Shown: in pieces, positions 1-64,000 of the stretch
Layout: every line of letters starts with the position of its first letter
How positions within the stretch are numbered: the first letter of the stretch is position 1
NCBI GenBank assembly: GCA_963806665.1
Contig: CAWDYM010000002.1
Span: 2,326 to 66,325 of the forward strand
Direction: 5' to 3'
DNA length: 64,000 nt
Origin: an uncultured Alphaproteobacteria bacterium
GTDB taxonomy: Bacteria > Pseudomonadota > Alphaproteobacteria > Rhizobiales > Beijerinckiaceae
Translations under genes and position numbers: made by a program
Notes under the pieces: generated by a model
Database searches by the model: none
Told to the model about the DNA's origin: nothing
Seen by the model: only the letters and a program-made list of their open reading frames with translations

Positions 1-16
1 TTGATAAGGAGCCGCG

Positions 17-1031
17 ATGAAGCTCGCGTCACTCAAAGGCGGTCGCGACGGAAAGCTTGTCGTGGTTTCGCGCGATCTCAGCCGTGCGGCTTCAGCGGGC
101 GACATTGCGCCGACGCTTCAGTCTGCGCTCGACGACTGGCCGCGAGCGGAGCCTCAGCTCGCCGAACGCGCGGCTGAGATCGAGGCGGAAAAGATAGCGA
201 CGTTCCGCTTCCGTGAGCGCGACTGCGCGGCGCCGTTCCCGCGGGCCTTTCAGTGGGCGGACGGGTCAGCCTATATCAACCATGTGGAACTGGTGCGACG
301 CGCGCGGGGCGCCGAAATGCCCGCCTCTTTCCAAGTCGAGCCGCTGATGTATCAGGGCGGATCCAACTCTTTTCTCGGGGCCGCGCGATCCGATCCCCCT
401 GTGCGATGAGCGACAGGGGCTCGATCTCGAAGCCGAAGTCGCCGTTGTCGTCGACGACGTGCCGCTCGGCGTCTCGCCGGAGGCTGCGCTTCGGCATGTT
501 CGTTTGATTATGCTCGTCAACGACGTCACGTTGCGTAATCTCGTTCCCGATGAAATCAGCAAGGGCTTCGGTTTCTTTCAGTCGAAGCCATCGTCGGCCC
601 TTTCGCCCGTCGCGGTGACGCCGGATGAGCTCGGCGCAGCCTGGGCGAGCGGAAAGCTCTCGCTGCCGCTTCTGTCGTTCCTCAACGGCGCCCCGCTCGG
701 GCGGCCCAATGCGGGGCACGACATGACCTTCGACTTCGGGCGCCTGATCGCGCATGCCGCATATTCGCGGCCGCTTTCCTCCGGAACGATCATCGGCTCG
801 GGAACGGTGTCGAATCGCGGGTTGGACGGTGGGTGCAGCCTGCCGATATCGAGCGGCGGCCCCGGCTATTCCTGCCTCGCCGAGCAACGGACGGTAGAAA
901 TGCTGATCGAAGGCGCGCCGCGCACGTCATTTCTGAAGGCTGGGGACGTCGTGCGCATCGAGATGCTGGACGAACGACGACGCTCCATTTTCGGCGCAAT
1001 CGAGCAGGTGGTCCAGGCGGTTCACATCTGA
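17..1031 (+). pseudogene. Fumarylacetoacetate hydrolase (FAH) family protein, frame broken by one extra base
   Basis: ORFs 17-409 and 459-1031 are colinear halves of one FAH-family protein of about 335 aa (MKLASLKGGRDGKLVVVSRDL...QWADGSAYINHVELV...; ...GLDLEAEVAVVVDDVPLGVSPEAA...GFGFFQSKPSSALSPVAVTPDELG). The first frame reads ...GGSNSFLG and the next frame continues PRDPIPLCDE. The switch lies in G-run 377-380. AAGGAG RBS at 6-11. Confidence 0.8.
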
Positions 1032-1897
1032 ACGCTTTCCTTCTCGTGAAAGTAGCGAAGGTTGCCCTTAATCCCATGGTCCTCGGGTAAAATCACGTGC
1101 GGTTCGAGATCGCTCTCGCCGCGCAGCCGATCGTAAACGGCTCCGAAGTCCTGGTAGCAGTCCTCGAGCAGTTGCGCGAAGCTGTCGACGAAGAAATAGG
1201 TCTGTTGATAGTCGCTGATGACATATGGGGTGCGCATCACGCGTATCAGATCGAACGCGACACGGTTGGGCGAGGGGTCTTCGAGCGCGAAGATCGTCTC
1301 CCCCGGCGACGAAAGAATGCCTGCGCCGAAAATGCGCAACCCCTCGGGCGTTGCAATTAAGCCGAACTCGACCGTGTACCAATAGAGGCGCGCGAGATGA
1401 TGCAATTGGTCTCGTTGCAGCGCCCGGGCGCCGCCGCGGCCATAGGCCTCCAGGAAACGCGCATAAACGGGGTCTGCGAGAAGCGGCACATGCCCGAAAA
1501 CATCGTGGAACACGTCGGGTTCGGAGAGATAGTCGAGTTCGTGCTCGGGCCTGATGAAGGCGCCGGCCGGAAAAGAGCGATTTGCGAGGTGTGAAAAGAA
1601 GACGTCATCCGGGATGAGCCCGGCTACGGGAGAGACGCGCCAGCCTGTGAAAGCGGACAATCGGCTGCTCAGATCGTCGAAGTCAGGGATGCCCCCAGTC
1701 GAGAGACGCAGCTTGTCGACGGCTGAGAGAAACGCGTCGCAGGCGCGCCCCGGCAGCAGCGTGGCCTGTCGCGCGACGAGCCGGTTCCAGCGATCATGCT
1801 CCTCGTCAGAATAGGAACGCCAGTCCTGATCTATCGTCCAATCGGCGCGTCGCGCTGCATGGGCGTAACGGTTCTCCTCTCGCGGCGCTTCGGTCAT
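1022..1897 (-). CDS. phhA: Phenylalanine 4-monooxygenase (pterin-dependent aromatic amino acid hydroxylase)
   Basis: 291 aa with characteristic motifs: DVFHDVFGHVPLL (iron-binding His pair), YWYTVEFGL, GAGILSS. Convergent with the FAH gene and overlaps it by 10 nt. Confidence 0.9.
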   Translation of the reverse strand: MTEAPREENRYAHAARRADWTIDQDWRSYSDEEHDRWNRLVARQATLLPGRACDAFLSAVDKLRLSTGGIPDFDDLSSRLSAFTGWRVSPVAGLIPDDVFFSHLANRSFPAGAFIRPEHELDYLSEPDVFHDVFGHVPLLADPVYARFLEAYGRGGARALQRDQLHHLARLYWYTVEFGLIATPEGLRIFGAGILSSPGETIFALEDPSPNRVAFDLIRVMRTPYVISDYQQTYFFVDSFAQLLEDCYQDFGAVYDRLRGESDLEPHVILPEDHGIKGNLRYFHEKESVQM

Positions 1898-1991
1898 CGC
1901 TTCGCTCCCGCGGCTGCCTTCTATGTAAGTCGGTCATGCTGAAAGTCACTGCGGCTCGCGCGGCTGTGCGTTACAGCCTTTCGCCTTAGAT

Positions 1992-3509
1992 ATGGTGCGT
2001 GAGGTATGTGCGATGCGGGAGTTAATGCATCTTGTCGGCGGGAGGCGCGTCGCCGGACGCTCCGGCCGCTTCGTCGACGTCTTTGAGCCGATGACCGGCG
2101 CAGTGACGGCGCGTTCGCCGTGCGCATCGCGCGCGGAGATGGGAGAAGCGCTCGAGAGCGCCCGGGCGGCGCAGCCGGGCTGGGCTGGCGTCAATCCGCA
2201 GCGTCGCGCGCGCGTTCTGATGAAATTTCTGGAGTTGCTCGGTCGCGAGGCGGAGCCGCTTGCGATGCTTCTGTCGCGTGAACACGGCAAGACGATCGCC
2301 GACGCACGCGGCGATGTGCAACGCGGCGTCGAAGTGGTGGAATTCGCGCTTGGAGCGCCGTATCTGCTCAAGGGTGCGTTCACCGACTCCGCCGGCTTTG
2401 GCGTGGATGTCTATTCGATGCGACAGCCGCTCGGCGTCACGGCGGGCATTACGCCTTTCAATTTTCCGGCGATGATACCAATGTGGATGTTCGCCCCGGC
2501 GATCGCCTGCGGCAACGCCTTTATTCTCAAGCCCTCGGAGCGTAACCCGTCCGTGCCGTTGCGTCTTGCGGAACTGATGTTGGAAGCGGGGCTCCCGCCC
2601 GGCGTTCTCAATGTGGTGCTCGGGGACAAGGAGGCGGTGGATGCGCTGCTCGACGACCCGCGGACGCAGGCCGTGGCATTCGTCGGCTCGACGCGCGTGG
2701 CCGAATATGTCTATGCGCGCGCGGCCGGCAACGGGAAGCGCGCGCAGTGCTTCGGCGCCGCCAAGAACCACATGGTCATCATGCCCGACGCCGACATGGA
2801 TCAGGCCGTCGACGCGCTGGTTGGCGCGGGCTACGGATCCGCCGGAGAGCGCTGCATGGCCGTCTCTGTGGCCGTGCCGGTTGGAGACGACACGGCGCGC
2901 GCGCTTCTCGCCCGGCTCGTTCCGCGGGTCGAAGGCTTGAGGATCGGGCTTTCGACCGATGAGAGCGCCGATTTCGGCCCGTTGGTTTCAAGGGTGCATC
3001 TCGAGCGCGTTCAGGAATATGTGGCGACCGGAGTTGAAGAAGGCGCGAAGCTGCTTGTCGATGGGCGCAGCTTCCGGATGCAAGGCTATGAAGATGGCTT
3101 CTTCATGGGCGGCTGTCTTTTCGACGAGGTCGCGCCGCATATGCGCATCTATCGGGAAGAGATCTTTGGACCTGTCCTCTCCGTGGTGCGCGTGAAAGAC
3201 TATCGGCGAGCCCTCGAACTCGTGGACGCGCATGAATTCGGCAATGGCGCGTCGATCTTCACCCGTGACGGAGAGGCTGGTCGGGATTTCGCCTCTCGTG
3301 CGCAGGCCGGCATGATCGAAATCAACGTTCCGATCCCGACGCCGCTCGCTTATTACACCTTTGGCGGATGGAAGCGTTCGGTCTTCGGCGACCTCAATCA
3401 GCATGGCGAAGACGCGTTCCGTTTCTACACGCGGACGAAGACGGTGACCGCGCGCTGGCCAGGTCGGGAGAGAGAGGGCGCAAGTTTCGTTATGCCGACG
3501 ATGTCGTGA
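1992..3509 (+). CDS. mmsA: Methylmalonate-semialdehyde dehydrogenase (CoA-acylating), ALDH family
   Basis: 505-aa ORF with ALDH motifs (FNFPAMIPMWMF, GERCMA catalytic Cys region, EEIFGPVL) and a C-terminal YTRTKTVTARW typical of MmsA. The true start may be an internal ATG at 2013 or 2025. Confidence 0.9.
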   Translation: MVREVCAMRELMHLVGGRRVAGRSGRFVDVFEPMTGAVTARSPCASRAEMGEALESARAAQPGWAGVNPQRRARVLMKFLELLGREAEPLAMLLSREHGKTIADARGDVQRGVEVVEFALGAPYLLKGAFTDSAGFGVDVYSMRQPLGVTAGITPFNFPAMIPMWMFAPAIACGNAFILKPSERNPSVPLRLAELMLEAGLPPGVLNVVLGDKEAVDALLDDPRTQAVAFVGSTRVAEYVYARAAGNGKRAQCFGAAKNHMVIMPDADMDQAVDALVGAGYGSAGERCMAVSVAVPVGDDTARALLARLVPRVEGLRIGLSTDESADFGPLVSRVHLERVQEYVATGVEEGAKLLVDGRSFRMQGYEDGFFMGGCLFDEVAPHMRIYREEIFGPVLSVVRVKDYRRALELVDAHEFGNGASIFTRDGEAGRDFASRAQAGMIEINVPIPTPLAYYTFGGWKRSVFGDLNQHGEDAFRFYTRTKTVTARWPGREREGASFVMPTMS

Positions 3510-3521
3510 GAGGAAGCGAAG

Positions 3522-4415
3522 ATGGCACGCGTCGCCTTCATTGGCCTTGGCGCCATGGGACTGCCGATGGCCACAAATCTGGCGGCTGCAGGACATGAGG
3601 TCATTGGCTTCGACCGCGCGACGCCGGCTCTGGACGCTGCCGCGCAGCGCGGCCTTCGCCTCGCCGCGTCTATTGAGGCGGCGAGCGAGGGCGCCGACGT
3701 TGTTTTGACGATGCTCCCGGGCGGCGAGCATGTCATATCGGTTTGGCGGGAGATGACGGCGGCGTCGCCGGGGGCGCTTTATCTTGACTGTTCGACAATT
3801 GGGGTCGAGAGCGCGCAAAGAGCGCATCGTCTTGCGCGTGACCGGGGCGCTCTGTCGGTCGATGCGCCGGTTTCTGGCGGCGTCGCGGCCGCACAAGCGG
3901 GTGCTCTGACCTTCATGTGCGGCTCGGAGTCCGAGGCGTTGGAAAAGGCGCGCCCGGTTTTGCAATCCATGGGGGCGCGCGTCATTCACTGCGGCGGCGC
4001 CGGCATGGGTCAGGCGGCGAAGATCTGCAACAATCTGATGTTAGGCGTGACAATGGCCGCGACTGCGGAAGCTTTTGTGCTTGCTGAAAAACTCGGTCTG
4101 TCCGCGCGGGCCCTGTTTGACGCCGCTTCCGCTTCCTCCGGTCAATCCTGGTCTTTGACGAGCTATTGTCCTGCACCTGGTCTCACGCCTTCGTCGCCCG
4201 CGAACGACGAATACAAAGCAGGGTTCAAGACGAGGCTGATGCTTAAGGATCTGCGCCTCGCCGAGGCGGCCGGTAAGGACGTGGCCGCCGGGACGCCTAT
4301 GACGGCCGCCGCAGAGCGTCTCTACGCCTTGTTCGCCGACGAAGGGGGCGGCGAGCGAGACTTTTCTGGCGTTATCCAGGCGCTGCGTGGGCGAAGCGCC
4401 GAGGCGCCTCAATGA
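3522..4415 (+). CDS. mmsB: 3-hydroxyisobutyrate dehydrogenase
   Basis: 297 aa. N-terminal Rossmann motif VAFIGLGAMGLPMATNL, then DAPVSGG and AAKICNNLMLG motifs of the HIBADH family. Starts 13 nt after mmsA. Confidence 0.9.
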   Translation: MARVAFIGLGAMGLPMATNLAAAGHEVIGFDRATPALDAAAQRGLRLAASIEAASEGADVVLTMLPGGEHVISVWREMTAASPGALYLDCSTIGVESAQRAHRLARDRGALSVDAPVSGGVAAAQAGALTFMCGSESEALEKARPVLQSMGARVIHCGGAGMGQAAKICNNLMLGVTMAATAEAFVLAEKLGLSARALFDAASASSGQSWSLTSYCPAPGLTPSSPANDEYKAGFKTRLMLKDLRLAEAAGKDVAAGTPMTAAAERLYALFADEGGGERDFSGVIQALRGRSAEAPQ

Positions 4416-4635
4416 CAGGCGGGAAAGCAGCGTGTGTTTCGGCTAGACTGCCGGAAAGCGTGGCCAAAAAATTTTTGAACACTTTTTGAGACGGCGCGTT
4501 CCACTGGATCGGAAGAGCCTCTCCCGTGTCTGCCTGCCTTGTGCGCCCCCGCATTCCCGCGACGAAATCTTCCGATTGATGACGAACTGTCGCGTTGAAT
4601 TTCCAACGCGTTGAAGCGAGGGACTTGGATCGCGC

Positions 4636-7231
4636 GTGCTCGCTGGTCTGCTCTTTCTTGTCGATCATGCTTTGCGCCACAGCCGCATTGTCATTGTCGT
4701 TTGGCTGGCGCTTGCCGTCGCCGCCGGCACCTATGCATTTTCGGCCTTTGCTCTCGATACGGACGTCAACGATCTCATTTCTCGCGATCTGCCATGGCGC
4801 AAGCGAGAGCTCGCCTATCAAGCCGCCTTTCCGCAAGGAAGAGACACGATTCTAGTGGTGATCGACGCGCCGACCCCGGAGCAGGCCGGCGCCGCCTCTC
4901 ACGCGCTCGCACAGGCGTTGCAGGATCAGCTTGCGCTTTTCCACGCCGTTCAGGAGCAGGGCGGCGGACGGTTCTTCGTACAAAACCGCTTCATGTTTTT
5001 GCCGACTGTGGAGGTTGAGAATATCGTCGATCAGCTGGTCAGAGCAAAGCCGATCCTCACTTTTCTTGTAAGCGATCAAAGTCTGAGAGGCCTTGCTAAG
5101 ACGCTCGTGTATGTCCTGCACGGACTGCAAGTCGAACGCTATTCGCTCGATGTCATAGCCGAGCCCTTGAGCGCCGCCTCCGAGACGCTCGAACGAGTTT
5201 TGCACTCGCAGCCTGCGGCTTTCTCCTGGGCTGGGCTCATGCGAAGCGGATCGGAACCCTCCGGCCGCCGGCGACTGATTTCAGTTCAGCCGGAATTATT
5301 TACCGACAAGCTCGAGCCGGGCAAAAAAGCCAGCGATTCGATTCGCAAGGCTGTGGCGGCGCTCGACCTCAGCGCAAAATTTCAGGCGGAGACGCGCCTG
5401 ACCGGTCCCGTGCCGCTCGCGGACGAACAGTTTGCAAGCGTCGAAGAAGGAAGCGCCTTTAACGGCATTGTCACGGCTTTGATCATCGTTGGCATTTTAT
5501 CGGTCGCGCTATGGTCTCTTAGGCTCGTTTGCGTCGTCATCATATGTCTGGCCGCGGGCCTGCTGGTGACCGCAGGCCTCGGCCTTCTGGTCGCCGGGGC
5601 GCTCAATCCAATCTCCATCGCCTTCGTGATGCTCTTTGTAGGCTTGGGCGCCGATTTCGCGGTTCAGTACATGATCCGTTTTCGGGCGCAGCGACATGAC
5701 TCTCCCCAGATCCAAGACGCCGTGATGCAGGCGACGGAATGGGTCGGCGTGCCCTTGGCGCTTGCGGCCGTGTCGGCGGCCGCCGGCTTTCTATCCTTCA
5801 TGCCGACTCACTATCGGGGCCTCGCCCAGCTTGGCGAGATCGCCGGCCTTGGCATGATCGTGGCGTTTGCTTCGACTTTCACGCTGCTGCCTGCGCTTCT
5901 TCAATCGTTCGGGGCGCGGATCGAGCCTCGCGCCATCGGGCAACCCGGATTGGAGCCTGTCGATCATTTCCTCCGTCGGCGGCGATATTTCGTTATTGGC
6001 GGAACGGCGCTCCTCGTGGCGGCCGGCGCCTTTTTGCTGCCTCAGTTGTCTTTCGACTTCAATCCTCTCCACCTTCAGCGAAAGTCTTCGGAAGCCGTTC
6101 GGACCTTCCTGGAGCTTAGTCGCGACCCACAGTTGGATGCGAACTCAGCGCAGATTGTGATAGGCCCTGGCGAAGACGCTGTGGCGGTCGCGGCCAGATT
6201 AGCGGCGATTCCCGAGGTTGCGCAGACACGGACGATCGAGTCTTTCATTCCCACTGATCAGACCGAAAAACTGAAAGTCCTTCATCGCTCGGCCGAAGTC
6301 CTCCTTCCGGCGTTACGCCCGCCGTTGAAGCCGACCCCGACGGATCGTGAGAGCGTCTCCGCTCTGGAAACAGCAAAAAAGGAACTCGAGGCCGCGGCTG
6401 GCAAGGAGCGCGGCGCAGGGGCGCAGGCCGCAGCGCCTGGCAAGCACTATCGGCTTGCTGGTCAATGGCGACGATGTCCTTCGCGATTGGGCGGCGAGGG
6501 CCTTTCTCTTTCCCCTCAAGGAAGATATCGGCGCTTTGCGGCTTTCCCTCAATCCGACGCCCGTGACCGTCAAATCGTTGCCGGACGACTTCAAAAGCTT
6601 ATGGATCGCCGAGGATGGCCGCCAAAGAGTCGATGTTCTTCCCAAAGGCGATCCCAACAGCGACGCAACCATCCGCAATTTCGCAAACGCTGTTCTGGCC
6701 GTAGACCCCAATGCGACAGGCCAGGCCATCGCGACCCTGATGTGGTCCCGCACGATGTTGACAGCGCTGCTGGAGGCCGCAGGCATCGCCTTCTGCGTCA
6801 TCGCAATCATACTCTGGATTCCGTTGCGAAGGATTGGCGATGTCCTTCTTACGCTCGTGCCGCTAATCGTCGCCGCGATCGTCACGCTTGAAATCTGCGC
6901 GCTCACCGGGTTCAAACTGAACTACGCGAACATCATCGCCTTTCCGGTGCTGCTTGGCATCGGCGTCGCGTTCAAAATCTACTATATCGCGGCCTGGCGG
7001 CGGGGAGAGTCCGAATTTCTTCAGTCGCCACTGACGCGTGCGGTGTTCTTCAGCGCGCTGCTCACGGCGACCGCATTCGGAAGCTTGTCTTTATCGAGCA
7101 ATCCCGGCATGTCGAGCATGGGCAAACTGCTTGCCCTCTCCCTCGCTTGCACGCTCGCCTCAGCCGTCTTGTTCCAGCCGGCTTTGATGGGGGAGCCAAG
7201 AGAAAACGCAAATCCTGATCGTCCTCATTGA
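4636..7231 (+). pseudogene. MMPL/RND-superfamily exporter (HpnN-like), frame broken by one extra base
   Basis: ORF 4636-6891 is protein-like for about 595 aa (two-TM-bundle architecture, GLGADFAVQY). It then becomes Arg/Gly-rich nonsense. The +1 frame (ORF 6347-7231) continues with RLASTIGLLVNGDD... and a second 6-TM bundle (GIGVAFKIYYI...). The junction lies within 6418-6437. Confidence 0.65.
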
Positions 7232-7536
7232 CCGCCCATGTTTGCAACGCGCACCGGCGCGACCCGTTTCGCCGGACAACCTCCGGCGCCCCCCGGTTCA
7301 GTTCCTCCAGCCAAGCCCGGCTCGTCTTTTCAGACAAGGGCCAACTGCCTCCGTGATTTCGTCATCCAGCGACAAAGTCTCGGCTCGAGACGCTCGGAGC
7401 CGGCGCGCTGCGAGCCGACTTACGGCATTTCTCATTGTCGAGCCCAATTCGCGGGAGGACGCTCGCGCGCCTCGCCCTTCGCCTGTGTATAGATATGAAT
7501 AAGGTCTTAACTTGAGGTTGCGACGCTTAGGCTCGC

Positions 7537-9288
7537 TTGCTATGCCTGATTGCAGGAATGGCCTTTTTCTTCTTTTGGATCGAGCCGTTGACGTTTCAAA
7601 GCACGAGCTCGCGCGAGGCGGCTCCCGGCTGCTCTCGCGCGTCGCATCCAAAGGAAATCGAGCGGGCCTCCGCTTTCGAGAGAGTAAAGCGGCGCGCCGT
7701 TTTCTCGGCGCTTCTCGGCGTGGTGGCCGCCTCTCTGGCGGGATGCATGGTCGGTCCCGATTTCGCGGCGCCGCCGGCCCCGGTGGCCGACAAATGGCTC
7801 GAATGGCGAACCAAGGGGCTCAAATCGTCCGAAGCCGCGCCCGGCGAGTGGTGGCGCGTGTTTCACGACCCCGTTTTGAACCGATTGATCGAGGTCGCCT
7901 CGTCGCAGAATCTCACTCTTTTGAGTGCGGGCACGAAGGTTCTACAGGCGCGCGCCGAGCTGGGAATCGCCGCAGGTTCGTTCTATCCGCAGCAGCAGGC
8001 GGCGTCGGCCGGGGTCGGCTATGTGCGCGCCAGCAATGCGACGCCGGCGTCGCAGGGCGGCAATACCGCCACGCTGGGGAATTTCTGGACCGACCGCTGG
8101 CTTGCGCAAGCCTCCTGGGAACTGGATCTGTGGGGCAAGTTCCGCCGCGGAATCGAGTCGGCTGACGCAGCCTATCTCGGTTCCGTAGCGACATATGACG
8201 ACGTGCTCGTCACGCTCCTCGGCGACGTCGCGAATTCCTACATCGGCATCCGCACGCTGGAGCGTCAGATCGCCATTGCGCGCGCCAATGTCGCACGGCA
8301 GCGCGAGGCTGTCAGAATTGCGCGGGACCGCTATCAGGGCGGCGCTTCGACGCTTCTCGACGTGCATCAGGCGCAGAACGTCCTCGCCGCCACCGAGGCG
8401 ACGATTCCGCGGCTCGAGATACAGCTCAGGCACGGTCTCAATGCGCTTCGCGTTTTGCTGGGGATGGCGCCGGAGCCGCTCGGTTTCCTGCTGGCGCGCG
8501 GGACGGGGAAGATTCCCCTCGCGTCGGGCCGCGTCGCCGTGGGCATCCCCGCGGACCTCTTGCGCCGCCGGCCAGACATCCGCGGCGCCGAACTTCGCGC
8601 CGCCGCGCAAAGCGCGCAGATCGGCGTCGCGCAGGCCGAGCTCTATCCCGCGATCAGCATCAGCGGCGCCTTCGGCGGCCAGGCGAGCAACGTCGGCACG
8701 CACAACCTTGCGCAGATGTTCCACCCGATCGGCGCCGCCTTCGCCGTCGGCCCGTCATTCAGATGGAACCTGCTCAATTACGGCCAGATCACCAACAATG
8801 TGCGCGTGCAGGATGCGACGCTGCAGCAGTTCCTGATCGACTACCAGCAAAAGGTGCTCAAGGCGCAGCAGGAGGTCGAAAACGGCATCGCGACCTATCT
8901 CCTCTCGACGACCGAAGCGGCTTATCTGCGCCGCAGCGTGACGGAGGCCAAGGGCGCGCTCGACATCGCGACGCTCGAATATCAACAGGGCACGCGCGAC
9001 TTCACCACCGTTCTGACCGCCGAGCAGAATCTGCTACAGGCCGAAAACAATCTGGCGGTGGCGACAGGCGAGATCTCGAACGGCCTCGTCTCGCTTTATC
9101 GCGCGCTTGGCGGCGGCTGGCAGATCCGCGAAGGCAAGTCCTTCGTCAATGCAGCGACGGCGCAGGAAATGCGCGACCGGACAAATTGGGGCGATCTTCT
9201 CCCGCCGCCAGATCAGCCGCAGCTGGAAAACCCCGTTCTACCGTCCGCACAGGACGTCGACTCAGGCATCAGGCTGCCCGAATGGTGA
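7537..9288 (+). CDS. Efflux outer-membrane factor lipoprotein, NodT/OprM family
   Basis: Lipobox LAGC followed by MVGPDF..P; the family's two-repeat TolC-like architecture; C-terminal LYRALGGGW motif. The true start is probably downstream of 7537, because the signal peptide VFSALLGVVAASLAGC begins near 7700. Confidence 0.85.
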   Translation: MLCLIAGMAFFFFWIEPLTFQSTSSREAAPGCSRASHPKEIERASAFERVKRRAVFSALLGVVAASLAGCMVGPDFAAPPAPVADKWLEWRTKGLKSSEAAPGEWWRVFHDPVLNRLIEVASSQNLTLLSAGTKVLQARAELGIAAGSFYPQQQAASAGVGYVRASNATPASQGGNTATLGNFWTDRWLAQASWELDLWGKFRRGIESADAAYLGSVATYDDVLVTLLGDVANSYIGIRTLERQIAIARANVARQREAVRIARDRYQGGASTLLDVHQAQNVLAATEATIPRLEIQLRHGLNALRVLLGMAPEPLGFLLARGTGKIPLASGRVAVGIPADLLRRRPDIRGAELRAAAQSAQIGVAQAELYPAISISGAFGGQASNVGTHNLAQMFHPIGAAFAVGPSFRWNLLNYGQITNNVRVQDATLQQFLIDYQQKVLKAQQEVENGIATYLLSTTEAAYLRRSVTEAKGALDIATLEYQQGTRDFTTVLTAEQNLLQAENNLAVATGEISNGLVSLYRALGGGWQIREGKSFVNAATAQEMRDRTNWGDLLPPPDQPQLENPVLPSAQDVDSGIRLPEW

Positions 9289-9309
9289 GCCAAAGGAGCG
9301 CTGCCGCTC

Positions 9310-10615
9310 ATGATCGGAAGGCGTCGTGACATGTTGAAGGGACCGATCATGTCCTGCGCGCGCGGATTGACGTTCGCGTCCTGCGTCGCAGGCGCAATGG
9401 CCGCGCTTCCAGCCGCAGCTATCGCCGAGTCCTGGCTTGGAAAGCTGCTCGGCGGGAAGGAAAGCGCTCCCGCCGCAGCCGCGGACGCAGCGCCGGCGAA
9501 TGAAGCGCCAAAACCCGCCGCCGCGTCGCCGGAAGCCGCGGGTCCGGCCATTTCTGTCGCATTGCCTCTGCGGCAGAAATTCACCGAATATATCGAGCTC
9601 ACGGGCAACGCGGCGCCCACGAAGACGGTCAATCTCATCGCGCGCGTCGAGGGCTATCTCGAGAAGATTCATTTCCAGGACGGTCAGGTCGTCAGAAAGG
9701 GCGATCTGCTTTTCACAATTCAGCAGGATCAGGTACAAGAACCAGCTCATCCAGGCCGAGGCGCAGGTGCGCGCCCAAGAGGCCGCGCTTGTCTATGCGC
9801 GCATCGAGGTCGACCGCTTCTCGGGCCTGCGCCGAAAAGGCGCCGCCTCGCAGGTCGTCGTCGACAACTGGAATTTCCAGGCGAAGAAAGCCGAGGCGGA
9901 AGTCGCTTCGGCGCGGGCGCAGGTCGAAGTCGCGAAGCTCAATGTCGATTATACGCAAGTGCGCGCGCCTTTCGACGGCCAGATGGGCAAGCATCAGATC
10001 GATCCGGGCAACACGGTCGGCGGCGCGGGTCATCCAGCGCCGCTTGCCGAAATCATCCAGCTCGATCCGATCTACGTCGTCGCTAATCTGAGCGAGCAGG
10101 AGGTGCAGCGCGTGCGGCAGGCGCTCGGCAAGAAACTGACGCTCGCCGAGATTCATAATTACCCAGTCGACGTCGGCCTCGAAGCCGGTCAGGATTATCC
10201 TTTTCACGGCACGATCCAGTATGTCGCCCCGGTCTTTGATCCCAAGACCGGCACAATGCTGGTGCGCGGCGTGCTCAACAACCCCGATCACAAGCTGCTG
10301 CCCGGCTTCTTCGTCCGGATTCGATTGCCTGCGGGCAAGGTCATCCCCAATGCGCTGCTCGTTCCCAATCGCGCCATCCAGAGCGACCAGGGCGGACGTT
10401 TCCTCACGGTCGTCGGCAAGGACGACATCCTGGAAAAGCGTTACGTAACGCTCGGCGATCTGGAGGGCGAGCTGCGGGTCATCCTGTCGGGTCTGAACGC
10501 GGACGACAGGGTCGTGATCAGCGACCTCTGGCGCGCGAATCCGGGAACCAAGATCGCGCCTAGGCTGAAAACAATCGACGGCGCGGGCCGCGCCGTCGAG
10601 GGCGCTCAGCCATGA
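9310..10615 (+). pseudogene. RND efflux periplasmic adaptor (membrane fusion protein), frame broken by one extra base
   Basis: ORF 9310-10086 is good up to ...KGDLLFTIQQDQ. The +1 frame (ORF 9437-10615) continues YKNQLIQAEAQVRAQEAAL...VRAPFDGQMG...LLVPNRAIQSDQGG. The junction is at GG 9732-9733. The stop overlaps the RND start (ATGA). Confidence 0.85.
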
Positions 10616-13600
10616 TGTCGAAATTTTTCATCGAGCGCCCCGTCCTCGCCAACGTCATCGCGATTCTCCTCGTCGTCATCGGCGCCGTCGCGCTCTACAA
10701 TCTGCCAGTCTCGCAATATCCCAATATTGTGCCGCCGACTGTTCAGGTGACCGCGCGCTATCCCGGCGCGAGCCCGCAGACGGTGATCGATACGGTCGCC
10801 CTGCCGATCGAGCTGCAGGTCAATGGCGTCGACGGCATGCTCTACATGCAGTCGGCCAGCGCCGCCGATGGCACTTATACGCTGACGGTGACGTTCAAGA
10901 TCGGCATGGACCCGGACAACGCCCAGGTTCTGGTTCAGAACCGGGTGTCCAATGCGCTCGCCTCTCTGCCGATGGCGGTTCAGGCCCAGGGCGTCGCGGT
11001 CAACAAGAAGTCGACCGCGATCCTGCAGATCATCACCCTCGTCTCGCCGAATGGGACGCATGACGCGCTGTTCCTCAGCAATTACGCGACGATCAATCTC
11101 GTCAACGAGCTTGCGCGCCTTCCCGGCGTCGGCAACGCAAATGTCTTCGGCGCCGGCAAATACGCCATGCGCATCTGGATGGATCCCGAGAAGCTGCATT
11201 CCTTCGGATTGCAGCCGTCCGACGTTATCAAGGCGGTCCAGCAGCAGAGTCAGGTTGTCGCCGCGGGTCAGACCGGCATGCCGCCGGCGCCGAGCTCCCA
11301 GGACTTTCAATACACGATCGACATCCAGTCGCGTCTCGACGATCCGGCGGAGTTCGCCAACATCATCGTCAAGGCGCAGACCACTCAGGGCGGCCGGCTG
11401 GTCAGGGTGAAGGATATCGGGCGCATCGAACTTGGGTCGCAGAATTATTCCCAGCAGACCTATGTCGATGGAAAGCCCGCGGCCTTCATCGCGATCTATC
11501 AGACCCCGGACGCCAACTCGTTGCAGGTCGGCAGAGAAGTCAAGGCGAGGATGGACAACCTCGCGCGCCGCTTCCCCAACGACCTCGTCTACGACATCCC
11601 TTACGATACGACGATCTTCGTGAAAGCATCGATCGACGAAGTCTATCACACGCTATACGAGGCGGGCTTCCTCGTCTTGGCCGTCATTCTGTTCTTCCTC
11701 CAGAATTTCCGCGCGACGCTTGTGCCCGCGACGACCGTGCCGATCACCATCATCGGCGCCTTCGCGGCGATGGCGGGCCTCGGCTACACCGTCAATCTCT
11801 CGACGCTCTTTGGCATCGTGCTCGCGATCGGCATCGTGGTCGACGACGCGATCGTCATTGTCGAGGCGGTCTCAGCCGACATCGAGCGCGGCATGTCCAG
11901 CCACGATGCAGCGGTCAAGGCCATGTCGGAATTGACCGGGCCGATCATCGGCATCACGCTCGTGCTGATGGCGGTGTTCCTGCCCGCGGCCTTCCTACCG
12001 GGCCTCACCGGCAGGATGCTCGCCCAGTTCGCGGTGGTCATTGCAGCGACCGCGTTCATCAGCGCCCTCAACGCCATGACGCTGAAGCCGACGCAATGCG
12101 CCCTGTGGCTCCAACCCGCCGTCCCGCCGGAGCAGCGCAACGCCGTCTACCGGCTGTTCAACGCGCTTTACGATCCGCTGGAGCGCGCCTATGCCCGATT
12201 GGTTGAGTGGCTTGTCGTGCGCAGCCGCACTGTCGTGATCGTCGGGCTTCTCACCTCGCTTGCGGGCATCATCGGCGTCGCGCGTTTGCCGACGGCCTTC
12301 ATCCCCAACGAGGATCAGGGTTTTGCGATGACGGCGGTGCAGCTGCCCGAGGGCGCCGCGCTGGGGCGGACGATCAATGCCCTGCAGGAGGTCGGAAAAC
12401 TGGCGCTCGGGACACCCGGGGTGAAGAAGGTGCTGACGATCGCCGGCATTTCCGTTCTCGACAACAGCGCCTCGCTTGCAAACGCTGGCGTTAATTATGT
12501 CATCTTCGATGATTGGGAAGCGCGCGATAAAAGCAAGGGCGAGGATATTGTTTCGCTCGTGACGACCTTGCAGAAGAAGGTCGAGACCCTTTCGGACGGC
12601 CGCGCCTTCATGATCGTTCCGCCTGCGATCCAGGGCATCGGGAACGCGGGCGGCTTCCAGATGCAGCTCGAATTACTGGGCGGCAGCTTCAGTTTTCCCA
12701 AGCTCTCCGAAGGCGCGAACGCTATCGTATCCGCCACGAAATCAAACCCGTCGGTTCAGCGCGTGCTGACGACCTTTCGCGTATCTGCGCCGCATGTCGG
12801 GGTCGAAGTCGATCGCGTGCAGGCCGAAAGCCTTCGCGTCTCGGTCGGGGACGTCCTCGCCACGCTGACCTCCTATGTGGGGTCGAGTTACGTAAATCAA
12901 TTCGTCAAATACGGGCTTCCACTGCAGGTCTACGTCCAGGCCGATTCCCGTTACCGGCTTCAGCCCGATGACCTTCTCGGCATGTATGTCCGCAGTCAGG
13001 ATGGCAATATGGTGCCGCTCGGGACGCTCGCGCGCCTCACCGAAACCACGGCGCCAGCGCTGATCACGCTCTACAATCTCTATCCGTCCGCCAACATTGT
13101 CGGCTCGCCGAGCCGCGGCTTCAGTTCGGGGCAGGCGATGGACTCGATGGAGACAATCGCAAAAGCGACATTGCCGCACGATATCGCATTCGAGTGGAGT
13201 GCGCTCTCGTTGCAGGAGAAGATCACGGGCAATCTGCTTTACTGGTCTTTCGCCCTCTCCGTGCTGCTCGTCTATCTCGTGCTCGCGGGTCAATATGAGA
13301 GCTGGATTCTCCCGCTCGCCGTCATCGCAGCCGTGCCGCTCGCCCTCATCGGGCCGATGTTGACTCTCACAGGCCTCGGCATCGACAATAATCTCTATGT
13401 GCAGATCGGCCTCATGCTGCTTATCGCACTCTCGGCGAAGAACGGCATTCTCATCGTCGAGGTGGCGCGAGAGCATCGCATTTTCGGCGGCAAGCCCATC
13501 ATCGAATCGGCCATACACGCGGCCACGGTGCGTTTCCGTCCCATTCTGATGACATCTTTCGCCTTCATCCTCGGCGTCGTGCCGCTCGCCATCGCCACCG

Positions 13601-13830
13601 GCGCGGGCGCCAATGCGCGCCGTTCGCTTGGCGTCAGCGTCCTGACCGGCATGCTCTCGTCCACCTGTCTCGCCGTCGTCTTCGTGCCGGCGTTCTTCGT
13701 CGTCTTGCAGGAGATCGACGAGGCGCGAAAGCGCAGGAAGAAGCCCGCCGCGATGCCTGAGCCGGAAAGCGACCCCAAGTCCCATGTCGCCGACGACGGT
13801 GGAACGACGGCGCATGTGTCAGACGGGTGA
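10612..13830 (+). CDS. RND multidrug efflux inner-membrane permease (AcrB/MexF-like, HAE1)
   Basis: 1072 aa. N-terminus MSKFFIERPVLANVIAILLV, 12-TM/two-loop architecture, GIVVDDAIVIVE and AKNGILIVE motifs. Confidence 0.95.
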   Translation: MMSKFFIERPVLANVIAILLVVIGAVALYNLPVSQYPNIVPPTVQVTARYPGASPQTVIDTVALPIELQVNGVDGMLYMQSASAADGTYTLTVTFKIGMDPDNAQVLVQNRVSNALASLPMAVQAQGVAVNKKSTAILQIITLVSPNGTHDALFLSNYATINLVNELARLPGVGNANVFGAGKYAMRIWMDPEKLHSFGLQPSDVIKAVQQQSQVVAAGQTGMPPAPSSQDFQYTIDIQSRLDDPAEFANIIVKAQTTQGGRLVRVKDIGRIELGSQNYSQQTYVDGKPAAFIAIYQTPDANSLQVGREVKARMDNLARRFPNDLVYDIPYDTTIFVKASIDEVYHTLYEAGFLVLAVILFFLQNFRATLVPATTVPITIIGAFAAMAGLGYTVNLSTLFGIVLAIGIVVDDAIVIVEAVSADIERGMSSHDAAVKAMSELTGPIIGITLVLMAVFLPAAFLPGLTGRMLAQFAVVIAATAFISALNAMTLKPTQCALWLQPAVPPEQRNAVYRLFNALYDPLERAYARLVEWLVVRSRTVVIVGLLTSLAGIIGVARLPTAFIPNEDQGFAMTAVQLPEGAALGRTINALQEVGKLALGTPGVKKVLTIAGISVLDNSASLANAGVNYVIFDDWEARDKSKGEDIVSLVTTLQKKVETLSDGRAFMIVPPAIQGIGNAGGFQMQLELLGGSFSFPKLSEGANAIVSATKSNPSVQRVLTTFRVSAPHVGVEVDRVQAESLRVSVGDVLATLTSYVGSSYVNQFVKYGLPLQVYVQADSRYRLQPDDLLGMYVRSQDGNMVPLGTLARLTETTAPALITLYNLYPSANIVGSPSRGFSSGQAMDSMETIAKATLPHDIAFEWSALSLQEKITGNLLYWSFALSVLLVYLVLAGQYESWILPLAVIAAVPLALIGPMLTLTGLGIDNNLYVQIGLMLLIALSAKNGILIVEVAREHRIFGGKPIIESAIHAATVRFRPILMTSFAFILGVVPLAIATGAGANARRSLGVSVLTGMLSSTCLAVVFVPAFFVVLQEIDEARKRRKKPAAMPEPESDPKSHVADDGGTTAHVSDG

Positions 13831-13948
13831 TGTCGCCTGTCGGTCCGGCGATCGAACCAAAGCCGAAGAAGCCTTGCGAGCAAGAGAGAGCCGCGCGTCG
13901 CTGGCTTTGTCCATAGGCCGATCAGCGACCAGCGGGCTGTCGATTACT

Positions 13949-15937
13949 TCAAAGCGCACGGCGTGGAGACGCCAATATCTCTTCCAGCGCGTCCAATTTG
14001 ATCGGCTTTACAAGGTGATGGTCGAAACCTGCTTCGATGGCGCGACTACGATCGTCAGCCTGGCCCCACCCGGTCGCCGCGACCAGAACAATGTTTCTCC
14101 CTTCGGGGAGCATGCGGATCCGGCGTGCGGTTTCGTAACCGTCCAATCCGGGCATGCCAATGTCGATGAACGCGAGGCATGGCTTGAACGCAGCGGTCGC
14201 GGCCAGCGCGCCGTCGCCGTCGTAAGCAACGCATACCTCCAACCCCAGACAGTCCAATAACAGCCTGAAACTTTCGACGACGCTCGGATTGTCGTCGACG
14301 ACGAGGATTTTACGGCATGGGTACGATCGAGCGACGCCGCTCGACTTCAAAACACGACTGGAGGGAGTAAGTTTCTGGATTGGGAGGCGCACCACGAACT
14401 CGCTCCCGTTGCCGGGGCCCTGACTGGCGGCGTCGATCTGGCCGCCGTGGAGATGAACGATACTGTGGGCGAGAGCCAAGCCGATGCCGAGGCCGCCCTC
14501 GGCGCGGCCTAGAGAGTTGTACGACTGCGTGAATAGGCCAAAAACGCGGGGAAGCATCTCTGTCGAAATGCCGATCCCATTGTCGCGTACGCGCACGATG
14601 ATTTCGTCGCCGCGCCGCTCCGCTCCCAACCAAATGCATCCGCCTTCGTCGCTATATTTGGCGGCGTTATTGAGGAGATTGGCGAACACCTGCGCGAGCC
14701 GAACGGGGTCTGCATCGAGCGTCATGGACGGAAGGGGCTCATCGATCGTGAGAGTATGTCCACGCTCCTGGATGTGGGGCTGGCTGGTAGCAATGGCATG
14801 GCGAAGAATTTCGGCGAGATCGCACCGCTCCTTTCTCAATTCAATCTTGCCGCTCGTGACGCGCGAAACTTCGAGAAGATCATCCACAAGGCGAACGAGA
14901 TGATCGACCTGACGTTCGACGATATCGAGAAGCGACCGCCTCTTGTCCTTGGCCTCTGAAGTGTCGCCGTCGTCTCTTTGAAGAACATAAACGGCGCTGC
15001 GGATCGGCGCGAGCGGATTACGCAATTCATGTGCGAGCGTTGCGATGAACTCATCTTTTCGGCGATCGTTCAGCCGCAAGGCCTCTTCGGCGATCTTACG
15101 ATGGGTTATGTCCCTCGCAATCACTGTAATCGCGCTGACGCCGCCGTCGGGCTTGGCCTTGATAGGGGACATTCCGAATGAAACGTCGAAGCGGCGGCCG
15201 TCCTTCGTGACGCAGATCGTATCGAATTCCGCAATCTGTTCGTGACGCGAGCGCTCCAACAACTCAGCGGCAGTCTCGTGATGTTCGGCGTCAAAAAGCA
15301 TATGGGCATTGCGCCCTATCGCCTCTTGCGCCGTGTAAGCATAGAGCCTTTGAGCGGCTGCGTTCCAGCTTGTGATTGTTCCGTCCGCTTCCAGCGAAAA
15401 GATCGCGTCAGGGGAGGAATTGACGATCGCTTCGTGGTGGAGACGGAGTTCCTGGCGGCTGAGGTCCGTCGCGACAAGGCAATGGACAAGCTCGCCGTCG
15501 ACCGTGAGTTGAGCCGATGAGACGTAAGCGGGCAGGGTTGCGCCGTCGGCCTTCAGTATCCTGGCTTCTCGGCCGCCGCGCGCTTCTATGATAATTTGGC
15601 TTTCGCCCGCGGGACCGACAGTGAATGCGCCGAGTAACTCGCCAACCACGTGCTCGCGTGGTCGCCCAACCATTTGTGCGAAGGCGGAGTTGCAATACAA
15701 GATGACGCCGGCGGCCGAGACAGTGAGCGCGCCCTCCGCCATTTGCTCGACCAAAAGACGGTAAGGATCTGCAGCGCCCTTCAGGGTGTAGACGGCGGGA
15801 TGCGTCGGCCCGTCAACGACGATGGCGTCGACTTCGCCGGCGCGAATGGCGTGCAGCATGTCTTCCGCCTCGGACAAACGGAGGCGGAGACCATCCGCTT
15901 CTGCCCTCAATGCTCTGATGGTGGCTTCCACGCTCAT
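13949..15937 (-). CDS. Hybrid sensor histidine kinase (coiled coil, 2 PAS, HisKA, HATPase_c, receiver), last gene of the kai operon
   Basis: 662 aa. H-box FIATLAHELRNPL, N-box NLLNNAAKY, G-boxes DNGIGI / GGLGIGL, and a C-terminal receiver (ILVVDDN...DIGMPGLDG...KP). The start ATG overlaps the kaiB' stop (ATGA). Confidence 0.9.
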   Translation of the reverse strand: MSVEATIRALRAEADGLRLRLSEAEDMLHAIRAGEVDAIVVDGPTHPAVYTLKGAADPYRLLVEQMAEGALTVSAAGVILYCNSAFAQMVGRPREHVVGELLGAFTVGPAGESQIIIEARGGREARILKADGATLPAYVSSAQLTVDGELVHCLVATDLSRQELRLHHEAIVNSSPDAIFSLEADGTITSWNAAAQRLYAYTAQEAIGRNAHMLFDAEHHETAAELLERSRHEQIAEFDTICVTKDGRRFDVSFGMSPIKAKPDGGVSAITVIARDITHRKIAEEALRLNDRRKDEFIATLAHELRNPLAPIRSAVYVLQRDDGDTSEAKDKRRSLLDIVERQVDHLVRLVDDLLEVSRVTSGKIELRKERCDLAEILRHAIATSQPHIQERGHTLTIDEPLPSMTLDADPVRLAQVFANLLNNAAKYSDEGGCIWLGAERRGDEIIVRVRDNGIGISTEMLPRVFGLFTQSYNSLGRAEGGLGIGLALAHSIVHLHGGQIDAASQGPGNGSEFVVRLPIQKLTPSSRVLKSSGVARSYPCRKILVVDDNPSVVESFRLLLDCLGLEVCVAYDGDGALAATAAFKPCLAFIDIGMPGLDGYETARRIRMLPEGRNIVLVAATGWGQADDRSRAIEAGFDHHLVKPIKLDALEEILASPRRAL

Positions 15938-16203
15938 TCAACCTTGAGTGATGCAAGTCTTCCGGGCTCCGACATGTCGCTAAACAAAAGGCGCACCGGG
16001 GTTGGCCTCGCGCGCACGAGGGTCGGAGAAACGACTATGTTAGCGGGCTGGGCACGTTCCGGATGCTCATAGAGGTCGACGATCTCAAGCTCCACAGAAT
16101 CGAGTTCGCTCGCGCAGAAGGCGCGCACGTTCGCGACGGCGCGCATTGATCGGGCTGTCGTGCCTGTAATGAAGAGGGTCAGTACGTAGCGAGCTTGGGC
16201 CAT
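15934..16203 (-). CDS. Divergent KaiB-like (thioredoxin-fold) protein
   Basis: ARYVLTLFITGTTARSMRAVANVRAF...VSPTLVRARPTPVRLLFSDMSE aligns with the KaiB pattern YVLKLYVAG.T..S..A...L......ATPTL.K..P.PVRKIIGDLSD. ATG at 16203 is preceded by GAGGGG. The ORF track gives a TTG start at 16221 instead. Confidence 0.7.
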   Translation of the reverse strand: MAQARYVLTLFITGTTARSMRAVANVRAFCASELDSVELEIVDLYEHPERAQPANIVVSPTLVRARPTPVRLLFSDMSEPGRLASLKVE

Positions 16204-16217
16204 CGAAGACGTTCCCC

Positions 16218-16526
16218 TCAACCCAAATGGGCGCGCGGACGAATGTCCAATCCCACAAGAACGCGTTCTTCGTTCGAAAGGTCTCCAATGATTTTCTTTA
16301 TAGGCTCAGGGAGGCGACGCACCAGTGTCGGGATCGCGAGGATCTGATCTCCTTCAGCGAGTTGTGGTCGCTCGAGAAGATCGATTACCTCGATCGAGTA
16401 ACGCCCTTCGAGATGCTGGGCGCAGATCCGGTTGAGATTCTTGATGGCGCGAACGGATTTTTCCGTATGTCCTGCGACGTAAAGGCGCAGATCCCAACGC
16501 TCTTCCTCGGGAGGGGATAAGGTCAT
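16218..16526 (-). CDS. kaiB: Circadian clock protein KaiB
   Basis: 102 aa: [84 protein letters not shown]. This is a near-canonical KaiB. The start overlaps the kaiC stop (ATGA). Confidence 0.85.
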
Positions 16527-17981
16527 CGGCTTGCTTCATGCAAACGCACGCCTGACTTGGAGATCTCCATAATTCGCCGCTTCGTGGAATGGGCCAAGCC
16601 TCGAGATTTCACGATGTGAAGTCGTCGAGCGAAATTATCGTCAACCATGAAATTACGCACCGAAATCCAGGTGTCCATAATTGACGAGACGCTCAAGTCT
16701 GTATGCCGTTCGTCCAACTGCAGAGCTGTAAAGAGCGCGGTGACGCCAATCGTTTTGAGGTGGTCAATCAGACGCAGCAGCATGCCCTGGGTCTGTTGCT
16801 GCGTGCCGCTCGAGAGCAAAGCCGAGAGCGGGTCGACGACCGCGACATCCGGCCGGAAGCTGTCGATCTCCTTCAGCATAGACGCAAGATGCGGCTCCAG
16901 ACCCTGAAGGCTTGGCCGGGCCGAATGACAGCGCAGCGCTCCGGAATCGATCCAGGGCTGCAGATCAATTCCCAGGGAACGCATGTTGCGCGTCAGCTGA
17001 CTGGGGCTTTCTTCAAAGGAGAAGAAGGAACACCGCTCGCCTCGACGACAGGCGGCTTCAGCGAAGTGAGCTGATATGCTGGTTTTGCCGGTGCCGGCGC
17101 CTCCACCCAGCAAAACGCTTGATCCCTTGTAGAACCCTTTCGCCCCGAGCATGTCGTCGAGGTCGGAAATGCCCGTCGGCACCCGCTCGTTCGAGGCGAT
17201 CTGAGCGAGGCCAATGGACGTCACCGGGAGGATGGTGATGCCGTCGCGGTCGATCAAGAAGGGGTATTCGTTCGTGCCATGTACCGAGCCGCGATATTTG
17301 AGCACGCGCAGGCGACGTGTGGAAGACTGCTCGATGAACTCGATGATCCAGCACGATCACGCAGTCGGAAACATATTCTTCAACCCCATGGCGCGTTAAC
17401 CCGTCTTCACCGCGTTCGGCGGCGATCACAGTCGACAGCCCGCGATCTTTCAGCCAATTCTGGAGGCGACCGAACTCGGAACGAACAATTGCAAGATTTG
17501 GAATGCCCGCAGAGAGTGTGTCGATACTGTCGAAAACGACGCGTTTGGCTTTTACGCGGGCGATCGCATGTCCAAGCCGCACGAACAGACCTTCGAGATC
17601 GTAATCGCCGGCCTCATGCATCGCCTGTCGGTCGAGCCAGACGTAATCTGTCGCAATCAGGCCTTTGTCCTGCAGTTCGGGCAGATCGAACCCCAAAGAA
17701 GAGACGTTGGCGAAAAGATCCTCAACACGCTCATCGAAGGAAACGAAGACGCCCGGTTCGCCATAGTCGCATGCACCCTTGACCAGAAAGGTCGCGCCCA
17801 ACAAAGTCTTTCCGCAGCCCGGCCCGCCGCAGACCAACGTGGCCCGTCCCGCTGGCAAACCGCCGCCGGTTAGCTCGTCTAAGCCTTTGACACCACTTGG
17901 TATTTTCCTTAGTTCCAGCACAACTATTCCCCGCCCCCGCGGCCGCTGGGAAATCATCATATATTGTTGCGCCGATGACAA
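16523..17981 (-). pseudogene. kaiC: KaiC (double RecA-like ATPase/autokinase), frame broken by one extra base
   Basis: CI half (ORF 17058-17981): GLDELTGGGLPAGRATLVCGGPGCGKT, good up to DCVIVLDHRV. CII half in the +1 frame (ORF 16523-17305): IEQSSTRRLRVLKYRGSVHGTNEYPFLI...GGGAGTGKT...FSFEES...LSVSSIMDT (phospho-site region). The junction is at 17336-17339. The reconstructed length is about 485 aa. Confidence 0.85.
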
Positions 17982-18102
17982 GGGAGCCGAAGTCGCACCC
18001 CTTTCACAATAATTCAGCGCGTATGCTGCAACGATTTAGCTTCGCGATGAGGTCTTCTACTTAACCCGAGGGGACAGGTTTTTCTCGGACGATTCATGTG
18101 TT

Positions 18103-18771
18103 TTGGATGCTGCCTCGCGTGAGCGGACGCTTGGAGTTGAAGAGGCTTTGCACAGGCGGCACGCCATTGTCGATCTCGAGATCAGGCCTCTGATTGCCTC
18201 GGACACGGGCGCAGCGGCGCAGTTTCTCGCGCAAAGCTTCAAACAAAGTCCGTTGTTCGAATATGCTCTCCCGAATACGACGAAGCTCACTGTGCTGGGC
18301 GCTTTATTCCGCGCCATTGTCGACGATGCGATGACATTCGGGCGCATTGAAGTGGCGATTGCTAACGAAATCGTCGGGCTATTCTTGTGGTATCCGCCAG
18401 GCCGCTACCCGATGTCAGTCTGGCGCGAACTGCGAGGGTCGCCCCGCTATCTCAAATGCGCCGCGCTGGCGCCGCTCGGGCTCATGAAGCTGTATCGGGT
18501 CCAGGCCTCGCTCGATCGGGTGCGACCGCAGCAATCGCACTGTCATGGCCATTTTCTGGCGGGGCGTCCGGGAGCCGGAATTACTGCGCTGCTTGGTCGA
18601 CGAATGCTCGATGAAGCCGATTCCTGCGGCTGGCCAAGCTATCTGGAGACGCAGGACGTGCGGACGGTCGCGCTTTATCTTCGGCTCGGTTTCGAAGTCT
18701 GCCGCTCACAATTCGTGGGCGTGCCCGGCGCGCCTCCGACCTGGACGATGTGGCGAGAGCCGCGGGCGTAA
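18103..18771 (+). CDS. GNAT-family N-acetyltransferase (putative)
   Basis: 222 aa. The C-terminal LLGRRMLDEADSCGWPSYLETQDVRTVALYLRLGFEV resembles the acetyl-CoA-binding/beta-bulge core of small GNATs. The N-terminal part is unassigned. Confidence 0.5.
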   Translation: MDAASRERTLGVEEALHRRHAIVDLEIRPLIASDTGAAAQFLAQSFKQSPLFEYALPNTTKLTVLGALFRAIVDDAMTFGRIEVAIANEIVGLFLWYPPGRYPMSVWRELRGSPRYLKCAALAPLGLMKLYRVQASLDRVRPQQSHCHGHFLAGRPGAGITALLGRRMLDEADSCGWPSYLETQDVRTVALYLRLGFEVCRSQFVGVPGAPPTWTMWREPRA

Positions 18772-18951
18772 TCACGCCCCGATCCGCCACTCACGCATAA
18801 GCCGCATTTCGCATTTTTATATTGTCGGCGGCGCCGAGTTCATTAAGCTCGACAATGGCGCCTCGCCGTTCAGGCGAGGGAACATGATCTCACGACTGCT
18901 CGTTGCCGGGTTGGATGAAGCCAACCGGCGCTCAGACAGGGTAAGAGGCAG

Positions 18952-19641
18952 ATGGTTGCGCTCTTGGAGAAAAACATCTGCGCGAGAGACACGCAGGACG
19001 GACGGCGATTTCTCCGCTCCCTATGGCTCATCGCAAGTTCCGCGCTTTTATTCAGCGTCGTGAGCGTCGCTCTTGACGGGCTTTTCGCGTCGGGAAGCTC
19101 TTTCGAGGACGGAGCCGTATGGATTTACGACATTGCGATTTACGGCCTGGCCGCCATCTCCTTTGGGCGTGGCGCAGTTCTGGAGCGAGCCACCGCCGCC
19201 TTGCTTGCGGTGGTCCTTCTCGTGGCTGGATGCCAGGGCTCCTACGACATCTGGTGCGAATTGGCGCGCAAACTCCCCGATGCGTCGGGCAGCTCGCCGG
19301 TTTCTGAGATCCTCCTTCCGACAGGTTCCGCCTTCGAGGCCGCTCTGCTCTTCCGGTTCCGGAAGGTCGGCGATCCTTTGATGCAGGCGACCTGGCTTTC
19401 CGCCCGCAACTCGGCTGCGATCGCGCTTATCGGAGCGGCGCTGCCGCTCGTCTTTCAAAAATCATGTGAGGGGCCTGAAATGGTCGTCGCGTGCCTCGAC
19501 ACTTTCCTCGCGTTTCAGGCTGCGCTCATCGTGGCCTATGAAGCTTATCCGCGTCGCGATGCGTCATCGGGCCGGCTCGGCGGGCGAGCCTATCCAAGCG
19601 GTGTGGGCGGGAATCTTCTCCCCCTTCATAACGACGGTTAG
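18952..19641 (+). CDS. Polytopic membrane protein, weak resemblance to a CDF-type cation-efflux transmembrane domain
   Basis: 229 aa with 5-6 hydrophobic segments. FGRGAVLERATAALLAV and SARNSAAIALIGAALPLVF loosely recall CDF TM motifs. The 3' end overlaps the convergent NRPS gene by 78 nt. Confidence 0.35.
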   Translation: MVALLEKNICARDTQDGRRFLRSLWLIASSALLFSVVSVALDGLFASGSSFEDGAVWIYDIAIYGLAAISFGRGAVLERATAALLAVVLLVAGCQGSYDIWCELARKLPDASGSSPVSEILLPTGSAFEAALLFRFRKVGDPLMQATWLSARNSAAIALIGAALPLVFQKSCEGPEMVVACLDTFLAFQAALIVAYEAYPRRDASSGRLGGRAYPSGVGGNLLPLHNDG

Positions 19642-22600
19642 CGGTCCAAGCCGGGCGAAATCTGCGACGTGACTGTCATACAAAATGGTGGAGCCGCAAC
19701 CCAGGGTCACGCCCTTGCCGACTTCGATTTTGCCGATTTTCATGAGCCGATCTTCATAGAGATGCGTTTGCAGCGCGCTCCCCATGTTGAGCGCGCAGTA
19801 GTCGCCCACCTTTATGCAGTCGAACTCGGTGATGTCGGTCATGTCCATAAAGACGCCTTCGCCAAAATCCGCGCCGAAGATTCGCAAAACCCAGGGCAGG
19901 AACGGCGTTCCTCGCAAATGCTCAAGCAGGACGTGCCCCGTCATCCCCCAGTACAGAACGGTGCTGGTTTCATTACGGATGGCCCAAAAAGACCACATCG
20001 GCCGCACCTGAGGCTTATAGCGGCCCATGGTCGCCCATTTCACGGCGGCGGCGACGAGCATGATCGCGACGGGGATCAACGTCGAGGCCAACACGAACCG
20101 ACCGAAGAAGGCGAGATAATCGCCCGCGATGAGGCTTTCGCCGAAGACTTCGACCGCCCATGTCCCGAACGTGATGTAGAGCATGGACGGCAAGGAGATG
20201 TTGAGCGCCTCATAAGCGGCTCGGCCCAGTTTTCTCAATCGCGTCGGCTTGAACGTCAGCGCGACATCGCTCGACCCCATTTTCTGTCGCACCGGCATGC
20301 GGATCGGAGGCGAGCCGAACCATGTCTCGCCGCTTTCGATTTTTTGTCCCGTAGGCGGCTTTGATTTGACGCCGATCAGCGCGTCGGAGGGAAGTTCGAT
20401 CCCCGGCGGCACGACGGCGTCATTGCCGATAAAAACCCGATCGCCCGTCTTGACGGGCTTCAAATGCATCCAGCCTCTTCGGATGTCTTCATCGCCAATC
20501 GCGACTTCGTCCGCAACGAAGCAATTCTCGCCAATCGAAATGATGTCATACCGACCGGCGATGTTGGTCGCAATTTCCGAACCGGTGCCGATGCGGGCGC
20601 CCATCAGCCGATACCAGGTTCGCATGTAAAGGGTGGCGTAAAGAGAAGACAGCGTTTCAAGCGCGACTTCGGTCGCCAGGGACACAGCCCAGCGACGAAC
20701 GTAGAACGACGACCAGACAGAGTAGGTCCCCGCCTCGGCCCGAGGCAACAGAAGCCAACGGAACGCGACGACCAGAGCGATGGTGGTCAACACCAGGACG
20801 AAAGCAGTCGGCCACGCGAGCAACGGTATCGCGGCGAGATAGTAATGGTATTGCAACTCCGAGAATTTCATGGCCGCTTCGATTCGATCGAAGGCCCAGA
20901 ATGCAGGGAAAATCGGCAGGAGCCCGAGCACGGGGAGAACCAGCACAGCGGACACAGACGCGAGAAACACGGCGGTCCGTCTGAGAATGCTCGCCTGCGC
21001 GGGCGCATCGAGCGAGCTTGTGTCGACCTCTCCGACGTGCTGGCCGGGTGTGCCATCCCAGATTTCGTTGGGGCCGATCTGCGATCCGCTCGGGAGAGAC
21101 GTCAGATCCTCCAGCGTGGCTCCGTCGCCGATTGCGACGTTTTCCTCGATTACGCAGCCTGTGCCGATGTAAGCGTCTTTTCCGATCTCGACGGCGCCGA
21201 TGACCAGCTCATTTCCCTCGACCCGGGCGTTGGCGATTCTGAGCTTGGAGCCAAGTGAAGCGCCTGAACCGATCGAGAGGAGGTCTATCGCGCCTATTTC
21301 GATGTCGCTGATCTGCACATCTCGGCCGATCCTCGCGCCGATTGCGGAGAGGTAAAGGGGCATCAGCGGGGAGTTCTGCAGAAGGCGGGCGTTCGTGAGC
21401 CCCAGCAGACGCTGCGAAAGCCACCATCGGAAGAAATAGACGCCCCACAAGGGGTAGCGACCGGGTTTGGTTCGCCCAATGACAAGCCACTTTCCTGCGA
21501 TGGAGAGCGCCAGCGTCGCCATGGTGATGGCGATTATGATGCCGAACAAGCTCGTCGCTTCTTCGAGAAAGCTCGCATTGACCGGGGTGATGAGAATATA
21601 CGACACGAATATCGCGAGCCACTGCGCCGTTGAAACGGACAGCAGGACCGGCAGAATTGAGAGTTGCGCCAAACCGCAGAGAATGCGCTTGCGAAGAGGC
21701 GGAGGCTGGAATTCCAGATCTCCCGACGGCTTCGCCGCCTTCTGGTTCAACCGATCGGCAAGATTGCGCAGCGTGCGACAGGCATACAAATCCTGCAGCG
21801 TGATCGACGCGAGATCGGGCGTTTCGCGGACGAGGGAGACAAACCGGGCCGCAAGGAGCGAATGTCCGCCCAGTTCAGTGAAAAAATCCGCGTCGAACGG
21901 AACAACCGAGATCGAGAGCGCTTGCCTTGCGGCGTTCAGGAGATTCGCTTCGACGTCGTTACGCGGTTCATCCTGCTCCTCGTCATCACTGTCCGGCGGT
22001 CGCGACAGGGGCATGGCCCTGAGAAATCTTGCGGTCGACTTTCCCCGAAGTCAGCGTCGGCAGCGCGGAAACTAACTGAAATCTCGAAGGCGCCATGTAA
22101 GAGGGCAGGGTTTTCCTGAGTTCGAACCGCAAGTCTCGTTCGCCCGGCAGGGGCCCGTCAGCCACGATGAACGCCACCAGCTGGTCGAGACCCCCGTCGG
22201 TGCGCAAAACGACTGCCGCCTGCCTCACATTGGGCAGAGAATGGAGAACCGCTTCGATCTCCCCGAGCTCCACCCGGAAGCCGCGAATCTTGACCTGATC
22301 GTCAACGCGTCCCCTGAAGACGAGGTCGCCACATTCGTTGACCACGACGGCGTCGCCCGATCGATAGAGGATCGGATCGGCGCCGGTTCCGCCGAACGGG
22401 TTCCTGATGAACTTCTCGGCGGTGAGAATTTCGCGCTTCAGGTAGCCCTTCGCTACGCCGGGCCCGCCGATCAGAAGCTCGCCTTCTTGACCAAGTGGAA
22501 GAAGCTCAAGCGCCTCGTTGACGACATAACAGGAATAATTCGGGATTGGCCTGCCGATCGTCACGGTCTCGCCCGATCTGACCGTGGCGATCGTCGCCAC

Positions 22601-23692
22601 CACTGTCGCTTCGGTCGGCCCATAGCTGTTGAAGATGATGCGATCGTCGCGACACCAGCGTTCGGCGACGCTCGAAGGGCAGGCCTCGCCGCCAAGGATG
22701 ATGATGCGCAGCGTCGCGACGTCGCGTGGCAGCGCATTCAGCAGCGTCGGAACCGTATCGAGGACCGTTACGGCGGCTCGCTCCAGAACATCTGGCAAGG
22801 CTTCCGTGTCGGCCAGCATCTCGGCGGTGGCGACAAACAGCGTGGCTCCGGAAAGGTAGGCGACCCAGATCTCTTCCATCGAAAGATCGAAAGCCAGGGA
22901 CGCGCCTTGGAAAATCACGTCGGCGGCGGAGAGCTGATATATTTCGTTGGCGGCGCGCAGATAGTGACAAATATTCCGGCCGGTAATGATGGTTCCCTTA
23001 GGCTTGCCGGTCGAGCCGGACGTATAAATGATATAGGCGGGATCATCTGGCGACGCGCCTAATTCTCTTGCGGTCGGAAGCGTGTCTTCGCCCTCGACGC
23101 TTGCGTCGGACGTCGTGATGACGCGCAGCTCAAGGCCTGACGCTTTGGGCGAAAACGCCTCGGAAGTAAGTAGGTAACGCGCTTCCGCGTCGACAAGACA
23201 AGTCGCGATGCGGTCGATGGGCGCTTCGGCGTCGAAGGGCAGCCACGCGGCGCCGGTTTTCGCAATTGCAAGTTGGGCGATCAAGAGATCGAACCCTCGA
23301 GCCATCCACAGACCAACCACATCGCCAGGAGCGACGCCGCAAGCCAGCAAGCCTCTCTTGAGAGTCTCCGAGCGGGCGTCGAGGTCCCGATAAGTCATGG
23401 AATGAGTAGCGCTCTTCAAGGCCAGAGCGTCAGGATTGCGTCTCACGCTCGCGGCGAATATCTCGCAGAGCAATTCCTCCCGGATGCTGTCTTCGAATTT
23501 GTTTCCATAAAGAACAGAAGAATCCTGGACCTCTCGATCCAAAATCCCGATCGTGGCGGTCTGAAAGACGACGGGCCGATCATTCATGCTGTGCGGCGCC
23601 TGAGGTTCAAGGTGAGATTGCGGTGGATTTTCGACGTGCGTTACGGGCATGTGGGCGGTATCATTCCAATCTGCGGCGAGCGAGGTCGTCAT
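19564..23692 (-). pseudogene. Pls/PosA-family single-module NRPS (A domain, PCP, three TM-flanked hexapeptide-repeat domains), frame broken by one extra base
   Basis: ORF 21986-23692 carries adenylation cores (YIIYTSGSTGKPKG, NSYGPTEATV, YRSGD, GRVDDQVKIRGFRVELGEIE, GKVDRK). The +1 frame (ORF 19564-22014) carries the PCP (FFTELGGHSLLAARF). It then has three blocks of two TM helices followed by a left-handed beta-helix repeat (GARIGRDVQISD..., GARIGTGSEIAT..., GADFGEGVFMDM...). No HHxxxDG condensation motif or GxSxG thioesterase motif. The junction is at 22024-22027. The reconstructed length is about 1375 aa. Confidence 0.85.
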
Positions 23693-23747
23693 GAGGCTAC
23701 TTTCAAAGTCCGATCCATCAGAAAATCACGGCCGTTTTTCAGGCCGG

Positions 23748-24167
23748 ATGTGGCGATGGAAAGAGTGCTCCCCAAAAGCGCGCTTGGCGCCGATCCTACT
23801 TGTCCTGCATATGTATCCGACCGTTTCATTTGCGCAGGTTGCGCCCCCCAAGCCGACCGGTCCGGAGGGAGGCCCGCAACTCACGGAGCTTCATTCGGCC
23901 ACTCCGCCGCTTACAAAATTTGAAGCGCGGCGCATTCGTCACCGGTGCCAGGATCAGGCTGGCGGGTCATCCTCGAACAGAGACGTCCACCTACGTCATT
24001 GCTTCGAAATGCATGTCGCCGCGCGCCGCCTTTGGAGCCAGTGCAAGCACAAATTCGCGACGGTCAATCTGCATGGACGGGAAAAAGACGAAGCAATCAG
24101 GCGCTGTGTGCTGGAGGCGTTAGACAGCAGCAAAAAAGGTCAACCGATCGAACCTCCGCGCCGTTGA
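23748..24167 (+). CDS. Hypothetical small exported protein
   Basis: Signal-like N-terminus (ARLAPILLVLHMYPTVSFAQ) and 4 Cys in the mature part. It sits in a visibly AT-richer stretch. I recognise no family. Confidence 0.3.
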   Translation: MWRWKECSPKARLAPILLVLHMYPTVSFAQVAPPKPTGPEGGPQLTELHSATPPLTKFEARRIRHRCQDQAGGSSSNRDVHLRHCFEMHVAARRLWSQCKHKFATVNLHGREKDEAIRRCVLEALDSSKKGQPIEPPRR

Positions 24168-24591
24168 GCGCCGGAGACGCACTGCCCGCCTCAAGATGCA
24201 GCACAAGGCCGGAAAAACATTTTCTGATTCGTATGCACGGCGTTTCTGAATTATTTCCACCGCGCGATTAGCGCGGACTTGACGGAAATGGGCGCCACTC
24301 GCGTCGACAAAGCCTTCTGTATATCGGCGTGTCGCTCGAAGTTGGACGAAACGTAAGAGCGGTATGGGGTGTGTTCAAGCCGGCGCTGTAGTCAAAAACA
24401 ACGCTTCTCACTCAAGGCGTGGCTCGCTCGACCCGACGCACGTGCTGGCATTCAGACTAGAGGAATTGCAGGCGAAGTCTGGTTCCGGGATCGCAGAACG
24501 AATGGCGCGCTCGTCACCGGCAGATGCGTATCGCAGGGCGGCAACTTTTCTCCCGCCCCGACGGATCGCCAGGCGGCATACAGAGCTGCTT

Positions 24592-24604
24592 GCTTATTAT
24601 AAGC
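24592..24604 (+). promoter_or_regulatory. Candidate MarR/EmrR operator
   Basis: 13-bp palindrome GCTTAT-T-ATAAGC, 34 nt upstream of the TTG start of the MarR gene. It lies in an AT-rich stretch that could also hold the -10 element. Confidence 0.3.
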
Positions 24605-24637
24605 TGGCATACTATCTCGGGGACTAAGGAGATTCCC

Positions 24638-25105
24638 TTGCCGACCAGATCCGACAGGCGCGAATTGGCGTTCACCCTCAACGACGTCGCTCGACTGCTG
24701 CGGACCTGCGCCGATCAGAAGGCGGCCGAGTTCGGCATGAGCCGCGCCAAATGGGCTGTGCTCGCCCGCCTCGATCGCTTCGAGGGTCTGAAGCAGGCCG
24801 AACTCGCCGACATGCTCGACCTTCAGCCGATAACCCTGACCCGCCTTCTCGACGGCCTGTGCGAAAGCGGGTTGATTGAGCGCCGCCCGGACCCGGACGA
24901 TCGCCGTGCGAAGCGGCTGTTTCTCACGCCCGCGGCGCGCCCGCTGCTCGAGCGCCTGAGCGTCCTTGGCGGCGAACTGATGGACAAGGCGCTTGAGGGA
25001 TTGGACGCCTCCCGCGTCGCGGCTTTGCTGACGGATCTCTCGGTCATCAAGGAGAATCTGCGCCGGTCCGCGCAGCGGCGGGAGGCGGCGCAACGCCATG
25101 GCTGA
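24638..25105 (+). CDS. MarR-family transcriptional regulator (EmrR-like)
   Basis: Winged-helix core LARLDRFEGLKQAELADMLDLQPITLTRLLDGLCESGLIERRPDPDDRRAKRLFLT. TTG start at 24638 with AAGGAG at 24626-24631. The ORF track starts upstream at 24524. Confidence 0.85.
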   Translation: MPTRSDRRELAFTLNDVARLLRTCADQKAAEFGMSRAKWAVLARLDRFEGLKQAELADMLDLQPITLTRLLDGLCESGLIERRPDPDDRRAKRLFLTPAARPLLERLSVLGGELMDKALEGLDASRVAALLTDLSVIKENLRRSAQRREAAQRHG

Positions 25106-26234
25106 CGCAAGCGCGGCTTCTTCGGGCCAGAACGCGAAACGTATCTCCGCTACCGCGAGACCGGCAGCGACCGCCCGCCGGAATTTGCGTCTCTTCCTCA
25201 TCGCCGGCGCGCCGGCGATCGCTTTGCTCGCCGGCCTTGCGTTCTATCTCTCCGGCGGACGATACGTCTCGACCGACAACGCCTATATCGGCGCCCAGAA
25301 GGTGCTGATCACCCCGGACATTTCTGGAAGGGTAAGCCGTGTCCTCATTCGCGAGGGGCGGCATGTGGCTGCGGGAGACGAACTCTTCGACATCGACCCG
25401 GCTCCGTTCGAATTCGCGCTGCGGCAAGCGCAAAGCCGGCTGGATACGGTTCGCGCCGACTTCGCCAATCTCAAGTCCAATTACAGATCGTTGAAGCGCC
25501 TGATCGAACTTGGCGAGCAGACGATCGGCGTCAAGAAGCGCATGTTCGACCGCAAGGCGGCGCTCGCTTCCCGCCAGTTCAGCACGCAGAACGATGTGGA
25601 CAACGCCAGCGCGGCGCTGCTGACGGCGGAATTGCAGTTGCAGCCGATGCGCCAGCAACTCGCCGCTACCCTCAATCAGTTGCAGGGCGATCCGGACCTC
25701 GCGATTGACGACTATCCGCAGTATCGCGAGGCAAAGGCCGCCCTGGATCAGGCCCGGCGCGATCTGGATCATACGGTGATCAAGGCGCCGATCGCGGGAG
25801 TCGCCACGCAGGTCGACAATATCCAGTTGGGGCGTTTCGTCACCGCGGGCGCTCCCATTTTCAGCGTGATCGACGACGCGGCGCCTTGGGTCGACGCCAA
25901 TCCCAAGGAGACGGACATCACGCATCTGCGCGTCGGGCAGGAGGTCGCGATTGATGTCGACACTTTCCCCGGCCGCCCGTTCCAGGGTCATGTCGCCTCT
26001 ATCGGGCCGGGCACGGGCGCCCAGTTCGCCATCCTGCCGCCGCAGAACGCCAATGGCAATTGGGTGAAGGTCGCGCAGCGCGTTCCGGTCCGCATTGCCT
26101 TCGACCCGGGGCAGAAGCTCTCCGCCTTGCGCGCGGGGATGAGCGTCACGGTGGAGATTGACACGCGCCGGCGGCGCGGGTTCGCCGCGCTCTTTGGCGC
26201 CGGAGAGAGCCTCGCCGACGAAGACCGCAAATGA
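25098..26234 (+). CDS. emrA: HlyD/EmrA-family membrane fusion protein
   Basis: 378 aa with an N-terminal TM. Motifs: YVSTDNAYIGAQKVLITPDISGRV, a long coiled coil, IKAPIAGVATQVDNIQLG, NWVKVAQRVPVRI. Overlaps both the MarR stop and the emrB start. Confidence 0.9.
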   Translation: MADASAASSGQNAKRISATARPAATARRNLRLFLIAGAPAIALLAGLAFYLSGGRYVSTDNAYIGAQKVLITPDISGRVSRVLIREGRHVAAGDELFDIDPAPFEFALRQAQSRLDTVRADFANLKSNYRSLKRLIELGEQTIGVKKRMFDRKAALASRQFSTQNDVDNASAALLTAELQLQPMRQQLAATLNQLQGDPDLAIDDYPQYREAKAALDQARRDLDHTVIKAPIAGVATQVDNIQLGRFVTAGAPIFSVIDDAAPWVDANPKETDITHLRVGQEVAIDVDTFPGRPFQGHVASIGPGTGAQFAILPPQNANGNWVKVAQRVPVRIAFDPGQKLSALRAGMSVTVEIDTRRRRGFAALFGAGESLADEDRK

Positions 26235-27755
26235 CGGCTTCGCGGCCGGGCGCCGGCCGGGCCATGGTGACGATCTGCGCGATGAGCGCCACGATCATGC
26301 AGGCGCTCGATACGACGATCGCAAATGTCGCTCTGCCGCATATGCAGGGGAGCCTCTCGGCCTCTCTCGATCAGATCAACTGGGTCCTGACCTCCTACAT
26401 CGTCGCCGCGGCGATCATGACGGCGCCGATCGGCTGGGTATCGGAAAGATTCGGCCGCAAGCGCCTCTTCGTCATCTGCGTCGCCGGCTTCACCATCGCC
26501 TCCGTCTTTTGCGGCTTCGCGCGGAACATCGAGCAGATGGTCCTCTTCCGTCTCTTGCAGGGCGCTTTCGGCGCCGCGCTGGTGCCCTTGTCTCAGGCGG
26601 TGATGCTCGACTCCTATGAAGCGCATGAGCGCGGTTCGGCCATGGCGATCTGGGGCGTCGGCGTCATGCTTGGGCCGATCATGGGGCCGACCCTCGGCGC
26701 GTGGCTCACCGACAATTACAGCTGGCGCTGGGTCTTTTTCATCAATCTGCCAATCGGCGTGCTCACGGTTGCGGGCCTCCTCGCCTTCATGCAGGAAACC
26801 GCCTTCAACCGCGGTCGTCGGTTCGACTGGTTCGGCTTCGCTGCGCTTGCCCTCGGCATCGGCGCGTTTCAGGTGATGCTGGACCGGGGAGAACAGGCGG
26901 GCTGGTTCGAACTCCCGCGAGATCGTCGGGGAGGGGATCGTCTCGGCGATCGGGTTCTATTTCTTTCTCGCCCATTCGGCGACGACGTCGAACCCATTCC
27001 TTCGGCTGGACTTGTTCCGGGACCGGAATTTTGTCGCGGGCTGCCTGTTTATGCTCGTCATCGGCGTCGTGCTGTTCGCCACCATGGCGCTGGTGACGCC
27101 CTACATGCAGAATGTCGTCGGCTATCCCATCCTGACCGCCGGCTTCCTGCTCGCCAGCCGCGGCGGCGGCACGCTCGTCGCCATGATTCTGGTCGGGCGT
27201 CTCCTCAAGATCATCGAGGCGCGGTATCTTGTTCTCGCCGGTCTCTCGCTCGCCGCGCTGACGCTGTATCAGATGGCGGCGTTCACCGATCTGACGTCGT
27301 CGGGAACGATCGTCGTCGCGAGCGTCCTTCAGGGTTTTGGCCTCGGTCTCGTTTTCGTGCCGCTCAACACGGTGGCCTTCGCGACCCTGCCGATCGCGCT
27401 CAGAACCGAAGGGACCGCAATGCTGACCCTCCTGAGAAACATCGGAAGTTCGGTCGGCATTTCCCTTGTCATCGCGCGCCTCACGGAAGGAACGATCGAG
27501 GCGCATGCGCGGCTCGTCGAATTGGTCACGCCTTTCAGCGGCCCGCTGGCGAGTGCGCCGGCGCCGCTCGACGCGACGACCGAGCAGGGCCGCGTTTTGC
27601 TGGAGGCGCTCGTTTCGCAGCAAGCCGCCGTCATCGCCTACGGTGAAGACTTCAAAGGCCTCTTGTTTCTCGTCATCGCCGCGCTTCCGCTGGTTTTCAT
27701 CATCGGTTCGTCCCGCATCCCGCAAACCGCTCCCGGCGACGTCGTCATCGATTGA
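26231..27755 (+). pseudogene. emrB: DHA2 (EmrB/QacA) 14-TM MFS drug exporter, frame broken by one extra base
   Basis: ORF 26231-27646 is good up to ...LDRGEQAGWF. The +1 frame continues NSREIVGEGIVSAIGFYFFLAHSATTSNPFLRLDLFRDRNFVAG... (ORF 27012-27755). The extra base is at about 26909. Motifs: MQALDTTIANVALP, WVSERFGRKRLF. Confidence 0.85.
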
Positions 27756-27801
27756 ACGGCGAAGGCGGAGGAAATGCATTTCAGGACCAATGGAGGATGA
27801 G

Positions 27802-28173
27802 ATGAAAAGCGCATCGAGCCGATTTGCATCGCGCGTCTGTTCATTCGTTATCGCCATCAGCGCAACGCAGGCTTGTGCGGGCCAAAGCGCTTACTGCGGC
27901 CGTATCCTGTGCGCCGAGGCGGTCAATGGATGCGAGGTTGCGGATGGAAAGAACAATCCGGTCGTCATGATCTGGGGCCGTGAACTGGCGCCGTCAAAAA
28001 TGCCAGGAGCGTTGGGCAACGCCATCCGGAATATGGACAGCAAATGCGGTTGCGTCGTCGGAACGATTGCTCGGCAAAAAGCCCCGCATGGCGGCAATTT
28101 TTCTTGGTTCGCGAGCGTTTCGGCCGCCTACGGAGTTGACGACGTCAAATGCAGGCAAGAAGGACTGAAATAA
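27802..28173 (+). CDS. Hypothetical Cys-rich exported protein
   Basis: 123 aa. Signal peptide MKSASSRFASRVCSFVIAISATQACA, GGAGGA RBS at 27792-27797, and 7 Cys in the mature part. An alternative ATG lies at 27790. Confidence 0.45.
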   Translation: MKSASSRFASRVCSFVIAISATQACAGQSAYCGRILCAEAVNGCEVADGKNNPVVMIWGRELAPSKMPGALGNAIRNMDSKCGCVVGTIARQKAPHGGNFSWFASVSAAYGVDDVKCRQEGLK

Positions 28174-28193
28174 CTCTCAACGGCAGGCGCCGT

Positions 28194-29027
28194 TCAGGCC
28201 GGATGCGCGCCTGTGTGGATGATCGTCCCGACATGCTCGCCGCGCAGCGCCGCCGTGAGGCGGCCCGGCGCGAGCCCGTTCACAATTTGCACGCGCTCGA
28301 TATGGCGTGCGGTCGCCATCACTTCGAGTAGCGCATGGTCTAATGGCAACGGGCCTTCGAGCTTTGCAAGATCGACGGCGCGCGCCTCCCGAAGCAATTG
28401 CGCCTGCTTCCCGTCGGGACCATTGGGATCGCTCGTGTAAATCCCGTCCACGTCCTCGACGATCGTCAAGCCCGCCGCGCCAAGCGCATCGGCGACCAGA
28501 AACGCGCCCGTGTCGGCCCGATGAGGCGGGATGCGCGAGGTGGGAAATTCATGGTGGTGATACGGCGGGAACGCGCTCCCGACCACCGCGCGGGCCGCGG
28601 TGAGATGAACCGCAAGCTGGTTTGCGATCGTAGGGTGCTCGACATAGGAAACGCCATCGGGGGCGAGGAGCGATGCGAGGATGTGGCCATTCTGGCCCGC
28701 CTCGCTCGCGGCGAGTGGGGCGAGCGATCCCACCGGCAGCCCTAGGTCGAGACCGACGCCATAAAGATGGCGGGCGCGCACGCCCGCGCCCGTCAATATG
28801 AGCATACGGTGCTCGGGCAGAAGCTTGCGGATCTCGTCCACGATCGGGAGGATCGCTTCCGCGCCGCGATCCATGATGGAGCGGCCGCCGATCTTCACGA
28901 CCTGCAGCCAGGGGAGAAGCCGGATCGGGCGTCTTCCCGCGACTTGGCGGGTGAGGTCTCGGTCGAGGAGGGTTTGGCGCGCGAGCGGCGAAGCGACGTG
29001 CTTGATCCTGTTGTTGGTGTCGGTCAT
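28194..29027 (-). CDS. mosA: Molybdenum storage protein (MoSto) alpha subunit, amino-acid-kinase fold
   Basis: 277 aa, nearly colinear with my recollection of Azotobacter vinelandii MosA: [91 protein letters not shown]. Confidence 0.9.
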
Positions 29028-29040
29028 GGCCGTGATTTCT

Positions 29041-29853
29041 CTAGCTCGCGGTGATTATGGTGCCGACATGTTCGCCGGCGACGGCGCGGGTCAGATTGCC
29101 GGGGATGAGGCCGTTCACGACCTGCACTTCGCGAATGTGGCGCGCGGCCTTGAGCAGGTCGAGCAATGGGAATTCGACAATCGAATCGTGCAGCCCCCGC
29201 GCCTTCACCTCGTCGACCGAGATTTTGGGGATGAAGGTCGCGCCCTTCGACGTCTTCGGGTTCTCGGTGTAAAGGCCATTCTCGTCCTTCACATAGATCA
29301 TCGCCTTGCAGCCGAACTGCTCCGCCATGAGGAAGCATCCGGCGTCAGTGCGGTAGGGCGGTATCACGCCCTCGGCGGCGGGACGCATCCAGAGATTGTA
29401 GGGGGGCATGCCGCTGAAGACGACGGCGTTCACTTCGGCGAGATAGAGCGGCACCGCCGAAAGCCCTGCGCCATCGACCGCTGAAATGCCGTGCTTCGCC
29501 AGGAGTTGCCCCAGCATCGCCGCGTTCTGATCGGCGACCGAGGCGCCGAGCTGCGAAAGCACGCCCGCCGGCAGGCCAAGCCCCGCCGCAATCGAGTAGA
29601 GATGCCGGGCCCTTGTGCCCGCGCCTGTCCCGATCAGCAGCTTATGATTTTTCCGTGTGGCGACGATCTCGTCCACGAGCGGATAGAGCGCCGCGCGGCC
29701 GCGATCAATGATGCTTTGCCCGCCGATCTTGACGACTGTCGCCTCGGGCAGAATCCGGAAATCCGCAGCGGCTTCCGCCGCGGCCAGAAGCTGCGGATCG
29801 GTCAATGATCGCTGCATGAGGAGCGCTTCCAGCTCCGCAGTCGTGCTCGCCAT
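29041..29853 (-). CDS. mosB: Molybdenum storage protein (MoSto) beta subunit
   Basis: Colinear with my recollection of A. vinelandii MosB: [87 protein letters not shown], ending [20 protein letters not shown] at 29853; the ORF track starts at 29898. Confidence 0.9.
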
Positions 29854-30317
29854 CGGTCGCCCCTCGCATTCCTTCGGATCTGTTTTCATCCAAGTCACTC
29901 GATAGAAGCGACGCTACTACTTTGCAATATGTGAAAGCTTCGCCTTTTTTCCAAGCAAAGGGAAAAATAACAGAAAATGCACAGCGGCGGTAATCGCGAC
30001 CAAATTCTGCGTGGGATCGTGCCGATGCTTCGACGTATCGACCACCTCTGGGCTGGAAAACTCTGCCGGCCTTCATGAAATCCCCGGGGACTTCTTTCCG
30101 GTCGCCGGGGCGCGCGACCATTGCCTTGATTTCGCGGCGCCGAGCAGTCGCTTCCAAGGAAACGACGTTTTCATGATCGGCGTGCGTGAACGCTGTTTAA
30201 GATGTTGAAAATGAATGAATATTAGCCTGTGTTGGCGCGCAATGGACACAATTGAAGCGTGACCTGATCGGCGTACGTCTACGAATGTGTTGGGCGTTCA
30301 TCGAGAGAGGCCAACTG

Positions 30318-30566
30318 ATGTCGAATGCAACGGAAACCACCTTCGATGCGATCCAGGCTCTGAGAATTCTCATCAAACTTGAAGAGACGCCGGACGCGGA
30401 TACGACCTACATCCGCGAACTCGTCGTCGCCGATGTGAAACGGCGCCTCCAGTCCGCCGCAGCAGAGGCGGCGGCTGACGATCCGGCCGAGGCGCCCGAA
30501 GAATCGAGCGACGACGCATTGGAGGAAGAGGCGGAGGCCGCGCCGGAGAAAAAGACAAAAGCCTGA
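30318..30566 (+). CDS. Hypothetical small protein with a strongly acidic C-terminal tail
   Basis: 82 aa from the ATG at 30318 (GAGAGAGG upstream): MSNATETTFDAIQALRILIKLEE...AAADDPAEAPEESSDDALEEEAEAAPEKKTKA. No family recognised. Confidence 0.4.
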   Translation: MSNATETTFDAIQALRILIKLEETPDADTTYIRELVVADVKRRLQSAAAEAAADDPAEAPEESSDDALEEEAEAAPEKKTKA

Positions 30567-30576
30567 CGCGCGCCAA

Positions 30577-30599
30577 GGGCGGCGCGCTAAGCGCCGCCC
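30577..30599 (+). terminator. GC-rich hairpin after the small acidic ORF (possible U-tract-less terminator)
   Basis: Perfect 9-bp inverted repeat GGGCGGCGC (30577-30585) / GCGCCGCCC (30591-30599) with loop GCTAA. There is no T-tract. Confidence 0.3.
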
Positions 30600-30710
30600 G
30601 ACGTCGTCGCGAAAGAAATGCGGCGCGTTAGATTGGGCCTTGAGAGGTATGCTACTGCAGGTTTCAGCGGGTCGGTCAAGCTTGCCCTAAGCACAGCCAT
30701 GGGGTCTATT

Positions 30711-30767
30711 CAATCGGCAAGCAAGCCCTCTCATGTTCTGCTTGCCGATTGATGACGTCTCTCATGT
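30711..30767 (+). promoter_or_regulatory. Perfect 13-bp inverted repeat plus 9-bp direct repeat immediately upstream of csp
   Basis: CAATCGGCAAGCA (30711-30723) / TGCTTGCCGATTG (30739-30751) with a 15-nt spacer. CTCTCATGT occurs at 30728-30736 (inside the spacer) and again at 30759-30767. The csp ATG is at 30782. Confidence 0.35.
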
Positions 30768-30781
30768 GAAGGGGTTCACAT

Positions 30782-31216
30782 ATGCAACGCCGAGATTTCA
30801 TAACCACGCTTGGCGCCGTCGCCGCCGCGACATCCGTATCTGCCGCACACGCCGAAGACAAGAAGCCTGCTCAACATCACCATCCGGCGAAATACAAGGC
30901 GCTGTCTGACGCGGCCGCCAAATGCGTTCTGGAGGGGAACAACTGCCTCCGCCATTGCTTTGGCATGCTCTCGATGGACGATTCCAGCATGGCGGAGTGC
31001 ACCAAGGCGACCTTCGACACGATAGCGGCCTGCGGGGCGCTGGAGAGCCTCTCGTCGGTCAATTCTGGCTTCACGCCCGCCATGGCGAAAACCGTGGCTG
31101 CTATTTGTGAGGCCTGCAAGAAAGAATGCGACAAGTTTCCCGATGTCGCCGAGTGCAACGCCATGGGCGCCTCGTGCAAAGTGTGCGCGGAAGAATGCCA
31201 TAAGGTCGCCGCTTGA
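30782..31216 (+). CDS. csp: Tat-exported four-helix-bundle copper storage protein (Csp1/Csp2 family, DUF326)
   Basis: Twin-arginine signal MQRRDFITTLGAVAAATSVSAAHA and a His-rich start (QHHHP). The mature domain has 12 Cys in helical spacing (CVLEGNNCLRHCF, MAECTKATFDTIAACGAL, ICEACKKECDKFPDVAECNAMGASCKVCAEECHKVAA). It closely resembles my recollection of Methylosinus trichosporium Csp1. Confidence 0.85.
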   Translation: MQRRDFITTLGAVAAATSVSAAHAEDKKPAQHHHPAKYKALSDAAAKCVLEGNNCLRHCFGMLSMDDSSMAECTKATFDTIAACGALESLSSVNSGFTPAMAKTVAAICEACKKECDKFPDVAECNAMGASCKVCAEECHKVAA

Positions 31217-31243
31217 CGGGTTCCTGATCCTGCGCAAGCAAGC

Positions 31244-31276
31244 AACGCCCCGGGCTTCTCGGGGCGTTTCTGTTTT
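31244..31276 (+). terminator. Rho-independent terminator of csp
   Basis: Stem AACGCCCCG (31244-31252) / CGGGGCGTT (31260-31268), loop GGCTTCT, followed by TCTGTTTT. Confidence 0.6.
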
Positions 31277-31485
31277 CAGAGCGAGATTTTCAGCATGTCG
31301 CTAGGGGCGACCGCCATGCCGCGCCGGCTAGTTCCACCTTCGTCCTCGCCTTCCCCGAAAACGAAAATTTGGAAATATATTTTTCGGGAAATACACCTCT
31401 AATTCTCCAATTGCCACAGGTATGGTTGACTTATTGCGCAATATAGAATCATTCTTCTGGCGAATCGTGTGTCCGGGAGAAAATC

Positions 31486-31953
31486 ATGTCCGAAGGCGAC
31501 AACCAAGCATTGGTTGCTCAGATACTGTCATCGTACCTTTCCAACAACTCGGTCAGCCCTGCTGATCTGCCGACAGTCATCGAGACCGTGAAGAAGGCGT
31601 TCGCCGCCGACGCAGACCTTTCCCCGAAGACGGCTTCTGGCGAAGAACCCAAGAACTGGGAACCCGCCGTCCCGGTGAAGAAATCTGTTACGCCGGAGGC
31701 GATCGTCTGTTTGTGCTGCGGCGGGAAATTCAAATCCCTCAAGCGCCATTTGCAGGCCGAACACAAATTGACGCCGGATGAATATCGGGCGGCCTTCAAC
31801 CTCAAAGCGGACTATCCGATTGTTGCGCCGAATTATGCGGCGCAGCGTTCGGCCCTGGCGAAGTCCCTCGGGCTTGGCCGGAAGGTCACGCGGGCGCCCG
31901 CGGGCGCGAAGAAAGCCGGCGCAAAGGCCGCGCCCAAGAAGCCTGCCGCCTAA
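31486..31953 (+). CDS. mucR: Ros/MucR-family zinc-finger transcriptional regulator
   Basis: 155 aa: IVCLCCGGKFKSLKRHLQAEHKLTPDEYRAAFNLKADYPIVAPNYAAQRS is the Ros/MucR C2H2-like finger region. The C-terminal tail is Lys/Ala-rich and the upstream region is AT-rich. Confidence 0.9.
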   Translation: MSEGDNQALVAQILSSYLSNNSVSPADLPTVIETVKKAFAADADLSPKTASGEEPKNWEPAVPVKKSVTPEAIVCLCCGGKFKSLKRHLQAEHKLTPDEYRAAFNLKADYPIVAPNYAAQRSALAKSLGLGRKVTRAPAGAKKAGAKAAPKKPAA

Positions 31954-32074
31954 GCGTCGGGGAATAGCGGCAAGCGCGCGGATCGGCTCATTTCCGAGGC
32001 GATCCCGCGTCTCCTGCATCCGCCTTTGCCATCACTTCGGGTCACGCGCGTCGGGCAGGCCTTGGGGCGCTCGG

Positions 32075-32102
32075 GGCCGCTTCTCTCTGCGGCCGTCTTT
32101 TT
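32075..32102 (+). terminator. Weak hairpin plus T-tract downstream of mucR
   Basis: GGCCGC (32075-32080) / GCGGCC (32089-32094), then GTCTTTTT. The stem is short and lies about 120 nt after the stop. Confidence 0.3.
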
Positions 32103-32211
32103 GGGAATTGGCGGGGTCTTTGCGCCCGACCCGTCGACCAACCTCTCAATAACCAAATAGGCACGATTATTGTTTTACATCTCAAGGTCACCGCCTTGAG
32201 AGGGAACCCAT

Positions 32212-32346
32212 ATGACCGCATTTGTCGCGAAAAGCTCGCAGGTCTTCAGCGCCCTGCTTGCCGCGCCGCGTGCCGCAGTCCGCGTGATCATGCGCATTCC
32301 GGAGGCATTGGTCGATGCAATCGAGCGGCACGCGCTCGAAAAATAG
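32212..32346 (+). CDS. Possible 44-aa small ORF (not in the ORF track)
   Basis: ATG at 32212 preceded by GAGGGA: MTAFVAKSSQVFSALLAAPRAAVRVIMRIPEALVDAIERHALEK. The RIPEALVDAIE segment is reminiscent of a ribbon-helix-helix strand. No other support. Confidence 0.2.
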   Translation: MTAFVAKSSQVFSALLAAPRAAVRVIMRIPEALVDAIERHALEK

Positions 32347-32591
32347 GCTGAGCGTACGATGGCATGCAGCGTCCCGGCGGTAATGTCTCGGTCGGGACGT
32401 CTTTCTTTCTGGCCCCGCCGCGGGCGCTCAGGCGACGCGGCGCGCTCCGGACGGCCCGCCGAAACCCTCCGAAACGGCCGCCTGGTCGCGGGTGCGAGAG
32501 CGCGCCGATAAGCAATCGGTTTTCGCTCATGGCGCACAACTCCTCTTCTCCCGATTTCGGGCAAACCCTTCCCTGTCTCGGAATCCTGAGG

Positions 32592-33386
32592 ATGGCGTCG
32601 CTGCTCGCCGAGGCGCCGCCCGTGACCGGCGAGACGGCGCTGAGCGAGATGTCGACGCAAGTGGCGGCCGGCGTTCTGGAAGCTGCCGACACTTCAAAGA
32701 TGTGGCCCGAGCTTGCCCGCGGGCTCATGGGCGGCGCGCCCTCCCAGTTCATCTCGATCCTGCAAAGCTGCGACGCGCTGTCGAAACTTCTGCCCGAGGT
32801 CGCGGCGCTGTTCGGCGTCCCGCAGATTTCCGACGGGCCCGTGGATGTCGACCTTGGCGAACATCTCCTGAAGGCGCTCGACGTGGCGGCCGGTGTGGAT
32901 GCGCCGTTGCCCGTGCGCTTCGCTCTTCTCGTGATGAATATCGGCAAGCCGGATTCGCCGCGCGAGCACTTGCCCGCGCATTACAGGCATATCGAGCGCG
33001 GCGGTCCGCGCATCGAGACGATCAGCGCGCGTTACGGCGCGCCGGACGCGTGTCGCGGTCTGGCGTTGCTGGCCCTCAGCGAATGCGAGCGCGTGCACAA
33101 GGCGTCCAAAGTGCGCGCCGGCCCCGTCGCGGCGATGCTCGAACGGATCGGCGGCTTCACCGCGCCGGAGCGTTTCCACGGCTTGATGGCTGTGTGCGCC
33201 TGCGATTACCGGGCCTATGACGGCCGTTCCGGACAAGCCTATCCCAAAGCGGTTCTGCTGGAGATGGCGCTCGCGGCTTGCGCCGAACTCGAAGAAACTG
33301 GTTCTCTCGACACAATGAGGATGGCCCGCGCCGAGGCGATCGCGCGGGCTTTTCGTTCGCAGCGATGGTCCGACGAACTCGCCTAG
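32592..33386 (+). CDS. Stand-alone homolog of the C-terminal (HD-domain) half of the class II CCA-adding enzyme, with a degenerate HD motif
   Basis: Colinear with my recollection of the E. coli Cca C-terminal half: KMWPELARGL / RVWKETE.AL; CDALSKLLPEVAALFGVPQ / CGALRVLFPEIDALFGVP; VRFALLVMNIGK / VRFATLCHDLGK; LPAHYRHIERG / WPRHHGHGPAG. No nucleotidyltransferase head in any frame upstream. The start is uncertain (ATGs at 32529, 32592, 32649). Confidence 0.5.
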   Translation: MASLLAEAPPVTGETALSEMSTQVAAGVLEAADTSKMWPELARGLMGGAPSQFISILQSCDALSKLLPEVAALFGVPQISDGPVDVDLGEHLLKALDVAAGVDAPLPVRFALLVMNIGKPDSPREHLPAHYRHIERGGPRIETISARYGAPDACRGLALLALSECERVHKASKVRAGPVAAMLERIGGFTAPERFHGLMAVCACDYRAYDGRSGQAYPKAVLLEMALAACAELEETGSLDTMRMARAEAIARAFRSQRWSDELA

Positions 33387-33396
33387 GCGTCCAGTT

Positions 33397-34224
33397 TCAG
33401 CGGCCCCAATCTTCGAACGAAAAAGGTTTGAGGCCCTCGTTCTCCAATTCGATGGCGAAAGCGACCCCGTGAGCGACGAGCTTGTTGCGGGGCGATACGC
33501 CTGCGACCGGAGCGGATGTCGTCGGCGTGATTTCGGCGATCGCGTCGCCCTGCGCCACCGCCTGTTCACGGCGCGCAATCCCGAGGATGCGTCCGCCTGT
33601 GGGCGCGGCGATGCAGACGTCTTCGAGAAAGCCCAGCGCCCCTCCGGGCTCTACCGATGCGCCGATGGGGATGTGCGCCCGGAACAGGCCCGCCGCCGGC
33701 GCGTGGACGAGGACGCTGTCCGTCTCATCCGTAACGCGGGGTTTGCGGAATTGATACGGCGCATCGCCAGGATGCAGGATCGCGCCCGGGTCCGGCCCTT
33801 GCGTCTCGATGGTGAGATCGCAGTCGACGCCCGGCGCGAAGCTCGGTCCCAAGCCGATCGTCAAGCCGCCGAGTTCCCGCAGGCCAGTCGTGACGGCTTC
33901 CTTCTCTTCTTCAGCCGCCACGACGACATGCCACGGCCAGCGTTCGAGGGCTTCCGAAAGTCGGCCTCTCAGGAGGGGGATGAAACTGCGTGTCTGCAGC
34001 GCGAGCACGAACTCGGCGTTGACGTCGGCGCGGCGCGCCTCGACGCCGTCGAGCTGGGCGTAGCCGTCATACCAGACATCGGCGAAGCTCATGCGCCGGC
34101 GGAGCATTCGCGGCGCCATAGCGCGGTACAGGGCGACGACATAGCCCTCTGCGAAAAGGGCGTGCGCTGTCGCCGAGGCTTCCTCGCCGACCCCGCAGAC
34201 GAGCACGCTGACGTCTCTGGACAT
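33397..34224 (-). CDS. YqeB-family (XdhC-Rossmann-like) molybdoenzyme maturation/accessory protein (putative)
   Basis: VLVCGVGEEASATAHALFAEGYVVALYRAMAPRMLRRRMSFADVWYDGYAQLDGVEARR fits the YqeB-family pattern V.I.G.GD.A.......L...G..V.......P...RR..SF..A.YDG....EG..A.R. The C-terminus is a hybrid-barrel-like GDAIAEI. ATG at 34224. Confidence 0.55.
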   Translation of the reverse strand: MSRDVSVLVCGVGEEASATAHALFAEGYVVALYRAMAPRMLRRRMSFADVWYDGYAQLDGVEARRADVNAEFVLALQTRSFIPLLRGRLSEALERWPWHVVVAAEEEKEAVTTGLRELGGLTIGLGPSFAPGVDCDLTIETQGPDPGAILHPGDAPYQFRKPRVTDETDSVLVHAPAAGLFRAHIPIGASVEPGGALGFLEDVCIAAPTGGRILGIARREQAVAQGDAIAEITPTTSAPVAGVSPRNKLVAHGVAFAIELENEGLKPFSFEDWGR

Positions 34225-34317
34225 GACAAGCTCCCGCGGCATTAAGCGCCGCGTGCGCGGGATTAGCAAGATTACTGCCGCCGTGCGTCGAAGCTCGCGG
34301 CGGCGGGCGCTGCGACG

Positions 34318-35112
34318 TCAGTCCGTCGCCAGAATGACGTCCTGCGGATCGAAGGAGGCGCAGACCCGGGTTCCCTCGACGATGCCCAGCGTCTCCACAT
34401 CTCGCCTCGGGAGAACCGCGGTCATCGTCTTGCCGGCGCCGATGTCGACCAGAAGTTCGCAATTGCGCTCGGCGTCGACGCGCCGCGTCACGACGCCCGG
34501 GAAAGAATTGTGCGCCCCGTTCTTCGAGCGCTCGCCGGGGCCGATTTCGACGAACGAAGACTTCACCAACGCGAGAACCCGGCCGCCGGGGGCGAGGCCG
34601 AGATCGGCGGCGCCTTCATTGGTGATGATCGCGTGGATGATGTGTTCGCCCGAGATGCGCAGCGTCACTTCGACGTCGACCGGCCATTTCTTGATGGAGA
34701 CGACCTGCGCATGAAACACGTTCCGGGCGGAGATCTTGATCCCGACGTTCCACAAAAGGAGGTCTTCATGTCCGTCGAGCCCTTCCTCGGCGATCATCGA
34801 CGAGATGTAGGACAGCCGCTCCTCCAGCTTGTGAAAGGCCGCGATCAGCCGGCGACCCTCCGGCGTCACCTCGGCGCCGCCGCCGCTTTTTCCGCCGGCC
34901 TTCGTGACGAAAGCAGGGCTCGGCAACAGATTGTTGATGGAGTTTACGGCGTCCCACGCCGCCTTGTAGCTGAAGCCTACGATCTTCGCCGCCTTGGAGA
35001 TGCTGCCGTGTTCTGCGACTGCTTCGAGAACCTTGATGCGGTCGCGCCCCACCAATAATTTTCCGTCGCTTCTCAGGGCGAGAAGGGCGTCAATCTTCCG
35101 GACGGTCGTCAT
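34318..35112 (-). CDS. modE: Molybdate-dependent transcriptional regulator ModE (HTH plus two Mop/TOBE domains)
   Basis: GRDRIKVLEAVAEHGSISKAAKIVGFSYKAAWDAVNSINN (LysR-type HTH of ModE), GGKSGGGAEVTPEG, then SARNVFHAQVVSI... and NSFPGVVTRRV... (tandem TOBE domains). ATG at 35112. Confidence 0.85.
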   Translation of the reverse strand: MTTVRKIDALLALRSDGKLLVGRDRIKVLEAVAEHGSISKAAKIVGFSYKAAWDAVNSINNLLPSPAFVTKAGGKSGGGAEVTPEGRRLIAAFHKLEERLSYISSMIAEEGLDGHEDLLLWNVGIKISARNVFHAQVVSIKKWPVDVEVTLRISGEHIIHAIITNEGAADLGLAPGGRVLALVKSSFVEIGPGERSKNGAHNSFPGVVTRRVDAERNCELLVDIGAGKTMTAVLPRRDVETLGIVEGTRVCASFDPQDVILATD

Positions 35113-35311
35113 GCGCTGCCAGCGTCCCGTATGGCGAAAGGCCAAAAACTCGCCAGTGCATCCTACGTATATGTCCCATAGGCGACAAGCACAACAAGAG
35201 GCATTCGAGCCGCATCGGGGCCCGGCGTGCAAAGACTGGCGGGCGGCGGAACACTGCGTCGGCGTCGAGGTTCCTTGGGGAGAGGCGCAGCGGAACGCAC
35301 GGAGAAACGGG

Positions 35312-35710
35312 ATGACTTATTCTGAGCAGGGCGGCGCACAATCCGCCCTGAAGGAGGCCGGCAAGCTGATCGGCGGCTCCGGGCCGGGGGAGCATGGCGA
35401 GGCGGCGAGGCGGGCCGAAAAGGGCGGCGCTTCCGCGACGCGGGCGATCGCCAAGGCGGTGGCCAGAGCCGCCGATGATCTCGAACCGCAATTGCCGACC
35501 GCGGCGACCTATGTCCGGGGTGCGGCTGAAAAGCTGCAGGACGCCTCGTCCGCGATCGAGCGCGGCAATATCGACGAACTGATGAATGTCGTCGGCGCGG
35601 CCGCGCGCAGCCAGCCGGTCGCCGTCTTCTCGGCCGCCGCGATCATCGGCTTCGCCTTTTCGCGTTTTCTGAAAGGTTCGGCGAATGAAGCCGCGCCGGG
35701 AGGGCAATGA
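35312..35710 (+). CDS. Tail-anchored stress-type protein (DUF883/ElaB-YqjD-like)
   Basis: 132 aa, hydrophilic and Ala-rich, with a single C-terminal TM (PVAVFSAAAIIGFAFSRFLK). GGAGA RBS. Confidence 0.5.
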   Translation: MTYSEQGGAQSALKEAGKLIGGSGPGEHGEAARRAEKGGASATRAIAKAVARAADDLEPQLPTAATYVRGAAEKLQDASSAIERGNIDELMNVVGAAARSQPVAVFSAAAIIGFAFSRFLKGSANEAAPGGQ

Positions 35711-35711
35711 C

Positions 35712-36125
35712 ATGGATTCGTCGCGTTCTTTGATCGACCTCGCCGGCGCGGCTATGTCTCAGGCGGCGTCGCTTTTGCAGACCGAAGCCAGTCTCGCGCG
35801 CGCCGAAATGACAGAGCATGTCGGCGCGTTGAGCGGGGGCGCCGGTTTTGTCACAGTGGGCGTCGCGTTGCTCATTCCCGGCGTGACCTTGCTGCTTCAG
35901 GCGGCGGCCTCGGCGGTCTCAGCTTCGGGCATGGCCTTATACTGGTCGCTGGCGATCTTCGGCGGAGCCGCTTTCATTCTGGGCCTGCTGTTCGCCCTGG
36001 CGGGACGCCGCCGATTCAGGGCGTCGAGCCTCAAGCCGGCCAAAACGCTCGATCAATTGCGCCGCGATGCGCTCGTGGCCAGGCGGACAATGGGGACTGC
36101 TGATGGCGAAAAGCGTGCAGCTTGA
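35712..36125 (+). CDS. Phage-holin-family / YqjE-like small membrane protein
   Basis: 137 aa. LLQTEASLARAEM followed by two long TM segments and RRRFRASSLKP, the typical architecture of this family. Starts 2 nt after the previous stop. Confidence 0.55.
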   Translation: MDSSRSLIDLAGAAMSQAASLLQTEASLARAEMTEHVGALSGGAGFVTVGVALLIPGVTLLLQAAASAVSASGMALYWSLAIFGGAAFILGLLFALAGRRRFRASSLKPAKTLDQLRRDALVARRTMGTADGEKRAA

Positions 36126-36699
36126 ACAGGAAGCGGAGCAGGCGCGGGCGCAGCTTGCCGATCTGCTGTCTGAATTGCGCGGGCGGCTGTCGCCGAAGGA
36201 TCTGGTCGACCAGCTGATGAATCCGAGCGCGGACGGCAAGGTCGGGGCGGTCGCGCAGAAGGTGCGGGACAATCCGTTGTCGATCTCGATGATCGGGGCC
36301 GGGCTCGCATGGATCGCCATGAAGAGCCTGGTTGCGCCGTCAGGCGAGATGAAGCCGGGCGAGGTGGAGGAACAGCTCGGAAGCGCGAGCCGCTCCCTCA
36401 AGGATACCGCCGAGGCCGCGTCCGAGCGCGGCCAGCGCCTGATCGGCTTTGTTCAGGAGGACCCTGTCGTGATGGCGGGTCTCGGGATCGCGCTCGGCGC
36501 GATACTGGGGGCGGTCCTGCCGATGAGCGAGAAGGAAAGCCGCTCTGTGCAAAGCACGGCGGGCGCAATCAAGGAAGAGGCGCGCGAGAGCGCGACGGAG
36601 CTGCGCGACCGGCTGGAAACTCAGGCTCCACCGCCGATCAGCGGAAACGGCTCCTTCCCGCCGCCGGACCGTCCGCATACGAGCGCGCCTCGGATGTGA
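36103..36699 (+). CDS. DUF3618-like protein
   Basis: 198 aa. The N-terminal LEQEAEQARAQLADLLSELRGRLSPKDLVDQ is the DUF3618 signature region, with two mid-protein hydrophobic segments. Overlaps the previous gene by 23 nt. Confidence 0.55.
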   Translation: MAKSVQLEQEAEQARAQLADLLSELRGRLSPKDLVDQLMNPSADGKVGAVAQKVRDNPLSISMIGAGLAWIAMKSLVAPSGEMKPGEVEEQLGSASRSLKDTAEAASERGQRLIGFVQEDPVVMAGLGIALGAILGAVLPMSEKESRSVQSTAGAIKEEARESATELRDRLETQAPPPISGNGSFPPPDRPHTSAPRM

Positions 36700-36768
36700 G
36701 GATCGCTTTCGGTTGACGGAAGAAACGAAGAGAAAGGGCGGCGCTGCGTAGCGCCGCCTGTCCTGCGA

Positions 36769-37314
36769 TCAATCTTCGAACACGCCTTCCAGGGCGTAAT
36801 GCGAGATGGTCTTGCGGTTGGCGATCAACTCGTCGACGCTCGGTTCGCCTTTCAGCGCGCGCGAGATCGCGAGCTTGGTCGCCTCGTAATTGGTACGGTA
36901 CAGGTCTTTCCTGTCGAGCTTCTTGAGGTGCTTGGCGCAGCGCGGGTCGAGCCACACCATGATGATCATGCACAGCTCGTTGGCCTGATCCTTCGGAATG
37001 ATCCCTTCCGCGAGGCAATCGACGATCGCGTCGGCGGTCGCCGCCTGCACGACGCCGCCGAGCAGCTCGACATAGTCCTCCGACTTCACCGTCATTTTGG
37101 TGGTCATCATTGTCGCCGGGCGAACCTGCTGATTGAGATCGCGAATGACGAACATGCGCGGATGGCCGGCGACCTGTCCGGTCATGGAGGCGAAGGCGTG
37201 CCCGACCGGACCCTTCACATTGCCGATCAGCACTTCCGGCATGGCGTCCGTATATTGCCCGTCCGCCGCCAGCACGGTCGCTTCGCCCGTCGCCAGCCAG
37301 ATATGTTCGCTCAT
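36769..37314 (-). CDS. Formaldehyde-activating enzyme family protein (divergent Fae paralog)
   Basis: 181 aa. AEGIIPKDQANELCMIIMVWLD and YRTNYEATKLAISRALKGEP align with Fae ([41 protein letters not shown] as I recall M. extorquens Fae). The N-terminal half is much more divergent. Confidence 0.75.
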   Translation of the reverse strand: MSEHIWLATGEATVLAADGQYTDAMPEVLIGNVKGPVGHAFASMTGQVAGHPRMFVIRDLNQQVRPATMMTTKMTVKSEDYVELLGGVVQAATADAIVDCLAEGIIPKDQANELCMIIMVWLDPRCAKHLKKLDRKDLYRTNYEATKLAISRALKGEPSVDELIANRKTISHYALEGVFED

Positions 37315-37386
37315 GTGATTTTCCTCAGCTCAAAGTTGGATGTGCGCGAATAGCATTGCGCGCCGTCACAGGAAAGACGCCGCGGG

Positions 37387-38448
37387 TCAAGCCGCATCGC
37401 GCGCGATATCGCCCGCCCTGCGGCCGGTGAGCGTCGTCAGCGCCGCATTCTCTCTCTCGAGCGCTTCGAGCAGGCCCCGCTTGATGCGCACGACAAGCCC
37501 CGGGCCTTCGTAAACAAGCGCGGAGTAAAGCTGCAAGAGCGTCGCGCCCGCTTCGATCTTCGCAAGCGCCGTCTCGGCGCTGTCGATTCCGCCGACGCCG
37601 ATGAGCGGGAACTGGCCTTCGACGCGCAGATAGGTCTGCGCGAGCATGTATGTCGAAAGCGGAAACAGCGGCGCACCCGAAAGGCCGCCGCTTTCCCGCG
37701 CCCGCGGCGAGCGCAGAGTCCCGGGTCGCGAAATCGTGGTGTTGGAGACGATCATGCCGTCGACGCGCCGTTCGCGCGCGACCCGCACCGCGCCGTCGAG
37801 TTGCGCGAGCGACAGGTCCGGAGCGATTTTCAGCAATATGGGGCGGTGCGTTGGTGCCGCATCGCGCGCCTCGATGACGCGGGCGAGCAGATCGGACAGC
37901 GCGTCCGGCTCCTGCAGGTCACGTAGGCCCGGCGTGTTGGGCGAGCTGACGTTGATGGTGAGATAACGCGCGACGTCGGCGAAAGCGGCGACGCCCGCGA
38001 CATAATCGGCGACACGGTCGTTTGAATCCTTATTTGCGCCGACATTGACGCCGACGACGCCATCGCCGCGCCAGGCGGAAAGCCGCGCCAGCGCCGGCGC
38101 GTGGCCGTGATTGTTGAAGCCATAGCGATTGATCACGCCGCGATCTTCTACGAGGCGGAAGGCGCGCGGACGGGCGTTGCCGGGCTGCCCGCGCGGCGTC
38201 AGCGTGCCAACTTCGACAAAGCCGAAGCCGAGCGAGAGCAGGGGCCCGAAGACGTCCGCATCCTTGTCGAAGCCCGCGGCGATGCCAAGAGGATTTGGAA
38301 AGGCAAGGCCGAAGGCCGAGACCGCGAGGCGCGGATCGTCCTTTTCGGCGGCGCGCTGCGGCATGAATCTCAGCGCCGCGATGGTCGCGCGATGCGCGTC
38401 CTCCGCGTCGAGCCTGCGCAGCAAAGCGGTCGCGAAATCCAGCAGCAT
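37387..38448 (-). CDS. pyrD: Dihydroorotate dehydrogenase (quinone), class 2
   Basis: 353 aa: GFDKDA, GFVEVGTLTP, NRYGFNN, INVSSPNTPGLRDLQ, VSNTT, GGLSG, IGVGGI. Confidence 0.92.
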   Translation of the reverse strand: MLLDFATALLRRLDAEDAHRATIAALRFMPQRAAEKDDPRLAVSAFGLAFPNPLGIAAGFDKDADVFGPLLSLGFGFVEVGTLTPRGQPGNARPRAFRLVEDRGVINRYGFNNHGHAPALARLSAWRGDGVVGVNVGANKDSNDRVADYVAGVAAFADVARYLTINVSSPNTPGLRDLQEPDALSDLLARVIEARDAAPTHRPILLKIAPDLSLAQLDGAVRVARERRVDGMIVSNTTISRPGTLRSPRARESGGLSGAPLFPLSTYMLAQTYLRVEGQFPLIGVGGIDSAETALAKIEAGATLLQLYSALVYEGPGLVVRIKRGLLEALERENAALTTLTGRRAGDIARDAA

Positions 38449-38449
38449 G

Positions 38450-38791
38450 TCAGAGGAGCCCCGTGAAATCGTGACGCCCGTCGCGCAGCGGCAGAGGCGC
38501 GACGCGCAGCGCCCACGCGAGGGAAAGCGGCGCGTAAAGATGCGGGAAAAGCTCGCCGCCGCGCGAAACCTCCCATTTCAACGTCGGGCCGAATTTTTCA
38601 GCGTCGACCGAAACGAGCAGGAGATCGCTCTGCCCGGCGAAATGTTTCGCCGCCGTCGTCTCGACCTGCGCGGCGCTGGAGAAATGGATGAAGCCGTCTG
38701 AGAGATCGACGCCGGCGCCGTTGAAGACCCCCGCGGCTTCGGCCGCGCGCCAGAGGGCGGCAGGGAGGATTTTGTAGATGATCGTGGGCAT
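38450..38791 (-). CDS. DUF952 domain protein
   Basis: 113 aa from the ATG at 38791: IYKILPAALW...DLSDGFIHFSSAAQV..TAAKHFAGQSDLLLVSVD...LKWEVSRGGELFPHLY. Confidence 0.7.
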   Translation of the reverse strand: MPTIIYKILPAALWRAAEAAGVFNGAGVDLSDGFIHFSSAAQVETTAAKHFAGQSDLLLVSVDAEKFGPTLKWEVSRGGELFPHLYAPLSLAWALRVAPLPLRDGRHDFTGLL

Positions 38792-38807
38792 CGTTGCGTG
38801 GTCGCTC

Positions 38808-39632
38808 TCAGTATTTGCACAGGCCTTCGCATTTCGGGTCGGTGAGAATCTTCGCGAGCGCCGCGCCTTCGGCCTGATGCGCTTTCGGCACAGAGGGCAG
38901 AGCGGCTTCGACCGCCCCATTGAGCTGCTCTCGCGCTTTCAGCGGCAGGACGCTCGATAGAACAGGAAGATTGCGAAGCACCGCTTTGAGCTGGAGGGTC
39001 TTGTTCTGCTCGGAAAGATTCGGATCGCGCAGATTGCCCAAGGCGCCGAGCGCCATCGAATTCATGTTCTCACGGAACTTCGCGATCGCCTGCCGGCGCG
39101 TTTGCGTCATTTGCTCGGGCGGCAGTCTGGCCATGAAATCTGTGAGCAGGGGCACGCTCGCGGCGAGGCAGTCGTCGCCGAAGGCGAGAAGCGGGAATAG
39201 TTCGTCCTGATACTTGATCGTGTTTCGGCTCATCAATTCATCGAAGATCTGGGAGACGTTGTCGGGATCGTCCTTGAGCGGGAATTTTTTTTCCTCATAA
39301 AGAGCGTCGATGCCGAGGATGCTCATGCTATAGGCCGCCTGCACTTTATTGACGGCGCCGCACAGGTCTTGGTCCATCGCCTCTTCGTTCATCGGGAAGC
39401 TTGCAGAGCCGAAGCTACCGCTTTTGTTGGAGAGGATCGCGAGCGTTTCCGCCGCTTGCTTATCGCTCAGGCGCGGCAATTCGTTTTTCTTTAGCGCCTC
39501 GGCCTTGAGCGCTTCGAACTTTTGAGCGGCCGCAAAATATTTCTGCAGCTCCGTCTCGGCGGAAGCTTGCGTCGCACTCGCAAGAGACGAGATCAAAAAA
39601 AATCCGAGCGCGAAAAAGCGGCGCATTTGCAA
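38808..39632 (-). CDS. Hypothetical exported all-alpha protein
   Basis: 274 aa. Signal peptide RRFFALGFFLISSLASATQASA, 4 Cys, Lys/Glu-rich. Codon usage is visibly AT-richer than in its neighbours. No family recognised. Confidence 0.5.
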   Translation of the reverse strand: MQMRRFFALGFFLISSLASATQASAETELQKYFAAAQKFEALKAEALKKNELPRLSDKQAAETLAILSNKSGSFGSASFPMNEEAMDQDLCGAVNKVQAAYSMSILGIDALYEEKKFPLKDDPDNVSQIFDELMSRNTIKYQDELFPLLAFGDDCLAASVPLLTDFMARLPPEQMTQTRRQAIAKFRENMNSMALGALGNLRDPNLSEQNKTLQLKAVLRNLPVLSSVLPLKAREQLNGAVEAALPSVPKAHQAEGAALAKILTDPKCEGLCKY

Positions 39633-39646
39633 GCTCCTGGAAACGA

Positions 39647-41854
39647 CTACTCCGCCGCACGCACGCTTTCAGTCGGCTTGTCGGTTTTCCGCGGCAGGCG
39701 CGCAATCATGTTGATCAGCGCGCGATCCGAGAGCGCGACAAGACGCTCGCCGCGGTTGAGCCACCCTACGGCCTCCTCGATCGTTTCGGCGTCCGCGATC
39801 TTGGCCTCGGCGACGGCGCGATCGGCGGTGACGACGCCGCGCTGGCGGGCCTTGCGCGCCGGCAACCAGGCTTCATGCAACGCGCGCAGCTCGGGATCGG
39901 CGTGGATGGCGATGAGGCCGTTGATTTCGTCCTCGCCGGCCCGGGCGAGGAATTTCGAGAGCGCCTTGCCGCGTTTGGCGATCGGCGGCGTCTGCGTTTC
40001 TTCCGGCGTCACCAGCACGCCGGCGCGGCGCAGGACGAGGCCGAGCCAGCGCTGGCTGGTGAGCCATGAAATCGGGATGGCGAGAATGAGGCCGGCGATC
40101 GTCGGCGACATCCAGGCCACGAGCGAGGGCGAGATGAGGAGACCGGCGACGAGGCTCAGAGCGCCCATCGCCACATGCGAGCGGTGGCGGCGTACGATGT
40201 CGATCAAGGGCACGGAGCCGTCGTCGCGCCGTTGCGGATCCCAGCCCGTGTCGAAGCCAAAGACGATATGGACGACATGGCCGGTCTGGATCAGCATCAT
40301 GATCGGAGCGAGCAGGGCGGAGAGCACGACTTCGAAAAGCGTCGAGATGAGCAGCATCAGAACGCCGCCCGAGCCCTTGCGCGTTTCGGGCTCGTAGATG
40401 GCGACGAGCAGGCCGAAGAGCTTGGGCGTGAGCAGGATGCTCATGGTGAGCGCGAAGAGTTCGAGCGAACGCGCGGCGTCGAACCGCGGGAAAGTCGGGA
40501 ACAGCGCGAATTCACTCGTGAAATATTCCGGCTTGAAGTAGCTCGCCTGGAAGACGATCACGATACCCACGAGCAGCTGCATCAGCCACAGCGGCGAGGT
40601 CAGATAGCCAAAGATGCCAGTGAGGAAATGCTGCCGCGAGGCCCAGTGCAGCCCGCGCGCGAACAATACGCGCGAATGCTGCAGATTGCCCTGGCACCAG
40701 CGACGGTCGCGGATCGAAAGATCGATCAGGGAGGGCGGGCTTTCTTCATAGGATCCGCCGAGCGTCGGCATCATGTAGACGGCGTAGCCCGCTCTCCGGA
40801 TCAGCGCCGCTTCGACGAAGTCGTGGCTCATGATGTGGCCACCCCACGGCGGGCGCCCGCGCAGATCCGGCAGGCCGCAGTGGCGGCCGAAGGCCTCGGT
40901 GCGGATGATCGCGTTGTGGCCCCAGTAATTGCCGTCGCGGCCCATCCAGCACGAGACGCCCATGGCGATGACGGGGCCGTAGATGCGCGCCGCGAATTGC
41001 TGCACCCGCGCAAAGAGCGTATTGCGATTGATGATGAGCGGCAACGTCTGGATGATACCGGCGTCCGGGTCAGCCTCCATGGCGGCTGCAAGCTTCGCGA
41101 TCGTCGGGCCGGCCATCAGGCTGTCGGCGTCGAGCACGACCATGTGGGCGTAGGCGCCGCCCCAGCGCGAGACGAAATCCTCGATATTGCCGGCCTTGCG
41201 TCCCACGTTCTTCTCGCGGCGGCGATAGAAGATGCGGGCGCCCGCCCCAAGCCGCCGCCGGATGGCGATGAAGGCGCGCTCCTCCGCGATCCATACGTCG
41301 GGGTTTGTCGTGTCCGAGAGGAAGAACCAATCGAAGTGTTCGCCGAGCCCCGTGGCCTGCACGTCTTCATAAATCGTCTGCAACGCCGCAAAAACGCGGC
41401 TCGGCGCCTCGTTGTAGATCGGCATGACGACCGCGGTCTTTTCACGCAGCGTTTCCGGCAGGCCGGGGGCCCGGCGATTGGCGAGTAGCGCCACAAAGCC
41501 CACGACGCAGCTTGCGAAGCTGAGCGCGATCCAAGAGAAGTTGAGCACGAAGAGGGCGAGCAGCGCCCATTTCAGCGTCGTGACGCCGCCGACGTCGATG
41601 ACGCGGTACATCTGGTAGCCGCCATAGACGGTCAGCGCCAGACCGCCGCCGAAGGTCGCGAGGCGCGCGAGCCAGGGCGTGCGCCAGAGCGATGGGGCGA
41701 GCGGCTTTCTCACCTGCCCGGCGTCGAATTTGAACAGGTTCTGCGCCGGCATCGACAGCCGGTTTTCCACCGGCGTGGGCGCGGCGGCGGCCGGGTCTTT
41801 GATCGACGTCGCCGCCTGAGAGGCGTCGGCTGCCGCGATTGTCAGGGAGTCCAT
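39647..41854 (-). CDS. opgH: Osmoregulated periplasmic glucan glucosyltransferase OpgH/MdoH (GT2)
   Basis: 735 aa: TAVVMPIYNE, FFLSDT, RRREKNVGRKAGNI, VVLDADS, QTLP, GHNAIIR, ILSHDFVEAAL-like (IMSHDFVEAAL), QGNLQH. Confidence 0.92.
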   Translation of the reverse strand: MDSLTIAAADASQAATSIKDPAAAAPTPVENRLSMPAQNLFKFDAGQVRKPLAPSLWRTPWLARLATFGGGLALTVYGGYQMYRVIDVGGVTTLKWALLALFVLNFSWIALSFASCVVGFVALLANRRAPGLPETLREKTAVVMPIYNEAPSRVFAALQTIYEDVQATGLGEHFDWFFLSDTTNPDVWIAEERAFIAIRRRLGAGARIFYRRREKNVGRKAGNIEDFVSRWGGAYAHMVVLDADSLMAGPTIAKLAAAMEADPDAGIIQTLPLIINRNTLFARVQQFAARIYGPVIAMGVSCWMGRDGNYWGHNAIIRTEAFGRHCGLPDLRGRPPWGGHIMSHDFVEAALIRRAGYAVYMMPTLGGSYEESPPSLIDLSIRDRRWCQGNLQHSRVLFARGLHWASRQHFLTGIFGYLTSPLWLMQLLVGIVIVFQASYFKPEYFTSEFALFPTFPRFDAARSLELFALTMSILLTPKLFGLLVAIYEPETRKGSGGVLMLLISTLFEVVLSALLAPIMMLIQTGHVVHIVFGFDTGWDPQRRDDGSVPLIDIVRRHRSHVAMGALSLVAGLLISPSLVAWMSPTIAGLILAIPISWLTSQRWLGLVLRRAGVLVTPEETQTPPIAKRGKALSKFLARAGEDEINGLIAIHADPELRALHEAWLPARKARQRGVVTADRAVAEAKIADAETIEEAVGWLNRGERLVALSDRALINMIARLPRKTDKPTESVRAAE

Positions 41855-43371
41855 CGGTAGAGCCAGGTTTCGCTGATTGGCTCGTCGCCCACACGCAGGA
41901 CGAGTCGCATTTCGCAGTAGTTTTCGCCGGCCGGATCGAGGTCGAATACGACGCGGCAGGTTTTTGCCTGCGGATTGACGAAGGTGCGGACGTTGGCCGC
42001 CGAACCTGGAGATGTGGTCAAGGCGGCGGACAGGCGCGCTGTCTTCTCCGCATTCGCAAAAACCTCACCCGAAAAAACGACAACAAAACGGCGAAGCTTG
42101 GCGTTCGGGGCGCGGCCCGAGCGGGCGTTGACGGCGACCGCCTGCGGCGGGCGGCTCGGGGGATCCCAGCACCAGAACTGCCGATAAGCGAAGGTCGCCT
42201 GCGCGCCGCCGATCAGCGGCGCCTTGGGGCGCCAGTAAGCGACGATGTTCTCGTTGTTTTCCGACTCCGATGGAATCTCCACCAGTTGCAGCGCCCCTTC
42301 GGCCCAGTCGCCCAGAGGCTCGATCCAGAGCGAGGGCCGCCGCTCCCAATGTTGATCGTCGTCCTGATAATCGGCGACGTCGCGGCTTCTCACGAGGGCG
42401 CCGAAGCCTTTGGGATTGGCGTCGACGAACGAGGAAAACTGCAGGCTTTCGCGGTTCGACACAGGGCGCCACAGCCATTCGCCGGCGCCCGTAAGCATCT
42501 GTATCCCGTTGATTGCCGTCACCATCGTCCGCAGGTCGTCGGGACGGCGCCGGTCGAGCGGCGTGAAGAGCGACGCGGCGGCGAAGCCGGCGAGGCCATA
42601 GTGGTCGACGTTGGTTCGCGGGAAAAGCGTGAGTTCGGTGTCGATGATCGTCGCTTCACCGGGGCGCAGCGTGAAATGATAGACGCCGGCGACGCTCGGC
42701 GAATCGAGCAGCGCGTGGATGACGAGCGCATTGGCCCCAAGGACCGGCTTCTCGATCCAGAAGCTGCGAAACGCGGGAAATTCCTCGCCCCGAGGGTCGG
42801 CCGTCCGAATCGAGAGGCCGCGCGCGGTCACCCCGAGATTCTGGCCGCGCGCGACGGCGCGATAGAAGCTCGCGCCCTGGAAGATTGCGAGTTCGGCCTC
42901 CTGCCCGCGATCCTGATGCAGAACGCGGAAGCCGGAAAATCCGAGGTCAGGCAGCGTTTCGGGAATCTTCAGCGCGCCATAATCAAAGCGGTTCCGGTCA
43001 TAGGCGACGCGCGAGGCGGCGCCATTCTCGATGACGAAAATGTCGACCGCGCTGGCGAAGATATGGCCGCGGTGCAGGGGTTCGATCGAGAAGCCCTTGT
43101 TCTCCCCGACCCACAGCGCCGCGCCGGGCTTCGTCTTGATGCCAACGAACTGCTCGTAGGACAGGCTGGCGAACGGTTCGCGCAGATCGGCCGGCGGCGG
43201 GGAATAGGGTTTCGCCGACAGGGCGCGCGCGAATTCCACGATCATTTCCCGCGAGAAGGTCGCGGGCGGGGGTGTTGGCGGCTGAGGCTCCTGGGCGCGC
43301 GCCGCGGTTGGCCCGACCCCCGCAGCAATTGCGCCGAGAGCCGCACGTAATACATCTCTACGTTCAAGCAT
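41842..43371 (-). CDS. opgG: Periplasmic glucan biosynthesis protein OpgG/OpgD family (twin-arginine signal)
   Basis: 509 aa. [18 protein letters not shown]... signal, then FRVLH, FQGASYFRAV, ARGLSI, EEFP.FR.FW motifs. The stop overlaps the opgH start. Confidence 0.9.
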
Positions 43372-43571
43372 CGAGTAACCGGAAAGTGGGCCGAAACGGT
43401 CAGATCAGCGGGGCGCGAGCCCTCTTCTATAAGGGAATTTCAGGGAACAGAAAGGAATTAATGCGGCGCCGCGGGGGCGTCAGTTGTCGCGCTTGCCCTT
43501 GGCGGCTCGAATCTGCCACAAACGCGACGAATAGGGCGTTGTGTCGCCGTTTCAGATGGATAAGTTGCCAC

Positions 43572-44936
43572 ATGGCAAGTTCCCGAAAAGCTTTGGCCAT
43601 CGTCCTCGCCGCCGGCGAGGGCACCCGCATGAAGTCCGACACGCCGAAGGTGCTGCATCAAGTCGCAGGGCGCGCGATGATCGCGCATGTGCTCGCCGCC
43701 GTGGCGGCGGCGGGCGTGGACAGGCCGGCCGTCGTCATCGGTCCGGATCGCGACGATGTGCGCGCCGAGGCGCTTCGCCTCGCGGGGCAGTCGGAGGTCT
43801 TCGTCCAGACCGAGCGGCTTGGCACGGCTCACGCCGTCCTCGCGGCACGGGGGGCGATCGCCGCCGGCTGCGACGACCTCCTCATTCTTTTCGCGGACAC
43901 GCCGCTTGTCACCGGCGAGACGGTCCAGCGCCTGCGAGCCGCGCTCGCCGAGGGGGCAGGGGTGGCCGTTCTCGGCTTCGTCGCGGCCGACCCGTCCGGC
44001 TACGGCCGCCTGCTTCAGGACGGCGCCGGCCATCTCGTCGCGATCCGCGAGGAAAAAGACGCCAGCGCCGCCGAACGCGAGGTGACGCTCTGCAACGCCG
44101 GACTCATGGCGATCGACGGCGGCCGCGCGCTGGCGCTCCTCGAGCGCATCGGCAACGCCAACGCCAAGGGCGAATATTACCTCACCGACGTCGTGGAGCT
44201 CGCCCGCGCCGAGGGGCGCGAGGCGCGCGTCGTCGTGGCCGACGAGACGGAGGTGCTCGGTGTCAACGACCGTATTCAGCTCGCGCAGGCGGAGGCTGTC
44301 GCACAGGCTCGGCTTCGCCGCGCCGCAATGGCCGCGGGCGTGACGATGATTGCGCCGGAAACGGTCTTCCTTTGCGCCGATACGCGGTTCGGCCGCGACG
44401 TGCTGATCGAGCCCAATGTAGTGATCGGCCCCGGCGTCGTGATCGGGGACCGCGCCGTGATCCATTCCTTCTGCCATCTCGAGGGGGCGAGCGTCGGGGC
44501 GGGGGCGACGATCGGTCCCTTTGCGAGGCTGCGGCCGGGCACGGCGCTCGACGAAAAGGCCAAGGTCGGCAATTTCGTGGAGATCAAGAACGCGAGCGTC
44601 GCCAAAGGCGCCAAAGTCAATCATCTGTCTTATATCGGCGACGCGGACATCGGCTCCGACGCCAATATCGGCGCCGGCACGATCACCTGCAATTACGACG
44701 GATTCTTCAAATACCGCACGCGGATCGGCGCCAACGCCTTCATCGGCTCCAATTCCGCGCTGGTCGCGCCGGTGAAGATCGGGGACGGCGCCTATGTCGG
44801 CTCCGGCTCGGTCGTCACGAAGGACGTGGCGCCCGATGCGCTCGCGGTCGCCCGCGGCCGCCAGATCGAAAAAGGCGGATGGGCTGCCGCCTATCGCGCC
44901 GCTCAGTCGGAAAAGAAGGCGAAGAAGCCGACTTAA
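43572..44936 (+). CDS. glmU: Bifunctional UDP-N-acetylglucosamine diphosphorylase / glucosamine-1-phosphate N-acetyltransferase
   Basis: ATG at 43572: [29 protein letters not shown], then a C-terminal hexapeptide-repeat domain ([23 protein letters not shown]...[13 protein letters not shown]). Confidence 0.92.
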
Positions 44937-45029
44937 GCGCGTCGCGCGCCTTAACCCTGATCTTCATTCCCTTGTCTCGCGCGGCCGCTTTGGCGGCCCT
45001 CTTGCAAGAAATCGCTTCAGGAGGTCGTC

Positions 45030-46859
45030 ATGTGCGGCATTGTAGGAATTCTCGGCAAAGGTCCGGTTGCGGGACAGCTCGTGGAGGCGCTGAAGCGCCT
45101 CGAATATCGCGGTTATGATTCCGCGGGCATCGCAACGCTGGAGGAGGGCCGGCTCACCCGCCTGCGCGCCAGCGGCAAGCTCAAGAATCTCGAGGAGAAG
45201 CTCGCGGGCGCGCCGCACAAGGGGGCCGTCGGCATCGGCCATACCCGTTGGGCGACGCATGGCAAGCCCAATGAGGCGAACGCCCATCCTCACGCCAATG
45301 GGCGCGTCGCGGTCGTCCACAACGGCATCATCGAAAACTTCCGGGAGCTGCGTCAGGAACTGACCGCCAAGGGTCACGTCTTCAATTCCGAAACCGATTC
45401 CGAGGTTGTCGCCCATCTCGTCGCCGAAGGGCTCAAGGGTGGCGCGACGCCGGAACTCGCGGTCGCAGCGGCGCTGAAACGGCTCAAGGGCGCCTTCGCG
45501 CTCGCCTTTCTCTTCGACGGCGAGCCGGATCTCCTCATCGGCGCGCGGCGCGGCTCGCCGCTCGCCGTCGGCTGGAGCGACGAGGGGGCTTATCTCGGTT
45601 CGGACGCTCTGGCGCTCGCGCCCTTCGCGACCTCGATCGCCTATCTCGACGAGGGCGACTGGGTTGCGCTGCGCCGCGAGGGCACGACCTTCTTCGACGC
45701 CGACGACAATCCGGTGGAGCGCCGTCGCCAGCCTCTGGCGACCGGCTCCTTCCTGGTCGACAAGGGCAATTACCGCCACTTTATGGCCAAGGAAATTCAT
45801 GAGCAGCCCGAGGTCGTCGGCCGCACGCTGGCGCATTACCTCGACCTTGCGGAAGGCACGGTGCGCCTTCCCTTCGAGATGACGTTCGATCCTAAAAAGC
45901 TTTCGCGCGTCACCATTTCCGCCTGCGGGACGGCCTATTACGCCGGCCTCGTCGCGCGCTACTGGCTGGAGCGCTTCGCCCGCCTTCCGGTCGAGATCGA
46001 CATCGCCTCCGAGTTTCGGTACCGCAACCCCCCGCTGCCCGAGGGTGGGCTGACGATCGTGGTCTCGCAATCGGGCGAGACGGCCGACACGCTCGCAGCG
46101 CTGCGCTACGCCAAGGAGCACGGGCAGCACGTGCTCTCCATCGTCAATGTCGAAACCTCGACCATCGCTCGCGAAAGCGACACGGTGGCCAAGACCCTTG
46201 CGGGTCCGGAAATCGGCGTCGCCTCCACCAAGGCTTATACCTGCCAGCTTGCGGTCTTCGCCTGCCTCGCGCTGGCGCTGGGCCGCGCGCGCGGCGTGCT
46301 GACGAAGGAGGCGGAGCAGGCGCTCGTCTCCGAGCTCGTGGCCGCGCCCGGCCAGATGGCGGAGGCGCTCAATCGCGAGGCGCGGATCGAGCCCGTGGCG
46401 CGCGACGTCGCCCGTGCCTCGAGCGTGCTTTATCTCGGTCGCGGCCCGGCCTTTCCGCTGGCGATGGAAGGCGCGCTGAAGCTCAAGGAGCTGTCCTACA
46501 TCCATGCGGAGGGTTACGCCGCGGGCGAACTCAAGCACGGCCCCATCGCGCTCATCGATTACGCCATGCCGGTCATCGTTCTGGCCCCGCCGGACGCGAG
46601 CCTCGAAAAGACTGTGTCGAACCTGCAGGAGGTCGCGGCGCGCGGGGGGCATCTGATTCTGATCGGCTCGCCCAAGGCCAGGGAAGAAGCGGCGGCCGAA
46701 CTCGCGGGCTATGTGGAGCTGCCCGAGGAGGTTTCCGGCCCCTTCGCGGTGATCGTCTACGCCGTGATCGTGCAGCTTCTCGCCTATCATGTCGCCGTCT
46801 TCATGGGCAAAGACGTCGATCAGCCGCGCAATCTGGCGAAAAGCGTGACGGTGGAGTAG
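45030..46859 (+). CDS. glmS: Glutamine--fructose-6-phosphate aminotransferase (isomerizing)
   Basis: 609 aa: MCGIVG N-terminal nucleophile, HTRWATHG, two SIS domains, C-terminal DVDQPRNLAKSVTVE. Confidence 0.95.
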   Translation: MCGIVGILGKGPVAGQLVEALKRLEYRGYDSAGIATLEEGRLTRLRASGKLKNLEEKLAGAPHKGAVGIGHTRWATHGKPNEANAHPHANGRVAVVHNGIIENFRELRQELTAKGHVFNSETDSEVVAHLVAEGLKGGATPELAVAAALKRLKGAFALAFLFDGEPDLLIGARRGSPLAVGWSDEGAYLGSDALALAPFATSIAYLDEGDWVALRREGTTFFDADDNPVERRRQPLATGSFLVDKGNYRHFMAKEIHEQPEVVGRTLAHYLDLAEGTVRLPFEMTFDPKKLSRVTISACGTAYYAGLVARYWLERFARLPVEIDIASEFRYRNPPLPEGGLTIVVSQSGETADTLAALRYAKEHGQHVLSIVNVETSTIARESDTVAKTLAGPEIGVASTKAYTCQLAVFACLALALGRARGVLTKEAEQALVSELVAAPGQMAEALNREARIEPVARDVARASSVLYLGRGPAFPLAMEGALKLKELSYIHAEGYAAGELKHGPIALIDYAMPVIVLAPPDASLEKTVSNLQEVAARGGHLILIGSPKAREEAAAELAGYVELPEEVSGPFAVIVYAVIVQLLAYHVAVFMGKDVDQPRNLAKSVTVE

Positions 46860-46938
46860 AAGCCCCGCCATTGACACGGGGCAGGCCGAACTGGTCTATG
46901 CGGGGCGACCCGCGCCCCGGCGGCGCTCTCGTCAAAGG

Positions 46939-47775
46939 ATGCCCGGCCTGTTGCTCGCTTCCATCCCTCCCGAATATGTCGCGCCCTTCGAGCGGGCCTG
47001 GCGGCACCGGGAGCTTATCCGCGCCGTCGTGCGGCGCGAGTTCATCTCTCGCTTTCGCGGCTCGCTGCTCGGCCCGGCCTGGGCGGTGCTGGCGCCGCTC
47101 ATCATGCTGCTGACCTACACGACGCTGTTCTCGATCACCGTGCCGCAGCTCTCGGCCGGCATGAGCGTGACGGATTACGCCAGCGGCATCTTCATCGGGC
47201 TCATCGTGTTCAATCTGTTCAGCGAGCTCGCATACCGGGCGCCGATCCTGCTCCATGAGCACGTCAATTTCGTCAAGCGTTCGATCTTCCCCAGCGAGAC
47301 GATCGCCTGGACGGCGACGATCCGCGGCTTCACCTATGCGGGCGTGGCTTTCGCTGTCTACGTCGCCTTCCGGCTCATCACCGCGGGCTCGGTGCCGCTC
47401 ACTATCGTGCTGACGCCTTTTCTGGTCGTTCCCTTCTTCCTTTTCATCATTGGCGTCGTCTGGTTTCTGATGGCGCTCGGCGCCTTCACCCGCGACGTCG
47501 CGCATATCATGGCGTCGATCGTGCCGGTGCTGATGTTCGCGACGCCGATTTTCTACCGCATCGACCAGATCGCCGCGATGTCGCCGTCGGTCGGCGTCTG
47601 GCTCCGCCTCAATATCGTCGGCGACTACATCGAGATGTTGCGCGCCGTCGCGCTCGACGGGCGCGTGCCGAACCTCCTCGGCTATCTTCTGCTTGTCGCC
47701 ATTTCCTACGCGGTGTTCCTTGGCGGGTACAAGTTCTTCATGCGCTACAAGTCGGTCATCGTCGATGTCATCTGA
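46939..47775 (+). CDS. ABC-2 type polysaccharide/glycolipid export permease (Wzm/KpsM-like)
   Basis: 278 aa with 6 TM. N-terminal ELIRAVVRREFISRFRGSLLGPAWAVLAPL is the ABC-2 signature region. Confidence 0.8.
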   Translation: MPGLLLASIPPEYVAPFERAWRHRELIRAVVRREFISRFRGSLLGPAWAVLAPLIMLLTYTTLFSITVPQLSAGMSVTDYASGIFIGLIVFNLFSELAYRAPILLHEHVNFVKRSIFPSETIAWTATIRGFTYAGVAFAVYVAFRLITAGSVPLTIVLTPFLVVPFFLFIIGVVWFLMALGAFTRDVAHIMASIVPVLMFATPIFYRIDQIAAMSPSVGVWLRLNIVGDYIEMLRAVALDGRVPNLLGYLLLVAISYAVFLGGYKFFMRYKSVIVDVI

Positions 47776-48526
47776 GCTCTCCATCCGCTGTGCGGGCGTC
47801 GGAAAGGCGTTCCAGCTCTACGCGCATCAGAACGACCAGCTCAAGCAGGTCATCTTCGGCTTGTGGAAGAAATTCTACAAGGAGAAGTGGGTTCTCAACG
47901 ACGTGAACTTCACGGTCCGGAGAGGCGAACGCGTCGGCATTGTGGGGCGCAACGGCGCGGGCAAGACCACGCTGCTGCAGATTCTGTGCGGCATCACTTT
48001 TCCGACCAAGGGCGATTTCGAGGTCGACGGCCGCATCGCGCCGATTCTGGCGCTCGGCTCTGGCTTCGACGGTCTGCTGACGGGGCGTGAGAACGCCCGC
48101 ATCGGCGCTGCGATCCTGGGGCTCTCGCGCAAGCAGGTCGACGAGCGCATCGAGGATATTGCGGCTTTCGCCGAGATCGGCTCCTTTTTCGAGCAGCCGA
48201 TGCGCACTTACTCGATGGGCATGATCGCGCGCGTCGCTTTCGCGATCTGCGCCCATGCCGACGCCGACGTGCTGATCGTGGACGAGGCGCTTTCGGTGGG
48301 CGATGAAATCTTCCAGCGCAAATGCGAGAGATACATCGCGGAATTCAGCCGCACCGGCACGATTCTGATGGTCTCGCACGACCTCAACTTCCTGCAAAAC
48401 CTTTGCGACCGCGTGCTCTGGCTGGAGAATGGCGTCGTGAAGGAAAGCGGCGAGCCTGCAAGGATCATCGCCGACTATCGCGCGGCGATGATCGCCGAGG
48501 AAACTCAGGCGAGCGGCGCGGCGTAG
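47765..48526 (+). CDS. ABC transporter ATP-binding protein (Wzt/TagH-like, short form)
   Basis: Walker A GRNGAGKTT, signature YSMGM (LSGGQ-variant typical of Wzt/TagH), Walker B LIVDEALSVGD. The ATG at 47765 overlaps the permease stop. Confidence 0.85.
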   Translation: MSSELSIRCAGVGKAFQLYAHQNDQLKQVIFGLWKKFYKEKWVLNDVNFTVRRGERVGIVGRNGAGKTTLLQILCGITFPTKGDFEVDGRIAPILALGSGFDGLLTGRENARIGAAILGLSRKQVDERIEDIAAFAEIGSFFEQPMRTYSMGMIARVAFAICAHADADVLIVDEALSVGDEIFQRKCERYIAEFSRTGTILMVSHDLNFLQNLCDRVLWLENGVVKESGEPARIIADYRAAMIAEETQASGAA

Positions 48527-49665
48527 CTGGGGGTCGCCGGCAGCCCTGCGTCATAGCGCCGTGGTCTGGGGCTATGGTTGAGCCGCGCGATCAGCCATAG
48601 CGACACGCCGATTTCAGCCATGACCGCCGCGACGAGCAGAAGCGAGAAATAGGCGCTGACTCGCAGCAGCGATTCCAGCGCGACCAGGAACCCGACGTGG
48701 ACGGCCGGGATCGCGATGATGATGAGGCCGCCCGCCGCGCCGCGCCGTCCCGTGATGTTGCCGAAGGCGAGGACGAGCGCCATCGCAAGGAGCGTATGCG
48801 CGAGCGCGAGGGCGGGCACGCCGAAGCGCTTAGCCGCCTCAGCGGTCCATTCGCCATACTGGCGCGGATCGGTCTTCGCCAATTCGCGATTCGCAATGAA
48901 GGCGCTGGCCGAGAGTTCGTACACGCCTTTCCAGCCGCGGTCCGGCAGCGCGCCGCTGCCCTGCATCGGCAACGCCATGGCGTATTCGTCGAAACTGGCG
49001 ATGCGCACGTCATTGCTCGTCAGCGAGCGGGTCTGGATGCTGCCGTTCGACAGCGCGACGATGACGCCGGAATCGTTGCGGCGGAACTCCGCGCGCGCCG
49101 CGGTGATCGTCTCCTCCTGCATCTTCTCGACCGAAATCTGTCTTACGAACAGATTTGCGGCGATGTCCGGGGTGACCCAGCGCTCGATGTAGAGCGTCTT
49201 CACGCCATTGGAGAAAGTGTAGAAATGCGCCGCGTCGAGCATGCGGTGATTGAGCGAATTGCGCACGACGTTCAAAACGTCCTGCATGGCGCTCGAATAA
49301 TGCGGCGCAATGAAATTGGCGAGCAGGTAGCCGATGACGACGATGCCCGCGGCCAGCGACAGCGCCGGCCGGCAGATGGACCAGGCGGAAAGCCGCAGCG
49401 CATAGAGCACGGCGATCATGCCCTCGCTCGCCATGCGGGAGAATTCGAGCGCTGTCGCCACGCCCACCGCCATGGGAAGCGTGACAAAGGCGACCGTCGG
49501 CGTCACCCCGATCAGGGCGGGAATCACGAGGCCGCCGCGCACGGCCGCGGGCGGCAGCTGATACAGCAGATAAGATAGAACCACCGGCACCGACAGCGCG
49601 AACTGCACGACGAGAACGTTGAAGCCCACGCGCTTGAACAGGTAGAGGAAGAGCAGGCGCGGCAT
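48505..49665 (-). CDS. LptF/LptG (YjgP/YjgQ) family permease, solitary copy
   Basis: 386 aa. N-terminus MPRLLFLYLFKRVGFNVLVVQFAL. Layout is 3 TM, a periplasmic beta-jellyroll-size insert, then 3 TM. Confidence 0.75.
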   Translation of the reverse strand: MPRLLFLYLFKRVGFNVLVVQFALSVPVVLSYLLYQLPPAAVRGGLVIPALIGVTPTVAFVTLPMAVGVATALEFSRMASEGMIAVLYALRLSAWSICRPALSLAAGIVVIGYLLANFIAPHYSSAMQDVLNVVRNSLNHRMLDAAHFYTFSNGVKTLYIERWVTPDIAANLFVRQISVEKMQEETITAARAEFRRNDSGVIVALSNGSIQTRSLTSNDVRIASFDEYAMALPMQGSGALPDRGWKGVYELSASAFIANRELAKTDPRQYGEWTAEAAKRFGVPALALAHTLLAMALVLAFGNITGRRGAAGGLIIIAIPAVHVGFLVALESLLRVSAYFSLLLVAAVMAEIGVSLWLIARLNHSPRPRRYDAGLPATPSYAAPLA

Positions 49666-49687
49666 GGGGGCTACCGATCGAGACGGG

Positions 49688-50578
49688 TCATTTCTTGAAC
49701 CGCGCCCAGGCGGCCTTCGAATATTCCGTCCAGGCGGGGTCGAACACGCCGCGCGCGGGCAGGGCCACGGCTCCGGCCCAATGGGCGAAATAGATCTCCT
49801 TGCCGTCGACGTCGATCGGCTTGCCGTCCCGGAACGTCACGCCGGGCGCCTTGTAGAAGCTCTCGTGCGACGCCTGCGCGACGACATTCGGCAAAAGCTC
49901 GATCTTCAGCCCGCGGCGATGCGTGACGAAGTTCACGAGCGGTTGGGCGAAGAGCTGCCCGCGTTTGCGCACATCATGGAAGATGGCTGCATCGACCTTC
50001 ATGGTCTCGATGAAGTCGGAAAGCTTCAGATATTTGTTGGAGGTGACCCAGAAGCCGTCGTTGAACAGCAGGACGTCCTTAAGGAAGGGGTATCTGTCGC
50101 GCCGGTCGTTGTAGACGTATTCGAAGCTCGGCGACGCCACGATGAACTCGGTCTTGCCCGCCTCGAGCTTTCCGAAGATCGGGGTGAAGTCACGGAACAG
50201 GAGGACGTCGACGTCGACATAGGCGACTTCGTCGAGCGGCAGAGCGAGCGCCTGCAGTTTGCGCAGGCGGCGGCGGTTCGTATTGAAAATGCCCGGATAA
50301 AGCTCGTTGGAAAGCTTGTCGATCTCGACCGGCTCCTCCGCGACATAGGTCGCGCCGTAAATATCTGCGGCGCGCCGGGTCATCGAGACATTGTCGTCGT
50401 AGGGAATCAGATAGATTGGCAGCGTGGAGTTCGTGTCCCGGTAGCTCTCAAGGAACGGCAGCAGCCAGTCGATGATCTTGTCGTTGCCGACAATGGCGAT
50501 GCCATAGCGCTTCGCGGGGGCCGCGCCGGTCTCGGCGTCGGGCGCGCGGAGGGGTGGATTTGGGTGTAGAAGGCTCAT
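49688..50578 (-). CDS. Putative GT-A fold glycosyltransferase (GT8-like, DxD)
   Basis: YGIAIVGNDKIIDWLLPFLESY and VAYVDVDVLLFRDF (DxD) suggest a nucleotide-sugar transferase. The start is ambiguous (ATG at 50578 or 50626). The AT-rich stretch 50591-50610 looks intergenic, which favours 50578. Confidence 0.45.
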   Translation of the reverse strand: MSLLHPNPPLRAPDAETGAAPAKRYGIAIVGNDKIIDWLLPFLESYRDTNSTLPIYLIPYDDNVSMTRRAADIYGATYVAEEPVEIDKLSNELYPGIFNTNRRRLRKLQALALPLDEVAYVDVDVLLFRDFTPIFGKLEAGKTEFIVASPSFEYVYNDRRDRYPFLKDVLLFNDGFWVTSNKYLKLSDFIETMKVDAAIFHDVRKRGQLFAQPLVNFVTHRRGLKIELLPNVVAQASHESFYKAPGVTFRDGKPIDVDGKEIYFAHWAGAVALPARGVFDPAWTEYSKAAWARFKK

Positions 50579-50625
50579 ATACGGGGTGTACTTATAAAAT
50601 TTGGTCAAAAGCAAGGGGGCAGCCA

Positions 50626-51888
50626 TTGGGCGAGGTTTCGCAGACGCCGGCGGGCGACGCCCCCCCCTTGGGCAAACCGTTGACAGGCAAGACGGTCGCG
50701 GTCGTGCACGCCGCCTGGCACAGCTGTGGCAGCTATCAGGTCAATGTCAGCCAGATCGCCGCCTATCGAAAGCTTGGGGCGCGGGTCGTCTCCGTCGCGA
50801 TGATGGACGCGCTGGGTCCATCTGCGCCGGAAGGCGCGCGCTGGGACGCCTATATCGACGCCTCTCGAAACATCAACGCCAGCCGGCGCTATTATTCCGG
50901 CGCGCCGACGTCGTCGCTGTTCTCGCCGGTTTTTCTGGCCAAGGGCTACTGGCGGCTGATTCATGGCGATCAGGCCTCCTGGCTCGTCGAACTCGCCAAG
51001 CGCGCGCCCACGCCCGAAGCTTTCGAAGACGAGACGATCGACCTCATTCATGCGAATCACTTTTTCACTTTGCCTTTCGTGGAGCGGCTCAAGGGCGGGA
51101 AGCGAATTCCCGTGATTCTGGAGACGCAGGATATTCAGGCGCGCCAGTTCGTGCTGCGCAATCAGGGTGGCTTCTTCATTCCCCCCCGCGCCGATTACGC
51201 GGACATGCTGATGGTGGAGCTCGACTGGATGCGTCGCGCCGACCTCTGCGCGCATCTCAACGAGGGAGAGCATCTCGACTTCGGCAATCTCCTGCCGGAG
51301 AAGCGTCATGCGCTGATCTATCCCGCCGTCTCTGAGGCGCCGCGCGCGAAGGGGCGCGACATCATCATCGTCGCGAGCGATAATTACGCCAATTACAAAA
51401 GCATCCGCTGGTTGTTGAACGACGTGCTGCCGCGGGCCGGCGGCGCCAAAGTGTCGATCTATGGAAACATCGACGAGGGCGTGAAGCGGCGCGACCCCGA
51501 TCTTTACGGGGCGCACAGCGCGCTGTTTCGCGGCCGGGTGGACAATATCGGCCTCGCCTACTCACGGGCGGGCTTTGTCCTGCTGCCGACGATCGAAGGC
51601 CATGGCCTTTCGATCAAGGCGGTCGAGGCGCTTTCCTGCGGGGCGCCGCTCATCGCCACGCCGCTCGCCTTTCGCGGCATGGGGGTCGATCCCTCGACGC
51701 TGTCCAATGTCCAGCTGGCGCAGGACGCCGAGACGTTCGCGCGCTTATGGCGCGCCGCGCAGGCGCGCTGCGACAGGGGCGACACGCCGGGCGCGCTGAG
51801 CGACACGCGCCGATTTTACGAACAGGCGTTCAGCCTCGACGCCTATGCGCGCGCGCTCTCGGAGGCGCTGCGCTCGCTGGCGGCATGA
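50626..51888 (+). CDS. GT-B fold glycosyltransferase (GT4-like), paralog 1
   Basis: About 420 aa. C-terminal donor-binding region LLPTIEGHGLSIKAVEALSCGAPLIATPLAFRG. The TTG at 50626 follows AAGGGGG. Colinear with the downstream paralog throughout. Confidence 0.7.
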   Translation: MGEVSQTPAGDAPPLGKPLTGKTVAVVHAAWHSCGSYQVNVSQIAAYRKLGARVVSVAMMDALGPSAPEGARWDAYIDASRNINASRRYYSGAPTSSLFSPVFLAKGYWRLIHGDQASWLVELAKRAPTPEAFEDETIDLIHANHFFTLPFVERLKGGKRIPVILETQDIQARQFVLRNQGGFFIPPRADYADMLMVELDWMRRADLCAHLNEGEHLDFGNLLPEKRHALIYPAVSEAPRAKGRDIIIVASDNYANYKSIRWLLNDVLPRAGGAKVSIYGNIDEGVKRRDPDLYGAHSALFRGRVDNIGLAYSRAGFVLLPTIEGHGLSIKAVEALSCGAPLIATPLAFRGMGVDPSTLSNVQLAQDAETFARLWRAAQARCDRGDTPGALSDTRRFYEQAFSLDAYARALSEALRSLAA

Positions 51889-53112
51889 GCGCCTCTCCTC
51901 TCGCCGGCCGCCGCGTCGCGCTCGTTCATCCGGCCTGGCATTCCTGCGGCACTTATCGTGTCGTGCTGGGGCAGATCGAGGCCTATCGCGCGCTCGGGGC
52001 CGATGTTGCGCCCATCGCCATCAGCTCTGACCCCGGCTTCGTTCACGGCCGCGACTGGATATGGAAAACCTTTCGCGACGCGACGCCCGAACTCGACGCC
52101 GGCCCGCGTTACTATGGCGGCGCGCCTTTCCACGCCATGCTCGGCCCGCGCTTCCTCGCGCGCGTCCTGTGGCCTTACATCCACGGAGATCAGGCGGCGA
52201 TCCGGCTCGGCATGTCCGAACGCGCTTCGCTTTCCCCGAAGGTCGAGAAGCGCGCCTACGACCTCGTCCATTGCAATCACTTCTTCCTCATGCCGGTCGC
52301 GCGGCGTCTGGCGCGCGGGGCCGCGCCGATCATGCTGGATTCGCACGATCTGCAGGCGCGCCAGTTCACGCTGATCAATGAGGGGATGCCCTGGCTCTCC
52401 CCGCGGATCGCCTACGAGACCATGCTGGCGCAGGAGCTCGACGCGATGCGCGGCGCCGACCTGCTTCTGCATCTCAACGCGCAGGAGGCTGCGGACTTTG
52501 GCGCGATGCTTCCCGAGAAGCGCCATCTCCTGCTTTATCCGCCGACGCCTTCGGCGCCGACGGGGCCGGGCGGCGGCGACATCGTCATCGTCTCCAGCAA
52601 CAATACGGCGAATGTCGAAAGCCTGATCTGGTTCCTTGGCGAGGTTGCGCCGCTTGCGCCGGGCCTCGAAATCAGGATCGCCGGGAGCGTGGACGCCGGC
52701 GTGCGCGCCCGCGCGCCCGAGCAATATGAGCGCTACAGTCGCTGGTTCCTGGGGCGGGTCGACGACCCCGGCGCGCTCTACGCGAGGGCGCGGCTTGTGT
52801 TGTTGCCGACGGTGAGCGGAACGGGCCTCTCGATAAAAACCGTCGAGGCCATGTCGAGCGGCCTTCCCATCGTCGCCTCTCCCCTGGCGCTGCGCGGCAT
52901 GGATGAGGCCGCCCTGGGCATCGCGGGCCTGCGCGTCGCGGAATTCGGCGAAGCAGTTCGCCGATGCCATTCGGGAAGCCATGGCGGCGCCGGCGCCCGA
53001 CGAATCGTCGCGGAGGCGGAGCGGCGCGCGCGCCTATTACGAGGCGCGTTTCTCCCAGGCGGCCTATGTCCGCGATCTCGAAGCGGCAGCCGGCGCGCTT
53101 CTGAACGGCTGA
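51885..53112 (+). pseudogene. GT-B fold glycosyltransferase (GT4-like), paralog 2, frame broken by one extra base
   Basis: The ATG at 51885 overlaps the stop of paralog 1 (ATGA). Good up to ...ALGIAGLRVA. The +1 frame (ORF 52903-53112) continues NSAKQFADAIREAMAAPAPDE...YYEARFSQAAYVRDLEAAAGALLNG, matching the paralog tail (FYEQAFSLDAYARALSEAL). The extra base is at about 52941. Confidence 0.7.
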
Positions 53113-53289
53113 GACTTGAGCTCTCCAGTATAGGAAACAATCGATTATGTCCCGGTGTGACGCATTGGCAACGCCGCGGGTAAATTAGCGAAATGGCGGG
53201 TTCGCTAATTTCTTAGAAGATTCCGGAGTGTTACCTTCCCTTATCTTGTTCGCTTCGCCGACACCGGCCTTGCCGTTTGGAGAGACTAC

Positions 53290-54072
53290 ATGACAATCAA
53301 GGCTACGGTTATCGGCGCATTGGCGTCGATTCTGGCGATCGGCGCGGCCGCCGCCGCCGACCTTCCCAGCTTCAAGGCTCCGCCGCCGCCGCCCCCGCCG
53401 ATTTTCAGCTGGACGGGGCTTCACGTCGGCGTGAGCGGGGCCTATGCCGGCGGCTCCTCGGGCTATAATTCGAATGTTTCGGCCTTCGGCACGGCGACCC
53501 TGCCTGGCGCGGCCTTCGCCACCACCTCCTCCTATGGCACGAGCGGCTATATGGTCGGCATGCAAAGCGGCGCCGACTGGCAGCTCGCGAACAACGTGGT
53601 GGTCGGTTACGAATCCGAATTCGACTACGCGGACGTGCGCAGCAGCAACGGCAGCGCTTTCGGCTCGCCTTTCGTCACCCGCCTGAACTGGTTCGGCGCC
53701 GAGCGCCTGCGCTTCGGCTACGCCTTCGGGCGCTTCATGCCCTACATCACGGGCGGTCTCGCCTATGGCCAGGTGCGCGCCAATGGCAATGAAATCGTCG
53801 GCGGCATCCTCTTCCCGACCAGCGCCTCCAACTGGCAGGCGGGCTGGACGGTCGGCGCCGGCCTAGAATACGCCGTGCTGAACAATGTCTCGGTGAAGGC
53901 CGAATATCTCTACACGAGCCTCAACGGCACGCATGGCGCGGGCCTCGGTTTCCCGAACGCCTACCGCACGTTCCAGGGCAACGGCTTTGACACCCACGTC
54001 GCCCGCATCGGCGTCAACTATCACGTCAAGACGCTCGGCGCGCTGATCGGCCTTCCCGATCTCGGCATCTGA
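53290..54072 (+). CDS. Outer-membrane beta-barrel protein (Omp25/Omp31/RopB-like porin family)
   Basis: 260 aa. Signal peptide, a poly-Pro linker, WTGLHVGV..., alternating aromatic beta-strand pattern, and the AGLEYAV...VKAEYLYTSL...ARIGVNYH terminal strands. Confidence 0.8.
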   Translation: MTIKATVIGALASILAIGAAAAADLPSFKAPPPPPPPIFSWTGLHVGVSGAYAGGSSGYNSNVSAFGTATLPGAAFATTSSYGTSGYMVGMQSGADWQLANNVVVGYESEFDYADVRSSNGSAFGSPFVTRLNWFGAERLRFGYAFGRFMPYITGGLAYGQVRANGNEIVGGILFPTSASNWQAGWTVGAGLEYAVLNNVSVKAEYLYTSLNGTHGAGLGFPNAYRTFQGNGFDTHVARIGVNYHVKTLGALIGLPDLGI

Positions 54073-54097
54073 GCCGAACCGCCTTCACGAATGTAAA

Positions 54098-54123
54098 GCC
54101 CGGCCCATGAGGCCGGGCTTTTT
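54098..54123 (+). terminator. Rho-independent terminator of the porin gene
   Basis: GCCCGGCC (54098-54105) / GGCCGGGC (54111-54118), loop CATGA, then TTTTT (54119-54123). Confidence 0.65.
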
Positions 54124-54240
54124 CGTGCAGCCTTCCCTGCGGCGACGCAGCGCCGCCTCGACGCCGCCGCCGGATGCGTTATTCTGCAAGGCATGATCCT
54201 GCCCTCCCAGATCATCCCGCCGGCCTCCGGGCTCGCGCAG

Positions 54241-55278
54241 ATGACAGATCGCTCGCGCGAGATCTTCCGCCGTCTCGTCGACAGTTATCTGGCGACGGGC
54301 GATCCCGTCGGCTCGCGCCAGCTCTCGCGCCTGCTGCCCATGACGCTCTCGCCGGCGTCCGTGCGCAACATCATGCAGGATCTCGAAGAGCTCGGCCTGA
54401 TCTATGCGCCGCACACCAGCGCCGGACGGCTGCCGACCGAACTTGGCCTGCGCTTCTTCGTCGATTCGATGCTGCAGATCGGCGATCTTGGCGACGCCGA
54501 GCGCGCGCGCATTGCGGCGGAGGTCGAGGCCGCCTCCAAGGACCATGATTTCGAGGGGGTGCTCGCGGAGGCGACCAGTCTCCTCTCCGGCCTGACGCGA
54601 ATCGCGGGGGTCGTCGTGGCGACGAAGGAGAACGTCCGCCTCAAGCAGATCGACTTCGTGCGGCTGGAGCCGGAGCGCGCGCTCGCCATCCTCGTCGCGG
54701 ACGACGGCACGGTGGAGAACCGCGTCATCCCCGTTCCGCGCGATCTGCCCGCGTCGGCGCTGACGGAGGCGGCGAATTACCTCAACGCCCGCATCACCGG
54801 GCGCACGCTGGGGGAAGCGCGCGAGGGGATCGCGGCCTCGCGCCAGGCGGCGCAGCTAGAGCTCGACGAACTCACCGCGCGCCTCGTCGAGGCAGGGCTC
54901 GCGAGCTGGGCGGGCGCAACGAGCGAGAACCGCCAGCTCATCGTACGCGGACAGGCGCATCTCCTCGAGGATCTCACCGCCGCGGCCGACCTCGAACGCG
55001 TGCGGCTCCTCTTCGCCGACCTCGAGACGAAGACCGAGGTCATCGATCTTCTCGAACGCGCGGAGGAGGGCGAGGGGGTGCGCATCTTCATCGGCTCCGA
55101 GAACAAGTTGTTCTCGCTCTCGGGATCGTCGATGATCGCGGCGCCGCTGCGCGACAGCGAGCGCCGCATCATCGGGGCGCTGGGTGTCATCGGCCCGACG
55201 CGGATCAATTACGCGCGCATCGTGCCGATGGTGGATTACACTGCGAAGGTCGTCGCCCGGGTCGTCGGCGGCGCCTGA
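54241..55278 (+). CDS. hrcA: Heat-inducible transcription repressor HrcA
   Basis: [29 protein letters not shown]...[28 protein letters not shown]. The ORF track starts at 54193; the ATG at 54241 gives the canonical N-terminus. Confidence 0.9.
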
Positions 55279-55285
55279 CGGCGCG

Positions 55286-55789
55286 TCAGTCCTTCTTGCC
55301 CTGTCCCTGCGTTTGGGTCTGGCCCGGCTCTTTCGTCGTCCCGCCGGAAGACGAGCGTCCGCCGCGCTCCTTGGCGCCGCTTTCCTTGGCGCCGCGATAT
55401 TCCTTGCCGGATCTCGTTTCATCGCGAGCGCTGCGTTGCCCGTCGCGATCCTTGTCGACGTTCTGGCCGCGTCTATCGTCGCGATCGCGATCCATGTCGC
55501 GATCGCGGTCGAAATTGCGATCGTAATCATCATGAGGCGCGCGGCCGTAACGATCATCGAAGCGATCATGGTAGCGTTCGCCGCGCCGCTCCTCATCCCA
55601 GTAACGGCTGTGCGGATGGCGATAGGAGAACCAGCAGTCGCCCTGGTCGTCGCAAACTCTCACGGCATGGGCCTCGACGACGCCATTGTCGAGCGCCGGC
55701 TTTGAGAGGGGCGTGGCTTTGGCCATCGGCGCGCCGAGCGCGAGCGCGCCTGAAGCAAGGGCCGTCATCGCAAAGAACTTGATCCTCAT
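55286..55789 (-). CDS. Exported, highly charged Asp/Arg-repeat low-complexity protein
   Basis: AGGAGG RBS before the ATG at 55789. Signal peptide MRIKFFAMTALASGALALGAPMAKA, a CDDQGDC motif, then DRFDDRYGRAPHDDYDRNFDRDRDMDRDRDDRR... and a Gly/Ser/Lys/Gln tail. Confidence 0.5.
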   Translation of the reverse strand: MRIKFFAMTALASGALALGAPMAKATPLSKPALDNGVVEAHAVRVCDDQGDCWFSYRHPHSRYWDEERRGERYHDRFDDRYGRAPHDDYDRNFDRDRDMDRDRDDRRGQNVDKDRDGQRSARDETRSGKEYRGAKESGAKERGGRSSSGGTTKEPGQTQTQGQGKKD

Positions 55790-55934
55790 CTTGTTCCTCC
55801 TTGTGCGTAGCCGTTCGAGCACGGCGAAAGGGTCGCGCGAGGCATTCGTAATTGTCGCGAGGATCGGCGCTTTCAACGCCGCGAGAACGTCGGCGAAAAA
55901 CAAAAAGCGCTCGGGAGGCGCCACGCTCGGCGCG

Positions 55935-58250
55935 TTACATGAAATTCTGAGGATCGACGTCGATCTGCACGCGGATTCCGCCGCGTTCTTTGGGCGCTGC
56001 CCTGACGAGATCGCGCAGGAAGCCTTGCACGTCGGCGCTGCGCGGCGCCTTCACGAGCAGGCGATATCGAAAGCGACCGCGGATGAGCGCGATCGGCGCC
56101 TCGGCGGGGCCGAGCATCATGATCTCGTCTGTTTCCGGCAGACCCCCGAGCGCGGCGACGCGATAGCGGGGCGAGGCCGGAAGATCATGCGCGGTGCGCG
56201 CCAGCGCGCGTGCGTGCGCCTCTGTCGCCGCCGCATCCTTGCCGGAGACGATCAGCGCGGCGAGACGCCCGAAAGGTGGCAGCCCGGCGCGTTCCCGCAG
56301 CGCGATTTCCTGCGCATAGAATTTCGCGGCGTCGCCAGAGAGCAGCGCCGCGATGACGGGATGCTCCGGTTGAAATGTCTGTATGAGAGCGCGACCCGGC
56401 TTGTCGCCGCGCCCGGCGCGGCCCGTCACCTGAGCGAGAAGCTGGAAGGTGCGTTCCGCCGCGCGCGGATCGCCGCTGCCGAGTCCAAGATCGGCGTCGA
56501 CGACTCCGACAAGCGTAAGATGCGGAAAATTATGGCCCTTGGCCACGAGCTGCGTGCCGATCACAATGTCGAAGGCGCCCTTTGCGATCTCGTCGAGTTC
56601 GCGCCGCAAACGCTCGGCGCCTCCCGGGAAATCGGACGAGAGCACCAAAATGCGCGCCTCGGGAAAGAGCGTCGCGGCTTCTTCGGCGAGGCGCTCGACC
56701 CCCGGCCCGCAGGCGGTGAGCAAATCCTCAGCGCCGCATTCGGGGCAGGCGTGCGGGCGGCGCTCCGTGTGGCCGCAATGATGGCAGACGAGCGCGCGGC
56801 GGAAGCGGTGTTCGACGAGCCAGGAGTCGCAGTTCTCGCAGCGGAAACGATGGCCGCATTCACGGCAGAGCGTCAGCGGCGCATAGCCGCGGCGGTTGAG
56901 AAACAGCAGCGCCTGTTCGCCGTGCGCGATGGTTTCGCCGACGGCGAGAGCGAGCCGGGGCGCAATCCAGCGTCCGCGCTCGGGGCCTTCCACGCGCATG
57001 TCGATGGGCTCCAGCACCGGCATCGGCCGCGCGCCCGCACGTGCGTCGAGGCGCAGATGGCCGTAGCGTCCGTTCTGCGCATTGACTCGCGTTTCGATTG
57101 AGGGCGTCGCGGAAGCGAGCACGACGGCCGCATCTTCAAATCGTCCACGCACCACCGCCATGTCGCGCGCGTGATAGGAGACGCCGTCGTCCTGCTTGTA
57201 GGCGCCTTCATGCTCTTCATCGACGACGATGAGGCGAAGATCGCGGAAAGGAAGAAACAGCGCGGAACGCGCGCCCGCGACGACGCTGAGCTCCCCCGTC
57301 GCGGCGGCGCGCCAGATGCGCGCGCGCTTGCGGGCCGACACGCCCGAATGCCACTCCGCGGGCTTTTCGCCAAAGCGCGCCGCGAAGCGTTCGAGAAACT
57401 GCGCCGTCAGCGCGATCTCCGGCATCATCACCAGCGCCTGACCGCCGGCGTCGAGCGCTGCGGCGATGGCTTCGAAATAGACCTCCGTCTTGCCGGAGCC
57501 GGTGACGCCTTCGAGCAGGAAGGGCTTGAATGCATGGTCGCGGACGGCGGCGCAGAGCGCATCGGCGGCGACGCGCTGCGCGGGCTCCAGAACGGGCGCC
57601 GCGAAGTCAGGATCGAGCGCGCGCGCAACCGGCTCCGGCGGCGCCGCGACCGCCTCCAGCGCGCCTTCATCGACGAGCGAGTCGATCACGCCCGATGAAC
57701 AGGCGGCGGCCTCCGCGAGCGCCTTCTTGGAGAAGGCCATGCCGCCTTCGGCCGCGTCGAGCACGCGGGCGCGGGTGGGGGTGAGGCGCAGATGGGGCCA
57801 GCGTTGGGCGATCCCATCCTCGCAAGGGGTAGAGTTAGGGAGGGGAGGAGATGGCTTTTGCGGGGGATCAGGTCCCGCCAGTCGATACAGCGTCCGCGTC
57901 GTTTCCGGCGCGGCTTCCTCGGCCGCGCGCGTCGCGAGCCGCAGCGCCATGCCACGCGGCGTCAGAGTGTAGCGCGCAAGCCAGTCGATGAAGTCCCGCA
58001 GCTTCTGGGGGAGCGGCGGGCGGTCGAGGCGCGCCGTGACCGTCTTGAGATTGCTGCGGGGCGCCGGCGAGGAGTCGACCGACCAGACGACGCCATAGGC
58101 TTCGCGCGTCCCCAGCGGGATCGTCACGCTGTCGCCGGGCCGCAGAGCGAGCGCGGGGGGGGCGAGATAGGAGTAAGGCGCATCGACGGCGACCGGCGCC
58201 AGGACGTCGACGACCTGCGCGCGTTTCGATTCGTCCTCGCTCCGGCTCAT
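55935..58250 (-). CDS. priA: Primosomal protein N' (replication restart helicase PriA)
   Basis: 771 aa: Walker A GVTGSGKTE, DEEH box (IVVDEEHE), and the Cys-rich zinc cluster CRECGHRFRCENCDSWLVEHR...LVCHHCGH...CPECG. Confidence 0.92.
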   Translation of the reverse strand: MSRSEDESKRAQVVDVLAPVAVDAPYSYLAPPALALRPGDSVTIPLGTREAYGVVWSVDSSPAPRSNLKTVTARLDRPPLPQKLRDFIDWLARYTLTPRGMALRLATRAAEEAAPETTRTLYRLAGPDPPQKPSPPLPNSTPCEDGIAQRWPHLRLTPTRARVLDAAEGGMAFSKKALAEAAACSSGVIDSLVDEGALEAVAAPPEPVARALDPDFAAPVLEPAQRVAADALCAAVRDHAFKPFLLEGVTGSGKTEVYFEAIAAALDAGGQALVMMPEIALTAQFLERFAARFGEKPAEWHSGVSARKRARIWRAAATGELSVVAGARSALFLPFRDLRLIVVDEEHEGAYKQDDGVSYHARDMAVVRGRFEDAAVVLASATPSIETRVNAQNGRYGHLRLDARAGARPMPVLEPIDMRVEGPERGRWIAPRLALAVGETIAHGEQALLFLNRRGYAPLTLCRECGHRFRCENCDSWLVEHRFRRALVCHHCGHTERRPHACPECGAEDLLTACGPGVERLAEEAATLFPEARILVLSSDFPGGAERLRRELDEIAKGAFDIVIGTQLVAKGHNFPHLTLVGVVDADLGLGSGDPRAAERTFQLLAQVTGRAGRGDKPGRALIQTFQPEHPVIAALLSGDAAKFYAQEIALRERAGLPPFGRLAALIVSGKDAAATEAHARALARTAHDLPASPRYRVAALGGLPETDEIMMLGPAEAPIALIRGRFRYRLLVKAPRSADVQGFLRDLVRAAPKERGGIRVQIDVDPQNFM

Positions 58251-58349
58251 GCTGCCGGCTTAAAGCATCTCACGGGCGCCCGGAAGCGCCGGGAACGAAG
58301 TCCCTGCAAAAGCGGTTGCACCAGCCGGATCGACTTGCAGGAGGCGCGC

Positions 58350-58967
58350 ATGAACAGCCTGATGGACAATCGATGGACCCAGATCGGCCTCTCGGCCGTG
58401 GTGACGGGAACCATCGCGACTTTGGTGTCGACCGCGGCTTTGGCCGCGCTTGCGAAGACGGAAGGCAAGGGCGCATTTCAGCCGACCAACGCCACGAGCC
58501 ATTGGCTCAACGACGATGAGGCGGCAGAAGTCGATCTGCCGACGGTCGAGCATACCGGCGTCGGTTTCCTCACCCACCACGCCTCGGCGATCTTCTGGGC
58601 CGCGCCCTTCGAGGCCTGGCTCGCGATCAACCCGCCGCGCACCTACTGGACGCTGCTGCGGGACGCCTTCGCCATGTCGGGCGTCGCCGCGATCGTCGAT
58701 TACGGCCTGACGCCGAAACGACTCACTCCCGGCTGGGAGCTGGTGCTCAGCAAGAAGTCGATGGTGGCGACCTATGTCGTCTTCGCCTTCGGCCTCGCGG
58801 CGGGCGCCGTCGCCTCCCAGCGCCTGCGCGAGTCGATGCGCGAGACATGGACCGACGCCTTGGGCAATGCTTTGCGCGATAACTGGCGCACGGCCTTGCG
58901 CAATACGCGGCGCGAGACGTGGCGGGAGGCGATCCCCCGCCGTCTCGCGCAGCTTGCGCAGGCTTAG
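58350..58967 (+). CDS. Hypothetical membrane protein
   Basis: 205 aa from the ATG at 58350 (AGGAGG at 58339-58344). It has 3-4 hydrophobic segments and a C-terminal Arg/Trp-rich repeat-like tail (RETWTDALGNALRDNWRTALRNTRRETWREA). Confidence 0.45.
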   Translation: MNSLMDNRWTQIGLSAVVTGTIATLVSTAALAALAKTEGKGAFQPTNATSHWLNDDEAAEVDLPTVEHTGVGFLTHHASAIFWAAPFEAWLAINPPRTYWTLLRDAFAMSGVAAIVDYGLTPKRLTPGWELVLSKKSMVATYVVFAFGLAAGAVASQRLRESMRETWTDALGNALRDNWRTALRNTRRETWREAIPRRLAQLAQA

Positions 58968-59380
58968 GGGCAGTTATCCCAGAAGCCGGCGCTATAGGAG
59001 GCGTCGGTGTAGTACCAGCACAGGCCCGGCCCCGGCGCGGCCGACGAGGCGTAGGCCGCGGCGGTCGCCGCGGTCAAAAAGCCGATCGCCGCGCCCGCCG
59101 CGATCGCGCCGCCGGGCCGCCAGCCGTAATAGGGCCGACGCCAGCCGCCGCCCGTCACCACCACGGCCCGCCCGGGGCGATATCCGCCATGGTAACCGCC
59201 GTGGTATCCGCCGCCGGGCCGGACCACCGCCCCGCCGTGGTAGCCGCCGCGCGCCTGTGTGATGGCGGCGCCGGCGTCGGGGGCCGGCGCGGCCGGCAAG
59301 GCGAAAGCGGCGGGGGTTTGCGCGAGCATCAGCGCTCCCGCGGTAGCCGCCACGAAAAAGCGCTTCGATAATGCGTTCAT
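58964..59380 (-). CDS. Exported Gly/His/Tyr-repeat protein
   Basis: 138 aa. Signal peptide, GGYHGG repeats (GGYHGGAVVRPGGGYHGGYHGGYRPG), a hydrophobic Ala/Gly stretch, and C-terminal CWYYTDASYSAGFWDNCP. Confidence 0.55.
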   Translation of the reverse strand: MNALSKRFFVAATAGALMLAQTPAAFALPAAPAPDAGAAITQARGGYHGGAVVRPGGGYHGGYHGGYRPGRAVVVTGGGWRRPYYGWRPGGAIAAGAAIGFLTAATAAAYASSAAPGPGLCWYYTDASYSAGFWDNCP

Positions 59381-59488
59381 ATTTCCTCCAGTTCTCGGCG
59401 CCCCTGAAGGCGCCGGGCGCGAGCCTCGCCAGAGATAATGGCTCCGCTCCTCCCCGCAAAGCCCGGGGGCTCGCCGGACTGGCCCGCC

Positions 59489-59517
59489 TTGACCTTCCCG
59501 CCCTCACTCCCTATCCC
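59489..59517 (+). promoter_or_regulatory. Candidate sigma-70-type promoter of rnpB
   Basis: TTGACC (59489-59494), a 17-nt spacer, then TATCCC (59512-59517). This places a start about 7-9 nt downstream, at the predicted RNase P RNA 5' end. Confidence 0.3.
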
Positions 59518-59523
59518 TGAAAG

Positions 59524-59909
<386 letters not shown>

Positions 59910-60164
59910 GTTTTACGGCCCGGATCGGGACGCGGCGAGGGCGCCTGTAAACCGTCCCTTAAGACTAACAAAGCTTAATGCTGTTTGGCGCCGGGGTGGC
60001 GCTGCGGCGTGAAATCGCCGCTCCGCCGACGCCTTGAAAAACCGATGCTCCGCCAAGAGTTTCAGCCGCGACGTCAAAAAACCGTGAGCCCGCCCGGCCA
60101 GGGCCGGGTCGCGCGAATCCGACGCGCCGCGCCGGCGGCGACGGCGAATGCGAGGGTCAGCGTG

Positions 60165-61205
60165 ATGGAAAAGGACCACGGCGCGGATCAAGGCCTGGCC
60201 GGGAACGGCCCCGTCCGCCATATCCCCGTGCTCCTGCAAGAGGCCGTTCAGGCGTTGCGCCCGCGCGCGGGCGGCCGCTATCTCGATGGCACCTTCGGCG
60301 CCGGCGGCTATACGCGCGCCCTTCTCGAAACCGAGGGCGCCCAGGTTGTTGCGCTCGATCGCGACCCGATGGCCATCGCCGCCGGCGCCGATCTCGTCGG
60401 CAAGGCGCGGGGGCGGCTCACGCTGGTCGAAGCGCGTTTCTCGCAGCTCGAAGAAGTCGCCAGAACCCACGGCTTTGCGCCGCTCGACGGGGTGGTCCTC
60501 GATATCGGCGTCTCGTCGATGCAGTTCGATGAAGCCGAGCGCGGCTTCTCCTTCCGCGGCGACGGCCCGCTCGACATGCGCATGGAGGGCCGGGGGCAGA
60601 GCGCCGCCGACATCGTCAACGAAGCCGATGAAGAGACGCTCGCCGATATACTTTATTTCTACGGCGAGGAGCGCGCATCGCGCCGCATCGCCCGCGCCAT
60701 CGTTCACGACCGTGAGATCGCGCCCTTCACCTCGACCAAAGCGCTCGCGGAAATGATCGCGCGCGTCGCGCCGGGACGTCCGATCGACATCCATCCCGCG
60801 ACAAAAAGCTTTCAGGCGCTGCGCATCGCGGTGAATGACGAGCTGGGCGAGTTGCTCGATGCGCTTGCCGCGGCGGAGCGGGTTCTCGCGGAAGGCGGAC
60901 GCCTCGCCGTCGTCACTTTTCACTCGCTCGAAGACCGCATCGTGAAGCAGTTCCTTTCCGAGCGGTCGGGCCGCGGCGAGACGGGCTCGCGCCGCCTGCC
61001 GGGCGAGCCTGCGGCGGCTCCGACGAGCTTCAGTTGCGAGGGGCGTCAGCCCATCGCGCCCTCGCGCGAGGAAATCGCCGCCAATCCACGCGCGCGTTCG
61101 GCCAAGCTGCGGCACGCCACGCGTACGGCAGCGCCTCCGCTTCCGCCCGGCGACAGGCTGACGCGCCTTGCGCGCCTGCCCGCCCGCGACAAAGGAAAAG
61201 TCTGA
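60165..61205 (+). CDS. rsmH: 16S rRNA (cytosine1402-N4)-methyltransferase RsmH/MraW
   Basis: [82 protein letters not shown] at 60165. Confidence 0.9.
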
Positions 61206-61690
61206 TGCTTCGGCTTCTCAACATCGTCGCGGTCCTCGCGCTCATCGGATCGGCGGTCTATGCCTATTCGATCAAATACCAGACCGCTTACCGCGCCGAG
61301 CAGATCGCCAAGACCAAAATCGAGATCAAGGCCGAGCAGGACGCCATCGCCGTCCTGCGGGCGGAATGGGCCTATATGACGCGGCCCGAACGTCTGCAGC
61401 CGCTCGCCGAAAAATACCTGCCGGACCTCAAGCCGCTGCAAGTCACGCAGCTCGTTCCGGCGCAATCGCTGCCGCAGAAAACGCACGGCGACTCGATCGG
61501 CGCCAAGCTGGGCGAGATCGGTCTGAGTTTGCCCGCAACGCCCGCCGCCGCGCCCGCCGCCGCGCCCGCGACGCCGACCACGGCCCGATCCCAGACCGCC
61601 AAAGTCAAGAGCGCGACGCCGAAAGTCGCGACGACGACCAAGCCGCAAGGCGCCAGCCCGAGCCCGAGCCGTGAGGCGAAAAAGCTATGA
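61205..61690 (+). CDS. ftsL: FtsL-like cell division protein
   Basis: 161 aa. Single N-terminal TM (LLNIVAVLALIGSAVYAYSI), a coiled-coil segment, and a Pro/Ala/Thr-rich tail. Positioned between rsmH and ftsI, with start and stop overlaps on both sides. Confidence 0.6.
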   Translation: MLRLLNIVAVLALIGSAVYAYSIKYQTAYRAEQIAKTKIEIKAEQDAIAVLRAEWAYMTRPERLQPLAEKYLPDLKPLQVTQLVPAQSLPQKTHGDSIGAKLGEIGLSLPATPAAAPAAAPATPTTARSQTAKVKSATPKVATTTKPQGASPSPSREAKKL

Positions 61691-63495
61691 CAGAGCATCA
61701 TCACATGCCGGACATGCTCGAAACGCCGCCGGCCCGCCCGGTGAAAAAGCCCTCGAAATACGCCGGCGTGATCCGCGCCGCCTTCTCCACGAGTCTCGCG
61801 ACGAGCGGGCCACGCATGCGGCTTGCGGCGCTGGGCTTTCTCGCGCTTTACGGCGTGATCAGCGCCAAGCTCATCTATCTGGGCTTCAAGCCGGAGCCGG
61901 CGACCATTCGCCGCGCCGCCGCGGAAGCCGTGTCCGCCTCGCGGCCCGACATTCTAGATCGCAACGGCGAAGTCCTCGCGAGCGACGTCAAGGTCATGTC
62001 GGTTTTCGCCGAGCCGCGCCGCCTCATCGACAAAGACGAGGCGACCGAGCTCCTGTCCGCGGCGCTGCCGGGGCTCGACGGCAAGGAACTTCGCGACCGC
62101 CTCGCGTCCCGGAAAGGCTTCGTCTGGGTCAAGCGCGAGGTCACGCCGCATCAGCGCGACGAGGTGTTCCACCTTGGTCTGCCGGGCGTCGGGCTCATCG
62201 CCGAAAACAAGCGCGTCTATCCAAACGGGCCCATCGGCGCGCATGTGCTGGGCTTCGCCAACATCGATAACCAGGGCATCGCCGGCATCGAGAAATTCAT
62301 CGACGGCCAGGGCCTCACCGATCTGCATAATCTTGGCTTCGGCGCGACGCCGGACGATCTTCAGCCGATCGCGCTGTCGCTCGACATCCGCGCCACTCAT
62401 GCGCTGCGGGACGAACTCGCCAAGGGCGTGGAGCGTTTCAAGGCCAAGGCCGGCGCCGCGGCGATCATGGACGTCAACACGGGTGAAATTATCGCGCTCG
62501 CGTCGCTGCCGGACTACGACCCGAACAATCCGACCGACAAGAACGCCGATGCGCTCGACCAGGTTCACATCAACCGCATGAGCGTCGGCGTTTATGAGAT
62601 GGGTTCGACCTTCAAGGCGCTGACCATCGCGATGGCGCTCGACAGCGGGAAGGTCAACCTCAACTCGCGGCTCGACGCGCGCGGCGCGCTCTCCTTCGGC
62701 CGCTTCAAGATCCACGATTATCACGCGCAGAACCGCGCGCTCACCGTGCCGGAGGTCTTCACTTATTCGTCCAACGTCGGCACCGCGCGCATGGCGATGG
62801 GGCAGGGCGTCGAGAAGCATCAGGCGTTTTTGCGCAAGATGGGCCAGCTCACGCGCATGCGCACCGAGCTTCCCGAGAGCGCCGAACCGATCGTTCCGCG
62901 CAATTGGGGCGAACTCAACACCATGACGATCGCCTTCGGCCATGGTCTCGCCGTGGCGCCGCTGCAGGCCATGATGGCGGTCGGCGCGCTGATGAACGGC
63001 GGCTATCTCATCACCCCGAGCTTCCTGAAGCGCAACGAAGACGAAGCGATGAAGACCGCGGTGCAGGTCGTGAAGCCCGAGACGAGCGAGGCGATGCGCT
63101 ATCTGATGCGTCTCAACGCGGAGATCGGCACGGCGAAGAAGGTCGACATCAACGGCTATTTCGTCGGCGGCAAGACCGGCACGGCGGAGAAGGTGATCCA
63201 CGGCCATTATTCAAAGGACCGCCTGTTCACCACCTTCATGGCGGTCGCGCCTTCCGACAAGCCGAAATATCTTTTCCTGACGCTCATGGATGAGCCGCAG
63301 GGCCTGCCCGAGGACGGCGGTCACGCCACCGCCGCCTACAATTCCGGCTCGGTGACGGGCGAGATCATCGAACGCGTCGGACCGATCATCGGCCTCGCGC
63401 CGCGCTTCGAGCCGCCGCACACGCCCTTCCCGCTGCTGGCCAAACTCGGCTATGGCATGGCGAATGTTCCCGCTTCCGGAGGCCATGGCCACTGA
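61687..63495 (+). CDS. ftsI: Peptidoglycan D,D-transpeptidase FtsI (PBP3)
   Basis: 602 aa. N-terminal TM and PBP dimerisation domain. Transpeptidase motifs STFK (GSTFKAL), SSN (YSSNVG), KTG (GGKTGTAEK). Confidence 0.92.
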   Translation: MTEHHHMPDMLETPPARPVKKPSKYAGVIRAAFSTSLATSGPRMRLAALGFLALYGVISAKLIYLGFKPEPATIRRAAAEAVSASRPDILDRNGEVLASDVKVMSVFAEPRRLIDKDEATELLSAALPGLDGKELRDRLASRKGFVWVKREVTPHQRDEVFHLGLPGVGLIAENKRVYPNGPIGAHVLGFANIDNQGIAGIEKFIDGQGLTDLHNLGFGATPDDLQPIALSLDIRATHALRDELAKGVERFKAKAGAAAIMDVNTGEIIALASLPDYDPNNPTDKNADALDQVHINRMSVGVYEMGSTFKALTIAMALDSGKVNLNSRLDARGALSFGRFKIHDYHAQNRALTVPEVFTYSSNVGTARMAMGQGVEKHQAFLRKMGQLTRMRTELPESAEPIVPRNWGELNTMTIAFGHGLAVAPLQAMMAVGALMNGGYLITPSFLKRNEDEAMKTAVQVVKPETSEAMRYLMRLNAEIGTAKKVDINGYFVGGKTGTAEKVIHGHYSKDRLFTTFMAVAPSDKPKYLFLTLMDEPQGLPEDGGHATAAYNSGSVTGEIIERVGPIIGLAPRFEPPHTPFPLLAKLGYGMANVPASGGHGH

Positions 63496-64000
63496 TGCGT
63501 CTGGCTGAACTCCTCGCGCTCGACGACCTCGATCCCACGCTCGCCGGGATCGAGATCGCCGGCCTGTCGGCTGACAGCCGCGCGATCCAGCAAGGTTTCG
63601 TCTTTTTTGCCATTCCCGGCCATGCCGGCGACGGGCTTTCCTTTGTGAACGACGCCAGAGCGCGCGGCGCCGTCGTCGTCGTGGCGCAGCGGCGGGCCGA
63701 TTGTCCCTTGCCGTTGATCGTCGTCGACGATGTGCGCGCAGCACTCGCCCAGGCGGCGGCGCGTTTCTATCCGCGCCAGCCCCACACCATCGTCGCAGTC
63801 ACCGGCACGAGCGGCAAGACCTCGGTCGTCGCCTTTCTGCGCCAGATCTGGGCGGCCGCCGGCCATGAGGCGGCCTCGCTCGGCACGGTCGGCATCGTCA
63901 ACTCCAAGGGCGCGCATTATGGTTCGCTGACGACCCCGGGGCCGGTCGAACTGCACAAGCTGCTCGATGAACTCGCGGGACGCGGCGTCACGCATCTTGC
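63495..64000 (+). CDS. murE: UDP-N-acetylmuramoyl-L-alanyl-D-glutamate--2,6-diaminopimelate ligase, 5' part (runs off the window)
   Basis: The ATG at 63495 overlaps the ftsI stop: MRLAELLA...GLSADSRAIQQGFVFFAIPGHAGDG..FV..A...GA......IVAVTGTSGKTS (P-loop). Absent from the ORF track because there is no stop inside the window. Confidence 0.85.
   Translation, partial: MRLAELLALDDLDPTLAGIEIAGLSADSRAIQQGFVFFAIPGHAGDGLSFVNDARARGAVVVVAQRRADCPLPLIVVDDVRAALAQAAARFYPRQPHTIVAVTGTSGKTSVVAFLRQIWAAAGHEAASLGTVGIVNSKGAHYGSLTTPGPVELHKLLDELAGRGVTHL

What the first reader, a model, noticed from the sequence alone, without database searches (positions are those of the whole stretch)
19564..23692. Pls/PosA-type membrane NRPS: candidate cationic homo-poly(amino acid) synthetase of unknown product
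After repairing one frameshift, this is a single protein of about 1375 aa. It has one adenylation domain, one PCP (GGHSL), and three repeats of two TM helices followed by a hexapeptide-repeat (acetyltransferase-like) soluble domain. It has no condensation or thioesterase motifs. That is the architecture established for epsilon-poly-L-lysine synthetase and its relatives that make poly-diaminopropionate, poly-diaminobutyrate or delta-poly-ornithine. My hand alignment of the specificity-pocket residues gives roughly D-L-E-T-I-G-S-V-V-K. The acidic residue at position 239 is as expected for a basic (diamino) substrate, and the pattern resembles the lysine-type code as I remember it. This needs a proper tool. 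I am not aware of a described polymer of this kind from methanotroph-like Alphaproteobacteria. The product, chain length and role (antimicrobial, metal or cell-surface function) are open.
Basis: partly seen in the sequence, partly recalled or inferred. Interest (0 to 1): 0.7.

Follow-up and report, generated by a model that had tools for sequence, protein, structure and literature searches.

The report
Membrane polylysine-type peptide synthetase gene
This is a gene for a membrane-bound enzyme of the known Pls/PosA family, which strings one basic amino acid (most likely lysine) into a positively charged polymer; it is an ordinary member of a family that databases already recognise, and its single frameshift is most likely a sequencing error.

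Summary
On the minus strand, 19564-23692 holds two overlapping ORFs. Removing one base at 22024-22027 joins them into one protein: A domain, PCP (GGHSL), then a ~700-aa domain of three repeats, each two membrane helices plus a left-handed beta-helix. There is no C or TE domain. The protein matches NCBIfam TIGR02353 ("Pls/PosA family NRPS") above its cut-off and aligns end to end with PosA (41% identity).

- The likely start is ATG 23587, giving 1340 aa, the length of the homologues.
- The specificity code is DLEDIGSVVK. Position 278 is D, not T.

This code is fixed across all 120 closest homologues (Methylocystis, Methylosinus, Methylocapsa, Bosea, Methylobacterium). Patel & Gulick 2023 listed this code class as an "uncharacterized binding pocket", and antiSMASH calls it NAPAA in Bosea. 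It matches 8-9 of 10 positions of MmaA (DIEDVGSVVK), which was shown to activate L-Lys and not L-Orn. L-lysine is therefore the best guess.

The frameshift is one of five +1 homopolymer insertions in the window, and the repaired protein shows no decay. It is probably an artefact (about 80%). Verdict: a new member of a known kind, product untested, moderate-to-low interest.

The parts
19564..23587 (-). Whole gene as I read it. It is a Pls/PosA-family single-module membrane NRPS of 1340 aa after one base is removed at 22024-22027. The longest possible ORF starts at ATG 23692 (1375 aa).
   Evidence: ORFs and translations. The start is inferred from the conserved MND motif in homologues. Homologues are 1333-1342 aa.
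22025..23470 (-). Adenylation domain with core motifs YTSGSTGKPKG, FDLS, NSYGPTE, YRSGD, GRVDDQVKIRGFRVELGEIE and SGKVDRK. The specificity pocket is D-L-E-D-I-G-S-V-V-K, at codons 22886-8, 22883-5, 22874-6, 22757-9, 22697-9, 22691-3, 22625-7, 22601-3, 22598-600 and 22040-2.
   Evidence: TIGR01733 at 399.5 bits; PF00501 and PF13193. The best solved relative is the PosA A-core 8G95 (378 bits), against Pls 7WEW at 259 bits.
22024..22027 (-). Frameshift site. One extra base in 'aag-ATTT-ctc' lies in the A-PCP linker, one codon after the A10 motif. ORF1 then runs 13 out-of-frame codons to TGA at 21986-21988. ORF2's ATG at 22012-22014 is a Met codon shared with several homologues (7 of the 16 aligned relatives), not an obvious start.
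   Evidence: Sequence and three-frame translation. Junction alignment with 16 relatives.
21748..21942 (-). Peptidyl carrier (thiolation) domain. The phosphopantetheine-attachment serine of LGGHSL is at 21859-21861.
   Evidence: PF00550 at 34.9 bits.
19579..21669 (-). C-terminal membrane polymerisation domain (the Pls/PosA 'NRPS terminal domain').
   Evidence: TIGR02353 at 593 bits against a cut-off of 423, with the full profile covered. About 41% identity to the PosA C-terminal domain, collinear. AF2 model with pTM 0.85.
21010..21729 (-). Repeat 1: TM helices at about 21589-21696 and 21481-21570, then a left-handed beta-helix at about 21028-21303.
   Evidence: AF2 secondary structure, hydropathy, Hexapep Pfam hit, repeat alignment.
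20275..21009 (-). Repeat 2: TM helices at about 20869-20988 and 20749-20859, then a left-handed beta-helix at about 20296-20541.
   Evidence: Hexapep_2 hit.
19567..20274 (-). Repeat 3: TM helices at about 20128-20241 and 20029-20118, then a left-handed beta-helix at about 19630-19872.
   Evidence: Acetyltransferase-type NCBIfam hits fall on ORF2 residues 690-812.
18952..19641 (+). Convergent neighbour: a short CDF-like membrane protein with the transmembrane domain only (229 aa here, 201 aa in cultured Methylocystis). Its 3' end overlaps the NRPS 3' end by 78 nt. It is linked to the NRPS only in the nearest subclade, so membership of the system is doubtful.
   Evidence: 56% identity to the gene in the same position in Methylocystis sp. 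Sn-Cys and MJC1. Homologues carry PF01545. More distant homologues are not next to a Pls/PosA gene.
23649..24167 (+). Divergent upstream ORF (172 aa, no family). It is conserved next to the NRPS in the nearest subclade only, and its role is unknown.
   Evidence: tblastn and tblastx matches in L001, L037 and L060. A 172-aa gene sits in the same position in L076 and L077. No Pfam or NCBIfam hit.

Best explanation
The locus encodes one Pls/PosA-family cationic homo-poly(amino acid) (CHPA) synthetase.

Mechanism, inferred from the family:
- The A domain adenylates a basic amino acid and loads it as a thioester on the PCP serine.
- The C-terminal domain (six membrane helices carrying three beta-helix acyltransferase-like lobes) repeatedly joins the activated carboxyl to the side-chain amine of a free monomer or growing chain.
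- This produces an isopeptide-linked polycation that is released outside the cell. No C or TE domain is needed, and no partner gene is needed.

The pocket D-L-E-D-I-G-S-V-V-K most likely selects L-lysine. The expected product is therefore an epsilon-poly-L-lysine-type polymer of unknown length.

The single +1 frameshift in the A-PCP linker is most likely a sequencing or assembly error rather than a real lesion.

What is shown: domain content, family membership, pocket residues, and conservation across the clade.

What is inferred: polymerisation chemistry, substrate, export, and that the gene is intact in the organism.
For: Family and architecture:
- TIGR02353 scores 593 bits against a cut-off of 423, over the full profile. 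TIGR01733, PP-binding and Hexapep are present, and no C or TE domain is hit.
- The protein aligns end to end with biochemically characterised PosA (41% identity over 1336 aa) straight across the repaired junction.
- The three internal repeats are homologous. The AF2 model has pLDDT 80.3 and pTM 0.85 and shows three copies of [two long helices + beta-helix]. This is the model published for PosA (PMC10522769).

Basic substrate:
- D235 and E239 are conserved in all CHPA synthetases and are essential in PosA (D217A and E221A are inactive). Both are present here.

Lysine:
- MmaA (DIEDVGSVVK) and ScoA (DTEDVGTVVK) strongly prefer L-Lys and do not activate L-Orn in ATP-PPi exchange (bioRxiv 10.1101/121228).
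- The window's code matches MmaA at 8 of 10 positions, and both differences are conservative (L/I and I/V). Its Methylosinus and Methylocapsa orthologues (DLEDVGSVVK) match at 9 of 10.
- It also matches Pls DAESIGTVVK at 7 of 10, against PosA at 5 of 10.

Frameshift as artefact:
- Five genes in the window are each broken once by a +1 shift (one extra base): an FAA-hydrolase gene at about 377-380 (GGG to GGGG), hpnN at about 6430-6475, kaiC at about 17336-17339, this gene (TT to TTT), and an emrB-like MFS gene at 26909-26912 (A to AA). At the four sites resolved to the base, the extra base lengthens a short homopolymer; the hpnN site was not resolved.
- There are no nonsense mutations or deletions.
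- The repaired protein departs from 390 near-invariant columns of 121 homologues at only one position, which is the median for intact homologues.
- Fifteen of 16 relatives have one uninterrupted ORF. The exception is a MAG whose copy has two frameshifts of its own.
Against: - No member of the DLED clade has been tested. Patel & Gulick list this pocket as uncharacterised.
- Within CHPA synthetases, position 236 correlates with substrate length (Gly for beta-Lys, Ala for Lys, Met for Orn, Phe for Dab/Dap). M218A raises PosA's Lys activity about ten-fold. By that rule, Leu would argue for something shorter than Lys.
- In overall sequence the clade is closer to PosA-type (Orn) enzymes (38-41%) than to Pls-type enzymes (33-38%).
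- All five frameshifts lie in the first 27 kb, among accessory genes. None was seen in the housekeeping genes of 27-64 kb. Uniform sequencing error does not predict this; real mutations filtered by selection would.
- The source reads could not be examined. No window protein could be traced to a public record.
Confidence: 0.68

Rival explanations
1. Same enzyme family, but the substrate is not lysine. The DLED pocket would select ornithine, 2,4-diaminobutyrate, arginine or another basic amino acid, so the clade would make delta-poly-ornithine or a polymer not yet described.
For: Leu at position 236 is about the size of PosA's Met218, the proposed length gate. The nearest characterised relative by whole-protein identity is PosA, and by A-core score it is PosA 8G95 over Pls 7WEW. 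The pocket has a second acidic residue (D278) that characterised CHPA synthetases lack. Patel & Gulick flag it as an unknown pocket, and a different unusual pocket (Bdellovibrionales) preferred Arg.
Against: Non-CHPA A domains with almost the same ten residues, including both E239 and D278 and a beta-branched or aliphatic residue at 236, are Lys-specific and reject Orn. PosA's Ser313, important for binding the delta-amine (183-fold loss in S313A), is Val here as in Pls.
Confidence: 0.3
2. The frameshift is real and the gene is a recently inactivated pseudogene. This would be a redundant or accessory copy in a low-GC island that is decaying along with neighbouring accessory genes.
For: Five broken genes cluster in the first 27 kb, among accessory functions, while core genes at 27-64 kb are intact. 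The region 14-24 kb has lower GC (0.58-0.60, against 0.62-0.69 elsewhere), and the gene's GC3 is 0.70-0.73 against about 0.78-0.87 in core genes. The window's copy belongs to a small subclade found in varying genomic contexts. At least one MAG carries two Pls/PosA loci, L011 and L056.
Against: All five lesions are the same kind (+1 shifts; homopolymer extension at the four sites resolved), with no stop codons, deletions or IS elements. That is a technology-like error spectrum, not the mixed, deletion-biased spectrum of gene decay. The repaired protein is as well conserved as intact homologues, with 1 of 390 invariant sites changed. hpnN and kaiC would also have to be dead.
Confidence: 0.15
3. 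The frameshift is real but tolerated. The enzyme would work as two polypeptides: a stand-alone A domain (ORF1, complete through A10) that loads in trans the PCP of ORF2 (PCP plus polymerisation domain, translated from ATG 22014).
For: The lesion falls exactly in the inter-domain linker, one codon after A10, and 10-13 nt upstream of an in-frame ATG. Both products would be complete domains. Trans-acting A domains are common in NRPS systems (general knowledge).
Against: There is no convincing ribosome-binding site before ATG 22014; AGGG ends 2 nt from it. That Met is simply a linker residue shared with several homologues. No natural split member was seen among the 16 relatives aligned or the 120 best hits, which are all about 1300-1440 aa (1639 aa in one). 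Four other frameshifts in the window are not at domain boundaries.
Confidence: 0.04
4. The protein is not a free-polymer synthase. The membrane acyltransferase-like domain would transfer the activated amino acid, once or a few times, to an envelope acceptor such as a lipid or glycan. This would be a housekeeping surface-charge function in Hyphomicrobiales.
For: In other subclades the gene sits among housekeeping genes (fabI, aroC, lgt, pgeF) rather than in a biosynthetic cluster. It is near-universal in several genera, for example all eight complete Bosea genomes. The beta-helix lobes resemble O- and N-acyltransferases.
Against: All seven characterised family members (Pls, PosA and the Dap, L-Dab, D-Dab, beta-Lys and branched-Dap enzymes) make homopolymers. 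PosA is likewise a stand-alone gene. The whole C-terminal domain is collinear with PosA, with about 200 residues invariant across the clade in the C-terminal-domain alignment (PosA collinearity).
Confidence: 0.07

Closest known systems
PosA, delta-poly-L-ornithine synthetase of Acinetobacter baumannii (Patel & Gulick 2023, PMC10522769; PDB 8G95-8G98)
   Same: Same three-part architecture and length. The alignment is collinear at 41% identity over 1336 aa. PosA is the best solved-structure match for the A core (378 bits). D and E are at pocket positions 1 and 3. It is a stand-alone gene without a cluster.
   Different: The pocket is DLEDIGSVVK against DMEHNGTVSK, 5 of 10 identical. PosA's delta-amine ligand Ser313 is Val here. 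His260 is Asp, and Met218 is Leu. The substrate is therefore probably different.
Pls, epsilon-poly-L-lysine synthetase of Streptomyces albulus (Yamanaka et al. 2008, as cited in PMC10522769; A domain PDB 7WEW)
   Same: Same architecture and the presumed same chemistry. The pocket floor I-G-(S/T)-V-V-K is shared, 7 of 10 identical. Lysine is the substrate I think most likely.
   Different: Pocket positions 236 (Ala to Leu) and 278 (Ser to Asp) differ. Similarity is lower: the A domain scores 259 bits against 378 for PosA, and Pls-code representatives are 33-38% identical overall. Pls is actinobacterial, whereas this clade is alphaproteobacterial.
First A domains of the isonitrile-lipopeptide NRPSs MmaA/Rv0101 and ScoA (Harris et al. 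2017, bioRxiv 10.1101/121228)
   Same: The ten-residue code is nearly identical: DIEDVGSVVK and DTEDVGTVVK against DLEDIGSVVK. L-Lys preference, with no L-Orn activation, was shown experimentally.
   Different: These are conventional C-A-T-R NRPSs that acylate one lysine and release it reductively. They have no membrane polymerisation domain. Only the pocket is comparable.
antiSMASH 'NAPAA' (non-alpha poly-amino acid) clusters of Bosea, and the 'D L E D I/L G T V T/V/I K' group of Rhizobia and Methylobacterium
   Same: Same clade and code class. Bosea orthologues are about 51-52% identical over the PCP plus C-terminal part and carry DLEDIGSVVK or DLEDLGTVVK. The group is listed as an uncharacterized pocket in PMC10522769.
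   Different: Nothing functional is known for any of them. The window's copy belongs to a small Methylocystis subclade (74-78% identity to its nearest members) with its own two small neighbouring genes.
Trimeric left-handed beta-helix acyltransferases (maltose and galactoside O-acetyltransferases, serine acetyltransferase, LpxA/LpxD, gamma-carbonic anhydrases)
   Same: Each of the three soluble lobes has this fold (Foldseek probability 1.0, E about 1e-5 to 1e-6; weak sequence hits).
   Different: Here the three lobes are fused in one chain and alternate with membrane helix pairs. No solved structure covers more than one lobe; TM-score normalised to the query is at most 0.18.

Membership tests
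Pls/PosA family (cationic homo-poly(amino acid) synthetases; NCBIfam TIGR02353) | Curated family model for the C-terminal 'NRPS terminal domain' matched above its cut-off | tested here: met
   593 bits against a cut-off of 423.1, profile positions 2-695 of 695.
Pls/PosA family (cationic homo-poly(amino acid) synthetases; NCBIfam TIGR02353) | One adenylation domain followed by one carrier domain with the phosphopantetheine serine | tested here: met
   TIGR01733 at 399.5 bits, PF00501, PF13193 and PF00550; LGGHSL is present.
Pls/PosA family (cationic homo-poly(amino acid) synthetases; NCBIfam TIGR02353) | Six transmembrane helices in three pairs, each pair followed by a soluble beta-helix ('C1-C3') region with weak mutual homology | tested here: met
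   Hydropathy finds five strong segments and one weaker one. The AF2 model shows three copies of [two long helices + beta-helix] with pTM 0.85. The repeats are 24-28% identical, E 1e-8 to 1e-22.
Pls/PosA family (cationic homo-poly(amino acid) synthetases; NCBIfam TIGR02353) | No condensation or thioesterase domain | tested here: met
   Pfam and NCBIfam scans of both ORFs give no C or TE family.
Pls/PosA family (cationic homo-poly(amino acid) synthetases; NCBIfam TIGR02353) | Asp at pocket position 1 and Glu at position 3 (alpha-amine and side-chain-amine ligands conserved in all CHPA synthetases) | tested here: met
   The code is DLEDIGSVVK. The column mapping recovers the published PosA, Pls, beta-Lys and Dap codes. 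The requirement is stated in PMC10522769.
Pls/PosA family (cationic homo-poly(amino acid) synthetases; NCBIfam TIGR02353) | All domains on a single uninterrupted polypeptide | tested here: inconclusive
   The sequence as given has a +1 frameshift at 22024-22027. Four other +1 frameshifts in the window and the lack of decay point to an artefact. Reads were not available.
Pls/PosA family (cationic homo-poly(amino acid) synthetases; NCBIfam TIGR02353) | Makes an isopeptide-linked homopolymer of a diamino (basic) amino acid | not testable with these tools
   Needs enzyme assay or product analysis. No clade member has been characterised in the literature searched.
epsilon-poly-L-lysine synthetase (Pls) in the strict sense | Pls-type pocket D-A-E-S-I-G-T-V-V-K | tested here: not met
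   7 of 10 identical, with A236L and S278D. Lysine is still the favoured substrate because of the MmaA/ScoA codes, so it may work like Pls without being a Pls orthologue.
delta-poly-L-ornithine synthetase (PosA) in the strict sense | PosA-type pocket D-M-E-H-N-G-T-V-S-K, including Thr304 and Ser313 as delta-amine ligands | tested here: not met
   5 of 10 identical. Ser313 is Val and Thr304 is Ser.

The most novel reading that the evidence does not exclude
The DLED-pocket clade is conserved across Methylocystaceae, Beijerinckiaceae, Bosea and Methylobacterium, and often sits among housekeeping genes. It might not make epsilon-polylysine. It might make a cationic polymer not yet described, or decorate the cell envelope with it, giving methanotrophs and their relatives a previously unrecognised surface or antimicrobial polycation.
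Probability: 0.2. Interest if true: 0.6.

Novelty: new member of a known kind. Interest (0 to 1): 0.3.

Why it matters
If the enzyme is active, methanotrophic and related Hyphomicrobiales would be natural producers of an epsilon-polylysine-like polycation. Such polymers are food-grade antimicrobials and cell-penetrating agents. So far they have been shown only for actinomycetes, a few fungi and Acinetobacter.

The clade is large, and its pocket is invariant in all 120 nearest homologues. One biochemical assay would therefore assign a product to hundreds of genomes, and would test whether the 'position-236 length ruler' proposed for this family holds.

For this particular window the practical message is more modest. 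The gene is a routine family member. The assembly carries several single-base insertion errors that break genes.

Tried and rejected
- Tracing the window to a public record to inspect other assemblies or reads: exact-protein look-ups of ORF1 (two starts), ORF2, the histidine kinase and AcrB all returned nothing. The genome-collection scan found only relatives at 84% identity or less.
- Looking for a solved structure of the polymerisation domain: sequence search and fold search of the AF2 model hit only single beta-helix acyltransferases and gamma-carbonic anhydrases.
- Looking for precursor-supply or tailoring genes in conserved synteny. Across 74 related loci the recurrent neighbours are housekeeping genes: fabI, aroC, lgt, pgeF, a deacetylase-family gene and a sigma factor. 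Only the nearest subclade shares two small ORFs.
- Testing whether the convergent CDF-like membrane gene is a general partner: its more distant homologues are not next to Pls/PosA genes, so this was rejected as a system component.
- Literature string searches for the exact code found nothing. A badly chosen term ('LEDIG') gave only noise. A search for a cryo-EM structure and a NAPAA-plus-methanotroph search were uninformative.
- The promoter and terminator scan around the gene gave counts no better than shuffles.
- A full phylogeny with Pls, PdpS and PdbS could not be built, because only the PosA sequence (OCR from the supplement) was obtainable. I used pocket codes and pairwise identities of 85 family representatives instead.
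- One search failed because of a wrong frame and was repeated.

Full report
**What is in the sequence.** On the minus strand there are two long ORFs, 21986..23692 (568 aa) and 19564..22014 (816 aa). They overlap by 29 nt in different frames.
- ORF1 is a complete NRPS adenylation domain: TIGR01733 at 399.5 bits, with PF00501 and PF13193.
- ORF2 begins with a carrier domain (PF00550, LGGHSL). It then matches the whole of NCBIfam TIGR02353, "Pls/PosA family non-ribosomal peptide synthetase", at 593 bits against a curated cut-off of 423.
- No condensation or thioesterase family is hit.

ORF1 ends 13 codons after the A10 motif SGKVDRK. The other frame is open from just upstream of that motif. In 15 of 16 relatives taken from genome contigs the gene is one ORF that reads GKVDRK-[S/A]-L-x-x-[M/x]-L with the same spacing.

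The homologues' conserved MND start aligns with Met36 of the long ORF. The gene is therefore more likely 19564..23587, giving 1340 aa after repair. The nearest homologues are 1333-1342 aa.

**Architecture of the C-terminal part.**
- Hydropathy finds five strong membrane segments and one weaker one, in three pairs.
- The three thirds of the domain align with each other at 24-28% identity, with E from 1e-8 to 1e-22.
- An AlphaFold2 model built on 49 sequences (pLDDT 80.3, pTM 0.85) shows the same unit three times: two long helices, a strand, a few helices, then a left-handed beta-helix. This is the arrangement modelled for PosA (PMC10522769).
- No experimental structure of this domain exists in the PDB copy searched. 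Sequence and fold searches return only single beta-helix acyltransferases and gamma-carbonic anhydrases, each covering one lobe.

**Family placement.** The repaired protein aligns from residue 58 to the C-terminus with PosA of Acinetobacter baumannii (41% identity over 1336 columns), straight through the repaired junction. Among solved A domains, the PosA core (8G95) scores 378 bits and the Pls A domain (7WEW) 259 bits.

The polymerisation domain alone finds 655 representatives (50%-identity clusters) at E ≤ 1e-30 in a library of 1.84 billion, so the family is large. Several are already named "Pls/PosA family non-ribosomal peptide synthetase" by NCBI. The window's protein sits in a small subclade with Methylocystis sp. 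Sn-Cys and MJC1 (74-78% identity). This subclade is distinct from the main Methylocystis/Methylosinus group at about 66%.

**Specificity pocket.** Aligning to PosA and to 120 homologues gives D-L-E-D-I-G-S-V-V-K. The same columns return DMEHN(G)TVSK for PosA. In 85 family representatives they return the published Pls (DAESIGTVVK), beta-Lys (DGESISVVNK) and Dap/Dab (DFE...) codes, so the mapping is sound.

All 120 nearest homologues have D-L-E-D-[I/V/L]-G-[S/T/G]-V-V. Among family representatives the DLED pocket occurs only in this clade and in one 43%-identical neighbour. Patel & Gulick (2023) noticed it in Rhizobium, Methylobacterium and archaea and marked it "uncharacterized binding pocket". 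A Bosea genome note reports it as the code of an antiSMASH NAPAA cluster present in all eight complete Bosea genomes. I found no report of a product.

**Which substrate.** Asp235 and Glu239 are the ligands of the alpha-amine and side-chain amine. They are conserved in every CHPA synthetase and essential in PosA. A basic amino acid is therefore well supported.

For its identity there are two conflicting leads:
- Within the family, the size of residue 236 falls as the substrate lengthens (Phe for Dap/Dab, Met for Orn, Ala for Lys, Gly for beta-Lys), and PosA M218A gains Lys activity. By that rule, Leu would suggest something shorter than Lys. The clade is also closer overall to PosA-type than to Pls-type enzymes.
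- The first A domains of MmaA/Rv0101 (DIEDVGSVVK) and ScoA (DTEDVGTVVK) carry almost the same ten residues, including both acidic positions and an aliphatic residue at 236. By ATP-PPi exchange they strongly prefer L-Lys and do not activate L-Orn.

The window's code differs from MmaA's only by Leu/Ile and Ile/Val. The Methylosinus and Methylocapsa orthologues differ only by Leu/Ile. PosA's Ser313, a key ligand of the ornithine delta-amine, is Val here as in Pls.

I therefore rate L-lysine as the most likely substrate (about 0.5). Ornithine or another basic amino acid is a serious rival (about 0.3).

**Is the frameshift real?** Scanning the rest of the window by Pfam and NCBIfam coverage turned up four more genes, each split once by a +1 shift:
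- an FAA-hydrolase-family gene (SFLG|PRDPIPL; GGG to GGGG at about 377-380);
- hpnN (the profile stops at 602 of 858 and continues in the next frame);
- kaiC (LDHRV|IEQSSTRRL; about 17336-17339);
- an emrB-like MFS gene (MFS_1 profile 2-176 in one ORF and 177-346 in the next; GWF|SREIVGE; A to AA at 26909-26912).

All five lesions are +1 shifts (one extra base). At the four sites resolved to the base, the extra base lengthens a short homopolymer; the hpnN site was not resolved. There are no nonsense codons or deletions. That uniform spectrum looks like a sequencing or consensus error mode rather than gene decay.

The repaired synthetase differs from 390 near-invariant alignment columns at one position (R to K), which is the median for its 120 intact homologues. 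One related MAG (L060) has the orthologue broken by two frameshifts of its own, which shows that such breaks occur in assemblies.

Against this, all five sites lie in the first 27 kb, among accessory genes. The housekeeping genes tested at 27-64 kb (opgG/H, pyrD, glmU, glmS, lptF/G, hrcA, priA, rsmH, ftsI) are intact. That pattern is what selection acting on real mutations would leave.

I could not reach reads or another assembly. No window protein is on record under an exact look-up. The window's own contig appears to be 68,931 nt. I put "artefact" at about 0.8.

If the shift were real, its position in the A-PCP linker, just before an in-frame ATG, would leave two complete halves that could conceivably work in trans. 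However, there is no good ribosome-binding site, and no natural split member was seen.

**Surroundings.** Only the nearest subclade shares two small neighbours.
- One is a convergent CDF-like membrane protein with the transmembrane domain only (18952..19641, +). It overlaps the synthetase's 3' end by 78 nt, is 56% identical to the gene in the same place in Methylocystis Sn-Cys and MJC1, and belongs to a family with only 41 members in 5.8 billion proteins.
- The other is a divergent 172-aa ORF with no family (23649..24167, +).

More distant homologues of the CDF-like protein are not next to a Pls/PosA gene, so I do not count it as part of the system. In other subclades the synthetase lies among housekeeping genes: fabI, aroC, lgt and pgeF. 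Like posA, it is in effect a stand-alone gene. No precursor-supply or tailoring gene is conserved beside it, which fits a proteinogenic substrate such as lysine.

The window's copy lies in a stretch of lower GC (0.58-0.60). Its GC3 is lower than that of the core genes. It is flanked by a kaiC/hybrid-kinase pair and a marR-emrA-emrB operon, which are absent from the relatives' loci.

**How it most likely works.** Steps 1 to 3 rest on characterised relatives, and none of these steps was shown for this protein.
1. The A domain forms the aminoacyl-adenylate and thioesterifies it to the PCP serine. This is standard NRPS chemistry, and the motifs are present.
2. The membrane domain catalyses attack of the side-chain amine of a free monomer or chain on the thioester. 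It does so iteratively, giving an isopeptide polymer. This has been shown for Pls and PosA and requires the C-terminal domain.
3. The polymer leaves the cell, with chain length set by the enzyme. This is inference.
4. By analogy, biological roles are antimicrobial or antifungal activity, or effects on biofilm.

**Verdict.** The object is a routine member of a family that annotation pipelines already recognise (NCBIfam "Pls/PosA family", antiSMASH "NAPAA"). It belongs to a sub-clade whose unusual pocket has already been pointed out in print but never assayed.

The new points from this analysis are:
- the corrected code and start;
- the near-identity of the pocket to experimentally Lys-specific A domains;
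- evidence that the frameshift is one of several insertion errors in the contig.

Novelty: new member of a known kind. Interest: about 0.3.

Noticed in passing
window ~377-380 (+), ~6430-6475 (+), ~17336-17339 (-), 26909-26912 (+): Four more genes are each split by a single +1 shift (a homopolymer-extending insertion at the three sites resolved; the hpnN site was not resolved): an FAA-hydrolase-family gene (ORFs 8..409 and 348..1031), the hopanoid transporter hpnN (4615..6891, continuing to about 7217), kaiC (17058..17981 and 16523..17305) and an emrB-like MFS transporter (26231..27646 and 26877..27755). With the synthetase that makes five, all in the first 27 kb. Genes tested at 27-64 kb are intact.
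   Followed up: partly
window 18952-19641 (+): A short CDF-like (Cation_efflux) membrane protein with the transmembrane domain only. It is convergent with the synthetase gene and overlaps its 3' end by 78 nt. It has a 28-aa tail that the 201-aa Methylocystis Sn-Cys and MJC1 versions lack. The family is rare (41 homologues in 5.8 billion proteins) and is linked to the synthetase only in this subclade.
   Followed up: yes
window 23649-24167 (+): A 172-aa ORF divergent from the synthetase, with a possible signal peptide. It has no Pfam or NCBIfam family. It is conserved in the same position in the nearest relatives (L001, L037, L060, L076, L077). Function unknown.
   Followed up: partly
window 14000-24000: GC content is lower (0.58-0.60) than the rest of the window (0.62-0.69). 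The synthetase's GC3 is 0.70-0.73, against about 0.78-0.87 in core genes. The block of small ORF, synthetase and CDF-like gene sits in different genomic contexts in the window, in L001/L037 and in L075/L076. It may be an accessory or mobile copy. At least one related MAG carries two Pls/PosA loci (L011, L056).
   Followed up: partly
window 13949-17981 (-): A KaiC homologue (two KaiC domains, frameshifted) lies near (about 600 nt from) a hybrid PAS-HisKA-HATPase-receiver histidine kinase. This is a KaiC-type signalling pair in a methylotroph-like genome. It is not present beside the synthetase in relatives.
   Followed up: no
window 24524-27755 (+): A marR-like regulator, an EmrA/HlyD-type membrane fusion protein and an EmrB-like MFS pump (frameshifted) form an apparent operon about 1 kb upstream of the synthetase. 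Similar MFS/OEP/EmrA genes lie a few kb from the orthologue in Methylocystis MJC1 (L076), but in a different arrangement.
   Followed up: no
window 18103-18771 (+): A 222-aa ORF whose C-terminal part reads like a GNAT acetyltransferase motif (…GAGITALLGRRMLDEAD…YLETQ…LYLRLGFEV). It gives no Pfam or NCBIfam hit and is not conserved next to the synthetase in relatives. The resemblance is by eye only.
   Followed up: partly
window 28194-29913 (-): Two tandem paralogues of the amino-acid-kinase fold match archaeal-type UMP kinase only weakly (47-54 bits, well below the cut-off). Their function is unclear.
   Followed up: no
window 4615-13830 (+) and 36769-63495: General content fits a methylotrophic or methanotrophic alphaproteobacterium: hpnN; an RND efflux set (OEP, MFP, AcrB); formaldehyde-activating enzyme Fae (36769-37329); pyrD; opgG/opgH (39647-43404); glmU; glmS; ABC-2 transporter; lptF/G; hrcA; priA; and the start of the dcw cluster (rsmH, ftsI).
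   Followed up: no
L060 (MAG MFD01476.bin.2.49) 8297-12372: The orthologous synthetase in this related MAG changes frame twice, at about 11205 and about 11830. This shows that broken copies of this long gene occur in metagenome assemblies.
   Followed up: partly
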